64,000 nucleotides of DNA from an uncultured delta proteobacterium (GCA_963845095.1 CAWJQM010000006.1:2786-66785), one strand, 5' to 3'; positions 1 to 64,000 are shown, counted from the stretch's first letter. Program-made: numbers and translations. The notes: generated by a model not told the origin, from the letters alone.

Positions 1-9856: not shown

Positions 9857-12800
9857 AGTTGTATCCAAGATTCACACAGTCAGCATTGATATGGAATCCG
9901 TGAAAAGACGCTATTTTATTGAGGGCGAATTAAGCAGCGCCGAAGTGCTGCGAATTCTGAAGGATCACGGAATCCGTTCGCGGCTCAAGAAACTCAAGAC
10001 AATTAATGAAATGCTGAAATATCCGACACCGCTCATCATCATATCTAAAGACCTGGAGTTTCATGTTCTGATCGGTAAAAAAGAAGATACAATTTATTTT
10101 TTTGACTGCAGAGAAAAAAAGACGCGCCACATAACAGTGTGTGATTTTGGCCGGATCTGGGGTGGCGAAGCGATAGCCGTCTATCCCCGTTTTACTAACA
10201 CGGAATTATTCCTCAATATGAAATGGCTGTTTAAGGAATTCTTCAAGCACAGGCAGGTTTTTACGGCCATCATTACAGCTTCATTTTTTGTTCAAATTTT
10301 CGGTCTGGTCACACCGCTTTTTATTCAGGTTATCATTGATAAAGTTCTGGCCCATCAAGCCCTGACAACGCTGGAGGTTGTTGCCGGCGCTTTTCTGATT
10401 ATTTTATTTTTTGATACTATTATGAATCTCATGCGCAACTACTTACTCTATCATACGGCTAATAAGGTCGATGCCGGCCTGGGGGCAAAGGTTTACCGTC
10501 ATCTCCTCTCTTTGCCCTTCCGATATTTTGAAGTAAGAAAAGTGGGCAATATTATTGCGCGCGTCCGTGAATTGGAAAATCTACGGCAATTCATGACCAA
10601 TATCTCGCTGACCGTTTTACTCGATACTGTTTTTTCCGTCGTGTTTATTGTTATCATGGCGGTTTATAGCGGGTATCTGACATTGATCGTTCTTGGCTTT
10701 GTTCTGGTAATTGCCCTGATTTCTTCTGTCGCCACCCCCATGATTAAAACGCGTCTGGATGAGAAGTTTCAGAAAGGTGCCGCCAATTATTCATTCCTGG
10801 TGGAATCAATAACCGGCATTCAAACAGTAAAGTCGCTGGCCATTGAAGGCAAGATGATTAAAGAGTGGGAAAAAAGCTTGGGCGATTACATTCTATCGGC
10901 ATTCAAGTTGTCAAATCTGGGAAATGTTGCTGTAACATCATCGCAAACTCTCCAGAAAACAATGTCTCTGGCGGTGATTTACTTCGGTGTCAGCCTTGTG
11001 TTCAATAAAAGCATGAGTGTCGGCCAACTAATTGCTTTCCAGATGTTTGCTTCGCAACTGAGCGGTCCGATTCTTCGCCTTGTGCATATGTGGCAGGATT
11101 TCCAACAGGCGAAACTATCACTGGATAGAATAGGAGATATCATCAATACACCACCGGAGGTCGCGGGCGGAGCAATCACTGTAAAACAATTGAAGGGAGA
11201 AATTGTTGCCGATAATGTTTCCTTTCGCTATGCGCCGGAAACTCCACTGGTTCTGGACAGTGTCAGCTTTAAGATCGGCGCGGGAATGATGATTGGAATT
11301 GTTGGTCGCAGCGGATCGGGGAAAAGTACCATAGCCAAACTAATCCAGCGACTTTACCTGCCGGTGGAAGGCACAATATTGATAGACGGTGTGGATATTC
11401 GACACATGGATCCTTTATTTCTCCGCTACCGTACCGGTGTTGTTTTACAGGAATGTTTTCTTTTCAGCGGTACAATTCGCGACAATATCGCCATGGCCGC
11501 TCCGGATGCCGATATGGAGAGGATTATCCAGGTCACTCGCATTGCGGGCGCACATGATTTCATCTCGCAGATGCCGATGGGCTACGATACCTATGTGGAA
11601 GAAAGAGGCTCTTCTTTATCCGGTGGCCAGAAACAGAGAATCGCCATTGCCCGGGCCTTAATTATGAATCCCAATGTGCTGATATTTGATGAAGCCACTA
11701 GCGCTTTGGATTATGAATCGGAAAAAATCATCCATCAAAATTTAAATTTAATCTGTCAGGGGAGAACGGTTATTTTCATTGCCCATCGCCTTGCCATTAT
11801 GCGTGATTGTGATCTGGTTATTGTTGTTGATAAGGGGAAAATAGTCGAGACAGGCACTCATGCATCTCTGGTGCGGCAAAATGGCTTTTATGCCTATCTA
11901 TCTAAACAGCAGGAGGAAAATCAGTCTTCGATGAAGAATGATTACCATGATTTTAAACCGATAATTACTGAGATCGAGGAGCAGCCCGTTAATCCGTTGG
12001 GTACGTATTTTTTATGGACGATTATTGCTATTATGATGTTGGCATTGCTGGGTTTGATCTTTGTAAAAATTGATGTGGTTGTTACCGCACGCGGTAAAAT
12101 TATTCCCATAGGTGATGTTAAGGTTATCCAGCCGCTGGAAACAGGCATAATTACAAAAATTCATGTCAAAGAAGGTGATTACGTTACAAAAGGAGCAATC
12201 TTATTGGAAATTGATCCATCTGTGGATACGGCTGACCTGGAAGGCCGGGAAAGAAATCTTAAATATTTGCAATTATCTATGGCCAGAATCAAGGCCGTAT
12301 TGGCCGAAAATAATTATGTGCCCGAACGCCATGAAAATTCTCCGGAAGTAATTCAAGTGCAAACAGCGCACTATGAGGCATTGCAGCAAGTTTATAAATC
12401 CACACTAAACGAAAAGGAAAACGAATACCAAGAAACGCAATGTGCATTGAAAGCCATAACGGAAGAAATTGCAGCAACCAATAAACTTTTGACCATTATT
12501 CTCGAAGATGAAGGACGGTACAGAGAACTTTTGGCCATCGGCGCTGTGGCGGGTAACCTCTACCGAGACAAAATGAAGGAAAGAATGAACCTGGAGCGGG
12601 AAATAGACACCAAAACAGGTCAGGCTGAGCAATTAGCCGTGAAATTAAACAGAATTAAAGACGAAATGAAAACATTTAAAAGCAACTTCCGGGAAAAACT
12701 TCTCTCCGAATATGCCACGCATTTCCAAAGCAGAAACTCGCTGAAAGCGGAAGTCAGCAGCCTGAAATTTAAACAGGGAAAAAGGTTTATAGTAGCGCCA

Positions 12801-13277
12801 GTTAACGGCTATATTCATTTGCTGCCGGTAAAGACAGTCGGTGCTGTTGTTACTACTGCCCAGCCCGTTGTCGGTATTGTACCGGAAAACACCCCGCTGG
12901 AAGTTAATGCCATCGTGATGAATAAGGATATCGGCTATGTCAGGGAAGGGCAGCAGTGTGTGATCAAGGTAGATACTTTTGATTTTCAGAAGTACGGAAC
13001 AATCGCCGGCATCGTGGAGGTTGTTAATCCTTACAGCATGGAAGGTGGTAAAGAGAAGGATAAAAGTGAAAGCAGCGATGCAGAAAATAAATCCGGCGGG
13101 TATCCGGTGCGGTTAAAAATGCAAGCGGAAACATTAATAACGAAAAGCGGTGATGTGCATAAGATAAAGCCGGGAATGTCGGTCATGGCCGAAGTGAACG
13201 TGGGTAAAAGGAGAGTAATTGAGTTTTTCCTTTTCCCTATTATTCGTTATCTGGATGAGGGTCTGAAAGTAAGATGA
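9822..13277 (+). CDS. single-ORF fusion of a HlyB-like T1SS ABC exporter (C39-like domain + TMD + NBD) and a HlyD-family membrane fusion protein
   Basis: The N-terminal ~130 aa form a C39-like fold without an N-terminal catalytic Cys. Six TM helices follow. The NBD has Walker A GRSGSGKST, signature LSGGQKQRIAIARAL, Walker B LIFDEATSALD and H-loop IAHRL. After ...NGFYAYLSKQQEENQSS the frame continues into MKNDYHDFKP..., one TM helix, VVTARGKIIPIGDVKVIQPLETGIITKIHVKEGDYV, a long coiled coil and a HlyD C-terminus (KPGMSVMAEVNVGKRRVIEFFLFPI). Confidence 0.85.
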   Translation: MSTMETGLVSIEVVSKIHTVSIDMESVKRRYFIEGELSSAEVLRILKDHGIRSRLKKLKTINEMLKYPTPLIIISKDLEFHVLIGKKEDTIYFFDCREKKTRHITVCDFGRIWGGEAIAVYPRFTNTELFLNMKWLFKEFFKHRQVFTAIITASFFVQIFGLVTPLFIQVIIDKVLAHQALTTLEVVAGAFLIILFFDTIMNLMRNYLLYHTANKVDAGLGAKVYRHLLSLPFRYFEVRKVGNIIARVRELENLRQFMTNISLTVLLDTVFSVVFIVIMAVYSGYLTLIVLGFVLVIALISSVATPMIKTRLDEKFQKGAANYSFLVESITGIQTVKSLAIEGKMIKEWEKSLGDYILSAFKLSNLGNVAVTSSQTLQKTMSLAVIYFGVSLVFNKSMSVGQLIAFQMFASQLSGPILRLVHMWQDFQQAKLSLDRIGDIINTPPEVAGGAITVKQLKGEIVADNVSFRYAPETPLVLDSVSFKIGAGMMIGIVGRSGSGKSTIAKLIQRLYLPVEGTILIDGVDIRHMDPLFLRYRTGVVLQECFLFSGTIRDNIAMAAPDADMERIIQVTRIAGAHDFISQMPMGYDTYVEERGSSLSGGQKQRIAIARALIMNPNVLIFDEATSALDYESEKIIHQNLNLICQGRTVIFIAHRLAIMRDCDLVIVVDKGKIVETGTHASLVRQNGFYAYLSKQQEENQSSMKNDYHDFKPIITEIEEQPVNPLGTYFLWTIIAIMMLALLGLIFVKIDVVVTARGKIIPIGDVKVIQPLETGIITKIHVKEGDYVTKGAILLEIDPSVDTADLEGRERNLKYLQLSMARIKAVLAENNYVPERHENSPEVIQVQTAHYEALQQVYKSTLNEKENEYQETQCALKAITEEIAATNKLLTIILEDEGRYRELLAIGAVAGNLYRDKMKERMNLEREIDTKTGQAEQLAVKLNRIKDEMKTFKSNFREKLLSEYATHFQSRNSLKAEVSSLKFKQGKRFIVAPVNGYIHLLPVKTVGAVVTTAQPVVGIVPENTPLEVNAIVMNKDIGYVREGQQCVIKVDTFDFQKYGTIAGIVEVVNPYSMEGGKEKDKSESSDAENKSGGYPVRLKMQAETLITKSGDVHKIKPGMSVMAEVNVGKRRVIEFFLFPIIRYLDEGLKVR

Positions 13278-13281
13278 ACTG

Positions 13282-14202
13282 TCAGCGAATGGCGTCTGCT
13301 GAAAACCCGGAGTTCTTTTTTGGTGGAAGCAGACTTATCGCCAGGATCAACCAAAGGGGAGTCGCACACAGGAACATGACAAAAAAGAGCGTTCCCGCGC
13401 CCTCGGTCAGGGCTAAAAAAGTATAATTGGCGGCGATCCAGGCCAGGACTAAAGCGGGAATGATATCCAGCCGGGATTTCCGCCGGAGATGGTCGCGCCG
13501 CCAAATGACGATTCCTGTTGCTGCTAAGACTGTCACTATGGCCCAGGCGCTCATAATTTCCAGCGACAACCTCAGCAGTCCGGGTGCCGCGGCGACAATC
13601 GCCGCACTGCAGGCGGCAGTCAGCCCCAGCGAGAGCGGGGCGACGCCGATAATAGTATAGAGTTTTCTCTGCCAGGAATTGTTCCTGTCCACTTCGGCGA
13701 TAGTCAGGAAACTAATGGGCTTTCTGCCCCCTTTCCAGGCAAAACCGTAAACAAGCAGATAGCTGATGGGTATAAAAAACCAGCCCACCATATTGAAGCT
13801 GGGGATGCCGAAGTAGGCGCCGCTATCCCTCCAGACCCAGATCCCGAAGCGGGTGGCAACGGGGTCCATGCCCCAATCCAGGCTCAGCGCGATTAAGGTG
13901 ACCGTCAGGATGCGCAATCCGGAGCCCAGGCGAAGCTTGTCGGCAATCAGGATTACGCTGTAGATGATGCCCACCCAGGCCAGACTTACCGACAGGGGGA
14001 CGACGCCCATATTGACAAATGGTTCCCGGGGATAGTGATAGAGACCGCTGTTCACGCCGCTTGCTTCCAATAATGTGCCGTAAATAAACAGGGTCAGCAG
14101 CAATAACATTCGCTGCGTGCGGTTTGCCTGGCCGTCCAGCAGGGCATGGAACAGTGCAAGCAGGAAAAGGATATAACCAACCAGCGTGGGCAGATATTCC
14201 AT
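13282..14202 (-). CDS. polytopic inner-membrane protein (8-9 predicted TM helices), function unknown; weak resemblance to the DUF422/carotenoid-biosynthesis-protein family
   Basis: 306-aa ORF that is hydrophobic throughout. It is convergent with the T1SS gene, 4 nt apart. GC content returns to the bulk value here. Confidence 0.6.
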   Translation of the reverse strand: MEYLPTLVGYILFLLALFHALLDGQANRTQRMLLLLTLFIYGTLLEASGVNSGLYHYPREPFVNMGVVPLSVSLAWVGIIYSVILIADKLRLGSGLRILTVTLIALSLDWGMDPVATRFGIWVWRDSGAYFGIPSFNMVGWFFIPISYLLVYGFAWKGGRKPISFLTIAEVDRNNSWQRKLYTIIGVAPLSLGLTAACSAAIVAAAPGLLRLSLEIMSAWAIVTVLAATGIVIWRRDHLRRKSRLDIIPALVLAWIAANYTFLALTEGAGTLFFVMFLCATPLWLILAISLLPPKKNSGFSADAIR

Positions 14203-14355
14203 AAATTTATCCCATCCTGATCATTGATAAACTAATACTTGCTGCCAGTTTATAGGCGTCCGGTCGCAGCAGGGCAGATTTTCTTATGCTTATAATGCAA
14301 TAATCACAGGAATACAATAGGGGCGCATTTTTTATAGAAAGGCGCCGTTTTGCAA

Positions 14356-16269
14356 TCAAGCGTCGATAGCGCCGACCATCAAGTCGCCGATTAGTTTGCC
14401 GAACCTGGACGGATTCTCCACTTTGCCGCCTTCGGAGATGACAGCCAGATCAAACAGAAGGTCCGTGTAGTCCTTCAAGATAAGGGCATTCTTGTCCTTC
14501 TCATAGACCGCCTTGATCTTGGCCAGCAGCGGATGGTCCATGTTGAGCTCCAGTACCCGCTTGGTCTTTGGAACGTCCTGGCCGCTGGCTTTGAGTATTT
14601 TCTCCATATAAGAGCTCATGTCATACGCATCTCCCGATAGACAGGATACGGAATCCTTCAGGTGGGTAGACGGTTTGACTTCCTTGACTTTCTCCTCCAG
14701 GCTGGTTTTGATAAAATCAAAAAGCACGCTGTATTCCTCTTGTTTCTTGTCGTCCACTTTGTCCAGATCAAGATCTCCCTTTTCGGCGCTCTTGAAAGTC
14801 TTTTTCTCGAATTCATGGAGATCCCGGATGACCCATTCGTCGATGGGGTCTGTCATGAGCAGGACTTCGATATCCTTTTCTTTGAGTCTTTCCAGGTGGG
14901 GGCTGTTCAATAGCGTGGTCAGGCTTTCGCCCGTAATATAGTAAATGTCCTTCTGGTCCGGCTTCATCCTGTTTACGTAATCGTTCAGCGACGAGTATTT
15001 CCCGTCGGAAGAGGTCGTCTTGTAACGCAGGAGCGATGCAATCTTATCCTTATTATCGAAGTCCTGGGAAATGCCGGCCTTGAAAATGTGGCCGAACTCT
15101 GCGTAGAATGTTTCGTATTTATCCTGTTCCAGGCCCGCCAAAAGATCCAGAATCTTCCTGACCAGATTTTTTTTGATGTTCCGGACGAGGGCATCCTGTT
15201 GGAGAATCTCCCGGCTGACATTCAGGTTGAGGTCCGGTGCATCAACGACGCCTTTGATGAAGGCCAGATACTGAGGCATGAGTTCCTTGCAGTTCTCCAT
15301 GATGAAGACTCGTTTGGAATAGAGCTGTATTCCGTGTTTCTGCTCATGGGTAAACAAATCAAAGGGAGCCTTGGAGGGGATGTAAAGAAGGGCATTGTAT
15401 TCCGTTGTCCCTTCGAGTTTCAGATGGAGATGGGTGAGAGGGGGATTCCAGTCGTGGCTGATGTGACGATAGAATTCGTTGTGTTCCTCTTCCGTGACCT
15501 CTTTTTTGTCCTTGGTCCAGATCGCCTTCATGGAGTTGAGGGTTTCTTCCCGGATGATCTTCCTGGTCTTGTCTTTCTCCGGTTTGCCGTCCGAGTCGAG
15601 CACCGGTTCCGTTCTCTCCACGTCCATAACGATGGGATAGGCGACGAAGTCGGAATGCTTCTTGACGATGCCGCGAATTGTCCATTCTTCAGTGAAATTT
15701 TCCTCGTCCTTTTCCGCTTTTTTCAGTTTCAGGAGGATTGTTGTTCCCCGGGTTTTCTTGTCCACAACTTCGATGGTATAAGAACCGTCGCCGGTGGATT
15801 CCCACTTTGTGCCCCGCTCGTGGCCGGCGGCTCTGGTGATCAGAGTTACTTTGTCGGCCACGATGAAGGCGCTGTAAAAGCCTACGCCGAACTGGCCGAT
15901 CAGTTCCGGCGCCACACTATTCTGCAGGCCGGCGTCACCGATTGTTTCCAGGAATCCCGCCGTACCGCTTTTCGCAATAGTGCCTATATTCTCGACTACT
16001 TCATCGTAGGTCATACCGATGCCGTTATCAGCAATTTCCAGGGTCCTCCTTTTTTTGTCCGCGGTAATCCGGATTTTCATTTCAGTATCGTCACCCAGAA
16101 GTTCTGGTTCTGTCTGTGCGGTGAAGCGGAGCTTGTCGAGGGCGTCCGACGCATTGGAAATTAATTCCCGCAGGAAAATTTCCCGATGGGAATAGAGAGA
16201 ATGGATGATGATGTTCATAAGCTGCTGGACTTCGGTCTTGAATTGATGGGTTTCTACTTTCCCTGTCAT
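14356..16269 (-). CDS. htpG: molecular chaperone HtpG (Hsp90 family)
   Basis: The N-terminus [40 protein letters not shown] is the Hsp90 GHKL signature. [11 protein letters not shown] is also present. The length of 637 aa fits. Confidence 0.97.
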
Positions 16270-16335
16270 AATGCCTCCGTATTTATGTCATTTAATTTAT
16301 TTAAGTGAAGGTGCAGATCAATAGCTGTTGCGGCG

Positions 16336-16365
16336 CTATAATGGCAATTAATTGGGGATTGTCAA
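16336..16365 (-). promoter_or_regulatory. possible sigma70-type promoter for htpG
   Basis: The minus strand reads TTGACA (16365-16360), an 18-nt spacer, then TTATAG (16341-16336), about 70 nt upstream of the htpG ATG. It is not a good sigma32 match. Confidence 0.25.
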
Positions 16366-16448
16366 GACGATAAAAAGGGCATGATAAAAAGGCCATGGAT
16401 ATTTGCAGTCAGCAATCTCATACGGAGAATATCTTTGATAAGCAGCAA

Positions 16449-16949
16449 TCAGATCATATACTTTTGTATCGCCGTATAGGCATGAAAGTCAGGGTCTACC
16501 AGAACTGCCCCAACCTCAACCGCCTCAGAGAATTCACAGACCCGTTGAGGATCGATTTGCACCTTAATCGGCCAGTTATAGTTGGGTAAGCGGAAGATGA
16601 TTATGAACTTGTCTTTTTCCTGTTCGCCATGGGGATGAACTTCCAGTTTCGTTCCTTTGGGGAGTGCAAATTTAATTCCAGCTATGGAAATGTCCTCGAT
16701 ATGAACAGCTTCAAAGTCGTGCCGCTGCCAACGGGGATCGCCGAGATAGGCGGGAATATCAACTTTCTTCCTATCCACCCGCCGGCGATTCTTCCTTCCC
16801 CCCGTAAACTCTTCATCGGCCTTAATATCACGATTAACAATAATATTGATAACTTCGGAGATGCTGAGATTTTCCTCAGCGGCAATTTTTTCGAGGGCAT
16901 TGCTGATTTCGGAAGTGGTTTGAAAGCAGACGGTTGTTTCTTTGTCCAT
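16449..16949 (-). CDS. PilZ-domain protein with an N-terminal ribbon-helix-helix-like segment
   Basis: GAGAGGA lies 8 nt upstream of ATG 16949. The PilZ motifs RRRVDRKKV (RxxxR) and EDISIAGIKF (DxSxxG) are present. The N-terminus EISNALEKIAAEENLSISEVINIIV resembles CopG/RHH. Confidence 0.6.
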   Translation of the reverse strand: MDKETTVCFQTTSEISNALEKIAAEENLSISEVINIIVNRDIKADEEFTGGRKNRRRVDRKKVDIPAYLGDPRWQRHDFEAVHIEDISIAGIKFALPKGTKLEVHPHGEQEKDKFIIIFRLPNYNWPIKVQIDPQRVCEFSEAVEVGAVLVDPDFHAYTAIQKYMI

Positions 16950-17278
16950 CTTTACTGATCCTCTCAAGGTTTATACAACTTTAGCAAAATTCATACCAAC
17001 TGTTTAACTAACTGATACCACAAGACATCCTTAAATACCAGGCCCATCAGAAAAAATAATTGTAAAATTGTTCGACAATCATCATTCCTTCCTTTTTACT
17101 CTATATATAACAATATCATTCTATTACAACCATCAAAGGAGCGTTCTGGCGACAATTTACGATTGTAAAGAATTCCGACACTGTTAAAATATTTTACAGT
17201 TAGAGACATTTAATAAACAAGTCATCTAAAGAAACTAAAAGGTTACCCGGATAATGCAATTTTTATCGGGGCATACCT

Positions 17279-17941
17279 TCATATTTCAACAACACATTCC
17301 TGTTTTTCACAAAAAACAAAGCTGTTGTTTCTGTGATCCCGTTCATCCAGCCCGATGCGCCGAAATATGTCGGCCCAGGTATTTAATGCTGCGTATTCGG
17401 CTACCAGTGGATTGTTGACCGGTTGCTTTTCCCATTCCGGATGATCCTGGACAAACTGGGCGTAAACATGCTCAGCATGGTCTTCGAACTCCGCATTAAA
17501 AAGAAACGCCCGGCGGGGGCTAAAGAAGGCTAGCGGCCGTGCAAAAAGTATGTATGACCAGACCATGCAATAAGTAATGAGCGGATAAAGATACCATGGA
17601 TCGCGGAGACCATCCTGCTTCATCTTCTCATTGATAACCAGCAGGTGCAGGTATTCATTATCCTGGGCATCTCTTGCCCAGGATACAATGCGGCATGATT
17701 GCTGTACCAACTCCTGGTTTTGATATTGTCTGGTCAGGCGCGCGTACTGCAGGGCTTCCCATCCCCGGTAAGGAATGCAGGCCAGTATTTCCAGCAATTT
17801 AGCTTTGGCGAGAGTAACTTTCCGGCCCGTGGCCAGGTCCATCGCCAGAAAAAAGAAACGCGCTGCCAACGAGTATTTATATCGCGGACGAGCCAGCGAA
17901 GCCTGTTGTTCCTTTTTTAAATCGATATCGATCTGAGTCAT
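17279..17941 (-). CDS. alternative oxidase (AOX/PTOX)-like di-iron carboxylate protein
   Basis: AAGGAGG lies 7 nt upstream of ATG 17941. Four-helix di-iron ligand pattern: LLEILACIPY (E), DNEYLHLL (ExxH, compare NERMHL), NAEFEDHAEHVY (ExxH... compare LEEEA..HY), GLDERDHRN (ExxH, compare RADE..HR). Confidence 0.5.
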   Translation of the reverse strand: MTQIDIDLKKEQQASLARPRYKYSLAARFFFLAMDLATGRKVTLAKAKLLEILACIPYRGWEALQYARLTRQYQNQELVQQSCRIVSWARDAQDNEYLHLLVINEKMKQDGLRDPWYLYPLITYCMVWSYILFARPLAFFSPRRAFLFNAEFEDHAEHVYAQFVQDHPEWEKQPVNNPLVAEYAALNTWADIFRRIGLDERDHRNNSFVFCEKQECVVEI

Positions 17942-18001
17942 ATATTGCCTCCTTGTTGCCGGTTGTTCCTGGAATTCAATTTTATACAAGTTGCTGTTTT
18001 C

Positions 18002-18409
18002 TCATTTCTCCCATTCAAAATAATTTATCATCCCGGCGGGAATCTGCCCTTTATCCACTTCAAATAATTCAATGAGAATATCATCAGGTGCCGGCACCAT
18101 TATATACCGCCAGAATCCGGCATCAGTAATGTTCTTGGTAAAAACTATCCCGCCGGCTTTCATTTTCGCAATGACGCCTTCAATATCATCCGTCTGGATT
18201 CCAAAATGATGGATGCTGCCGCGTCCCGAGAGCCTGGGGGGCTGATCATAAAAGTGGATTCGGCCTCTGCCGACTTTCATAAATACATTTCTGGCCCCGG
18301 CAAGATCCATATCCAGAACAACTTCCCCGTTAAAATAATCTTCATAAAATTTAATACTTCTATTGAGGTCAGCGGCAAACATGTGCACATGATGCAGATG
18401 ATTTCCCAT
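18002..18409 (-). CDS. VOC / glyoxalase-bleomycin-resistance family protein
   Basis: 135 aa. The N-terminus HLHHVHMFAADLNRSIKFYEDYFNGEVV and the internal HHFGIQTDDIEGVIAKMKAGG are typical VOC beta-alpha-beta-beta-beta modules. Confidence 0.8.
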   Translation of the reverse strand: MGNHLHHVHMFAADLNRSIKFYEDYFNGEVVLDMDLAGARNVFMKVGRGRIHFYDQPPRLSGRGSIHHFGIQTDDIEGVIAKMKAGGIVFTKNITDAGFWRYIMVPAPDDILIELFEVDKGQIPAGMINYFEWEK

Positions 18410-18809
18410 ATCGCTCTCCTTAACGTTTATTAAGGCCGATCAATCTCAGCAACAGCCTTTACTGTTTTACTTGCCCCTTCAACGTGTATTCTTCCGTTGT
18501 GACAGAAGGACACGAGAGGTGTCCGGTGGTTAATGCCATTGTGTGATTATTAATTTTTTTGATAACGAAAGCAACTTTTTTTCTGAGGCGAATGGCCTCA
18601 AAGGGAATTTTACGGAGGTGGTCGATTAAGAAGTATAATGATTCATAAAATAGATTTTGCCGAATAAAGAACGAATTCATCGAACAGTTTAAAAATAAAT
18701 ATCAGCATTTCAAAATACTTTTTCTTTGTGGGGCGGGCTATTACGATAGCTTTAGTGCGTCTATTGTGTGCGGAAATTATCATATAGTTCGGCTATGGAA
18801 GAAATATTC

Positions 18810-18837
18810 TTGACAGCAAAATATTTTTCCCTATAAT
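18810..18837 (+). promoter_or_regulatory. sigma70-type promoter upstream of the first Liv-type ABC operon
   Basis: TTGACA (18810-18815), a 16-nt spacer, then TATAAT (18832-18837). Both hexamers are perfect consensus. Confidence 0.5.
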
Positions 18838-19025
18838 CACAAAACCAAAATCTGTTTTTAGGCAAACCATATCTCCAAAGTACAAAGCAGCAAATAATAG
18901 TTCTACTTAGTATTAGGTGTCCGTGCACATAAAGAGCGTCTGCCAGGCGGAAATGTCGAAATGTACCAGCAGCGAACTACCCGTTAGGAAACGGGAGGGC
19001 TTTTCCATAAAGGCGGGATGTGATC

Positions 19026-19047
19026 AGCCACAGCAGTGGCTTGTTTT
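19026..19047 (+). terminator. short terminator-like hairpin inside the ~250-nt leader (possible attenuator)
   Basis: AGCCAC-agca-GTGGCT followed by TGTTTTG, about 50 nt before the permease start codon. Confidence 0.3.
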
Positions 19048-19085
19048 GTAAGTGTATAATATTATAGTTCTGAAATTTCTGTGAG

Positions 19086-20165
19086 GTGCGGCCGATGGAT
19101 ATGAAGCGTGCGTATTACGAGGATATTGAGCTTTTCAAAAGCGGTACAATTGTTTTCTGGACGATTGTTTTTCTTGCCGTGCTAGTCACATTTCCTCTTT
19201 ATTTGTCAAACTACTACTTGTATTTATTCAGCCTGATGATGGTGTATGTAATCGTGGCGGTGGGTCTTAATATTCTCGTAGGTTCAACCGGGCAGATATC
19301 GCTGGGGCATGCCGGGTTCTTTGCTATTGGCGCGTATGCGACAGTGCTTCTCATGACCAAGCTTCAGATTCCTTTTTTTGCTGCCATTCTCGCCGCTGCA
19401 TTTATTGCCGCGTTTTTCGGCTTTATTCTGGGACTGCCGGCTTTGCGGCTGGAAGGTCCATATCTGACAATAGCCACGCTCGCTTTCGGCCTGGCCATTA
19501 TGCATATCATCGGCCACACGGACTTCTTTGGCGGCAGACAGGGCTTGGTTGCACCTCCGCTGGATATAGGCGTGTCCCAGCTGGGATGGCGCTGGATATT
19601 GGACTCAATGATCGGTAAGTATTATCTGGTTTTGATTTTTACAATCGTCATGGTTCTTGGGGCCATCAATATTTTAAAAACAAGAGCAGGCAGGGCGTTT
19701 GTCGCCATCCGTGATAGTGACATAGCTGCCGAGGTGATCGGCATTAATCTGACCATCTACAAAACCCTTGCTTTTGCCACGAGTGCTTTTTACGCCGGGA
19801 TAGGCGGAGGGCTCTTCGCATTTGTGCTTGGTTTTTTCGACCCCTTTACGTTTAACCTGATCCTTTCAATCATCTTTATAGTTATGATCGTCGTAGGCGG
19901 CCTCGGCTCTGTTATGGGATCCATAACCGGGGCGATGCTCATCACCTACATGATGTATGACCTTTTCAAGAATATCGCTGAAGTTCCTGTTTTGGGGACT
20001 TTGCTGCTTAAATTTTCTCAGCAGTGGATGACAGTGACGGGCATGGATAATTTCAATTATATCGCTGTGGGCCTCGTCATGATCGGAATCATGCTGTTTG
20101 AACCACTGGGAATATTCGGGGGATGGATACGGGTTAAGAAATACTGGAAGACATGGCCTTTTTAA
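19086..20165 (+). CDS. HAAT-family ABC transporter permease (LivM-like)
   Basis: 359 aa, multi-TM, with the GQISLGHAGFFAIGAY signature of LivM-type permeases. The start may be ATG 19095 or 19101. Confidence 0.85.
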   Translation: MRPMDMKRAYYEDIELFKSGTIVFWTIVFLAVLVTFPLYLSNYYLYLFSLMMVYVIVAVGLNILVGSTGQISLGHAGFFAIGAYATVLLMTKLQIPFFAAILAAAFIAAFFGFILGLPALRLEGPYLTIATLAFGLAIMHIIGHTDFFGGRQGLVAPPLDIGVSQLGWRWILDSMIGKYYLVLIFTIVMVLGAINILKTRAGRAFVAIRDSDIAAEVIGINLTIYKTLAFATSAFYAGIGGGLFAFVLGFFDPFTFNLILSIIFIVMIVVGGLGSVMGSITGAMLITYMMYDLFKNIAEVPVLGTLLLKFSQQWMTVTGMDNFNYIAVGLVMIGIMLFEPLGIFGGWIRVKKYWKTWPF

Positions 20166-20203
20166 AAGGGAAGTAACAGTAACGAAGGAGAGGGGAGATA
20201 GAT

Positions 20204-21079
20204 ATGCCGTTTGGACAGTTGTTAATCGATGGATTGGCTATGGGTGCCTGTTACGGTCTTTTTGGGTTGGCGGTCGTTATTATCTACAAGACATCGGATG
20301 TGGTCAATTTTGCCGCGGGCGAGATGGCCATGTTTTCAACATTCGTTGCCTTTCATGTATTGATTATTTTCGGTTATCCTTTCTGGATTGCTTTTATAGC
20401 AGCGCTCCTCTTTGCGGCCCTGCTTGGTGTATTGGTTGAATATATCTTTTTGCGGCCGGCGAAGAATCCTACGCTGCTTGGCCTCATCGTGATCACGATC
20501 GGTGCGCAGATGCTCCTGGCCGGTCTGGCCAGTTGGAAATGGGGCGCGGAACAGAAACAATTTTCCATACCTGTTTCATACTCGGTAACGTACGAGCCGA
20601 TTTCCGGTTTCATCATCAGTGAATGGGCCATGGCCGTTTTCATTACGGCGATAGTGATCATGATTTTCATGTATTTCTTCTTCCAGCACACGAAGTTGGG
20701 GACGGCCATGAGGGCGACGCAGCAAAATAAGCATGCCGCGAAAATTATGGGGATCAAAACAGACCGTGTCTTTGCCTTCGCCTGGGGGTTCAGTTCTGTC
20801 ATCGGCGCCATAACGGCATTGTTATTGTCCGCCAAGGCTATTCTTGATCCACAGTTTATGATGGAACCGTTTCTCCGTGCCTTTGCTGCTGCGGTGCTGG
20901 GGGGGCTCATGAGCGTTCCCGGTGTTTTGATTGGCGGTGTAATCATGGGGCTTCTGGAGAACTTCTTTGGTTATGTCTGGCCGGCGTGGAAGCCGATAAC
21001 GGCTTTTGTGGTGATTGTTCTGGTTCTTTGTGTGCGTCCCAGTGGTCTGTTTGCAAAACACTATATTAAAAAAGTGTGA
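20204..21079 (+). CDS. HAAT-family ABC transporter permease (LivH-like)
   Basis: 291 aa. The N-terminus QLLIDGLAMGACYGLFGLAVVIIYKTSDVVNFAAGEMAM is the LivH signature. Confidence 0.85.
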   Translation: MPFGQLLIDGLAMGACYGLFGLAVVIIYKTSDVVNFAAGEMAMFSTFVAFHVLIIFGYPFWIAFIAALLFAALLGVLVEYIFLRPAKNPTLLGLIVITIGAQMLLAGLASWKWGAEQKQFSIPVSYSVTYEPISGFIISEWAMAVFITAIVIMIFMYFFFQHTKLGTAMRATQQNKHAAKIMGIKTDRVFAFAWGFSSVIGAITALLLSAKAILDPQFMMEPFLRAFAAAVLGGLMSVPGVLIGGVIMGLLENFFGYVWPAWKPITAFVVIVLVLCVRPSGLFAKHYIKKV

Positions 21080-21082
21080 TTT

Positions 21083-21550
21083 ATGAAGTTGAAGATGAAA
21101 ATAAGCAACCTGAGCGTTGCGATGACCTGTCTTCTCCTGGCCATGATGCTGAGTATTTGTGTGCCCGGAAGCGGTTTTTGCGGTTCATTGAAAGATCAGG
21201 AAGAAGATGCCGTACTGCAAGCTGCCCGGCATTTTCTTGATGCTGAAGTCCGGAGGGATTATCCGGCGGTTTACGCCTGCTTTGCATCCTCCTCTGCATA
21301 CACCCGATCGCACAGCTATGAAGATTATCTGGCGCAAGTTAAAGCGCTGCCCTACCGGATTGTCGGGTACCGTATCGTCACGGTGAGCTATATTCAGGAT
21401 AACAATGAAAGGGTAAAGTATCCCGCCATCGAGCGGGTAGCCCAGGTCGAAGTGGAATTAAAGTTTCTGCACGCGGATACGCAGGATATGTCAGAAATAA
21501 ATATTGGATTTATTTTTTTTAAAGAGCGGGGTAGGTGGTATAAAAGTTAG
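21083..21550 (+). CDS. hypothetical exported protein embedded in the ABC operon
   Basis: 155-aa ORF with an N-terminal hydrophobic signal (VAMTCLLLAMMLSICVPGSGFC). It is tightly packed, 3 nt after livH-like. No family was recognised. Confidence 0.5.
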   Translation: MKLKMKISNLSVAMTCLLLAMMLSICVPGSGFCGSLKDQEEDAVLQAARHFLDAEVRRDYPAVYACFASSSAYTRSHSYEDYLAQVKALPYRIVGYRIVTVSYIQDNNERVKYPAIERVAQVEVELKFLHADTQDMSEINIGFIFFKERGRWYKS

Positions 21551-21598
21551 CCGCCTGGTTTAAAAATGTTCAGAGGCCAGAGGTTGCAGGGTGATCAC

Positions 21599-21627
21599 TT
21601 GACAGATTTTACACTTGCAGGTTATCT
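21599..21627 (+). promoter_or_regulatory. possible internal sigma70 promoter for the binding-protein gene
   Basis: TTGACA (21599-21604), a 17-nt spacer, then TTATCT (21622-21627). Confidence 0.3.
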
Positions 21628-21691
21628 CCGGAATCAGGCAGCCTAAACAGACTATGCAGTAAACAAAACATCTGAAAAGGAGGAACAGTTT

Positions 21692-22891
21692 ATGCTTATC
21701 AGTAAAATTCTTGTAACAATGCTCGTTCCATTAATTGCAGTTTTTCTGGTTGCTACCGAAGGGCAAGCGCAGAAAAAGGGATTTGATGACAAAGAAATAA
21801 GAATCGGTTCATGGTCTCCTCAGACGGGACCGGCGGCACCCTGGGGTGCGACTTCGCGAGGTGCTAAACTCCTTTTTGATATGGTTAATGAAGAAGGCGG
21901 CATTCATGGCAGGCAGCTCCGCTTATTCATTCGCGATGATCAATACAACCCTTCCCAGACCATGGCTGCGGTAAGAGATCTGGTTGACCGTCAGGGTGTT
22001 TTGGCTTTTGTGGGCGGTGTCGGTACGACGCCCGCTCTTGCGGTGAGAGGCTATCTTGTGCAGAACAAGATTCCCCTGGTTTCTGTTATGACGGGCGCTG
22101 AGAACCTTCACGCGCCTCACGCCCCCTGGATTTGGGCTATGTGGCCGCTGTATGACGATGATGCCTCGGTTATGACGAAGTTTCTTGTGGAAAAGAAAAA
22201 ATATAAAAAGATCGGCATGCTATACCAGAATGACGATTACGGTCTGGATCCTCTCGCCGCGGTAAAGGATCGCCTTAAAACCTACAACATGGAACTGGCG
22301 ATTGCAGTTCCGGTCGAGCCGATCGAAAGGGATCTATCCTCGCAGATTTCCCGGCTCAAGGCGGCGGGCGTAGAGGTGGTGATCGGGTATGTAGCTCCAA
22401 CACAGGCGGCCATTGCTCTGAGAAACGCGGTTTCCGTCGGTTTCCATCCGCAGTGGATTCACTCCTACAACCTGACGGACTACGTTTTAATGAACCATAT
22501 CAGTGACGGTTTGTGGGCAAAAGAAAGGGTGATGACGTCAGCGTTCACGGAAGACATCCATGATTGGAGTATACCGAATATGAAAAAATATGCCGATGCC
22601 GCAAAACGGCTTGCTCCGAACGAACGCTGGGGAATATTTTACGCAGCCGGTATAGTTGCGGCAGAACCTCTGGTGCAAGCGCTGCGTCAGGTTGGCAGAG
22701 ATCTGAGCACGGAAGCCCTCGTAAGAGAACTCAATAACATTAAAAATTTCAAGGGTATCGGTCCGAGAGTAAACTGGAGTGCCACTTATCATTTGCCACC
22801 GAAGGAGTTCCGTGTCTGGCAGTGCGGTCCCAAGGGAGAAGTCATCGTACTTCAGGATTGGACAGTTAATGATAGACCTAAGAAAAGATAG
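21692..22891 (+). CDS. ABC transporter periplasmic substrate-binding protein (LivK / Peripla_BP_6 type)
   Basis: AAAGGAGGA RBS. Signal peptide. The strings IRIGSWSPQTGPAAPWG and DDQYNPSQ are typical of type I SBPs of HAAT systems. Confidence 0.85.
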   Translation: MLISKILVTMLVPLIAVFLVATEGQAQKKGFDDKEIRIGSWSPQTGPAAPWGATSRGAKLLFDMVNEEGGIHGRQLRLFIRDDQYNPSQTMAAVRDLVDRQGVLAFVGGVGTTPALAVRGYLVQNKIPLVSVMTGAENLHAPHAPWIWAMWPLYDDDASVMTKFLVEKKKYKKIGMLYQNDDYGLDPLAAVKDRLKTYNMELAIAVPVEPIERDLSSQISRLKAAGVEVVIGYVAPTQAAIALRNAVSVGFHPQWIHSYNLTDYVLMNHISDGLWAKERVMTSAFTEDIHDWSIPNMKKYADAAKRLAPNERWGIFYAAGIVAAEPLVQALRQVGRDLSTEALVRELNNIKNFKGIGPRVNWSATYHLPPKEFRVWQCGPKGEVIVLQDWTVNDRPKKR

Positions 22892-22903
22892 GGCGCCTAT
22901 TTC

Positions 22904-22933
22904 AGGGTGCGGCATCTGAAAATGCCGCGCCCT
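22904..22933 (+). promoter_or_regulatory. intercistronic stem-loop after the SBP gene
   Basis: A 12-bp stem (AGGGTGCGGCAT / ATGCCGCGCCCT, one G-U pair), a 6-nt loop and no U-tract. Confidence 0.5.
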
Positions 22934-23010
22934 GATCTTCCGGAAGGCGGTTTTTCGACAGATATATCTTGATGCGAATCAAGAAATAGAGAAAAAAGGA
23001 ATGATATTTC

Positions 23011-23790
23011 ATGGGCTATTTCAGTATCGAAAATTTGAGTATTAGCTTCGGCGGTTTAAAAGCTGTTAATGATATAAGCTTCAGCGTCGAGAAGAATGAA
23101 ATTTTTTCCATTATCGGACCAAATGGATCGGGCAAAACAACCATATTTAATCTAATCAGTGGTATCTATCAGCCAAACGCAGGGGCTGTCATGTTAGAGG
23201 GTGAAAATATGGTGGGTAAAACCCCCGATAAAATAGCCAGAAAGGGGATCGCCCGGACCTTTCAAAACATTGAACTGTTTGCCAATGCCACCGTCATGGA
23301 TAATCTCATGCTCGGCAGACACATCCATATGAAGACGGGCATCTTTGGCGGTGCTTTTATGTTGGGAAAACGATCTCGTGCTGCCCGTGAGGAGATTGCA
23401 CACCGCGAAAAAGTTGAACAAATTATTGATTTTCTCGAACTTCAATCCGTCCGGGATCAATTTGTAGGCTCGCTTGCCTATGGCAAGCGTAAGCTGGTGG
23501 AAGTAGGACGGGCACTGGCGCTGGAACCGAAGGTGATGCTGCTCGACGAGCCCTCTGCCGGTATGAACACGGAAGAAAAGGACGATCTTAACATCTGGAT
23601 CAAAGACATTCGGGAAGACTATAATATGACGATTCTGTTGATTGAACATGATATGAACATGATCATGGGAATATCGGATCGAGTTTTCGCCATGAGTCAG
23701 GGGCAGAAAATTGTTCTGGGATCGCCTCAGGAAGTACAGCGGCACCCCGAAGTCATAAAAGCCTACCTCGGAGAGGAGGAAACCGTCTGA
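23011..23790 (+). CDS. HAAT-family ABC transporter ATP-binding protein (LivG-like)
   Basis: Walker A GPNGSGKTT, Walker B LLDEPSAGM and H-loop IEHDM. Confidence 0.9.
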   Translation: MGYFSIENLSISFGGLKAVNDISFSVEKNEIFSIIGPNGSGKTTIFNLISGIYQPNAGAVMLEGENMVGKTPDKIARKGIARTFQNIELFANATVMDNLMLGRHIHMKTGIFGGAFMLGKRSRAAREEIAHREKVEQIIDFLELQSVRDQFVGSLAYGKRKLVEVGRALALEPKVMLLDEPSAGMNTEEKDDLNIWIKDIREDYNMTILLIEHDMNMIMGISDRVFAMSQGQKIVLGSPQEVQRHPEVIKAYLGEEETV

Positions 23791-24573
23791 TGCTGAAGGT
23801 GAAAAATATAGAAACCTGGTACGATCTGATCCGCGCGCTGCATGGAATTTCCTTCGAGATCAACAAGGGAGATATTGTCGCGTTGCTGGGTTCCAACGGT
23901 GCAGGAAAAACAACCACGCTCAAAACTATTATGAGGCTTTTCTATGATCTGAAGGAAGAGCAACCGGAAAAAGGTACCATAGAATTTCTGGGGCAGCGCA
24001 TCGACAGGAAAGATACATCCGACATCGTCAAAATGGGCATCAGGCTACGTGCCGGAAGGCCGCGAAGTTTTTCCCGAACTTACCGTTCTGGAAAACATTC
24101 ACATAGGCGCCTATACAAGGAATGATAAAAAAGGCATCCAGAGCGATCTGGAAAATGTCTTCCATCACTTTCCCATTTTGAAAGAAAGAAGTAATCAGCA
24201 GGCGGGATTGATGAGCGGCGGTGAACAGCAGATGCTGGCCATCGGCCGGGCGTTGATGAGCCGTCCCAAGCTGCTCATGCTCGATGAACCATCTCTGGGG
24301 CTATCACCTCTTTTAACAAAAGAAATATTCGGCATTATAAAAAATATTAATGAGAAGGATGGGGTTACAATTCTGCTTGTAGAACAGAATGTTAATATGG
24401 CGCTCAAATATTCCCATTTTGCCTATTTGCTGGAAAACGGCAGAATCGTCCGCGCTGATAAGCCGCAGGTTCTTCGGGAGGATCAGGATATCAAGGAGTT
24501 TTACCTGGGTATCGCTGCGGAACAGTCTGTTAAGGGATACAAGCGCTATCGAAGAAAGGTTCGCTTTCGCTAG
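23790..24573 (+). pseudogene. HAAT-family ABC transporter ATP-binding protein (LivF-like), one frameshift near 24043
   Basis: ORFs 23790-24125 and 24049-24573 join as ...IVKMGI / YVPEGREVFPELTVLENI. There is an apparent extra g in atcaGgctacgtg. Walker A GSNGAGKTT, signature MSGGEQQML and Walker B MLDEPSLGL. Confidence 0.8.
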
Positions 24574-24615
24574 TCTGGCCTGTTTTAGGCTTGAAAATAA
24601 TTCTATAAAACGTTT

Positions 24616-26451
24616 ATGTCGATTGTAAAGAGCAAGGGGGAGACAATGGCAATTAATACATTGCCCAAAGCGTTGTTAAATATAGCAGAAAAACAGCCAA
24701 ACCGCGTTGCCATGAGAAAAAAGGATTTCGGCATCTGGCACGATATTACCTGGGCCGATTATCTGGAAAACGTCAAGCATGTAGCCCTTGGCCTTCATGC
24801 CCTTGGTGTGAAATACGGCGAGCATGTGGCGATCATTGGTGAAAACAGGCCGGAGTGGCTCTATTCGGCCCTGGGCATTGTCAGCGCCGGGGGGGCCTGG
24901 GTGGGGATCTATACGACTAACCCGGTAGCGGAATGCGAATACGTGGTCGGTCATTCCGATGCTGTTGTCTATATCTGTGAAGATGAGGAACAGTTGGACA
25001 AGGCGCTTGTTTTCCGGGATAAGACCCCGAAACTGCGGAAGCTCATCGTCTGGGAGATGGAAGGCCTCAAGCATTACGAGGACCCAATGCTCATGAGCTT
25101 CCAGCAACTTCTCGACCTGGGGAAGGAAGAGGATCGAAAAGATCCGGGGCTTTTCTTGAAACTGACCGAACAGGCACAGCCCCAAGACATTGCCGGCATT
25201 ATCTATACGTCAGGAACGACGGGACCGCCGAAGGGTGCATTGCTTGCCCATGAGGGCTATCTCTGGATCGGCCGTGCGGCGCTTCAAGTCATGCCCTCAA
25301 CCCATGATGACGAGACCATTTCTTTTCTGCCCCTCAACCATGTGTATGAACAGATTTACGATATCATGTTTCATCTGACTGTCGGACACATCGTCAACTT
25401 TACGGAAAATACGGATACGGTTATGGCGGATATGCGCGAAGTGTCGCCGACGATGTTTCACGCTGTCCCCAGGATATGGGAAAAATACTATTCCGGGATT
25501 GTTCTGAAAATGGCCGATGCGACATGGCTGAAACGACAGCTCTACAAGGTTGCCGTAAAGATCGGAACACAATACAACAACAAAGCGCTGGCTAAGAAAC
25601 CAGTTTCCTTTCCCCTTTACCTGGCCTATCATCTGGCATACTTTGTTGTCTTTCGGAAACTCAAGGAGCGTCTCGGCTTTGACCAGGTGCGCTTGGGCGT
25701 TTCCGGCGCCGCCCCCATTTCACATGAAATTTTAAAGTTTTTCCAGAGCATCGGGATCCCCATTCGCGAGGGGTATGGCATGACCGAAACGACGGGTATA
25801 ACCCACATGTCGAGCGAAGTGGATTATAAAGTGGGAACTGTCGGCAAGGCATTACCGGGAACTGAGGTCAAAATCGCTGAAGACGGTGAGATTCTCGTAA
25901 AGCATAAAGGAATTTTCAAGGGTTATTACAAGGATGAGGAGCAGACCAAAGAAGTGCTTGTTGACGGTTGGATGCACACCGGCGACGTGGGTTTGATTGA
26001 CGATGATGGTTACCTCAAGCTGACTGACCGGAAAAAGGACCTGATCATCACGGCGGGCGGTAAAAACATCGCCCCCCAGTATCTGGAGAATCTTCTGAAA
26101 TGTTCACCCTATATTAACGACTCCGTTGTTATTGGAGACAAACGGAAATTTATAACGGCGCTCATTGTCATCGACGAAGAGAATGTCACCAAATATACCC
26201 AGGACAAAAAAGTGCAATATACGACTTTTGCGTCGATGACGAAAACCGAAGAAGTGATCGAGTTAATCCAGCAGGAAATCAATAAAGTAAATGCTCAGGT
26301 GGCGCGTGTTGAGAACATAAGGAAATTCAGAATACTGGACAAAAAGCTCTATACCGAGGACGGCGAAGTGACCCCGACAATGAAAGTGAAGCGCAAGGCC
26401 ATCAATGCGCAGTTCGGCGACGTCATCGAGGAAATGTATCGGGGGGATTAA
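24616..26451 (+). CDS. long-chain acyl-CoA synthetase (AMP-forming, ANL superfamily)
   Basis: AMP-binding motif IIYTSGTTGPPKGALL, plus GYGMTETTG and GWMHTGDVGLIDDDGYLKLTDRKKDLI. The alternative start ATG 24646 follows a GGGGGAG. Confidence 0.9.
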   Translation: MSIVKSKGETMAINTLPKALLNIAEKQPNRVAMRKKDFGIWHDITWADYLENVKHVALGLHALGVKYGEHVAIIGENRPEWLYSALGIVSAGGAWVGIYTTNPVAECEYVVGHSDAVVYICEDEEQLDKALVFRDKTPKLRKLIVWEMEGLKHYEDPMLMSFQQLLDLGKEEDRKDPGLFLKLTEQAQPQDIAGIIYTSGTTGPPKGALLAHEGYLWIGRAALQVMPSTHDDETISFLPLNHVYEQIYDIMFHLTVGHIVNFTENTDTVMADMREVSPTMFHAVPRIWEKYYSGIVLKMADATWLKRQLYKVAVKIGTQYNNKALAKKPVSFPLYLAYHLAYFVVFRKLKERLGFDQVRLGVSGAAPISHEILKFFQSIGIPIREGYGMTETTGITHMSSEVDYKVGTVGKALPGTEVKIAEDGEILVKHKGIFKGYYKDEEQTKEVLVDGWMHTGDVGLIDDDGYLKLTDRKKDLIITAGGKNIAPQYLENLLKCSPYINDSVVIGDKRKFITALIVIDEENVTKYTQDKKVQYTTFASMTKTEEVIELIQQEINKVNAQVARVENIRKFRILDKKLYTEDGEVTPTMKVKRKAINAQFGDVIEEMYRGD

Positions 26452-26481
26452 TTTGCCTTAAGCTCCTGGGGGAAAAAAGAA

Positions 26482-26510
26482 TTGACATCCCCAGGAGACT
26501 TCTCTATTAT
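26482..26510 (+). promoter_or_regulatory. sigma70-type promoter upstream of the alcohol dehydrogenase gene
   Basis: TTGACA (26482-26487), a 17-nt spacer, then TATTAT (26505-26510). It is partly embedded in a 9-bp inverted repeat, CTCCTGGGG / CCCCAGGAG. Confidence 0.45.
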
Positions 26511-26611
26511 TCCTGCTGTCGGAAAACGATGTCTTGGCCAATCACATTATCAAATTATCAGCATTAACTATACGGTCCCTTTATCAGGGACTTTCATAAA
26601 AGGAGGACGCT

Positions 26612-27810
26612 ATGAAATATCCAGAAGTCGCGTTTGAACCGTTTTTCAGTTGGGTTTGCCGGCCCCGTATCATGTACTCGCCGGGGTTGCGCAGCGAGGT
26701 GGGCTTTGAGATGGCCCAGCTGGGAGGAACGAAGGTAGTAATCTATACCGACAAGGGGTTGGTCGATGCCGGGGTGGCTCAGATGCTCATTGACGCTGTC
26801 GGGAAATCAGAACTGGAGCTGGTGGGTGTTTTCGACTCGATTCTCCAGGACGCCCGTATCGACATTATCAACGATGGAGCGCGGTTTTACCGGGAGAAGG
26901 GCGCCGACTGCATGATTGCTCTGGGCGGCGGGAGCGTCATGGATACGGCCAAGGCGGTAAACATTCTAATTGGCGGCGGGGAAGATGACTTTACACCGCT
27001 CGCCGCACAGGCCGCTCTCTGGGACGGGGCGAAGCCGCTGCCTCCCCATATCGCCTTCCCGACGACTGCGGGGACCGGCTGCGAGATCACGAACGCCATG
27101 GTCGTTCTGGATGTTGAGGCGCATACCAAGCTCTCGGTTACCCATCCCTACTGCAATTCCGATATCGCCATGCTGGACCCGGAACTCATGGTCAAGCTGC
27201 CCGCGAAGATCACGGCCTTCACGGGGATGGACGCATTGACGCACGCCGTCGAGGGGACGACCTCGCACTCCGCCAAACCGATCAGCGACGCCCTGTGTCT
27301 GCATGCCATCCGGCTGATTTTTAAATATCTTCCGCTGGCCGTTAAAGAACCGGAAAACATCGATGCCCGGGGGCACATGCTGCTGGCGAGTTGTATCGCC
27401 GGGATAGGGTTTGTCAATAGCCATGACAGGCGCCGTGCATGCCCTGGCGCACGCCCTGGGTGGACAATACGGGATTCCCCACGGTCTGGCCAACGCGATC
27501 CTGCTGCCTCATGTGATGGATTTCAATGTTTCCGAGAAGCCAGAGCGGTTTATGATGGTTGCCGATGCCATGGGGATCCCCGTGGACGGGAAAGATCCCG
27601 AAGCCTGCCGGAAGGCAGGCCGTGCAGGCGGTTAAAGACCTCCTCAAAGAGGTCGGTTTGACTCAAACGCTGAAGGATCTCGGTGTTCCGACTGACCGGG
27701 CAGCATTACAACCCCTGGTGGATACTGCCTCGGGGGACAGCCAGATCACCGCTAATCCGCGCTATTGTGAAGAGGAAGATATTCTGAATCTGTACTTAAA
27801 AGCCCTATAA
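26612..27810 (+). pseudogene. iron-containing (group III) alcohol dehydrogenase, two frameshifts (~27415 and ~27605)
   Basis: Three overlapping ORF pieces (26612-27661, 27411-27635, 27559-27810). Joined sense: ...IALGGGSVMDTAKA...TGMDALTHAVE...GIGFVN / AMTGAVHALAHALGGQYGIPHGLANAILLPHVMDFN...GKDPEA / GRQAVQAVKDLLKEVGL. Confidence 0.8.
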
Positions 27811-27833
27811 ACTCTAATAAGGAGGAGAACATC

Positions 27834-28253
27834 ATGGAATTTTGGAAAGACGAAACAGAACCGGTCAAAGCGTTTTTAGCGCTCTTTGAGGCATCGGCCA
27901 ATGATCCCGAACTGGGCGAAGGTTTGAAAAAAGTTAACCAGCTTATCTGGTTTGATTATACGGAGAGCGGCCCCAACTGTTCCTTCTGGGTTGACTCCCG
28001 CGGCGGGGAACTGAAATACGGAGCGGGGAAACCGGCCGGGGAACCGGATCTGATCATGAGCCTGTCCGCCGATGACGCCCATCGTTCCTGGTCCGACAAG
28101 CTCAATCCGGTGATGGCCATTACCCGCAGGAAGATCCGGGTGAAGGGTTCGGCGACAGGGCTGCTGAAACTGGCACCCAAACTGAAAAAGGTCGCCGCCA
28201 TCTACATGAAAGTTCTCAAGGACCTGGGCTGGGAAGATAAGATCATTAAGTAA
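27834..28253 (+). CDS. SCP2 sterol/lipid-carrier domain protein
   Basis: 139 aa. The strings LIMSLSADDAHRSWSDKLNPVMAITRRKIRVKGSATGLLKLAPKLK match the SCP2 C-terminal pattern. AGGAGGAG RBS. Confidence 0.7.
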   Translation: MEFWKDETEPVKAFLALFEASANDPELGEGLKKVNQLIWFDYTESGPNCSFWVDSRGGELKYGAGKPAGEPDLIMSLSADDAHRSWSDKLNPVMAITRRKIRVKGSATGLLKLAPKLKKVAAIYMKVLKDLGWEDKIIK

Positions 28254-28396
28254 GAAAGGATGAAGCGACCCGAAGGCTGAAGGCTAAGGGATGATTAGAC
28301 GGTTCCTGATTATTCGCCTGGATGCCTTCAGTAGTATTACTGGAAGCAGGAATGGGACGGATGCAGGCGGCATCCGGATGATTTGAGGAGTGTTTT

Positions 28397-30267
28397 ATGA
28401 ACGGCAATACAGGGAAAATTGTCAATGTGGACCTGACGGCGGGGAAGGCAACAGTAGAGATTCTGCCGGAGGAATATTACCGGAAGTATATCGGCGGCAG
28501 CGGTCTGGCTGCAAAGCTCTTCTGGGAACGGGGTGACTTCAAAGCAGATCCCCTGTCCCCGGAGGCGATGCTCCTGTTCATGAACGGTCCTTTTGCGGGC
28601 TTGCGTTTGTCCGGGGCAAGCCGGAACAGCGTGGCCGGTTGTTCGCCGTTGACCGGCCACTGGGGTGATTCCTCCTGCGGCGGTTTTTTTGCCCCGGAGC
28701 TGCGGTATGCCGGTTTTGACGGTATGATCCTGACAGGGAAGGCGGCCCAGCCTTCCGTGCTCCTGATGGTGGACGACAAAGTCACTCTCGAAGATGGAAG
28801 CGCTTACTGGGGGAAGGGAACAGAGGAGGTTACCGAAGGCGCTGAAGGCGAAGTACGGCAAGGACTACCGGACGCTGGTTATCGGGCCGGCAGCGGAAAA
28901 TCTTGTCCGCTACACAATGATCTTAAACGACGGGCACCATGCGACGGGACGGGCCGGCTTCGGCGCCGTTATGGGGGCGAAGAACCTCAAGGCCATCGTG
29001 ATCAAGGCGACGAAAAAGGAGATGACGCTCGCCGATCCGGCAGCTTTTGAGGACCTCCGCAAGGACCTCAATCGTGCGGATCAAGGAAGCCCTGGCGTCG
29101 AATGTTCTGCATGAGAACGGGACGGCGGCGAATCTGATGGGTGGTGTTTACAGCGGTGACGTTCCGGTCAAGAACTGGACCTCCAATTTCTGGGAGGAAG
29201 CGGCTGATGCCCTGACCGGCAGCACGCTCACGGACACGTATCTTACCCGCAGCGGGCGCCTGCGCCTATTGCGGAATTGCCTGCAAGCGTTATGTGGAGG
29301 TAAAGGAGGGACCGTTTGCTATTCCCGACGGACCGGGTCCGGAATACGAAACAATCGTCGCCTTCGGGACGCTGATCGGATCGATCGATCTGGCGGCTAC
29401 GTGCAAGGCCGGCCGGGTCTGCAATGACCTGGGTCTGGATTCCATCTCGGCGGGCGGGACGATTGCCTGGGCGATGGAAGCCTTCGAGACGGGGCGATCT
29501 TACCCTGGATGATACGGGAGGGATCGAGCTTGAGTGGGGGGACATGGACACAGTGATTAACAAGGTTCTTCCGGCTGATTTCCCGGCGGGAGGGTAAACT
29601 GGGCGAGCTTCTGGCGGACGGCAGCGTGGCGGCGGCCAAGAAGATCGGCAAGGGGTTGGACTACACCGTTCACAGCAAGGGGATGGAGGCGCCGATGCAC
29701 GATCCCCGGGGTGGCGGCCACGGCATGGCCCTGACGTATGCAGTGAGCCCGCGCGGCGCCTGCCACGTGGCAGACCCGATGCTCTTCGTGGAGATGGGGT
29801 CCCGATATTATCCGGAGATCGGCTTTGATTTTATGCTGGAGCCAAAAACGGGGGAGAACAAGGCGGAGGCGGCGGCAATGTCAGTCGCCCTGGGGGCGAT
29901 CGAGAACAGTGCCTGTTTCTGCCAATTCGCCGATGCGGAGGTGACGATTCCGGATTGGCTCGCGCTGTTCAACACCGTGGCCGGTTATGGCTGGGAGGCC
30001 GGCGACATGATGGCGGCGGGCAAGCGGGTTTTTTTCCTCAAGCGCCTGATCAATCACCGTTATGGTCTGACGGCGACCGACGATGCTCTGACACCCCGCA
30101 TGCTGGAACCGGGGAAAGACGGTGAGGCGGAAGGGTCGCAAGTGGATCTGGAGCCAATGAAGGCGCGGTTCTACGAATTGATGGACATCGATCCGGTCTC
30201 GGGCATTCCGACTCCGGCAGCTATGGCGGCGCTGGATATGTCCGGCGAAGCCAATCAGATCCGTTAG
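28397..30267 (+). pseudogene. tungsten-type aldehyde:ferredoxin oxidoreductase (AOR family), about five frameshifts
   Basis: The AOR N-terminus is GKIVNVDLTAGKATVEILPEEYYRKYIGGSGLAAKLFW. The sense reading switches frame near 28825, 29065, 29250, 29490 and 29570. Conserved strings are recovered across frames: VIGPAAENLVRY..GRAGFGAVMGAKNLKAI, GACAYCGIACKRYVEVKEGP..GPEYET, LISRREGKLGELLADG, and HDPRGG at the C-terminus. Confidence 0.8.
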
Positions 30268-30301
30268 GGGCAACCTTTTTTCCATTGGTAGGTGTTTTAT
30301 C

Positions 30302-30333
30302 CGGAGGGGATAGACGGAAAGATATCCCCTCCG
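30302..30333 (+). terminator. stem-loop downstream of the AOR gene (no U-tract)
   Basis: An 11-bp perfect stem (CGGAGGGGATA / TATCCCCTCCG) with a 10-nt loop, 35 nt after the stop codon. Confidence 0.4.
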
Positions 30334-30481
30334 CAGTCAGCTGCCGGGCTCCTGCCGCTGCCGGGGATGGAAATCCAAATATGGATTGTTGAAAAACGAC
30401 ATGTTGTACAGCTTGTCGGGCTTCTTGCGGTGGCGAGTTAATAAGTATTTGAAATAATATCACATCTCTCATGTCGTAGTT

Positions 30482-30497
30482 TGGCATCTATTATGCT
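30482..30497 (+). promoter_or_regulatory. sigma54 (-24/-12) promoter
   Basis: TGGCAT-ctatt-ATGCT. GG (30483-84) and GC (30495-96) have the canonical 12-nt offset. It lies about 280 nt upstream of the SBP gene. Confidence 0.6.
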
Positions 30498-30775
30498 TGT
30501 TGTTTCATAATCGTTAATTAATACAAACCTTCTCGAAAGAAATATCAGGGCGAAGGTATCCTGATGATGACCGGGTCTTTTTCAGCAGGACTATGGACGT
30601 CGTGGCAGCGAAGAGCAAAATCCGCATATCGAACCCGGGAAAGATTGATCTTTCCGCAGGTTTTTTAAGGAGGTGGATATATCCAGACTATCCGGCCTGC
30701 AGAGGCTGGTTGGCCAATCCGTAACGCATCACTGTCAAAAGCAATATCTACTTTAAAAAAGGAGGGATTGTCGTT

Positions 30776-32125
30776 ATGTATATGGAGGCAAAATCAGTTG
30801 TAAAGCACGGGTTGGGTTTGTTGCTGGCTGTTTTATGCTCATTTATTTTTGCATCCGGGGCGGGAGCGGCCGATGTAATCAAAATCGGCATATCGGGTCC
30901 AATGAAGTTTCCCGCCGGAGAACACATGTTCATCGGCGCTCAGTTGGCGGCAGAGGAAATTAATGCCAAAGGCGGAGTCAATATTAGCGGCAAGAGTTAC
31001 AAAGTCGAGATCGTCAAGGCTGATTCCAATGAGTACCTGAGCGTTCCGGATGCGGTAAGCGCTTTAGAGCGCCTCCTGACGGTGGATAAGGTTAATTTCG
31101 TCATCGGCGGAGCGAGATCGGAAGCCATTCTTGCCCAGCAGGAAGTTATGGCCGAGAATAAAATCATTTACATCATGTCCGGCGGCGGAAGCCCCAAACT
31201 CACCGAGCAGGTTGCCAAAGATTATAACAAATACAAATACTTCTTCCGCACAACTACGCCCCATACAGGTTATCAATTACGGAGTTTGAGCGCTGCCATG
31301 GATGCTCTCGCCCAGCAGATCAGACGCGATCTGGGCATTCAAAAGCCTAAAGTTGCCCTGCTCATGGAAAAGATTTTAACAGGGGATGCAATGATTGCCG
31401 TCGCTCAGGAAGTTGTACCCAAACTGGGAATGGAAATCGTCGGCACGTGGCGCCCCTCTCCCACCACCAACGACATGTCTGCCGAATTGAGCGCCATCAA
31501 GACTTCCGGCGCCCATATTATACTGACACTGTTTACGGGACCGGCCGGGATTATTTTTGGGAAGCAATGGGGTGAACTGGAAGTTCCGGCCATTCCGATC
31601 GGTACCAACATAGAGGCACAATTGTTGAGATACTGGAAATCAACCAACGGAAAATGCGAATATGAACTGGTGCTCAACCCCGTGGTCAATGCCAAGGTCA
31701 GCCCTAAAACCGTACCGATCTTTGAAAAATACGTTAAAAAAACGGGGGATTATCCGTTTTACACCGCAATGGGCGCCTATGATGGAGTGTATCTGCTCAA
31801 AGAAGCCGCGGAAAGGGCAAAATCACTCAACAGTGATCAAGTCGTAGTCGAGATGGAAAAGACTGATTATCAGGGAGTTGCCGGAAGGATTGTTTACAAT
31901 GACAAAAATGATCCGCTGCCCCATGACTTAAAATATGGCGCCCGGTATTTAACCATATTCGTCCAGCAATGGCAGAAAGGAAAACTGGTAACGGTCTGGC
32001 CGGACGGCAATGAAGTCAATCCTGCCGTGGGTGCGGGCACCGGTTGGAAAGGCATCAAGTTTCCCGGTACAGTTCCGGCAAAACTGCCTCCGGTAATGAT
32101 CAAGTATTGGAAAAAATCAAAATAA
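30776..32125 (+). CDS. ABC transporter periplasmic substrate-binding protein (LivK / Peripla_BP_6 type)
   Basis: AAAGGAGGG RBS. The signal peptide ends in ASGAGA. The strings IKIGISGPMKFPAGE and ADSNEY are present. Confidence 0.85.
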   Translation: MYMEAKSVVKHGLGLLLAVLCSFIFASGAGAADVIKIGISGPMKFPAGEHMFIGAQLAAEEINAKGGVNISGKSYKVEIVKADSNEYLSVPDAVSALERLLTVDKVNFVIGGARSEAILAQQEVMAENKIIYIMSGGGSPKLTEQVAKDYNKYKYFFRTTTPHTGYQLRSLSAAMDALAQQIRRDLGIQKPKVALLMEKILTGDAMIAVAQEVVPKLGMEIVGTWRPSPTTNDMSAELSAIKTSGAHIILTLFTGPAGIIFGKQWGELEVPAIPIGTNIEAQLLRYWKSTNGKCEYELVLNPVVNAKVSPKTVPIFEKYVKKTGDYPFYTAMGAYDGVYLLKEAAERAKSLNSDQVVVEMEKTDYQGVAGRIVYNDKNDPLPHDLKYGARYLTIFVQQWQKGKLVTVWPDGNEVNPAVGAGTGWKGIKFPGTVPAKLPPVMIKYWKKSK

Positions 32126-32134
32126 CTTAACTGA

Positions 32135-32181
32135 CTGTTGCGGATAAGCGCATTTTGCCATTTGCCGCTTATCCGCAACAG
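32135..32181 (+). promoter_or_regulatory. intercistronic stem-loop after the SBP gene
   Basis: A 16-bp perfect inverted repeat (CTGTTGCGGATAAGCG / CGCTTATCCGCAACAG) with a 15-nt loop. Confidence 0.55.
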
Positions 32182-32230
32182 ATCATGTTTCTCACACAGG
32201 CAGCGTCAAATACAGGGAAAGGTTGGCATC

Positions 32231-33112
32231 ATGAACGGGATCTTTTTGGATATATTTATTCATGGCCTGGCGTATGGGGGAATGATCGCCGTGTTGGCGG
32301 CAGGTTTCTCCTTAATCTTTGGTGTCGCGAAGATTGTCAATATGGCTCACACCTGCTTTTATATGATCGCCGCCTTCATCATTTTTATTATTTCCAGCCA
32401 ATTGGGATTCCCGCTCTGGATTTCCACGCTATTGGGCATTATCCTGACAAGCATCATTGCCATGATCTGCTACAAACTATTTTTTGACCGCATCAAACAA
32501 CACGAAACAGCGGTCATGATTGTATCCGTCGCTTTGGCTCTCCTGTCGCAGGAAATAATGCTGCTCATCTTTGGTGCGCATTATTATCCGTTTCCTTCGT
32601 TTATTTCCGGTTTTCTCGATATCGGTGTGGTCCGGATTTCCTATAACCATGTGTTTGCTTTTTCGGTTAGCATCATTGTCGTTGCCATACTCTTTTATCT
32701 TTTGGCAAAAACACGCCTGGGAAATGCCATCCGCTGCGTTGCCCAGGACCGGGAAGTTGCCAATCTGATGGGCATCAATGTCAGCAGAATCTCCATGATC
32801 ACGATGGTTATATCAGCCGTTTTGGCCGGGATTGCCGGTGCAGCAGTCGCGCCGATCTTCATGGTGCATGCCTTGATGTGGGTGCAACCCCTGGTGATGG
32901 TCCTTGCGGCTGTCGTCCTGGGAGGCCTGGGAAGCATCAAGGGGAGCATCATTGCCGCCTTTATTCTGGGCTTCGCGGAAAGCGCCGTCATTTTTCTCGT
33001 CCCGGACGGGAGTTTTCTGAAAGGAGCTGTCTCTCTCAGCGTGATGGTCCTGGTGCTGATCTTTAAACCGGAGGGGCTCTATGGCGTTGTTTTTGAGGAG
33101 GAGAGATTATAA
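32231..33112 (+). CDS. HAAT-family ABC transporter permease (LivH-like)
   Basis: Probable start at ATG 32231 (MNGIFLDIFIHGLAYGGMIAVLAAGFSLIFGVAKIVNMAHT). The ORF-track start at 32138 lies inside the hairpin region. Confidence 0.85.
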   Translation: MNGIFLDIFIHGLAYGGMIAVLAAGFSLIFGVAKIVNMAHTCFYMIAAFIIFIISSQLGFPLWISTLLGIILTSIIAMICYKLFFDRIKQHETAVMIVSVALALLSQEIMLLIFGAHYYPFPSFISGFLDIGVVRISYNHVFAFSVSIIVVAILFYLLAKTRLGNAIRCVAQDREVANLMGINVSRISMITMVISAVLAGIAGAAVAPIFMVHALMWVQPLVMVLAAVVLGGLGSIKGSIIAAFILGFAESAVIFLVPDGSFLKGAVSLSVMVLVLIFKPEGLYGVVFEEERL

Positions 33113-34189
33113 TGGGGCATTATCTGCGCTTATTCTATCAGATTATTAAAGGAGAACTCCTCGATATACCGGGAAGGGTCATTGCTTTTATCTTTGTCAT
33201 CGGGTTGCTGGTTCTGCCGCTTATCTCTGATCAGTCTTATCTCCTGAGGATTATGACGCTGGCGGCAATTTATGCCATCTATGCCGCCAGCTGGGATCTG
33301 CTGGCAGGATTTTCCGGGCAGGTCAATCTGGGACATGCCCTGTTTTTCGGCGTATCCGCATATGTCGGAGGAAAACTCAATCTTGTTTTCGGACTGCCTC
33401 CGTGGGTCACAATTCCTCTCGGCGGAATTTGTGCGGTTCTGGTCGGTATGGTTGCCGCCATACCGGCTCTGAGATTGCGCGGGTTTTATCTTGCTTTGGT
33501 CACTCTTGCCCTGCCGATTATTCTAACCGGCATTATTTTTATTTTTCCGAATTTTACAGGCGGGGAGCTGGGGCTTTATGGTGTGAAGAGATTATCAAGT
33601 TCCCGGATGCTTGATTATTACATAATTGTTATCGTTATGCTGATATCGGTCTTCATCATGTATAAGATTACCGATGCTGAAAGCAAATACCTGCGGACCG
33701 GGCTTAATTCTGCATGCCCTGCGTGAAGACGAAATCACCGCCCGGGCATCCGGCATCAATACCATTCGTTATAAGCTCATGGCCTTTGCCGTAAGCGGAT
33801 TTTTTTCCGGGATAGCCGGTGGTTTATATGTCCATTACATGAAAATCGCCGGTCCTTCCACGCTGGAACTGTTCTTTTCCTTTCAGGCGATTCTCTGGAC
33901 AATTTTCGGAGGCATGGGTACCATATACGGCGCCGTGGCGGGCGTTTATTTACTGTACCCGCTGATTGAATTCATCAGGATCGTTCCCCGGGGAGATGAC
34001 ATCCGGTTCATCGTGTTTTCCGTGGTATTGATCCTCGTGCTCCTCTTTATGCCTCAGGGCCTCACCACGTGGGTCCGGGATAAAATTGAAGTTATCTGTC
34101 CGCGCTGCAAGCTGATTAATGCAGCTTATCGGCACAATTGCCGCGCCTGCCGTGCCAATCTTCAGAGAGAAAAAATGGAAATGCAGTAA
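33112..34189 (+). pseudogene. HAAT-family ABC transporter permease (LivM-like) with C-terminal zinc-ribbon tail, one frameshift near 33700
   Basis: ORFs 33112-33726 and 33674-34189 join as ...KITDAESKYLRTG / LILHALREDEITARASGIN. GQVNLGHALFFGVSAY signature. The tail reads CPRCKLINAAYRHNCRAC. Confidence 0.8.
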
Positions 34190-34212
34190 TTCGACAAAAG
34201 GAGGCAACGAGG

Positions 34213-35908
34213 ATGATGTCCGTCTACAAGAACAGACCTTGGCTCAAAAACTATTTACCCGGCGTGCCCGCCGATCTGGACATCCCCGAAATTTCCGTGA
34301 ATGAATTATTCGATGCGATTGTCAAAAAATATCCTGATCGCAATGCCATAAATTTCTACGGCAGGAAGATTACTTACGGAGAATTACGGGATAAAATTCT
34401 GCGTTTTGCTAAGGCCCTGCATCAATTGGGATGTGAAAAAAGGTGATCGTGTTGCGCTGCTGCTGCTCAATACGCCCGAACACATTATTGCCTTTTATGC
34501 CGCCTTGAGAATCGGTGCGGTTGTTACTGCGATCAGCCCTGTATATGTTTCTTCCGAAATCAGGCATCAGTTGGAAGACAGTGGAGCGGAATTATTGATT
34601 TGCCAGGATATACTTTATGAAGTGGTACGGAAAACCGGCATCACATTCCGGCAGGTGATTTTAACGAGCGTGACCGAATCGCTTCCGGCAATGAAAAAAC
34701 TTATGGGGAAAAGCATCCTGAGGGGAGTTTACCAAAAAATGGCGGCGCCCCCGGCTGATATAAAGAACCGGGGCAATTTTCACGACTTCCAAAAACTGCT
34801 GGCCGGGCATACACCGGATCCGCCGCTGATCACTATTGATCCCAAGCAGGATCTGGTGACCTTACCTTATACGGGGGGAACCACAGGCAAACCGAAAGGT
34901 GTCATGATCACGCATTACAACATCGTGGCCAATCTTTATCAGTTTAAAAACTTTTTATCCGTTCTCGAGGAAGGAAAAGAGACATGGATAAGTTATATGC
35001 CTTTTTACCATGCCGCCGGACAGGTTATTGCACTGCTCAATGGAATCCTGCAGGGCTTTACCCTGATTGTGATGACCAATCCCGATATCGATGATATCCT
35101 GAGCGCTGTTGTAAGCACACAGACAAGCACTTTTTTCGGTGCGCCCACGATTTATGAGATTTTAAAAGACCATACGAAAACAGACCGCGTCCCCTGGAAA
35201 TCGATGAAGGTGATCCTCTCCGGGGCAGACGCCCTTCATGAATACACCGCCCGCGACTGGAAGAAGCGGACGGGAACAGATATTCAGGAAGGTTACGGTA
35301 TGACCGAATGCACCGCCGTCACGCATGAAAACATACCCGGCAATATCAGAATAGGATCAGTCGGCGTACCTATCTGCAATACTCTGGCCGCCATTCTCGA
35401 TCCGGACAAGGACGAATTTTCTCCCCTCAATGAAATCGGGGAAATTGCCATCATCGGTCCCCAGGTGACCAAAGGATATTGGAATAATCCCCCGGCAACT
35501 CAGGATTGTATTGCCACGATCGACGGGGAAAAGTGGTGGCGGACGGGTGATTTGGGGAGAATGGATGAGAATGGTTTCTTCTATGTCTATGACCGTAAAC
35601 GCGACCTGATTAAGTATAAGGGATTGCGGGTTTATGCGCGCGAGGTGGAAGAGGTCCTGAAAACCCATCCGAAGATTAAAGAGGTCGGAGTCATCGGCGT
35701 AAAAGATATAAAAGTCGGTGAAATTGTCAAGGCTCTGGTCGTTCTGGAATCCGATGCGCGCGGCAGCTTATCGGAAAAAGATATCCTCGAATACTGCAAC
35801 GACAAGCTTGCCCATTACAAACTTCCCGGTATCATCGAATTTGTCGGTGAACTTCCCCGCACGGATGTTGGCAAAGTATCCCGTCGAGAGCTCAGGGAGG
35901 AGGAATGA
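34213..35908 (+). pseudogene. acyl-CoA synthetase (AMP-forming), one frameshift near 34427
   Basis: AAGGAGG lies 9 nt upstream of ATG 34213. The join is ...AKALHQLG / VKKGDRVALLLLNTPE; deleting one a in ttgggAtgtg restores the frame. Motifs LPYTGGTTGKPKGVMITH, GYGMTECT and WWRTGDLGRMDENGFFYVYDRKRDLIK. Confidence 0.8.
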
Positions 35909-36706
35909 TCATGGAAGCCCCTCTCCTTGAAGTCGAAGCAGTGACAAAATCTTTTGGCGGGCTGAAGGCGGTCGACAACGCCAGTTTCTTTGATTCAGCG
36001 CGACGAAATGGTGGGGTTGATCGGACCGAATGGCGCCGGCAAATCAACACTCATCAGACTTATGTCGGGAATCCTGAAACCGACAGCGGGCAAAGTCCGT
36101 TTTAAAGGGGAAAATATTATTGACCGGCCTATCTGGGAAATCGTCAATATGGGGATTGCCTCGACGTTCCAGGTTGTTAAACCTTTTCGGCACCTGCCGG
36201 TTTTGGCCAACGTCATGGTGGCCTGCCTCTCGAAAAGGGCAAAACGTAAGGGAGAATGGATCAAGACCGTTGAGCTGCGGGCGCGGGATGCCCTGGAGTT
36301 TTGCGGCATCGCCGATCTTGCGCTGGAACCGGCATCAATCCTCTCTCATGGTGATTTAAAGAGGCTGGAACTGGCCCGGGCGATTGCCACCGAGCCGGAA
36401 CTTCTTCTTCTGGATGAACCCTTTGGCGGTCTGAACCCGGCGGAGACCGCTCTTATCGCCAGATCTCTGAAACGGCTCCATAAGGGAGGCCGCTTCGGGA
36501 GGCTGCATAGTGAAGGGCCCGCCATGCTGATCGTTGAACACAAGTTGTCCGATCTGATGCCTATTCTGGACCGTGTCATCGTGGTGAATTTTGGAGAAAT
36601 CATCGCTATGGGTACTCCGGAAGAAGTTGTGAAGAATCCATTGGTCGATCGAAGCTTATATCGGAAAGGAGGTATCACAACTTGTATCTTGAAGTCAGCA
36701 ATCTGA
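35905..36706 (+). pseudogene. HAAT-family ABC transporter ATP-binding protein (LivG-like), one frameshift near 35985
   Basis: The ATG overlaps the ligase stop codon (ATGA). The join is ...GGLKAVDNASF / LIQRDEMVGLIGPNGAGKSTL. Walker B LLLDEPFGGL. Confidence 0.8.
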
Positions 36707-37431
36707 GCGTGCTTTATGATCGGGCGATCGTTCTGAACAGGGTCAGCATCAACGTTGATCATGGGGAACTGGTCAGTCTTGTGGGACCCAACGGCGCCGG
36801 AAAGACAACCCTTTTAAAAGCCGTGAGCGGCTTGATCCGGTGGGAAAAGGATACCCTCAAAGGCACCGTTCAGGGAAAAATCACCCTGGAAGGCCGTGTT
36901 ATTTTCGACGGGGAGGACATCACCAATATCCCGGCTTATGAAATCGCCGAAAAAGGATTGATCCTTTGTCCGGAAAGAGGAAGGCCGTTTCGGGAAATGA
37001 CCGTTGAAGAAAATCTCGATGCCGGTGCATTTCTTTGTAAAAACAAATCGCTGATTAAATCGAGCAAAGATAAAGTTTACCAGCTTTTCCCAGTCCTGAA
37101 AAAAAGGTCGCAGCAGGTTTCCGGCACCTTGTCCGGAGGAGAGCGCACGATGCTTTCTATCGGACGAGCCTTGATGTCGCAGGCCAAGCTTCTTCTGATT
37201 GACGAACCTTCTACAGGGCTTGCCCCGATCGTCAAGAAGGATCTCTTTGCCCGAATTCGGGATGTTCACGGCTTGGGAATCACGATTCTGCTGGTCGAAC
37301 AGGATATCGGGTTTGCGTTCGATCTTTCCACCCGCAATTATGTTTTGTCTCAGGGCAAACTCATCGCCGAGGGGTCGCCCAAAGAACTTCTCGCCGATGA
37401 AACCATAAGAAAAACATATCTTGGTCTATAA
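36682..37431 (+). CDS. HAAT-family ABC transporter ATP-binding protein (LivF-like)
   Basis: GGAGG lies 9 nt upstream of a TTG start. Walker A GPNGAGKTT, signature LSGGERTML and Walker B LLIDEPSTGL. Confidence 0.85.
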   Translation: MYLEVSNLSVLYDRAIVLNRVSINVDHGELVSLVGPNGAGKTTLLKAVSGLIRWEKDTLKGTVQGKITLEGRVIFDGEDITNIPAYEIAEKGLILCPERGRPFREMTVEENLDAGAFLCKNKSLIKSSKDKVYQLFPVLKKRSQQVSGTLSGGERTMLSIGRALMSQAKLLLIDEPSTGLAPIVKKDLFARIRDVHGLGITILLVEQDIGFAFDLSTRNYVLSQGKLIAEGSPKELLADETIRKTYLGL

Positions 37432-37506
37432 GCCCAAAAAGCGGCACGGCCCAACGGGAAGCGGCAGTATTTGACAAAGTTCTTCAGGTGGCTTATAGAA
37501 TCTTCC

Positions 37507-39111
37507 ATGAAGAGAGGAAAAAAAGCAACACCGGTGCTGGTTGGCGCCGCCCAATATACCCAGCCCAAAAATGCTGCTCCTGCGCTCGATCCGCTGGGAC
37601 TCATGATCAAGGTCAGCCGAGCGGCGTTTGCCGATGCTGGTAGCGCCGGCCTGGCGGCGCTGATTGATACCGTATGTGTGGTCAATAGTTTTTCCCGGGA
37701 TGATGAAAGAGCGCCTCATGCGTTGGCGGCGGCATTGGGCCTCCGGCCGCGGGAGTTCATCTATTCGACAATCGGCGGTAATTCACCCCAGAAGCTGGTC
37801 AACCGTTTTGCCCGGGATATTGCCGCAGGCAGAAGAAAGGCGGTATTGATCTCCGGTGCGGAAGCCGTTTATGCCTTGTATCGGGCATCGCGCGGGAAAA
37901 CAGCACTCCATTGGCCGGACAACATAACCCTTCAGCAACTAAACGCGCATAATCTGCCTATCAATTTTGACGCCATGCTTCGTCTGGGTTGCGACCATGA
38001 ACAGGAAATACTCGAAGCACGAGGCGATAAGTATGAAGAACCCAACAACAGGGTCGAAAAAACCTACGATCTTTTCCTGCCCCAGTATATGTATCCTTTC
38101 TTTGAAACCGCCCTGTGCAGCATAGCCGGCAGAACACCGGAAGAACACCGCCTCTATATAGGCAGGCGCTATGAACGCCTTTCCCGGATTGCATCTTTGA
38201 ATCCCTATGCCTGGAACCGGAAGGAACTATCGGCCGAGGAAATTTCGCAGCCCTCATCGCATAACCGTTTTGTGGTCTATCCCTACACCCTCCGCATGAT
38301 GTCCAACATCAATGTGGATCAGGCGGCGGCGGTGATTATGACCGGTGCGGACGATGCTGCAGCGCTGGGCATCGAAAGTTCAAAATTGGTTTATCCCATG
38401 GGCGGCGCGGAGTTGAATAATATCTGGCATGTCACACAAAGACCGCGGCTTGATGATTCGCCGGCCATTACGGAAGCGTCCCGGTTAGCCCTGCGTCAGG
38501 CGGGCTTGTCTCTGGGCGATATCGGGGTATTTGATCTGTACAGCTGCTTTCCTTCAGCCGTGGAGATTTCCCGCCGGGCGATCGGCATTGAGGAAAATGA
38601 TTCCCGCGATTTATCGGTGACAGGAGGGCTGGCTTATTTTGGCGGTCCCGGGAACAATTATTCCCTGCACGCCATCGTTTCCAGCATGGAGCGCATCCGC
38701 CGGGATCGTCGCTTAAAAGCGATGGTCACGGCTAACGGCTGGTACAACTCCAAGCATGCCATCGGTATTTATGGTGCCGAGCCTCCCGATCAACCCTGGG
38801 AGGATCAAGACTATTCAGAAATCCAGAAAGCAATCGATGCTGCAGCTTTACCCGAACCTGTGGAACATGCATACGGTCCTTTAAAGATCGAGGCCTATTC
38901 TATTCGCTATGATGCGACCGGGAATCCGGAGCTTGTAACCGTCATGGGACGCCTGCAGAACGGCTGCCGCGCATTGGCCGATGTTCAGGCAGAGGCTCGT
39001 GAACTCAAAAAGCTGGAACAGATCAATCTGACTGGAAAGACAGGTGAAGCAAGATATAGCGCACTAGCAGGCCGCAATCACGTGGTGTTTGATCCTTTCC
39101 TGCAGTTGTGA
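37507..39111 (+). CDS. thiolase-like (SCP-x / non-condensing type) protein with C-terminal OB-fold (DUF35-like) extension
   Basis: The N-terminal VLVGAAQYTQ and central/C-terminal LYSCFPSAVEI and GGLAYFGGPGNNYSLHAIV match the thiolase-like fold. The last ~120 aa (GPLKIEAYSIRYDATGNPELVTVMGRLQNGCRALADV) resemble the OB part of DUF35 proteins. Confidence 0.65.
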   Translation: MKRGKKATPVLVGAAQYTQPKNAAPALDPLGLMIKVSRAAFADAGSAGLAALIDTVCVVNSFSRDDERAPHALAAALGLRPREFIYSTIGGNSPQKLVNRFARDIAAGRRKAVLISGAEAVYALYRASRGKTALHWPDNITLQQLNAHNLPINFDAMLRLGCDHEQEILEARGDKYEEPNNRVEKTYDLFLPQYMYPFFETALCSIAGRTPEEHRLYIGRRYERLSRIASLNPYAWNRKELSAEEISQPSSHNRFVVYPYTLRMMSNINVDQAAAVIMTGADDAAALGIESSKLVYPMGGAELNNIWHVTQRPRLDDSPAITEASRLALRQAGLSLGDIGVFDLYSCFPSAVEISRRAIGIEENDSRDLSVTGGLAYFGGPGNNYSLHAIVSSMERIRRDRRLKAMVTANGWYNSKHAIGIYGAEPPDQPWEDQDYSEIQKAIDAAALPEPVEHAYGPLKIEAYSIRYDATGNPELVTVMGRLQNGCRALADVQAEARELKKLEQINLTGKTGEARYSALAGRNHVVFDPFLQL

Positions 39112-39528
39112 ATATCGGCCGCATAAACAATTTTCATTGCTGATGTCCCGCCTCTTGTTGATCCTACTGTAACATATTCATTTCCAGCTCTCCACAAGTC
39201 AATCAGATACTTCCCTGTCGATCAATTCATGGCGGGATAACTTGTTGAATTTACTTTTAAAAAATTGAATTGGATAAATAGGCTCAAGATGGCCAGGTTT
39301 CTTAAATAATCCTTGACATTAAAGAAATATTAAGGTACTGCAACAGCGTATCATAACCGGCGGTCATACAATGACCGATGTTCACAGAAGTTCCAACAGA
39401 ATCATTTTGGAGTAATCCAAAAACAAAGCCTAATTTCTTCGCCTGACGACGGGTATGTTTATTAAAAGTAACCGTGTAAAAATCGGGAAATGTCTGGAGT
39501 TGACAGGAACAGAGCAATCCGCATTTCC

Positions 39529-39546
39529 TTTATCCTTAAGGATAAA
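39529..39546. promoter_or_regulatory. 18-bp perfect palindrome, operator candidate upstream of the beta-oxidation operon
   Basis: TTTATCCTT|AAGGATAAA, about 105 nt upstream of ATG 39650. Confidence 0.4.
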
Positions 39547-39649
39547 ATTTTTTTCGGCCAAAAAGTATTATCTCTGCGAGGCTTTTCCGCAGATGGACGA
39601 AAATCTCTTAAGCGCAAATCTACATCAAATCCATATTTAGGAGGTATAT

Positions 39650-41515
39650 ATGAGTAACGGGTTAGTGAATACCAGGGATCAGCAGTTTATTCTTTTTGAA
39701 CAGCTCGGTATAGAGAAGCTGTTTGCAACGGAAAAGTTCAAGGATTTTTCCAAAGATGACGTATTGATGATGCAGAACGAGGCCGAGAAAATGGCCATCA
39801 ACGTCATCCTTCCCACCTATACGGAAGGGGACAAGGAAGCCTGCCACCTGAAGGACGGCAACGTGTCGACGCCGAAGCTTTTCAAGGATGCCTTCAACAA
39901 GTACAAGGAAGCGGGCTGGATGTGCCCCATGAAATCGCCCGATGTCGGTGGACAGGGAATGCCGATTGTCATTGCTACGGCCTACAATGAATTGTTCACC
40001 GCCGCCAATATCGCTTTTTGCATGTACGGCGGTCTCACCATCGGCGCAGCCGGCCTGATCGAGGCATTCGGGACGGAAGAGCAGAAGAACACCTACATTT
40101 ACAAAATGAATTCCGGTGAATGGTGCGGCACCATGTGCCTGACCGAACCGGGCGCAGGCTCCGATGTCGGGGCCTTGAAAACAACAGCCAAGAAGCTGCC
40201 GGACGGCACATACAGCATTACGGGAACCAAGTGCTTTATTTCGGCCGGGGACCACGACCTGGCGCCGAACATTATTCATCCCGTTCTGGCCAGAATCGAA
40301 GGTGATCCTCCCGGAACAAGCGGGATCTCCATCTTCATCGTTCCAAAATATAAGGTCAATAAGGACGGAAGCTTAGGCAAATTGAACGACGTTCATACCG
40401 GCAACGTGGAACACAAGATGGGCCTCAAGGGGAACGCCACCTGTACACTGAATTTCGGCGACGACGGCAAGTGTGTCGGCGAACTTCTCGGCAAGGAAAG
40501 AGAAGGCCTGAAGGTCATGTTCAAAATGATGAACGAAGCCCGTCTCGAAGTCGGCATGCAGGGTCTGGCGCATGGCTCCGCCGCCTATGAGCATGCAGTT
40601 CAGTACGCCAAGGAAAGGATCCAGAGCACTCCGGTATGGGAAATGAAGAACCCGGAGGCCAAGGCCGTTGCCATCATTCAGCATCCGGATGTCCGCAGGG
40701 ATCTGATGTTCATGAAATCCTACGTGGAAGGAATCCGCGCCATGAATTACTTTGCGGCCTACTGCATGGATATGGCCGAAACGGCGGCAACGACGGAAGA
40801 ACATGATAAATGGAACGGTTTTGTGGAATTGCTCACACCTCTGTGCAAGGCCTTTTCCTCCGACCGCGGATTTGATGTCTGCAATAAAGCCATCGATGTT
40901 TATGGCGGGTACGGTTACTGCCAGGAATATCCTGTCGAGCAATATCTGCGGGATTGCAAAATCGCCTGCATCTATGAAGGAACAAACGGCATCCAGTCGC
41001 TCGATCTGGTGGGAAGAAAGCTGGGTCTGCGCAAGGGCGCCAACATGATGGCCATGATGGGCGAAATCGGTGGAACTATCGCCAAAGCCAAGGCCATTGA
41101 AGACCTCAAAAAGTATGCCTTCAAGCTGGAAGAGGCATTCAACGCCGTGGTGGAACTGACCATGATAATGGCCGGTCTCGGCAAGAGCGGCAATTTCCTC
41201 GTGCCCATTCTGTATGCCTCTTCGTTCCTCGATATTTTTGGTGATTTGCTGATGGGTCATTTTCTTCTGCAGGCCGCGTGCATTTCCGACCAAAAGCTCA
41301 AAGCCATATACCAGGAAAAGGGCGCCGAGGATTCCAAGGGTAAACAGCGCGGGTTGGTCCGCACCAATGCCGACGTGGCTTACTATGCAGGAAAGGTCGC
41401 TTCGGCGAAATTTTTCGCAACGGAAATTCTCCCGACCATTAAGAGCCGCTGCGAAGTCATCAAGACCGGCGACAAGATTGCCCTGGAAATAGCGGACGAA
41501 TCTTTTGCCATTTAA
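39650..41515 (+). CDS. large (~600 aa) acyl-CoA dehydrogenase with C-terminal extension
   Basis: AGGAGG RBS. Motifs CLTEPGAGSDVGALKTTA, YGGYGYCQEYPVEQYLRDCKIACIYEGTNGIQ. Confidence 0.9.
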   Translation: MSNGLVNTRDQQFILFEQLGIEKLFATEKFKDFSKDDVLMMQNEAEKMAINVILPTYTEGDKEACHLKDGNVSTPKLFKDAFNKYKEAGWMCPMKSPDVGGQGMPIVIATAYNELFTAANIAFCMYGGLTIGAAGLIEAFGTEEQKNTYIYKMNSGEWCGTMCLTEPGAGSDVGALKTTAKKLPDGTYSITGTKCFISAGDHDLAPNIIHPVLARIEGDPPGTSGISIFIVPKYKVNKDGSLGKLNDVHTGNVEHKMGLKGNATCTLNFGDDGKCVGELLGKEREGLKVMFKMMNEARLEVGMQGLAHGSAAYEHAVQYAKERIQSTPVWEMKNPEAKAVAIIQHPDVRRDLMFMKSYVEGIRAMNYFAAYCMDMAETAATTEEHDKWNGFVELLTPLCKAFSSDRGFDVCNKAIDVYGGYGYCQEYPVEQYLRDCKIACIYEGTNGIQSLDLVGRKLGLRKGANMMAMMGEIGGTIAKAKAIEDLKKYAFKLEEAFNAVVELTMIMAGLGKSGNFLVPILYASSFLDIFGDLLMGHFLLQAACISDQKLKAIYQEKGAEDSKGKQRGLVRTNADVAYYAGKVASAKFFATEILPTIKSRCEVIKTGDKIALEIADESFAI

Positions 41516-41614
41516 TGTTGATCAATAACTTATAAATCCGGTGACGGACGCTGCTGCGACCTTTCATGGCATACAGCAGCGCCGCATCCGGGTAATCTCT
41601 CTGAGGAGGAAAGT

Positions 41615-44038
41615 ATGTCTTATAAAATCAAAAAAGCAGCTGTTCTGGGTGCAGGCGTTATGGGCGCCACCATCGCGGCCCATCTGACCAATGCGGGGAT
41701 CGAGTGCGTTCTTCTGGACATTATTCCCTTTGAATTGACCGACGCCGACAAGGCGAAGGGACTCACGGAAAAAAGTCCGGCCTGGCGGAACCGTTTTGCC
41801 GCCAATGGCCTGGCGGGTGTTACGAAGGCAAAACCAGCCGCCTTCTTTACAAAGAAAAACGCTTCCATGATCAAAATCGGCAACCTCGAAGACAACCTGA
41901 ATATGCTCAAGGATGTCGACTGGGTATGCGAAGTCGTTATCGAAAACCTGAAAATCAAGCAGGAACTTTTTGCCAAACTCGAAAAGGTCCTCAAGCCGGA
42001 TTGCATCATCTCCACGAATACTTCCGGCATTCCCATCAAGGACATTTCGGCGAAATTCAGCGCCAACATGAATGCCCATTTTCTGGGAACCCACTTCTTC
42101 AATCCGCCGCGCTACATGAAACTGCTGGAAATCATTCCCGGCAAGGACACGAAGAAGGAAATCGTCGACTATATGGTAAAATTCTGCGAGGAAGTCCTGG
42201 GTAAGGGCGTTGTTGTCTGCAAAGACACTCCTAACTTTATCGGTAACCGCATCGGTATCTTTGATATTGCCAACATAGTCCACCTGATGGTGGAAAAAGA
42301 TATGAAGATCGAGGAAATCGACGCGATCTTCGGGAAAGCCATGGGACGTCCGGGCACGGCCGTTTTCGGCACAATGGATCTTGTCGGTCTTGATACGGGT
42401 CATCATGTTATGAAGAACCTTTATGACGCCGTTCCGGATGACGAAATGAGAGACTGGTTTATTCCTTCCGACTTCCTGACTGCCATGATGGAGAAAAAAT
42501 GGCTGGGCAACAAAACGAAGCAGGGCTTTTACAAGAAAACGAAAGATGAAAAAGGCAAGAAACTCAAACTGGTTATCGATTACAAGACCATGGAATACAA
42601 ACCGGCGCCGAAGAAGGTGCAGTTTGCCTCCGTTTCCGCAGCCAGTAAGGTGGAAGGCGGCGTTGGTGCCCAGATGAAAGCCATCTTCAACGGCAAGGAT
42701 GCCGCTGCTGAACTTGTTCGCGAATACTTCTGCAACCTTTTCATCTATGCTGCGAACCGGGTTCCCGAGATTTGCGATAAGGTTATGGATATCGACAACA
42801 CCATGAAGTGGGGCTATAATCAGAAGCTCGGTCCCTTCGAAGCGTGGGATGCCATAGGTGTGAAGGCATCGGTCGACGTTATGAAGAAGCTGAAAAAGAA
42901 AGTCCCCAAGAAGATCGAAGAAATGCTGAAAGCCGGTTGCGAATCCTTCTATACCAAGAAGGCCGACGGTTCGTACTACTATGATTTTGCAGCCAAAGGT
43001 TATGTAAAAATACAGGAAAATCCGAAAGTCATCTTCCTGCCCTCCGTGAAGGAACAGAAGAAGATTATCAAGGAAAATGCCAGTGCCAGTCTGGTTGATA
43101 TCGGCGACGGCGTGGCCTGCCTGGAATTCCACACAAAGATGAATGCCATCGACGACGGCATGGTCGAAATGATTAAAGCCAGCTGCGACATCGTGGAAAA
43201 AGACTTCAAGGGTATGGTGGTCGCCAATCACGATGAACGCGCTTTTTCCGCCGGCGCCAACGTCTTCAAAGTACTCATGGCCATTCAGAAAGGTGAATGG
43301 GATTTTGTGGAGGGCGGCATTGCCGATCTCCAGAACTCCCTCATGAAAATGAAATATCTCTCCAAGCCTGTAGTCACTGCCCCCGCGGGTATGGCCCTGG
43401 GCGGAGGATGTGAAATAGCCATGCACGGTGCACGCTGCCAACCCTGCGGTGAAACTTACATGGGTCTGGTGGAAGTGGGTGTCGGTCTTATTCCGGCCGG
43501 CGGCGGCTGCAAGGAAACCGCCCTGCGTCTCACCGAAGGGATTCCGACCGGCGCCATTGAAGGCGGTCTGAATCTCCAGCAGTACTATGCCAAGGGCTTC
43601 GAGAACATCGCCACGGCAAAAGTATCCACCAGCGCCGCGGAGGCTATGGATCTTGGTTACATCCGCAAGACGGAGAATATCAGTCTGGGCCGCGATCAGC
43701 AGATCTGGGACGCCAAGCAGCTTGTTCTCGGCATGTCGCTGTACTATAAACCGGGCAGACAGGCCTTGATTCCCGTCATGGGTGAGAATTTCCGCGGTCT
43801 GATCAATGCGGCGCTTTACAACATGCGCGCCGGCAATTATGTTTCCGACTACGATGTTCATGTCTCCAGGAAGATTGCCTACATTCTCTCCGGCGGGGAC
43901 TGTGCCGAAGGAACGTACGTTACGGAGCAGGAGCTGCTGGATCTGGAAAGAGAGGCCTTCCTGAGCCTCTGCGGCGAGCAGAAGACCCAGGATCGCATTA
44001 TGCACATGTTGTCGACAGGCAAGCCCCTGCGCAACTAA
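41615..44038 (+). CDS. bifunctional 3-hydroxyacyl-CoA dehydrogenase / enoyl-CoA hydratase (dehydrogenase domain N-terminal)
   Basis: Rossmann motif AAVLGAGVMGATIAAH, then FNPPRYMKLLEIIPG. The C-terminal crotonase part includes FSAGANV and GMALGGGCEIAMH. Confidence 0.9.
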   Translation: MSYKIKKAAVLGAGVMGATIAAHLTNAGIECVLLDIIPFELTDADKAKGLTEKSPAWRNRFAANGLAGVTKAKPAAFFTKKNASMIKIGNLEDNLNMLKDVDWVCEVVIENLKIKQELFAKLEKVLKPDCIISTNTSGIPIKDISAKFSANMNAHFLGTHFFNPPRYMKLLEIIPGKDTKKEIVDYMVKFCEEVLGKGVVVCKDTPNFIGNRIGIFDIANIVHLMVEKDMKIEEIDAIFGKAMGRPGTAVFGTMDLVGLDTGHHVMKNLYDAVPDDEMRDWFIPSDFLTAMMEKKWLGNKTKQGFYKKTKDEKGKKLKLVIDYKTMEYKPAPKKVQFASVSAASKVEGGVGAQMKAIFNGKDAAAELVREYFCNLFIYAANRVPEICDKVMDIDNTMKWGYNQKLGPFEAWDAIGVKASVDVMKKLKKKVPKKIEEMLKAGCESFYTKKADGSYYYDFAAKGYVKIQENPKVIFLPSVKEQKKIIKENASASLVDIGDGVACLEFHTKMNAIDDGMVEMIKASCDIVEKDFKGMVVANHDERAFSAGANVFKVLMAIQKGEWDFVEGGIADLQNSLMKMKYLSKPVVTAPAGMALGGGCEIAMHGARCQPCGETYMGLVEVGVGLIPAGGGCKETALRLTEGIPTGAIEGGLNLQQYYAKGFENIATAKVSTSAAEAMDLGYIRKTENISLGRDQQIWDAKQLVLGMSLYYKPGRQALIPVMGENFRGLINAALYNMRAGNYVSDYDVHVSRKIAYILSGGDCAEGTYVTEQELLDLEREAFLSLCGEQKTQDRIMHMLSTGKPLRN

Positions 44039-44104
44039 CAAATAATAATTGACAGGTCGCCGGTTCTCCGGAGCCGGCAACTGTTACATACAAGGAGGAA
44101 CATT

Positions 44105-45294
44105 ATGAGAGAAGCTGTCATTGTAGATGCCGTCAGAAGTCCCGGTGGACGTTCAAAAAGAGGCGGTCTTGCCGCAACCCGAGCTGAAGAATTCGGCATC
44201 CAGGTTATCAAAGGTCTGATGGCCAGAGTGCCCCAACTTAATCCCGCAGATGTGGACGATCTGATTTGCGGCTGCTCCTTTCCGGAAGCGGAGCAGGGCA
44301 TGAATATGGGAAGGATTCTTGCCGTTGGCGCCGGTTTGCCTTGTCTGCATCCGGTATGACTATCAACCGTTTCTGCTCTTCGGGCGTGCAGTCTATCGCT
44401 GATGCCACGGCCAAGGTCAGCATGGGCTGGTCCGACGTTATCATCGCCGGCGGCGTGGAATCCATGTCGCACATTCCTATGGGCGGTTCCGTCATGCGTC
44501 CCAACGCCGATTGGCCCACTGATGCGCCCTGGGTATACATCTCCATGGGTATGACAGCGGAAAACGTCGCTGCCAGTTACAATATTTCCCGGGAAGACAT
44601 GGATGCCATGGGTATGGAGAGCAACCGCCGGGCTTTCGAGGCTATCAAGGCCGGAAAATTTAAGGATGAAATCATTCCTATTAATGCTGTACAAATACAA
44701 GATCACCAAGAGTGGCAAGCGCATCCGCGAAACATTCGTTTTCGATACGGATGACGGCGTGAGATGGCCGGTAATCCTGGCGGATATGGCCAAGCTGAAA
44801 TCACCGTTCAAGGCGGTGGAACATGCACAGCTGCCAACTCATCTCAGACAACGGACGGCGCTGGTTTCGTCCTGGTCATGACTGCGGAGAAGGCCAAATC
44901 CATCGGTGTAAAGCCTCTGGCGAAGATGACCAACTTTGCCGTGGCCGGCTGCAGGCCCGAAGAAATGGGTGTTGGTCCGAAATACGCCATTCCCAAGGTT
45001 CTCAAGCAGGCGGGACTGACGACCAAAGATATCGATCTCTTCGAGATCAACGAAGCCTTTGCCTCCCAGGCGCTTTATTCCATCCGCGAGATCGGCATCG
45101 AAGACAGGCTCAAGGCCGGCGACATCAACCCCAATGGCGGCGCCATTGCCCTGGGTCATCCTCTGGGAGCCTCGGGCGCCAAGCTGACTGCTCAGCTCCT
45201 TCATGAATTGAAGCGGCGCAAAGCAAAACGCGGCATCGTCTCCATGTGTATCGGTGGCGGTATGGGTGCAGCGGCCATTTTTGAGATGCTGTAG
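44105..45294 (+). pseudogene. acetyl-CoA C-acyltransferase (degradative thiolase), three frameshifts (~44338, ~44690, ~44812)
   Basis: The frame alternates between two frames across ORFs 44105-44359, 44266-44754, 44603-44881 and 44764-45294. Conserved strings are recovered: MTINRFCSSGVQSI (active-site Cys), [38 protein letters not shown] and CIGGGMGAA. Confidence 0.85.
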
Positions 45295-45322
45295 AAAAAG
45301 ATTAATGCATGATTTTTACAGG

Positions 45323-45361
45323 GGCTGCGGCGTTTTTTCTAAGATGCCGCAGCCTTTTTTT
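45323..45361 (+). terminator. Rho-independent terminator of the beta-oxidation operon
   Basis: A 9-bp GC-rich stem (GGCTGCGGC / GCCGCAGCC) followed by TTTTTTT. Confidence 0.85.
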
Positions 45362-45487
45362 ATCCCAGAACTTCAATTTCAGCAGCGGCCTTGATAAGTT
45401 GATGAGACTGCCCGGCCTCCGGCAGCGAATTTCTGCCGGACAGCGGATACGACAGGCAACAGTTTTTTCAGGTTTAACGAGCAGTTC

Positions 45488-45739
45488 TTAAGAATTGTCC
45501 ATCTTGATAAAATCAGGCAGATGGGTGATGATAACCTCATCCTGGATTTCCTGCAGATACCTTCTGCCTTCCCGTGAAACGTGAATAATTCCGCGCATAT
45601 TCAGGGCAACGCTTTTCCCGTAGGCCTGATGATGTTTGCAGACTTTCTCCAGGATCGGGATGGACTCATCATCCAGTATGCCGTCCACCTCGATAGTGGT
45701 GATATTTTTCTGCGAATCGCCTTCTTTAATATAAATCAT
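45488..45739 (-). CDS. small STAS-like (anti-sigma-antagonist fold) protein, tentative
   Basis: 83-aa ORF. The pattern IEVDGILDDESIPILEKVC....KSVALNMRGIIHVSREGRRYL resembles the STAS/SpoIIAA layout. The call is weak. Confidence 0.3.
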   Translation of the reverse strand: MIYIKEGDSQKNITTIEVDGILDDESIPILEKVCKHHQAYGKSVALNMRGIIHVSREGRRYLQEIQDEVIITHLPDFIKMDNS

Positions 45740-46123
45740 CAGGGCATCATTCTTTCCGGTAATAATTCTTTCTGAATAGAAAAAGAACGCAATTCCTATG
45801 CCGAACTGCTTTTTAAAGAAAATAAGTTTGGCCCGCCGCCCTGTTTTGCCGTACCGGCACGGGTGCTAAATTCCGGAATAATTATCCATGATGCTCAATA
45901 ATTGAATTAATTCCGATCAGATAAACCTTAGAGAAATAAAATCAGGCGGCGGCAACGCACAGAGCTTTGGTGCTGGTCTGGAAGAAAGGAAATGAAGAAA
46001 AAGAAAAAAGAATGCACCATATATGGATTATTGAAAACAGCATATGGCGCACTATGGCCGGGGCTGTGCAGCACCTGGAGGATTATTTGTTTAAAATGGC
46101 GACTTTACAAATATGTTGAGTTG

Positions 46124-46139
46124 TGGCACTCATAATGCA
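46124..46139 (+). promoter_or_regulatory. sigma54 (-24/-12) promoter
   Basis: TGGCAC-tcata-ATGCA with the canonical GG/GC offset, about 105 nt upstream of ATG 46245. Confidence 0.7.
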
Positions 46140-46244
46140 CTACTGGAATCAATACAATACGGCCTGCTGACTACCATCTTTAATTAAAAAACATGCTTTA
46201 AAGCTGATACTAGATCAACTGGAGATTGAAAAAAGGAGTTAGGC

Positions 46245-47279
46245 ATGAAAACAAGAATAACGGAACTCTTGGGAATCAAACATCCCATCATTCAGGCGGG
46301 AATGAGCTATGTATCTTTTGTTCAATTGGCCGCCGCTGTTTCCAACGCCGGCGGTTTGGGAATTATGACCGCCAGCGAACAGACTCCGGATGAACTGAGA
46401 GCCAATATCAGGAAACTGAGAGAACTGACCAAAAATCCGTTTGGTGTAAATCTTGTGCCGTATGTTCCCCGGTACCGTGAATTAGTCCAGATTATCCTCG
46501 ATGAGAAGGTGCCCGTATTCAGCCATGGGTTAGGCAATCCGTTCAAGTTGCTGAATATTCAAAAACCACCGGATATGATATTCATTCCTACTGCCGGCAA
46601 TGTTAAGCAGGCTCAAAAGATGGAAAAAGACGGCGCCGATGCCCTGATCATTCATGGCTTTGAAGGTGGCGGCCACGTAGGTTATGTGGCCAGCACCATC
46701 CTTCTGCCGGAAGCCGCGGAGTGCCTCAAAGTTCCCATCCTGGCTTCAGGTGGTTTCTGTGACGGGCGCGGTCTTGTGGCCGCTCTGGCCATGGGCGCCG
46801 ACGGTTTGGCCATGGGCAGCCGTTTTGCCATTACCCAGGAAAGCCCCATTCATGCAAATGTGAAAGCCGCCGCCTTGACCTGCCGGTCTGAGGATACGGT
46901 CGTATCAACCAACTATGACGGATTGCGTCTCCGCAGCATACCCAGCAAGAAAATGGTAAAATATCCGGGGTGGTGGTCCCGGCCGTGGGAGGTTATCCCC
47001 AGCGGGTTGGCGATGAAAGGGGCATTCAAGACATCGTTCAGAGACCTCTATCGTATTTTGAAAGAACTTAAAAAGTACAATACGCCGCTGATCCAATTTG
47101 CTGTCGGCATTGAAAAGGTGCGGTCCACGCTGGCGGATGGAGAAATGAATAAAGGCATGATACCGGCCGGTCAGGTGATGGGCAGATTCAAGGATGTTCC
47201 CACCTGTCAGGAATTAATCGACCGGATTATGCGTGAAGCCAACGAAACACTGGATCTGATGTGCAAGATTGAAAGATAG
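46245..47279 (+). CDS. nitronate monooxygenase / FabK-like FMN-dependent enoyl reductase family protein
   Basis: The N-terminus ITELLGIKHPIIQAGMSYVSFVQLAAAVSNAGGLG and the internal GADALIIHGFEGGGH match NMO family signatures. Confidence 0.85.
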   Translation: MKTRITELLGIKHPIIQAGMSYVSFVQLAAAVSNAGGLGIMTASEQTPDELRANIRKLRELTKNPFGVNLVPYVPRYRELVQIILDEKVPVFSHGLGNPFKLLNIQKPPDMIFIPTAGNVKQAQKMEKDGADALIIHGFEGGGHVGYVASTILLPEAAECLKVPILASGGFCDGRGLVAALAMGADGLAMGSRFAITQESPIHANVKAAALTCRSEDTVVSTNYDGLRLRSIPSKKMVKYPGWWSRPWEVIPSGLAMKGAFKTSFRDLYRILKELKKYNTPLIQFAVGIEKVRSTLADGEMNKGMIPAGQVMGRFKDVPTCQELIDRIMREANETLDLMCKIER

Positions 47280-47391
47280 ATTGTTCTTAATTGCTCCCGT
47301 TTGTCTGTGAGAATTAGATTTACATCATGGAGATATTATTATTGAGCAATCCTAATCTGCCTATATGTGCTTTTCCATATCCTGATATATG

Positions 47392-50300
47392 CTATCGGCG
47401 GGAGCGTTTTATCCCCAGCTTTTTCATCCTAAATACCAGGGTTGAAGGAGGAACGCCTAGAATAGCTGCTGCACCCTGGGGGCCGGCCACTTTCTCCCCT
47501 GTTTTTTTAAGGATGCGGACGATATGACGCCGCTCATTTTCCGCCAAAGTTAAAGCCTCTTCCGTTTCGGCACTGACCCGATTGTCCGGTTTCAATTTAG
47601 GCATATAGAAATGATGGTTCGAGCTTAGGATCACTCCTCGTTCGATGATATTTTGCAATTCGCGGACATTACCCGGCCAATCATAAAGGACGAGCTTGCG
47701 CATTTCACTTTCCGGAATGGAAGAAACGTTTTTATTCAGCCTGGCTGCATGCAGTTTCAAAAAATGATACGCCAGCAAAGGGATATCATCCTTTCGTTCG
47801 CATAATGGCGGCACATGGATAGGGAATACATTTAAGCGATAATACAAGTCAGCCCGAAAGCGCCCCTCCTGTACTTTCTTTAACAAATCGCTGTTGGTGG
47901 CAGTAATAAGCCGGAAATCGCAATGGAGAGTCTGTGTCCCGCCGACGCGCTCAAACTGCCTCGTCTGCAAAACGCGCAGAAGCTGGATTTGCAGATCCAG
48001 GGAGATGTCGGCGATTTCGTCTAAGAACAGTGTGCCGCCATTGGCCAGTTCGAACCGGCCGATTTTCCGCTGCGTGGCTCCGGTAAAGGAGCCTTTTTCA
48101 TGCCCCATCAGTTCGGTGCTCATCAGCTCAGCCGGCAGGGCGCTTAACTGTACCCCGATAAAAGGTTTATCTTTTCTCGCACTGTGCCGGTGGATGGCGC
48201 GGGCCACCAGTTCTTTACCCACACCGGTCTCTCCCGTAATCAAGACGGTGGTTTCCGTACTGGCCACCTGCTCTATTTTGGTTAATACCTGGCCCATTTC
48301 CTTTCTTGTACCGACGATGTCGTCAAATTTAAGCTGGTTGAGGTTTTCCTCTTCCAGGTATTGTTTTTCCTGGGTGAGTTTTTTATTGAGCCTGTTGATT
48401 TCATCATAGGCGCTGGCATTGTCTATGGCAATAGCAGCTAAAGCTGAAAAATACGACAAAATCCCCAGATCGGTTTCCTTGAAGGTGCTCGACAGGATGA
48501 GGTTATCATAGTAAAGAACACCCGCGGCATTGTTCGAGATGGTCAGGGGCACACAGATTTTCGAGCGAATACTGGAGGATGTGTAGGCGTTTTCATCATC
48601 GGTGGCCTGCCCGGCAATAGCTCCCTGCCCCGTTGCGCGAACATCTTCGATCATCTTCAGGGAAGAAGAAAAATCGGGGCGCTCCACTTCATCGGCGGTC
48701 AGATTTCTCGAAGCTTTCAGCTGCAATCGTTTTTCCCCTTCCTTGTCCTCTTCCAGCATGAAAATGGCTCCTCTTTCAGCGCCGGTGACCCGGTTGCCGG
48801 CGGAAATGATCTTTTGAACCAGATCCCGGCGATCTCTGATTTTTACGAATTCCTTGCCCAGTTCCATAATTTCCTTCAGCAGGCGTTCCGATCCCTTCTC
48901 CCGGTCGATCAGATATTGCAGATCATCCGGAACAATTTTTTCGTCAAGGGCGGAGAGCATGCCGGCAGCGCGAATCTCCATCTCCCGGGCATGTTCCAGC
49001 TGGCCATTTTTTAACAAGTATCGGGAAAGTGCCAGGCATGACCGGGACAGTGCCACCTTATGACCGGATTCTTCCAGAAGCCGGATGGAATCCTTATGGG
49101 TCTCGATGATCTGTGAAGGTTCCGCACCTGCCTGTTCCATCATAAATGCCTGAAACCGGTATCCCAGTCCCTGCATGTAGATGTTCTTGGAAGAGATCAT
49201 GTTTACAATCTCTTCCTGAAGAGATAAATCTTTTACTTGTGGGAACCTTCCCTGGTTGATCTCCCAGGCCAGAGCAAGGAGGTGGGGGTAAGGCAACACA
49301 GTTGCGCCGGTTTCTTTCTGGTGTTTATAGAAAACATGCAAAAGCTCTATGGCGTGGCTATTGTTTCCTTTTAAATAATAGGCGAAAGCAAGAAACATAT
49401 GAGAAAGCATGAACGCCCCTCTGTTGTCCGTTTTTGCAGCCATTTCAGCAGACTGTTCCAGGTCGTGAAGAGCGTCATCCAGTTGCCTCATGTCCAACAT
49501 GATCTCGCCGATTAGCGTGATAGCATAGGAAGCTAGATAGAGGTCGCCGCGTTCCAGACAATGGGTACGGAGAGCATCGAGCATCCCCAGACCCTGGGTA
49601 TAGTTTCCTGTCTGGGCGTAACAATACCCCACCGTCATTTTACCCAGAATGGGAAAACGGGATTGGGGGTGTTTTTCTATCTCCTGCACGGATCGTTCGT
49701 AGCTTTCAACGGCTTCACGGAACCGGCCCTGCCAGAACAGGAAAAAAGTGCCGAATGCCGTTACCGAATCGATAATGTGTGGGTCATCAAGGTTTTTAGC
49801 CAAAGTCCAACCGTTTTCGAAATGGGTCAAAGCCTGATCGAAATTTGTCCGGAGCCACTCGTTTTTTGCAATATGCATTTCCAGCAGCGCCTGATAGGCA
49901 ATGTTATTCAACTTTTTTGCCCGTTTTAAGGCCTCCTTGAGTGTTGCTAAGACCTGTGATGTGTCCTGACGGACTGTGGAGATTTTCGCATATTTCACAG
50001 CGGTTTCCGCAAACAACAGGTCGGAATCCTTGCCATAAAGGTTACGCAAATCTTCTAATACCTTGTAGTAACATTGAAATGCCTGTTCTGTTCGAAAACA
50101 CTTGCGATGAACGTCACCGGCCTGGCTAAGCAGATGGCAGCCTTCCAGGTTATTAGGCATTTTCATCAGGTGATGACTAAGTCTTAGCCATTTGGAATCC
50201 TCTTCCGGCAGGTCGCGCACCAGTAAATCGACAATCCGGCGATGCATTTCGGCTTCGTCCTCAACTCCTGTTTCCGACGCGGCGGCCCTCTTTTGGTTTG

Positions 50301-50511
50301 ACCGGACGGAATAGACGCCCAGTTTGGGAGAGACCAGGGTTTTCTTTTCCACTTCTTCCTGCAGTTCCGAAAGAATCTCATGTGCTTTTAACCCGGTCAG
50401 TTCGGCAAGCCAGTCAACGTTGAATTCATCATCGAACAACAAGGCCGTGGAAATGATCTTTTGCTTCAACAAAGGTTGAAATATTGGAGACATTGTGTTT
50501 TGCCTTTCCAT
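47392..50511 (-). CDS. sigma54-dependent transcriptional activator with ~560-aa TPR-like N-terminal region and a GAF domain
   Basis: AAA+ core: Walker A GETGVGKE, GSFTGA (GAFTGA variant), LFLDEI and RFRADLYYRL. C-terminal HTH AAAILGVPPSTLVFRMKKLGI. A GAF-like segment (GAERGAIFMLEE...VPLTISNNAAGVLYYDN) precedes the AAA+ core. Confidence 0.9.
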   Translation of the reverse strand: MERQNTMSPIFQPLLKQKIISTALLFDDEFNVDWLAELTGLKAHEILSELQEEVEKKTLVSPKLGVYSVRSNQKRAAASETGVEDEAEMHRRIVDLLVRDLPEEDSKWLRLSHHLMKMPNNLEGCHLLSQAGDVHRKCFRTEQAFQCYYKVLEDLRNLYGKDSDLLFAETAVKYAKISTVRQDTSQVLATLKEALKRAKKLNNIAYQALLEMHIAKNEWLRTNFDQALTHFENGWTLAKNLDDPHIIDSVTAFGTFFLFWQGRFREAVESYERSVQEIEKHPQSRFPILGKMTVGYCYAQTGNYTQGLGMLDALRTHCLERGDLYLASYAITLIGEIMLDMRQLDDALHDLEQSAEMAAKTDNRGAFMLSHMFLAFAYYLKGNNSHAIELLHVFYKHQKETGATVLPYPHLLALAWEINQGRFPQVKDLSLQEEIVNMISSKNIYMQGLGYRFQAFMMEQAGAEPSQIIETHKDSIRLLEESGHKVALSRSCLALSRYLLKNGQLEHAREMEIRAAGMLSALDEKIVPDDLQYLIDREKGSERLLKEIMELGKEFVKIRDRRDLVQKIISAGNRVTGAERGAIFMLEEDKEGEKRLQLKASRNLTADEVERPDFSSSLKMIEDVRATGQGAIAGQATDDENAYTSSSIRSKICVPLTISNNAAGVLYYDNLILSSTFKETDLGILSYFSALAAIAIDNASAYDEINRLNKKLTQEKQYLEEENLNQLKFDDIVGTRKEMGQVLTKIEQVASTETTVLITGETGVGKELVARAIHRHSARKDKPFIGVQLSALPAELMSTELMGHEKGSFTGATQRKIGRFELANGGTLFLDEIADISLDLQIQLLRVLQTRQFERVGGTQTLHCDFRLITATNSDLLKKVQEGRFRADLYYRLNVFPIHVPPLCERKDDIPLLAYHFLKLHAARLNKNVSSIPESEMRKLVLYDWPGNVRELQNIIERGVILSSNHHFYMPKLKPDNRVSAETEEALTLAENERRHIVRILKKTGEKVAGPQGAAAILGVPPSTLVFRMKKLGIKRSRR

Positions 50512-50716
50512 GTACTGGCAATGGTCAGATTTAATTTAATAGATTTCTAAATATATAGTTTAAAATCATTTGTCAATTCCACTCTTGATATATGGTGTTT
50601 TGGTATCAACATTTGGAGAGCAGGTGTCTATATCCCTTTATATATTACTCTTGAGTATTGCAACTTATTTATGTAAAACATTAATATAATAGCACTAATA
50701 ACTTAAGTCATAAAAT

Positions 50717-50732
50717 TGGCATCATGCATGCA
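50717..50732 (+). promoter_or_regulatory. sigma54 (-24/-12) promoter, divergent from the activator gene
   Basis: TGGCAT-catgc-ATGCA with the canonical offset, about 120 nt upstream of ATG 50850. Confidence 0.65.
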
Positions 50733-50849
50733 TCTAGCATGTGCAAGATATTGTTTCATTTGTAGGAGAAATAGTTACGCTTTTTGTCAGGTTGCACAAA
50801 AGTACCGGGCAATGAATAGCAACTAAATTAAATTAAGGAGGTGTTATTG

Positions 50850-52419
50850 ATGTCATCAAAGAATTATGATGTAGTGGTGGTTGGGTCAGGGATGGGCGGA
50901 CTGAGTACGGCGGCTATTCTTGCTGTTAAAGAAGGGAAGAAAGTCCTGGTGCTGGAGAAGGAATCGTTCTTCGGCGGGCGTCTGCTGAGCTTTTACGGCA
51001 GAGACAGGCAAATCTGGATCCAGGGTAAACCATACGAATATAAAGATTTTAAAAAGGCATTGGCGAAGCACCGGTACATGGGTCGTTCACGATGAGCCCG
51101 ATTTCGAAACGATAGTCAAAGAAGGTCAGTTTGATCATTGTATAAATGACGGCGGGCACGGCTTGTTCTGGGGCGACAAAAGCAGGGTCTCCTTCCTCTG
51201 CAAATTCTTAGGGTATCCGGTTTGGATGAAAGTCAACAAAGGATACGCAATAATAGATCACAAAGATCATACGAAGTTTTTCCAGGTTGAACATGGCCAA
51301 CCTTACGGGTGGATGGCTGACGGAGGCAAAAGTGCCAGAAACCTGCTGCGTGATATGGCGACCATGCCCTTTGCAGATATAGAAAATTCCCGAGAGTCGT
51401 TGGGTGACTTCCTTGTGAAGAGAGGTTGCACCGAAGAAAAAGACTGGGAAAACTGGGTATATATCAGAAACCTGGCCGGTTCTCAGACTGCCATGGCCGA
51501 TCCTTTTGATATGCATGTGCGGGATTTCCTGAAGTATCAGTCCATTGCCAAGGACATTAAACTCGATCTGGTAAAAGGTTCGGTTGCCACAATAGACGCG
51601 CCCTATGGTATTCTAGATATTGCCGAGCAACTGAAAAAAGCGATTGTTGATAACGGCGGAGATGTATGGACCGACTCGGCCGTGGAAGAAATTATTATTG
51701 AGAACAAGAAGGTCAAGGGAGTCAGGTTTAAGACCAAGAAGGGAACCGAAACAGTCGATGCATCCATTGTTGCCTGTAATATTCCTCCGAAGCATGCTTT
51801 CAAAGTTATTCCGGAGGAAAATTACCCCGCTGATTTTGTGCAGGAAGTAAAGGAGAAATATTACATTCCCGGACTCCTGACGGGATTTTACAGCTCGTAT
51901 AAAATAGATTGGTTCCGGGAGAAGGGTATCGATCCCCGGAGTTTCACGTTCTTAAATGGCGTGTGCCCGCAGAAGAAAGGTCTGGAGAAACTGGATTTTG
52001 TAATGAGCAACTTAGACACATGGGCAAATGTCGCTCCCTCGGGGCTCCACGTACAAGTGTTCTCCATTCCGTTGATGCGTGAAGAGATGCATAACAAGGA
52101 CAAGGTTAACGCCTGTATCGCCGAGGCCGAGCTGTTCCTCACGGACAACTGGCCTACCTGGAAAAAAGATATTGTTAACCATTTCTGGACAGCCGGTTCT
52201 GAGGCTTATGGACACTGGAGACCGATCGGCAAAGACAGGCCTGACAGCAAGTGCCCGTGGGTTGACGGATTGTATTTCGTGGGAGATCAATACGGGAAGA
52301 AAGAATGGGGTGGCGGTGTTGATGGCGCTGCGCTTTCCGGTGCATTGTGCGCTGATGCCATTACCGGCAAAGACTACGAAAAACAGATATTCCCAGTTTA
52401 CCATCGCTCTTCCTGGTAG
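50850..52419 (+). pseudogene. FAD-dependent oxidoreductase (CrtI / phytoene-desaturase-like), one frameshift near 51065
   Basis: The dinucleotide fold is [32 protein letters not shown] 50841-1095 switches into the 51163-52419 frame, which is already open from ~51058 (...[12 protein letters not shown]...). The C-terminus is GLYFVGDQ...GGGVDGAALSG. Confidence 0.75.
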
Positions 52420-52466
52420 TAAATTGCAAAGCGGAGGACTGGGGCTTTATTAACTTATTAATTAAG

Positions 52467-52506
52467 AGCATCACAGTGTGCAGCTAAGCAGGCACACTGT
52501 GATGCT
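52467..52506. terminator. 15-bp perfect stem-loop between convergent genes
   Basis: AGCATCACAGTGTGC / GCACACTGTGATGCT with a 10-nt loop. Confidence 0.5.
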
Positions 52507-52558
52507 TGCCAGAAACAAGACAATCATCGAAGGCTTTATTGCGTCTTCGCAACCGGAA

Positions 52559-52593
52559 ATTCCGTTCGCAGATATTTATTCTGCGAACGGAAT
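52559..52593. terminator. 13-bp perfect stem-loop between convergent genes
   Basis: ATTCCGTTCGCAG / CTGCGAACGGAAT with a 9-nt loop, 33 nt beyond the stop of the minus-strand gene. Confidence 0.45.
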
Positions 52594-52625
52594 AATATTT
52601 GCACAATAACAAAGACAGTCCCGGT

Positions 52626-54071
52626 TTACTCCTTGATTCCGGCTACTTTCCTGGCCAGTGCCATGGCCGGTTCGGAATCGTAACCTCTGAGCATCATCAT
52701 CCGCTGAGCTTCCAGAGTACCCTCTCCATGGACCGTACCATACATGTGAACGCCCAATTCTGAAGAACCGGTCAGATCGCGGACCAGTTTCAGCATGCGG
52801 ATGCGATTCTCCGTCGATATCCCCTTGCGGCCGACGAGATAATAATCGATGTAGTCCTTCAACTCCGGAGTGCTGTAATCTATGGAACTCGGACAAGTTG
52901 CGGCAATTCCTCCCGCAATTTCCTGCAGACAACGCAGATTCTGATGGAAGCCGCTGGCAAAAAGGTACTTGCCGACATTGCAGCACATCTGATTAGGCAT
53001 GGCCAAACCGTTTCTGTACTGGGGCTCGTAGGCGGCCATCATGCTGTAAGTGCGGATGCTTTCGATGTACATGATCATTTCCCGCAGTTTGTCCTTGATA
53101 TGGGAAGCTTTGGCGACACCGTTGTAATCCGCAATCAACGTGGCCGCTCCCAGCATGAGCTCCGCGACCGGTCCCTTGTAACAGAGGCCGGTGAAGCGGT
53201 GCCATGCTGCAAACGTTACGGCAAGATCGCCGGCAAACTCCACCTCCCCGCAGAGGAATATCCTCTCGGTGGGGATGAATACATTGTCGAAGATGACCAT
53301 GGCATGGACAATGGGATGGGGCGCGCTCAGGGGAAACTCGAACGCATCATGAGGAGTATAATCGGGATTGGCGATCATCTTCAACCCCGGTGCATTGGCC
53401 GGAACGGCGAAGGCCACAGCCCAGTCTTCATCGCCTTTTCCCATAGCCCGGGTGGGCAGTACAAGCAATTCATTTACCATAGGTGCGGATGTAATATGAA
53501 CTTTGGCCCCTTTTACCACAATGCCGTCCTTGCGTTTTTCAACGATACGCAGGTAGGTTTCCAGATGGGGTTGTTCATGGGGCCGAAGTGCCCTGTCGCC
53601 TTTCGGATCAGTGACGGCTCCGGCAAGCGAAAGGTCGTTTTTCTGGCAGAAGTGATGATAGTTCTTCACCCTTTCGAAATAGGAAGTTCCATATTTCTTG
53701 TCCACATCGGTACAAATCATCCGCAAGGCGAACAGAGCGTCCGTGCCTATTTCCTTCACGGAGCCAAAGGGGATATAGCCTCCGGCATAAAGGCACGAAC
53801 GGTAGATGGTTTCACGTCGGGCCTTAAGATCGTTGCTGTTGGCCGGCAGCCGGTAGCAGCCCGTAATTGTCTCTCCCGTTTCCGGGCATGTCGTTACGCA
53901 ATGTGAGGCCTGCTCCGGGTCCAGGGCCATCTCATAGGTCAATGCCAGGTGCTCAATGGCCGCTTTGAACCTGTGGTGTGAGGCAATATCGACAACTTTT
54001 TCACCGTCAACCCAGACCTCCCGGCCATCCTGCAAGCTTTCAATGTACTGTTTTGGTGTTTTTAGCGCCAT
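52626..54071 (-). CDS. HpaB / AbfD-family protein (4-hydroxyphenylacetate 3-hydroxylase / 4-hydroxybutyryl-CoA dehydratase superfamily), copy 1
   Basis: 481 aa. The N-terminus TPKQYIESLQDGREVWVDGEKV is typical of the family. GAGGAG RBS. Confidence 0.8.
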   Translation of the reverse strand: MALKTPKQYIESLQDGREVWVDGEKVVDIASHHRFKAAIEHLALTYEMALDPEQASHCVTTCPETGETITGCYRLPANSNDLKARRETIYRSCLYAGGYIPFGSVKEIGTDALFALRMICTDVDKKYGTSYFERVKNYHHFCQKNDLSLAGAVTDPKGDRALRPHEQPHLETYLRIVEKRKDGIVVKGAKVHITSAPMVNELLVLPTRAMGKGDEDWAVAFAVPANAPGLKMIANPDYTPHDAFEFPLSAPHPIVHAMVIFDNVFIPTERIFLCGEVEFAGDLAVTFAAWHRFTGLCYKGPVAELMLGAATLIADYNGVAKASHIKDKLREMIMYIESIRTYSMMAAYEPQYRNGLAMPNQMCCNVGKYLFASGFHQNLRCLQEIAGGIAATCPSSIDYSTPELKDYIDYYLVGRKGISTENRIRMLKLVRDLTGSSELGVHMYGTVHGEGTLEAQRMMMLRGYDSEPAMALARKVAGIKE

Positions 54072-54133
54072 ATAAAATCTCCTCTTTATAATTTAATTTG
54101 TGTTCCCCTTTTCTCATCTTCGATCTTCGGAAT

Positions 54134-54149
54134 TGCAATGGGCATGCCA
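54134..54149 (-). promoter_or_regulatory. sigma54 (-24/-12) promoter for the minus-strand HpaB/AbfD-family gene
   Basis: The minus strand reads TGGCAT-gccca-TTGCA with the canonical offset, about 64 nt upstream of ATG 54071. Confidence 0.75.
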
Positions 54150-54401
54150 GAACAAAGTAATTCAAATAACAAAACAATAATTATATATTAATAGGAAGTG
54201 TTTTTTATTGCTTATGGTCCGGCTTCAGCACGGCGGGATTCCTTTTGCGGCAAAACTCCAATTCCAATATGCCAAGTTGGCGAGGCGCAAACCGCTAGCC
54301 TTTCCCGGGTTGTGGCTAAAATCCACTGCGAGGTGCCGGCCAAATGGTTAAATTACTAAGAAGGAACGCCGAATCTGTGCATGAGTTGCCGACCCAATAC
54401 G

Positions 54402-54432
54402 CAACATTTCGTTTGACGAAAACGATATGTTG
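54402..54432. promoter_or_regulatory. 31-bp inverted repeat (13-5-13, 12/13 matched), activator-site candidate
   Basis: CAACATTTCGTTT-gacga-AAACGATATGTTG, centred 96 bp upstream of the GG of the 54512 promoter. Confidence 0.4.
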
Positions 54433-54510
54433 TGACTTAATTTATTTGTCAGGGGTAGAGAGAGGGGATGAAAAGCCCTGATTATCTGTTAACACAACAA
54501 CTTAAATATA

Positions 54511-54666
54511 TTGGCACCTGTCTTGCAATCTTTTATTACTTTTGAGTCAGGGTTGTAATTGTCAACACCAACATGTTTAGGAGTTGTCCATGCTGAAAGT
54601 TACAAATCTCGAAACAACTTACAACGATATAATTTTGGCGCTAAAGGGTATATCCCTGGAAGTTCC
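54511..54666 (+). repeat. 156-bp duplicated segment, copy 1 (partner 62979-63134)
   Basis: About 96% identical (roughly 6 mismatches). It spans the sigma54 promoter, the leader, the RBS and the first 26 codons of a LivF-like ATPase. Confidence 0.9.
54512..54527 (+). promoter_or_regulatory. sigma54 (-24/-12) promoter
   Basis: TGGCAC-ctgtc-TTGCA, a perfect consensus. Confidence 0.8.
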
Positions 54667-54751
54667 GCTCCATCGATCCTACATCACTACCGGCTTATAT
54701 GGCGATTGCGAAGCACCTGATGAAGGACTAATCCAGTGGAAGACGTCATAA
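54590..54751 (+). pseudogene. 5-prime remnant of a LivF-like ATPase gene (26 conserved codons, then unrelated sequence to a stop)
   Basis: MLKVTNLETTYNDIILALKGISLEVP is identical to the start of 63058-63852. Homology ends at 54666, before the Walker A motif. The chimeric ORF has 53 codons. Confidence 0.75.
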
Positions 54752-54908
54752 GCAGCCTCGAAGGCCGGCCATTACGCGCCGGCGCCGAAGTCCAAATAGA
54801 ACAGTGTCGAAATAGATGTCAAGGGTTGTTTGCAGCGTCGCTGTCCCCGTTCCACAGCGGGACAGCAACGGTAATAATATTGACCATATTATATAAAGGA
54901 GGAAGTAT

Positions 54909-56120
54909 ATGAAAATTAGATTGTGGGGATTAAGCTTGATGTTGGCAGTTGTTCTCTGCCTGTCGATGAACAGTGCCTGGGCAGCAGATGTCCGCGGCGT
55001 TACGGATAAGGAAATCAAGATCGCCTGGCTTACCGATCTCTCGGGACCGGGGAAATACGCTGGTCCTCCTATGTCCGATGTGGCCAGGGATTTTGTGGCT
55101 ATGGTCAATGACAAGGGCGGGATCAACGGCAGAAAAATCAATTTGATTATTGAGGACAACGGGATCCTTCCCAGCACGACGATGAACGCCGCCAAGAAAG
55201 TGATCCTCAAGGATGGAGTGTTTGCCATTGCCATGAATCTGGGCAGTGCCGGCTCCAGGGCAATTTTGCCCCTGTGTGAGGAGAACAAGGTCGTCCTCAT
55301 GCCCCACGGGGCCAATAAGGATTTCTACTCTCCCGGCAACAAATGGGTCTTTGTGCCCCATACTGTCCAGTTCGATATGGCCGCCCGGGCAGTTGACTAT
55401 ATTCTCGAAAAAAACAGCAAGGCACGGATCGGGATGATCTATCAGGATGACGATTTCGGCAGGGAAGGCCTGGCCGGCGCCAACGCGGCTGCCGCAGGTA
55501 TGAAGACGAAGCTTGTGGCTCAGGCCCCTTACAAGACCGGTACCATCGATTTCACGCCGCACATGAACGCCATGAAGGAAGCCAATGTGGACGCTATCGT
55601 GCTTTGGACATATTTGCCGCAGTCGGCTGCCATTATCAAACAGAAAGTCAAGATGGCCTGGAATGTCGATCTGATCTCCAACAATACGACAGATTCTCCG
55701 GCGCTCTTTGCCCTGGCCGGTGAAGCGGCAGACGGTTATATGCTGGTAACGCCTTACGCTCCACTGCATCTGACTAACCTTTCGGGGGTGCAGCGCGTCA
55801 GAGAGATGAACAAGAAATACGGCAATCCCGCCAAGACGCTGGACGATCCTGCATACAACTCATACCTGTATGCGTCTTCTTACGGCTACCTTGTGGCCCT
55901 GGTCGAGGGGCTCCGCAAAGCGGGAAGAGATCTTAATCCGGAAACTTTTATCAAAGGTCTGGAAAGCATTAAAGACTATGATATGGGCGGCCTGTGTCCA
56001 AATATTACCTTTGGACCAAAGCAGCATGTGAGCAGTTTCTCCAGCATGGTGCTCAGGGCAGACGCCAAAACCAAACGCTTTGTCATTGCCGCTCCCATTA
56101 AAGAGCCCAAGACACATTAG
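54909..56120 (+). CDS. ABC transporter periplasmic substrate-binding protein (LivK / Peripla_BP_6 type), no adjacent permease genes
   Basis: AAGGAGGAAG RBS. The signal peptide is LWGLSLMLAVVLCLSMNSAWA. The strings IKIAWLTDLSGPGKYAG and EDNGILPS are present. Confidence 0.85.
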   Translation: MKIRLWGLSLMLAVVLCLSMNSAWAADVRGVTDKEIKIAWLTDLSGPGKYAGPPMSDVARDFVAMVNDKGGINGRKINLIIEDNGILPSTTMNAAKKVILKDGVFAIAMNLGSAGSRAILPLCEENKVVLMPHGANKDFYSPGNKWVFVPHTVQFDMAARAVDYILEKNSKARIGMIYQDDDFGREGLAGANAAAAGMKTKLVAQAPYKTGTIDFTPHMNAMKEANVDAIVLWTYLPQSAAIIKQKVKMAWNVDLISNNTTDSPALFALAGEAADGYMLVTPYAPLHLTNLSGVQRVREMNKKYGNPAKTLDDPAYNSYLYASSYGYLVALVEGLRKAGRDLNPETFIKGLESIKDYDMGGLCPNITFGPKQHVSSFSSMVLRADAKTKRFVIAAPIKEPKTH

Positions 56121-56172
56121 AATTAGTCGGAAGAATGATGTTCGTCTAATCGTGTGGATCAAAGTCTATTCG

Positions 56173-56213
56173 TTAATGTCAGGAGGCGGGCAGGACCAGC
56201 CTCCTGACATTAA
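56173..56213 (+). promoter_or_regulatory. intercistronic stem-loop after the SBP gene
   Basis: A 15-bp perfect inverted repeat (TTAATGTCAGGAGGC / GCCTCCTGACATTAA) with an 11-nt loop. Confidence 0.55.
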
Positions 56214-56376
56214 TATTATCACCACCGTTGCAGTCACGAAATTCTTCCAGGCTTTGGGGAGCAACAAGCCGCTGCTGAAGCAGAGAATTTCTCCTGCGCC
56301 GATTTGGCGGCTTGCGCAGCCCGAAGAAATCAGTGTCGTGTCGTCTTATTCCTGGCAGAGGCGGCGGCCTGCATGA
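56206..56376 (+). pseudogene. possible C-terminal remnant of a short-chain dehydrogenase/reductase gene
   Basis: The frame reads ...DINIITTVAVTKFF...ISPAPIWRLAQPEEISVV.... This resembles the SDR tail IRVNAVAPG...IPLGRLGQPEEIA, with no N-terminal part present. Confidence 0.3.
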
Positions 56377-56447
56377 CAAGAAAGATCATGCTTAGTGTAA
56401 GACAGAAAATATTCCGAAGATTCAAAAATCAGGAGGTATAAATTGCA

Positions 56448-57893
56448 ATGGGTTTAATGACAGCAGATCAATATAGAGAAAGTTTAAACGACGGCAGGGT
56501 TGTCTATTATAAAGGCAAGAAGATCGATAATGTGTGCGAACATCCCCACCTTGCCGCCTGCGTCAATACGGTGGCTGTGGATTATGAAATGGCCCACGAT
56601 CCGAAGTATAAGGATCTGGCGCTCGTTTACGATGAAGAACTCAAGGAAAATATCAGCAGGTACAACTATCTACCTAAAAATGGCCAGGATCTGCTGAAGC
56701 AATTGGAACTGATCATCAAGGCCACAGAACTGGGGAATGGCTATATACCCCTGGCCCACGATATCGGCGCCGATGCCATGAACGCCATTGCCATTACGGC
56801 GAGAACCATGGGCGATGCCGGTAAAGAGTATGCGGAACGCATCGAAAAATACCGGACATATCTGAAGAAGACGGACAAGTGCGTTGTCGCGGGTGTGACC
56901 GATGCCAAAGGCGACCGGCGTCTTCGTCCGTCCGATCCGGGTCAGGCTAATCCCGACTTTCACGTGCGCCTGGTCAGCAAAGACGATAAGGGGATTATCG
57001 TCCGGGGCGCCAAGGTTCACATTACCGGAGCCTCCTACTGCAATGAATTCTTCGTTATCCCCTGCCGGGCGCTGAGTGGTCCCGAGGATGCTCCCTATGC
57101 CGTTGCCTTTGCCATTCCGGCCAATACCAAGGGTGTCCGGCAGATCATTCGTCCCTTTCATGGATTAATCAACGACGATGAGTTCCCCGTGAAAAATCAG
57201 TGGAGAAACATGCACACGGACTCTCTCATTATTTTTGATGACGTCTTTGTTCCCTGGGAAAGAGTATTCCTTTGCGGCGAGTGGAAGTTTGCCGCCACCA
57301 TGGTTTACAATTTTGCCCTCATGCACCGCCGCACGGGATGCGCTTACCGTATACCCTTGAGTGAGCAACTGCTGGGGGTTGCCCAGGCCATTGCCGAATA
57401 CAACGGCATTGCCGACGCTCCCCACGTCAAGGAAAAGATCACCGATATCGTGATCTATCTGGAGACGCTCGTTGCACTTTCCCGATCGGCTTGTCTGGAT
57501 TTCGTGGATCATGCGGGTATTCCCGTTCCCAATCCCATTACAACCAATATTGCCAAGTACCATTTTGCCCACAACTATCACCGGATGATGGAGATAATCC
57601 AGGATCTTTCCGGCGGGCTCCTGGTGACCGCTCCGACCTACCGAGACTGGTGCAACCCCGAGACTCACGAGGACATCAAGAAATACCTCCAGGGCAGTGC
57701 TAAAGTTCCGACAGAGCACAGATTGCGGATGTTTGATCTGATTCGCCGAGTGACCTCAGGCGACCAGGAAACGATTTGTCTCCACGGCGAGGGATCGCCC
57801 TTTGCGGAAAGAATGACTATTCTCATGGAAGCGAAAAAAGTCATCGCCCGCTGCAAGGCGATAGCCGAGGAGATGGCGGGAATTAAGAAGTAA
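56448..57893 (+). CDS. HpaB / AbfD-family protein, copy 2
   Basis: 481 aa. The N-terminus MTADQYRESLNDGRVVYYKGKKI fits the family. AGGAGG RBS. Same length as, and collinear with, 52626-54071. Confidence 0.8.
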   Translation: MGLMTADQYRESLNDGRVVYYKGKKIDNVCEHPHLAACVNTVAVDYEMAHDPKYKDLALVYDEELKENISRYNYLPKNGQDLLKQLELIIKATELGNGYIPLAHDIGADAMNAIAITARTMGDAGKEYAERIEKYRTYLKKTDKCVVAGVTDAKGDRRLRPSDPGQANPDFHVRLVSKDDKGIIVRGAKVHITGASYCNEFFVIPCRALSGPEDAPYAVAFAIPANTKGVRQIIRPFHGLINDDEFPVKNQWRNMHTDSLIIFDDVFVPWERVFLCGEWKFAATMVYNFALMHRRTGCAYRIPLSEQLLGVAQAIAEYNGIADAPHVKEKITDIVIYLETLVALSRSACLDFVDHAGIPVPNPITTNIAKYHFAHNYHRMMEIIQDLSGGLLVTAPTYRDWCNPETHEDIKKYLQGSAKVPTEHRLRMFDLIRRVTSGDQETICLHGEGSPFAERMTILMEAKKVIARCKAIAEEMAGIKK

Positions 57894-57988
57894 CTAAACC
57901 GCATTGGACTTCGATGCGGCCACCTCTTTACGGTGGCGCGCATCGGAAGCAAAGTGTTCTTGCTGGGTCTTATTAAAGGAGGTTAACG

Positions 57989-59173
57989 GTGAGTAAATTG
58001 AAAGGTAAGATGGCGTTCGTCGGGATCGGCGAGGTGCCGACGGGACGCTTCCCGGAAACGGCGGCGATCTCGCACGGCCTGGAATCAGCCAAGATGGCGA
58101 TACGGGATGCGGGGATAAACAAGGACGAGATTGATTATGTGTTCCCAACGGCTGCAGTCTTCAATAATAGTTTTAGTAATGAGCTGGCGATCTGCCGTGT
58201 GGTGGAAGAACTGGGACTGAAAAACGTGAAAGTGAATAGCCAGATATGGGCTGGTGGGTCGAGCAGTACCGTTGCAGTGGAGTTGGCTGCAAGTTTAATC
58301 AACAGTGGTGCGGCCTCGACGGTTTTGTTTCTTCATAATGAGCGGCTGGGCACCGGTGTCAGCCTGCAGGGCGGAATTGATGTTTTTGCGACAGGGGGAA
58401 TATCCGCGGAGTGGGAGGTGCCCTTCGGTCAGCATTATTCTTCAATCGCCGCGCTCTCGACGATGCGGTACAAATATGAGACGGGCTGCACCGATGAGCA
58501 GTTGGCGGCTGTATGCGTGTCCAACCGGAAATGGGCCGAGCTGAATCCGAATGCGTTTTTCCGCAAGCCTTTAACGCTGGAAGAGGTGATGTCCTCGAAG
58601 ATGCTGTCGACGCCGCTGCGGGCGAAGATGTCAAACATGCTCTTCGACGGGGGATGTGCCTTTGTTATGACCTCGGCGGAACGCGCCCGGGATCTTACCG
58701 ATAAACCGGTATATCTGCTCGGCGAAGGGGGTCATGTGTCACACTTTGTATATGCCCAGGAGCCGGATGTGGCGCGTTTCAGCTGGGCGCGGGCGGCAAA
58801 AGAAGCTTTTGAGATGGCGGGATTAACAGCGAAGGACATGGACATTGCGGAGATTTATGATTCCTATCCCATCTTTCAGCTGATCGGTTTTGAGGAGCTG
58901 GGTTTTGCCGAGCGCGGTCAGGGCGGCGAGATGTTCCTGAAAGGAGACACCTGGCCCGGAGGGAAGATGCCGACGACAACTAATGGAGGCATGTTATCGC
59001 AGGGTCATACGGGAGCCGGTGGTTCCTGTGCCCTGATGGTGGAGACGGTGCGTCAACTGATGGGGAAAGCCGGAGATCGTCAGGTAAAGAATGCTAAATT
59101 CGCCGTGGAAACGGCGGTTGGCGGGACATACATGGATGCCCATGTTACGATTCTGGGGACAGAAATTCCGTAA
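57989..59173 (+). CDS. thiolase-like protein (SCP-x / BbsB-type partner of a DUF35 protein)
   Basis: AAGGAGG lies 6 nt upstream of a GTG start. The strings FVGIGEVPTGRFPE, EIYDSYPIFQL and TNGGMLSQGHTGAGG match the thiolase-like fold. Confidence 0.75.
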   Translation: MSKLKGKMAFVGIGEVPTGRFPETAAISHGLESAKMAIRDAGINKDEIDYVFPTAAVFNNSFSNELAICRVVEELGLKNVKVNSQIWAGGSSSTVAVELAASLINSGAASTVLFLHNERLGTGVSLQGGIDVFATGGISAEWEVPFGQHYSSIAALSTMRYKYETGCTDEQLAAVCVSNRKWAELNPNAFFRKPLTLEEVMSSKMLSTPLRAKMSNMLFDGGCAFVMTSAERARDLTDKPVYLLGEGGHVSHFVYAQEPDVARFSWARAAKEAFEMAGLTAKDMDIAEIYDSYPIFQLIGFEELGFAERGQGGEMFLKGDTWPGGKMPTTTNGGMLSQGHTGAGGSCALMVETVRQLMGKAGDRQVKNAKFAVETAVGGTYMDAHVTILGTEIP

Positions 59174-59191
59174 CATGAAAGGAGAAAAAGA

Positions 59192-59617
59192 ATGGATAAT
59201 CAAGCAAATCAAAAACCAAGTCCTGTAGTCAATCCCTGGTCGCAACCATTTTGGGATGCTGCCCGCGAAGAAAAACTGGTGATTCAGCATTGCCGGGACT
59301 GCGGAGCGAATATTTTTTATCCGCGGATTGCCTGTCCGCAATGTTTTTCGGATAATCTGGAATGGATTCAGGCGTCGGGTAAAGGCACCGTGTATACGTA
59401 CACTGTGGTGGTGAGCAATTCTCCATCGGCATTTATTGCCGACATGCCTTTTGTGATAGCAATAGTGAAACTGGCGGAAGGTGTTCAGATGCTGAGCAAT
59501 ATTGTGGGGTGCAAGCCGGATGATGTACGCTGCGATATGCCTGTGGAGGTAGTGTTCGAGAAACTCAACGAGAAGTTCAAACTTCCCAAGTTCCGTCCCG
59601 TAAGTAAGCCGTTGTAG
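59192..59617 (+). CDS. DUF35 Zn-ribbon + OB-fold protein (BbsA-type partner of a thiolase-like protein)
   Basis: 141 aa. The strings PFWDAAREEKLVIQHCRDCGANIFYPRIACPQCFS (CxxC...CxxC) then GKGTVYTYTVV are the canonical DUF35 layout. Confidence 0.8.
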   Translation: MDNQANQKPSPVVNPWSQPFWDAAREEKLVIQHCRDCGANIFYPRIACPQCFSDNLEWIQASGKGTVYTYTVVVSNSPSAFIADMPFVIAIVKLAEGVQMLSNIVGCKPDDVRCDMPVEVVFEKLNEKFKLPKFRPVSKPL

Positions 59618-59765
59618 AAGATAATCAGGCCGCTTAAATGGCGCGACAACCGCTAAAGGGTGGCAAGGCAGCATAAGGATCCGTAACGTGATGGTCCGGA
59701 AAATAACATTTATTTTGTTGTAACGGCTCCTAAGTAGAATACGGTTAGTGTAAGGAGAGTCGACT

Positions 59766-60221
59766 ATGACACAGAAATATTACGAAGATTTCGATATCGG
59801 GTTTAGTTTCAAGACGCTGTCCATTACGGTGACGGAGACGCACGTGGTGAACTGGGCGGGACTGACCATGGATTTTTACCCTCTGCATATGGATGCTGAG
59901 TATTGTGCGAAGACGGTATTTAAGGAACGGATCGCCCATGGTCCTTTGATTTTCGGCATGGCCGTCGGGATGGCCGGTCTGGCGAAACAGGAGGGCGGGT
60001 CGATCATTGCCTGGATGGGGGTGGATAATATGCGGATGCTGTCTCCGGTGAAGTTCGGGGATACGATCACCCTCTATGTAGAGGTGGTGGAGCGGAAAGA
60101 GACGAGCAAGCCGTCGCAGGGTTTGCAGACCTGGCGCTATACGGTTAAAAATCAGCGCGACGAAAAAGTAATGGTTCTCGATATGAAGTTTCTCATGCAA
60201 CGGAAACCTGCAAACGCCTGA
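59766..60221 (+). CDS. MaoC-like (R)-specific enoyl-CoA hydratase / hot-dog fold protein
   Basis: 151 aa. The strings D.YPLHMDAEYCAKTVFKERIAHGPLIFGMAVG are the MaoC dehydratase signature. Confidence 0.8.
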   Translation: MTQKYYEDFDIGFSFKTLSITVTETHVVNWAGLTMDFYPLHMDAEYCAKTVFKERIAHGPLIFGMAVGMAGLAKQEGGSIIAWMGVDNMRMLSPVKFGDTITLYVEVVERKETSKPSQGLQTWRYTVKNQRDEKVMVLDMKFLMQRKPANA

Positions 60222-60281
60222 TCTATTCGGTCTTACCGACTTTAGGAAGGCCGGACTAAAATCTTGGGGAGGAGATCTAAA

Positions 60282-61430
60282 GTGGATTTTAATTTTACAG
60301 AGCAACAGAATGAATTTCGGGACAAGGTACGGGGATATGTGGACACAAACATTACCCCGTCCGTAGTCCGCGAAATTGAAGAAAAGGACGAATTTCCTCA
60401 TGATCTCGTTAAGAAATTTTGTGATCTGGGTTTAGCCAAGGTCAATATACCGGAGGAATACGGCGGCATGGGTGGCGGCATCTTCGAGCTCATGATCATC
60501 AATGAGGAGATCGCCAAGAAACTTCCGGTGCTGGGCTGGAACACCGGCAACATCCTTTTATACGGGAATGAAATTATCGGTGTGAACGGCAACAAGGAAC
60601 AGAAGGATGAATTCTTTCCGAAACTGGGCCGGGGCGAAATCATGTTCAGTTTCGCCATTACGGAACCGAATGCCGGGTCCGATGCCGCCGGTATTAAAAC
60701 ACGGGCGTTTTTCGAGAACGGGCATTACGTGATCAACGGCGGCAAGATGTTTATCACCGGTGCGGGTGTTTCGCGCTACACGGTGACATTCGCCAGGACA
60801 GCCGAATCAAGATACGGCGGAATTACTTCTTTTATCGTTGACACGACTTTGGAAGGCTACAGCACCAAGCCTATCAAGAAGTTAGGCTTTCATGGCTCCA
60901 ACACCTGTGAGATTGTCTATGACAATGTCCGGGTGCTGCCGTGGTTTATTCTGGGTGGAGAAGAGAAGGGGCTGAACAACGGCTGGAAGCAGGAGATGAA
61001 GCTTTTGAATCAGGAGCGTCTGCTTTTGTCATCAATGACACTGGGAATGGCGCATGCCTCTTTTGAAGAGGCACTGGAGTTTGCCCGGGCGAAGATGAAG
61101 CGGACGGCTCCGTCAACGGATGTGCAGTCCATTCAGCACGACATAGCGGAGATGGCTTCCCAGCTGGAGGCGATGAAGGTACTGGTTTACAGTACCGCCT
61201 GGAAGGAGCAGCAGGGGATGAATCCGGTGCGGGAAACATCGATGACCAAGTACTTCTGCGCCGAAACGGCCAAACACATTATTATGAAGGGAATGAATGT
61301 TCTGGGTGAGTACGGCGCCTCGATGGATTACAATATGCAGAGAAACCTCAGGGAAATTCTTATTTTTTCCATTGGCGGCGGCACTTCGCAGATCCAGAAA
61401 AACATCATCTGCAAGTCGTATGGATTGTAG
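60282..61430 (+). CDS. acyl-CoA dehydrogenase
   Basis: GGAGGAG lies 7 nt upstream of GTG 60282, giving MDFNFTEQQNEFRDKV. The strings FAITEPNAGSDAAGIKTRA and YGASMDYNMQRNLREILIFSIGGGTSQIQ are present. Confidence 0.9.
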   Translation: MDFNFTEQQNEFRDKVRGYVDTNITPSVVREIEEKDEFPHDLVKKFCDLGLAKVNIPEEYGGMGGGIFELMIINEEIAKKLPVLGWNTGNILLYGNEIIGVNGNKEQKDEFFPKLGRGEIMFSFAITEPNAGSDAAGIKTRAFFENGHYVINGGKMFITGAGVSRYTVTFARTAESRYGGITSFIVDTTLEGYSTKPIKKLGFHGSNTCEIVYDNVRVLPWFILGGEEKGLNNGWKQEMKLLNQERLLLSSMTLGMAHASFEEALEFARAKMKRTAPSTDVQSIQHDIAEMASQLEAMKVLVYSTAWKEQQGMNPVRETSMTKYFCAETAKHIIMKGMNVLGEYGASMDYNMQRNLREILIFSIGGGTSQIQKNIICKSYGL

Positions 61431-61461
61431 AAATCAGAATGCAAAAGAAAAGGGATGAAAA

Positions 61462-62601
61462 ATGGATTTCGGACTGACTGAAGAGCAGGGATTTATTCGG
61501 GATACGATACGGAAGTTTGTCGCGAAGGAGTGTGAACGGGAAGCCATCAATAAAATGGATGAGGAAGAAAAATATCCCGCTAAACTCTTTGGCAATGTGG
61601 CGGAGATTGGTTTGTGCGCGCTGACGGTTCCCGAAGCCGATGGCGGCGGCGGGCCCAATGCCCTGGGTGCGGTGATTGTGACGGCTGAACTTGCAGCTAT
61701 ATATCCCGCTCTGGCCGGGATTTTTGCCACCCAAAGCATTTGCGCAGGCAAGGTGATCGCCGATCTGGGGACGAAAGAGCAGAAAGATAAATATCTGCCC
61801 GGCGTAATCGACGGCTCAACGCTGATTACGATCGGCCTGATGGAACCGGGCCAGGGTTACGAGGAGGCGGGAAGCGCAACGACGGCGAGACGGGAAGGAG
61901 AAAGGATAGTTCTTGACGGGACAAAATCTTTTGTGCGTTTTGCCGATCATGCCGCTTTTATGATTACGCGCACTGCCCTGGACAGCTCCGGTGTTCCGGC
62001 TTTCATGATTGTTGATCTGAAGAGCCCCGGCGTGGCTGTTAGTCCGCTGAAACAGGTGGGATTTCACGGGATGAGCTTGTGTGATGTTTCCCTGAACTCT
62101 GTTGCCGTTGCGGCCAGTGAAATTCTTGGTGGTGAGGGGGATGCAGCGGCCCAAAAGAAAAAATGGGAAAAGATTCTGGGTGCGGAGCATCTGGCTGTGG
62201 CGGCCTGCGGGATGGGACTTGCCCGGGGCGCCTATGAATATGCGCTCAATTATGCCAAGGAGCGCGTGCAGTTCGGCCGGCCGATTATCAAATTCGGCGC
62301 CATTGCCGAGATGCTGGTAGATATGGCACAGTATGCCCGCGTGGCTGAAATACTGACCTGTCAGGCGGCGTCTCTTATCGACCAGGGTAAGGATTGCCTG
62401 GTGGAAATAATTCAGGCGAGAATTGCGGCAACGGAAGCAGCACATAAGACATCGTTGTATGGTGTGCAGATATTCGGCGGCTATGGTTATGCCATGGAAT
62501 ACGATGCCCAGCGTTATCTGCGGGATGCCATGGTTGTGCTCACCGGCGGGGGAACCAAACAGGTTCTGAGCAACACGCTGGCGTCACTCTGGGGGTATTG
62601 A
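61462..62601 (+). CDS. acyl-CoA dehydrogenase
   Basis: MDFGLTEEQGFIRDTIRKF, and YGYAMEYDAQRYLRDAMVVLTGGGTKQV. Confidence 0.9.
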   Translation: MDFGLTEEQGFIRDTIRKFVAKECEREAINKMDEEEKYPAKLFGNVAEIGLCALTVPEADGGGGPNALGAVIVTAELAAIYPALAGIFATQSICAGKVIADLGTKEQKDKYLPGVIDGSTLITIGLMEPGQGYEEAGSATTARREGERIVLDGTKSFVRFADHAAFMITRTALDSSGVPAFMIVDLKSPGVAVSPLKQVGFHGMSLCDVSLNSVAVAASEILGGEGDAAAQKKKWEKILGAEHLAVAACGMGLARGAYEYALNYAKERVQFGRPIIKFGAIAEMLVDMAQYARVAEILTCQAASLIDQGKDCLVEIIQARIAATEAAHKTSLYGVQIFGGYGYAMEYDAQRYLRDAMVVLTGGGTKQVLSNTLASLWGY

Positions 62602-62978
62602 AGCATTACCAGGTCTTAAACGAGCTCAATTCAAGTATTGACAGTACTGTAAAAAAAGTTCATAGGTTTTAACATGTTGTTTTTGTTATGACGGCGCCAA
62701 AACTGTTTGTTTTAATCTGCAGAACTTCCGATACAGGCCTTTATTGATTGATCGTTTTGTGGTTTGTCCAGATTTATTGAGATGTAACTTTATGGATAGA
62801 TTACGCTTTTTGATAATGAAAACAAGAAGACCTTGATTTACGGGCCGGAGAGTAAAAATGATCTTTGTGCGCAGCATATGGATGGCAGTAAACCGTATAT
62901 TGTGCGTGCTTTGGCATTTTCGGAGAAGCTTTAATGTTAAGTCCTTGAAATAAATCAGTTGATATAATAAACATGGGG

Positions 62979-63134
62979 TTGGCACCTGTCTTGCAATCTT
63001 TTGTTGGTCTTGAGTCAGGGTTGTAATTGTCAACACCAACATGTTTAGGAGTTGTCCATGCTGAAAGTTACAAATCTCGAAACAACCTACAACGATATTA
63101 TTTTGGCGCTAAAGGGTATATCCCTGGAAGTTCC
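62979..63134 (+). repeat. 156-bp duplicated segment, copy 2 (partner 54511-54666)
   Basis: See copy 1. Here the segment continues into a full-length ATPase gene. Confidence 0.9.
62980..62995 (+). promoter_or_regulatory. sigma54 (-24/-12) promoter
   Basis: TGGCAC-ctgtc-TTGCA, a perfect consensus, 63 nt upstream of ATG 63058. Confidence 0.8.
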
Positions 63135-63852
63135 TCAAGGTAAGATTGTTGCCCTCCTCGGCGCCAACGGCGCCGGTAAAACCACCACCCTCAATACAAT
63201 ATCCGGAATACGCAAGACGCTCGATCTGGAGATTGAAGACGGCACTATTGAATTCGCCGGAGAGATAATCAATAAAAAAGAGCCCTATAGCATTGTTGCC
63301 ATGGGAATCTCTCAGGTTCCCGAGGGCAGGCGTGTTTTTGCTGAACTGACCGTTGAGGAAAATATTATGATCGGTTCCTATACCCTTGCGGATCGTAAGA
63401 AGTATCCTCTGAGCCTGGAGACGATCTTCCGTTATTTCCCCATTTTGAAAGAACGCCGCCATCAGCTTGCCGGTTACCTCAGTGGCGGAGAGCAGCAGAT
63501 GCTGGCTATTGCCCGGGCCCTTATAGCCGATCCGCGGATGATGATGCTGGATGAACCGTCCCTCGGGATTGCGCCTCTGGTCGTGAAAGAGATATTTGAA
63601 ATCATCAGCACCATTAATAAGGAAAGAGGCGTGTCCGTTTTGCTGGTGGAACAGAACGCCAACGCCGCTTTATCGATCGCCCATTTCGGTTACATCATGG
63701 AAAACGGTAGGATCGTGATGGAAGGACCGAGCGAAGTATTGCGTGAGAACAGGGATATCAAGGAATTTTATCTTGGTTTGACGAATGTAGGTACCAAGAA
63801 AAGCTTCCGGGACGTTAAACATTACAAGAGAAGGAAAAGATGGCTTTCATGA
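63058..63852 (+). CDS. HAAT-family ABC transporter ATP-binding protein (LivF-like)
   Basis: AGGAG RBS. Walker A GANGAGKTT, signature LSGGEQQML and Walker B MLDEPSLGI. Confidence 0.9.
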   Translation: MLKVTNLETTYNDIILALKGISLEVPQGKIVALLGANGAGKTTTLNTISGIRKTLDLEIEDGTIEFAGEIINKKEPYSIVAMGISQVPEGRRVFAELTVEENIMIGSYTLADRKKYPLSLETIFRYFPILKERRHQLAGYLSGGEQQMLAIARALIADPRMMMLDEPSLGIAPLVVKEIFEIISTINKERGVSVLLVEQNANAALSIAHFGYIMENGRIVMEGPSEVLRENRDIKEFYLGLTNVGTKKSFRDVKHYKRRKRWLS

Positions 63853-64000
63853 ATCAGGATAATTCGCTTCAACTGGAAATTAAGGATCTTTCCATGAGCT
63901 TTGGTGGAATTAAGGCCATCAGGGATGTTTCCTTTGGCGTAAAATCAGGAGAGATATATTCGATCATCGGTCCGAACGGCGCCGGTAAGACAACCATCTT
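63849..64000 (+). CDS. HAAT-family ABC transporter ATP-binding protein (LivG-like), N-terminal part (runs off the right edge)
   Basis: The ATG overlaps the upstream stop (ATGA). Translation: MNQDNSLQLEIKDLSMSFGGIKAIRDVSFGVKSGEIYSIIGPNGAGKTT. It is not in the ORF track because it is open-ended. Confidence 0.8.
   Translation, partial: MNQDNSLQLEIKDLSMSFGGIKAIRDVSFGVKSGEIYSIIGPNGAGKTTI

Follow-up and report, generated by a model that had tools for sequence, protein, structure and literature searches.

Two AbfD-like paralogs, predicted to be free of the [4Fe-4S] cluster, in a sigma54-controlled CoA-thioester locus of an uncultured delta proteobacterium

The window (the whole stretch of DNA analysed, 64 kb) encodes two 481-aa proteins of the HpaB/AbfD family, para1 and para2, which stand among genes for CoA-thioester enzymes, flavoproteins and Liv-type transport. 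A preliminary description of the region between 50.7 and 62.6 kb had recorded these two proteins, a MaoC hydratase and two acyl-CoA dehydrogenases, and all of them were recovered. The features are the following:

30482–30497, plus strand: sigma54-type promoter TGGCATCTATTATGCT, with a candidate upstream motif (UAS) ATATGG-N14-ACATGT at 30379, 103 bp upstream
41615–44038, plus: FadB-like 3-hydroxyacyl-CoA dehydrogenase/enoyl-CoA hydratase, 807 aa (ORF call)
44105–45294, plus: broken canonical thiolase gene in at least 4 ORFs, a pseudogene or poor-quality sequence
46124–46139, plus: sigma54-type promoter of the NMO/FabK-like gene, candidate UAS 46021–46047
46245–47279, plus: NMO/FabK-like FMN oxidoreductase, 344 aa (Pfam NMO, 3.8e-65)
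47392–50511, minus: sigma54 enhancer-binding protein, 1039 aa; GAF, AAA+ and HTH domains plus an extended N-terminal sensor region
50717–50732, plus: sigma54-type promoter of the CrtI-like gene, candidate UAS 50590–50614
50850–52419, plus: CrtI/PDS/amine-oxidase-fold FAD protein, frameshifted (fold model and domain search)
52626–54071, minus: para1, predicted Fe-S-free AbfD-like flavoenzyme, 481 aa (Pfam HpaB_N and HpaB)
54134–54149, minus: sigma54-type promoter of para1, 63 nt upstream of the ATG (pattern match)
54511–54666, plus: direct-repeat copy 1, with promoter, leader and a livF-like remnant (from 54591, the gene's first ~76 nt)
54512–54527, plus: sigma54 promoter of the solute-binding protein/para2 operon, inside repeat copy 1, looser UAS-like motif at 54404
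54909–56120, plus: Peripla_BP_6 (Liv-type) solute-binding protein (Pfam, 1e-58)
56236–56377, plus: 3'-terminal remnant of an SDR gene (comparison with relatives)
56448–57893, plus: para2, predicted Fe-S-free AbfD-like flavoenzyme, 481 aa (HpaB_N and HpaB fold)
57989–59173, plus: thiolase-fold protein (SCP-x/Ltp type, Thiolase_C_1) with no nucleophilic Cys, predicted retro-aldolase
59192–59617, plus: DUF35 partner (zf-ChsH2 and OB_ChsH2_C) with a C-x2-C-x10-C-x2-C zinc ribbon
59766–60221, plus: MaoC-type (R)-specific enoyl-CoA hydratase, 151 aa, catalytic D-x4-H pair present
60264–61430, plus: acyl-CoA dehydrogenase (ACAD) a, 388 aa (domain and motif analysis)
61462–62601, plus: acyl-CoA dehydrogenase b, 379 aa (domain and motif analysis)
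62979–63134, plus: direct-repeat copy 2, with promoter, leader and the 5' end of a livF-like gene that is intact
62980–62995, plus: sigma54 promoter inside repeat copy 2, candidate UAS 62876
63052–63852, plus: LivF-like ABC ATPase

With promoter and UAS patterns that were refined after the first matches had been seen, six -24/-12 sigma54-type matches were found between 30.5 and 63 kb against 0.31 expected, a stricter pattern gave two exact matches (0.13 expected), and the shared upstream motif occurred four times (0.33 expected), each time 103–127 bp upstream of a promoter. Counting the looser fifth occurrence at 54404, five of the six promoters carry this motif. One of the six lies at 46124, upstream of the NMO/FabK-like gene, which had been said to be under the same promoter type. 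The promoter at 30482 heads a block of Liv-type ABC transporter, AMP-ligase, TLP1, large ACAD, FadB-like and thiolase genes (30.8–45.3 kb) and stretches the regulon past the region first described; the six promoters mark a regulon wider than 50.7–62.6 kb. The FadB-like gene, whose ortholog in the relative L001 has 3HCDH_N, 3HCDH and ECH domains, probably belongs to it. The enhancer-binding protein matches FhlA/NifA/NorR-type activators in NCBIfam, and its L001 ortholog carries the Pfam domains GAF and Sigma54_activat.

The arrangement around para2 has been reshaped. The two paralogs had been thought to be transcribed from back-to-back sigma54 promoters, which is correct for para1; para2 has no promoter of its own, and transcription reaches it from 54512 by way of the solute-binding protein gene. 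A deletion of ~0.9 kb took most of the SDR gene together with its sigma54 promoter, both located 5' of para2 in relatives. In Syntrophales relatives, a sigma54 promoter precedes an SDR-para2 operon. Nor is the solute-binding protein an orphan, as had been proposed: a 156-nt promoter/livF repeat, with copies 96% identical, flanks the para2 block, so that the promoter and the 5' fragment of livF are duplicated before this gene, and ATPase genes follow at 63052 and, at the window end, near 63947. The livF remnant is also present in L001, and the PDB relatives of the binding protein are generic Leu/Ile/Val-type binders only.

The CrtI-like FAD oxidoreductase is present as described, but its gene is split by a 1-nt insertion (an extra C, +1 frameshift) at ~51064, in comparison with an intact ortholog of 522 aa in the 98% identical relative L001. 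The broken thiolase gene, the only canonical one within the window, is followed by a strong terminator (45320–45357) and is 91% identical, with 12 gaps, to the intact L001 gene (396 aa). Given the CrtI-like frameshift and the SDR deletion, the window copy may be partly non-functional, or its sequence error-prone. These defects, along with broken permease and ligase genes, could mean that the locus is a decaying, non-functional copy in the present genome, which we consider improbable: no defect affects the regulator, either AbfD-like gene, the aldolase module, the ACADs or the NMO gene, and their DNA is 96–98% identical to that of a relative whose CrtI-like and thiolase genes are undamaged as well. 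At least 4 frame breaks, each of a single base, fall within 20 kb, a pattern more suggestive of indel errors in metagenome assembly.

The best PDB and fold matches of the paralogs are AbfD and the 4HBD of N. maritimus. Both are closer to AbfD than to HpaB (for para1, E 8.5e-80 for AbfD 1u8v versus 2.6e-49 for HpaB), and the predicted model of para1 superimposes on 1u8v with a TM of 0.91; TM values of 0.9 to HpaB structures were also found. Neither paralog has a CxxxC pair, in agreement with the peptides RSCLYAGGYIPF and ATELGNGYIPLA quoted previously, and both have lost three of the four ligands of the [4Fe-4S] cluster (C99 to Pro, C103 to Glu or Asp, C299 to Tyr), the ligand columns reading P/E/H/Y in para1 and P/D/H/Y in para2. 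The sole ligand left is H292. Of the “His...Cys pair” that was thought to persist, only this invariant His does; the C299 column is an invariant Tyr in homologues, and the Cys found one or two positions earlier in para1 and para2 is Ser or Ala in most of them. These ligand substitutions are common to all 239 full-length homologues among the best 240 matches, in which A460 is likewise invariantly Glu. As aligned, the [4Fe-4S] site is replaced in the AbfD-like family by Glu/Asp103, Tyr299 and Glu460, with His292, Arg293, Thr190 and the fold retained, and the paralogs probably no longer carry out cluster-dependent radical dehydration.

In the phylogenetic tree, the cluster-less family is the sister group to AbfD plus the N. 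maritimus 4HBD, with HpaB as the outgroup, and para1 and para2 fall into separate deep clades, of which that of para2 is tightly conserved (>100 cluster representatives at ≥65% identity). The nearest relatives of both come from metagenome-assembled genomes (MAGs) of Syntrophales/Smithellaceae. The structural matches to AbfD and 4HBD, an Fe-ADH gene 26 kb upstream and the name “4-hydroxybutyryl-CoA dehydratase” borne by relatives in source databases would suit classical dehydratases of a 4-hydroxybutyrate/crotonate pathway. This assignment is nonetheless very unlikely, given the loss of the three cysteines throughout the homologues, the separation of the clade from AbfD, and the lack of abfH/abfT-type 4-hydroxybutyrate genes flanking para1 or para2. 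The AbfD-like Fe-S-free proteins are a large uncharacterised family that is routinely mislabelled in databases.

O2- and FADH2-dependent aromatic hydroxylation of the HpaB type is just as hard to credit, even though Pfam and NCBIfam detect HpaB domains, the fold is shared, and some remote members of the family come from aerobic lineages. The NCBIfam scores are only ~204–208 bits against a cut-off of 480, and R100/Y104/H142 of TtHpaB, reportedly its phenol-binding residues (Kim et al. 2007), correspond to gap/Ala/Gly-Ala in the paralogs, as in AbfD. Moreover, the region has no flavin reductase gene, the genes sit among CoA-ester enzymes, and the closest relatives belong to the Syntrophales/Smithellaceae MAGs. 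The evidence supports the suspicion of the preliminary description that para1 and para2 are neither classical AbfD nor O2-dependent HpaB; they are read here as FAD enzymes, predicted to be Fe-S-free.

One set of genes repeatedly accompanies both clades: a flavoprotein of the CrtI/PDS fold, an FMN enzyme resembling FabK/NMO, an ACAD, a MaoC hydratase, the thiolase-like/DUF35 pair, an AMP-forming ligase and, often, an SDR. Among non-redundant loci of at least 9 kb, all four of the para1 clade contain thiolase-like, DUF35, MaoC and ACAD genes, and three each contain the CrtI-like and NMO genes. For the para2 clade, the counts out of 15 loci are 13 for SDR, 11 each for CrtI-like, ACAD and FadB-like, 10 for AMP-ligase, and 9 each for NMO and thiolase-like/DUF35. 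Other Fe-S-cluster-less homologues show a CrtI-like gene at 1 of 69 loci, and MaoC and thiolase-like genes at none. The NMO/FabK-like protein matches TIGR03151 (FabK) at 8.4e-80, yet below the cut-off of that family, and the model of the CrtI-like protein (pLDDT 91) has 3ka7, phytoene desaturase 5mog and MAO as best folds (TM ~0.6–0.66). With 29% identity between ACAD a and ACAD b, and the first ACAD signature of b degenerate, the two may form a heteromer.

The thiolase-like and DUF35 genes had been likened to BbsAB; both are present, but the catalytic Cys is not, and the thiolase-like protein resembles the steroid aldolases Ltp2 and Sal more than the thiolase BbsB. The motifs of Ltp2/Sal-type aldolases and the canonical C4 zinc-ribbon pattern of their DUF35 partners have been defined (PMC12329534). 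As in Ltp2, Sal and 4u4e, Gly occupies the nucleophile position, and the YD-x-[FY] motif retains its Tyr, here as YDSY; the best PDB match is 4u4e, followed by the CtSal aldolase 9myr. The Cys needed by Sal, whose C304S variant is inactive (PMC12329534), is replaced by Ser here and by His in Ltp2, and the position of Ltp2 Tyr344 is His. Hence, the catalytic set matches neither characterised aldolase. The pair is probably an aldolase-like C–C cleaving module, its thiolase-like protein being of the 4u4e-like YDS[FY]/His type.

We propose, with even confidence, that 30.5–64 kb is one sigma54 regulon for an imported carboxylic acid processed as its CoA thioester. The GAF-containing enhancer-binding protein would drive the six promoters; the acid would be taken up by the Liv-type ABC system, activated by the AMP-forming ligase, and shortened by the FadB-like and ACAD enzymes. 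The para2 operon would supply a second C–C cleaving route, in which an ACAD, possibly the a/b heteromer, forms a 2-enoyl-CoA, the MaoC hydratase adds water, and the Cys-less thiolase-fold protein, held by its zinc-ribbon partner, carries out a retro-aldol cleavage of the 3-hydroxyacyl-CoA. ChsE/ChsH/Ltp2 and Shy/Sal follow the same route on steroid side chains; this route is required when branching or a bulky substituent prevents oxidation to the 3-oxo ester. The AbfD-like proteins would perform flavin-assisted acid/base chemistry on an enoyl-CoA intermediate, either a vinylacetyl-CoA-type shift of the double bond from the 3,4 to the 2,3 position or an elimination or addition at C4. Alongside them, the CrtI-fold flavoprotein, the FabK-like enzyme and, in relatives, the SDR could help to convert an unsaturated, hydroxylated or branched chain so that it enters beta-oxidation in register.

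Two narrower roles for the AbfD-like proteins deserve consideration. Scherf and Buckel reportedly found in 1993 that AbfD is bifunctional, its isomerase activity being independent of an intact cluster. The paralogs might then be dedicated FAD-dependent 3,2-enoyl-CoA isomerases, retaining this second activity only, with the CrtI-like and FabK-like proteins as double-bond isomerase and reductase, in an auxiliary branch of (poly)unsaturated fatty acid beta-oxidation in anaerobes. H292 and R293 are kept, and the neighbours include a long-chain-type AMP-ligase, the FadB-like protein, ACADs and a Liv-type transporter that includes an embedded ligase. Against this, the paralogs lack Y296 and E455 and have a remodelled pocket. 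Zhang et al. (2015) reportedly found both residues to be important for catalysis in AbfD, so that even isomerase activity may not be kept. Furthermore, a simple isomerase would not call for two deep clades of paralogs that share one set of partners, and the linkage to the Cys-less thiolase-like/DUF35/MaoC trio (4/4 para1-clade and 9/15 para2-clade loci) would go unexplained. A role in alkene or fatty-acid degradation has been speculated for the 4HBD homologues of A. fulgidus and D. alkenivorans (PMC3949148), which fits such isomerases, and we regard them as possible if rather unlikely.

Somewhat less likely still are non-radical, flavin-only gamma-eliminases or hydro-lyases acting on 4-substituted acyl-CoAs (4-hydroxy, 4-amino, 4-acyloxy and similar) and delivering a 2-enoyl-CoA to beta-oxidation, an outcome analogous to that of the AbfD, BbuA, ACAD10/11 and LvaC systems. 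Where AbfD has its Lewis-acid cluster, the family has the new invariant acid/base residues E/D103, Y299 and E460; flavoenzymes of the ACAD fold that expel a leaving group from C4 are known from the literature; and many relatives have an SDR gene and one for a metallo-beta-lactamase-fold hydrolase, possibly a lactonase, nearby. The hydrolase gene is, however, absent from the window, the clusters have no kinase or other enzyme to activate a poor leaving group, and nothing found points directly to a 4-substituted substrate.

Distant members of the AbfD-like family in Poribacteria have Gfo/Idh/MocA and SDR genes as neighbours, and CoA enzymes are absent there, so CoA esters are not a given for the family as a whole. 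A literature search found no characterised operon with the para1/para2 gene set, consistent with the original proposal of an uncharacterised sigma54-controlled CoA-thioester pathway, and this gene set is a widespread conserved cluster that is not specific to the present genome.

The preliminary description of this region had listed a CrtI-like oxidoreductase, two HpaB/AbfD-family proteins, a binding protein, a thiolase-like/DUF35 pair, a MaoC hydratase and two acyl-CoA dehydrogenases (ACADs), and this inventory is real, because the open reading frame (ORF) listing together with Pfam and NCBIfam scans recovers the listed genes:

41615-44038, plus strand: FadB-like enzyme
44.1-45.3 kb, plus strand: thiolase gene, split into several ORFs
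46245-47279, plus strand: NMO/FabK-like FMN protein
47392-50511, minus strand: sigma54 enhancer-binding protein, 1039 aa
50850-52419, plus strand: amine-oxidase/CrtI-fold flavoprotein
52626-54071, minus strand: AbfD-like paralog 1
54909-56120, plus strand: Peripla_BP_6 binding protein
56448-57893, plus strand: AbfD-like paralog 2
57989-59173, plus strand: Thiolase_C_1 (thiolase-like) protein
59192-59617, plus strand: DUF35 protein (zf-ChsH2 + OB)
59766-60221, plus strand: MaoC hydratase
60264-61430 and 61462-62601, plus strand: two ACADs
63052-63852, plus strand: LivF-like ATPase

The same theme is apparent at 30.8-41.5 kb, which encodes a TLP1 thiolase-like protein, a large ACAD and a complete Liv-type ABC system, among whose genes that for an AMP-ligase is embedded. 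In the NCBIfam scan, none of the cluster genes produced an equivalog match. The CrtI-like protein showed fold-level matches only: phytoene desaturase, amine oxidases and 3ka7 at TM ~0.6-0.66, with uncharacterised oxidoreductases among the matches. The binding protein has only generic relatives in the PDB, and neither protein narrows down the substrate of the pathway.

Both 481-aa paralogs consist of HpaB_N and HpaB domains (E-values 4.6e-83 and 2.5e-55 for paralog 1, 2.2e-78 and 8.3e-54 for paralog 2), the same two-domain architecture and fold as in 4-hydroxybutyryl-CoA dehydratase (4HBD) of C. aminobutyricum (AbfD, 1U8V) and N. maritimus (6VJR), at 32-36% identity; the AlphaFold model of paralog 1 (pLDDT 90) matches AbfD 1u8v with a TM score of 0.91. 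When compared with solved structures, paralog 1 is closest to AbfD 1u8v (8.5e-80), followed by N. maritimus 4HBD (2.6e-72) and the best HpaB (2.6e-49), and the order is the same for paralog 2 (6.1e-65, 1.3e-60 and 2.8e-50, respectively). AbfD and the paralogs share the TDPKGDR motif, T190, H188, H292-R293 and K/R300 (AbfD numbering), and the paralogs are likewise set among genes for CoA-ester enzymes.

The [4Fe-4S] cluster site of AbfD, in contrast, is lost. In a multiple alignment with the AbfD sequence, which was reconstructed from a printed alignment and carries C, C, H and C at 99, 103, 292 and 299 as expected, these four ligand columns read P/E/H/Y in paralog 1 and P/D/H/Y in paralog 2. 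The replacement extends across the homologue alignment (239 full-length sequences among the best 120 matches per paralog), where Cys99 becomes Pro, Leu or Ile, Cys103 becomes Glu (Asp throughout the paralog 2 clade), and Cys299 and Ala460 give way to an invariant Tyr and an invariant Glu, respectively, whereas H292, R293 and H188 are kept and position 190 is Thr or Ser. The active-site alignment thus bears out, for both paralogs and all these homologues, the early impression that an AbfD-type cluster site is missing. The His...Cys pair that had been thought to persist (WHRFTGLC / MHRRTGC) survives only by half: its His is the conserved H292, but its Cys aligns with AbfD G298 or an earlier position rather than with C299, and is Ser or Ala in most relatives. 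Remodelling also affects Tyr296, Glu455 and Glu257, which Zhang et al. are said to have identified in 2015 as catalytic residues of AbfD: Y296 is Gly in both paralogs (Gly or Ala among the 239 homologues), E455 is Gly in paralog 1 and Ile in paralog 2 (Gly, Ile or Leu among the homologues), and E257 is replaced by His or Asp. Judging from these sequences, both paralogs are AbfD relatives without an Fe-S cluster, and their active site has been remodelled and appears rich in acid/base residues, a description that probably applies to the family in general. Such enzymes would perform flavin-assisted acid/base chemistry on an enoyl- or 4-substituted acyl-CoA, that is, a double-bond shift or an elimination/hydration. 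A possible functional analogy is offered by BbuA (gamma-butyrobetaine pathway), ACAD10/11 and the LvaC 4-phosphoacyl-CoA eliminases, in which a C4 substituent is removed with the assistance of flavin and an enoyl-CoA is formed with no Fe-S cluster; these, however, are true ACADs, a family different from HpaB/AbfD, and the analogy would be mechanistic only.

The same Pfam domains and overall fold are found in HpaB-type two-component flavin monooxygenases, such as T. thermophilus HpaB (TtHpaB, 2YYG), but these are more distant from paralog 1 than AbfD is (E ~1e-49 vs ~1e-80), and the lineage hosting the paralogs is strictly anaerobic. The two paralogs score 204 and 208 bits against TIGR02309 (HpaB; cut-off 480) and 140 and 108 bits against TIGR02310 (cut-off 885). 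The columns of Arg100, Tyr104 and His142, which we take to be the phenol-binding residues of TtHpaB, are not conserved (gap, Ala and Gly in paralog 1; gap, Ala and Ala in paralog 2), and no flavin reductase partner gene is present among the 44-64 kb ORFs. Given the sub-cut-off scores, the loss of the phenol-binding positions and the absence of a reductase gene from this interval, we consider a two-component monooxygenase very unlikely.

In a neighbour-joining tree rooted on HpaB, AbfD together with archaeal 4HBD is the sister group of all cluster-less sequences, i.e. the AbfD-like proteins that lack three of the four ligands, in agreement with the earlier proposal that the paralogs are neither classical AbfD nor HpaB. 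The two paralogs are 38% identical to each other, and for either one the databases contain over 3,800 relatives at E ≤ 1e-20. Paralog 2 belongs to a tight clade (>100 cluster representatives at ≥65% identity) from Syntrophales, Desulfobacterales, Desulfomonilaceae and Chloroflexota, and paralog 1 to a smaller clade within a diverse second group of cluster-less sequences. The closest named relatives of the window proteins come from Syntrophales/Smithellaceae metagenome-assembled genomes; among the matches listed, distant cluster-less members come from Poribacteria, Binatia, Latescibacterota, Acidobacteriota, Chloroflexota, Bathyarchaeia and Asgard archaea. The homologues listed in a scan of genome contigs are all at most 49% identical and show the breadth of the family rather than orthologues; for the latter, a metagenome scan and look-ups of encoding contigs were used. 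Relatives are publicly named "4-hydroxybutyryl-CoA dehydratase/vinylacetyl-CoA isomerase", "aromatic ring hydroxylase" or "hypothetical". In the literature searched, we found no characterised cluster-less AbfD-like enzyme or equivalent gene set, the nearest mention being the speculation that A. fulgidus and D. alkenivorans use their multiple 4HBD homologues to degrade alkenes or fatty acids (PMC3949148).

Gene neighbourhoods were surveyed using the called-gene tables of nine relatives and ORF-versus-seed BLAST across 118 loci.

Partner genes near cluster-less AbfD-like genes (non-redundant loci of at least 9 kb: para1 clade, 4; para2 clade, 15; other cluster-less, 69)
Partner: para1 clade; para2 clade; other
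Thiolase-like + DUF35: 4/4; 9/15; 0/69 (DUF35 alone: 1)
MaoC: 4/4; 7/15; 0/69
ACAD: 4/4; 11/15; 12/69
CrtI-like: 3/4; 11/15; 1/69
NMO: 3/4; 9/15; 4/69
Short-chain dehydrogenase (SDR): 2/4; 13/15; 35/69
FadB-like: 1/4; 11/15; 10/69
AMP-ligase: 3/4; 10/15; 15/69
Sigma54 activator: 0/4; 8/15; 5/69

The partner set recurs in both paralog clades (4 + 15 loci), and since these two anciently diverged clades keep the same partners, a shared pathway is favoured over chance juxtaposition; the contrast with the other cluster-less loci is somewhat overstated because seed BLAST is less sensitive across phyla. Variant clusters add a true thiolase, a metallo-beta-lactamase-fold (MBL) protein, or an archaeal-type thiolase accompanied by an HMG-CoA-synthase-like/DUF35 fusion. 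In the last of these variants, found in the paralog 2 clade (locus L085, 11580-14258, and also L092, L097 and L109), the HMG-CoA-synthase-like protein is fused to a DUF35 OB domain and adjoins an archaeal-type acetoacetyl-CoA thiolase (PRK06157, 689 bits), so that a catabolic setting again includes a complex of the thiolase-superfamily/DUF35 type, the second one here. A very frequently assembled cluster version is that of the paralog 2-type protein P0180 (loci L088-L090), for which the contig collection lists 150 blocks; here the order is TetR-TetR-SDR-CrtI-like-AbfD-like-thiolase-thiolase-like-DUF35-MaoC-ACAD-FadB-like-ACAD-MBL-NMO, with TetR control rather than sigma54. On a Poribacteria chromosome (L007, 8696-12308), a distant cluster-less AbfD-like gene is flanked by a Gfo/Idh/MocA oxidoreductase gene on one side and an SDR gene on the other, and none of the genes nearby is CoA-related; the wider family may therefore not be uniformly CoA-dependent.

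The thiolase-like protein next to paralog 2 is most similar to the uncharacterised structure 4u4e (2.5e-60), followed by 9myr (4.9e-46), the Comamonas bile-acid aldolase CtSal (PMC12329534), and then by Ltp2 (6ok1) and BbsB (7pxp). At the nucleophile position, where thiolase 7yvy has the Cys of AACASG, the window protein has Gly (WAGGSSS), a residue also found there in Ltp2, Sal and 4u4e. Within the YD-x-[F/Y] motif, the catalytic Tyr is kept, with IYDSY of the window protein aligning with Ltp2 Y294DHF and Sal Y302DCY, but the second catalytic residue is not matched: Ser occupies the position of Sal Cys304, the third motif residue that Sal requires to be Cys (PMC12329534), and His that of Ltp2 Tyr344. 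The DUF35 partner (zf-ChsH2 + OB_ChsH2_C) has a canonical C-x2-C-x10-C-x2-C zinc ribbon and is directly followed by the MaoC protein, with its Asp/His pair retained, and the two ACADs. The latter share 29% identity, and neither has the MCAD-type Glu, a Glu being present instead at the IVD/LCAD position; in motif analysis, the two classical ACAD signatures are degenerate in complementary fashion, a pattern that resembles heteromeric ChsE-type ACADs, so the pair may form a heteromer of this kind.

The steroid side-chain systems ChsE1-ChsE2/ChsH1-ChsH2/Ltp2 (igr-type) and Shy/Sal combine the same elements, namely, ACAD(s), MaoC, a Cys-less thiolase-fold protein with the motif Tyr conserved and DUF35, and also have two adjacent divergent ACAD genes. 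They differ from the window in that its DUF35 and MaoC are separate small proteins rather than fused, in the active-site substitutions and the closest structure, and in the host, an anaerobe with no further steroid genes in view. The preliminary description had compared the thiolase-like/DUF35 pair with BbsAB; the arrangement holds, in that adjacent genes encode a thiolase-fold subunit and, as a protein of its own, a DUF35-type Zn-finger subunit, but the scores fall far below the NCBIfam cut-offs (BbsB, 121.6 bits vs 750; BbsA, 40.1 vs 250), and because Cys is absent at the nucleophile position, thiolysis by the canonical mechanism is unlikely. The best reading of these sequences is a putative dehydrogenase–hydratase–retro-aldolase module of the igr/Shy-Sal kind, placed in neither the Ltp2 nor the Sal subfamily, in which the Cys-less thiolase-fold/DUF35 pair would catalyse retro-aldol cleavage.

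Unlike abfD, the paralog genes are not accompanied by genes for 4-hydroxybutyrate dehydrogenase (abfH) and CoA-transferase (abfT): all ORFs of the 44-64 kb interval were assigned to other families, and the only Fe-type alcohol dehydrogenase gene is 26 kb away. Instead, their partners are the CrtI-fold flavoprotein, the FabK-like enzyme, an SDR and the aldolase-type module. Papers on limonene (PMC12583861) and the benzene "Magic cluster" (PMC13101534) proved to be unrelated; the cyclohexanecarboxylate, pimelate (pim) and naphthalene thn pathways, lysine fermentation, the phloroglucinol pathway and mevalonate biosynthesis were dropped for lack of matching genes. The substrate would be a branched, unsaturated, hydroxylated or alicyclic acid.

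The cluster is predicted to form a sigma54-dependent regulon. The strict pattern TGGCAC-N5-TTGC has 2 matches (0.13 expected) and the relaxed TGGCAY-N5-WTGCW has 6 (0.31 expected), at 30482, 46124, 50717, 54512 and 62980 and, on the minus strand, at 54134-54149. All six surround the activator gene, whose product carries a Sigma54_activat AAA+ domain, and each is correctly oriented ahead of a gene or operon. A direct-repeat-like candidate enhancer (UAS), ATATGG-N13-15-AYATDK, occurs in 4 copies (0.33 expected), each 103-127 bp upstream of a promoter; with a looser copy 108 bp upstream of the 54512 promoter, candidate elements (30379, 46021, 50590, 54404 and 62876) precede five of the six promoters. 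Both patterns were refined after the first matches, so these statistics are indicative only. Syntrophales relatives have the same promoter type directly before the SDR-paralog 2 operon. The divergent, back-to-back promoters previously assigned to the two paralogs do exist, ~360 bp apart, between paralog 1 and the operon of the binding protein and paralog 2, but paralog 2 has no promoter of its own. Neither a sigma70 scan nor a terminator scan rose above the shuffle background.

The lack of a separate promoter coincides with a deletion. In relatives, a sigma54 promoter and an SDR gene lie between the binding protein gene and paralog 2; in the window, ~0.9 kb before paralog 2 is deleted, leaving only the 3' end of the SDR gene (56236-56377), whereas in L111, L112, L114 and L091 an intact SDR gene is directly upstream of paralog 2, in most of them together with the sigma54 promoter. 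Furthermore, a 156-nt direct repeat (54511-54666 and 62979-63134, 96% identical), made up of the sigma54 promoter, its leader and ~76 nt from the start of livF, flanks the 8.3-kb block from the binding protein to the ACADs, which implies that duplication/deletion permuted a transporter-plus-catabolic operon. The binding protein, first taken for an orphan, is therefore part of this permuted transporter operon. Contig L001 (98% identical) shares the 156-nt repeat and the SDR deletion, yet both its CrtI-like and its thiolase gene are intact. The window's own CrtI-like gene contains an extra C at ~51064, the thiolase region (44105-45294; 91% identical to L001, 12 gaps) is broken into at least 4 ORFs, the LivM-like permease (within 33112-34405) switches frame near 33720, and ORF 34406-35908 is in a different frame from the N-terminal part of the AMP-ligase (~34240-34405). 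A density of at least four such breaks within 20 kb suggests that the metagenome assembly contains indel errors, although real gene decay could also be responsible.

Overall, the initial interpretation, an uncharacterised CoA-thioester gene set with non-classical paralogs, is essentially right. The system is not categorically new: the superfamilies of all its components are known, and well-studied analogues of the aldolase module exist. Nevertheless, the Fe-S-free sister family of AbfD, together with its conserved gene cluster, is an uncharacterised variant that matters in practice for annotation. Tentatively, and with more doubt than conviction, we consider that the cluster-less proteins could be a new enzyme class with chemistry unlike both AbfD activities and that of HpaB (e.g. 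hydro-lyases or isomerases of enoyl-CoA that rely on flavin and on carboxylate/tyrosine groups), which, with the CrtI-fold flavoprotein, the FabK-like enzyme and the Cys-less thiolase-fold aldolase, would make up a previously undescribed, widely distributed anaerobic route for degradation of a class of acids that are branched, unsaturated or alicyclic. Recurring from Syntrophales to Desulfobacterales and Chloroflexota, the set of seven or eight genes points to a common unnamed substrate class in anoxic carbon turnover and is a defined, tractable target for expression and assay. The family is also a natural experiment on the function of the AbfD scaffold without the Fe-S cluster.

Two CO2-fixation cycles, 3-hydroxypropionate/4-hydroxybutyrate and dicarboxylate/4-hydroxybutyrate, are recognised by 4-hydroxybutyryl-CoA dehydratase, which is used as their signature gene. 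The window proteins and thousands of their relatives bear this name publicly, yet are predicted to be unable to bind the cluster; checking three columns (C99, C103 and C299) would separate them and prevent false autotrophy calls. The cluster-less family may also solve older puzzles, such as why Archaeoglobus and Desulfatibacillum have multiple "4HBD" genes (PMC3949148).

Upstream of the regulon, a stretch of 59% GC (24616-30267) encodes a further AMP-ligase and the Fe-type alcohol dehydrogenase (26612-27661), along with an aldehyde:ferredoxin oxidoreductase whose gene is divided between two ORFs (28397-29050 and 29626-30267); these are possible handlers of alcohol/aldehyde products. The first 4 kb of the window has a GC content of only 35-37%, and a type I secretion locus (3381-13277) encodes a 1560-aa RTX-repeat/M23-peptidase protein and, next in order, an outer-membrane efflux protein and an exporter of the fused ABC/HlyD type.
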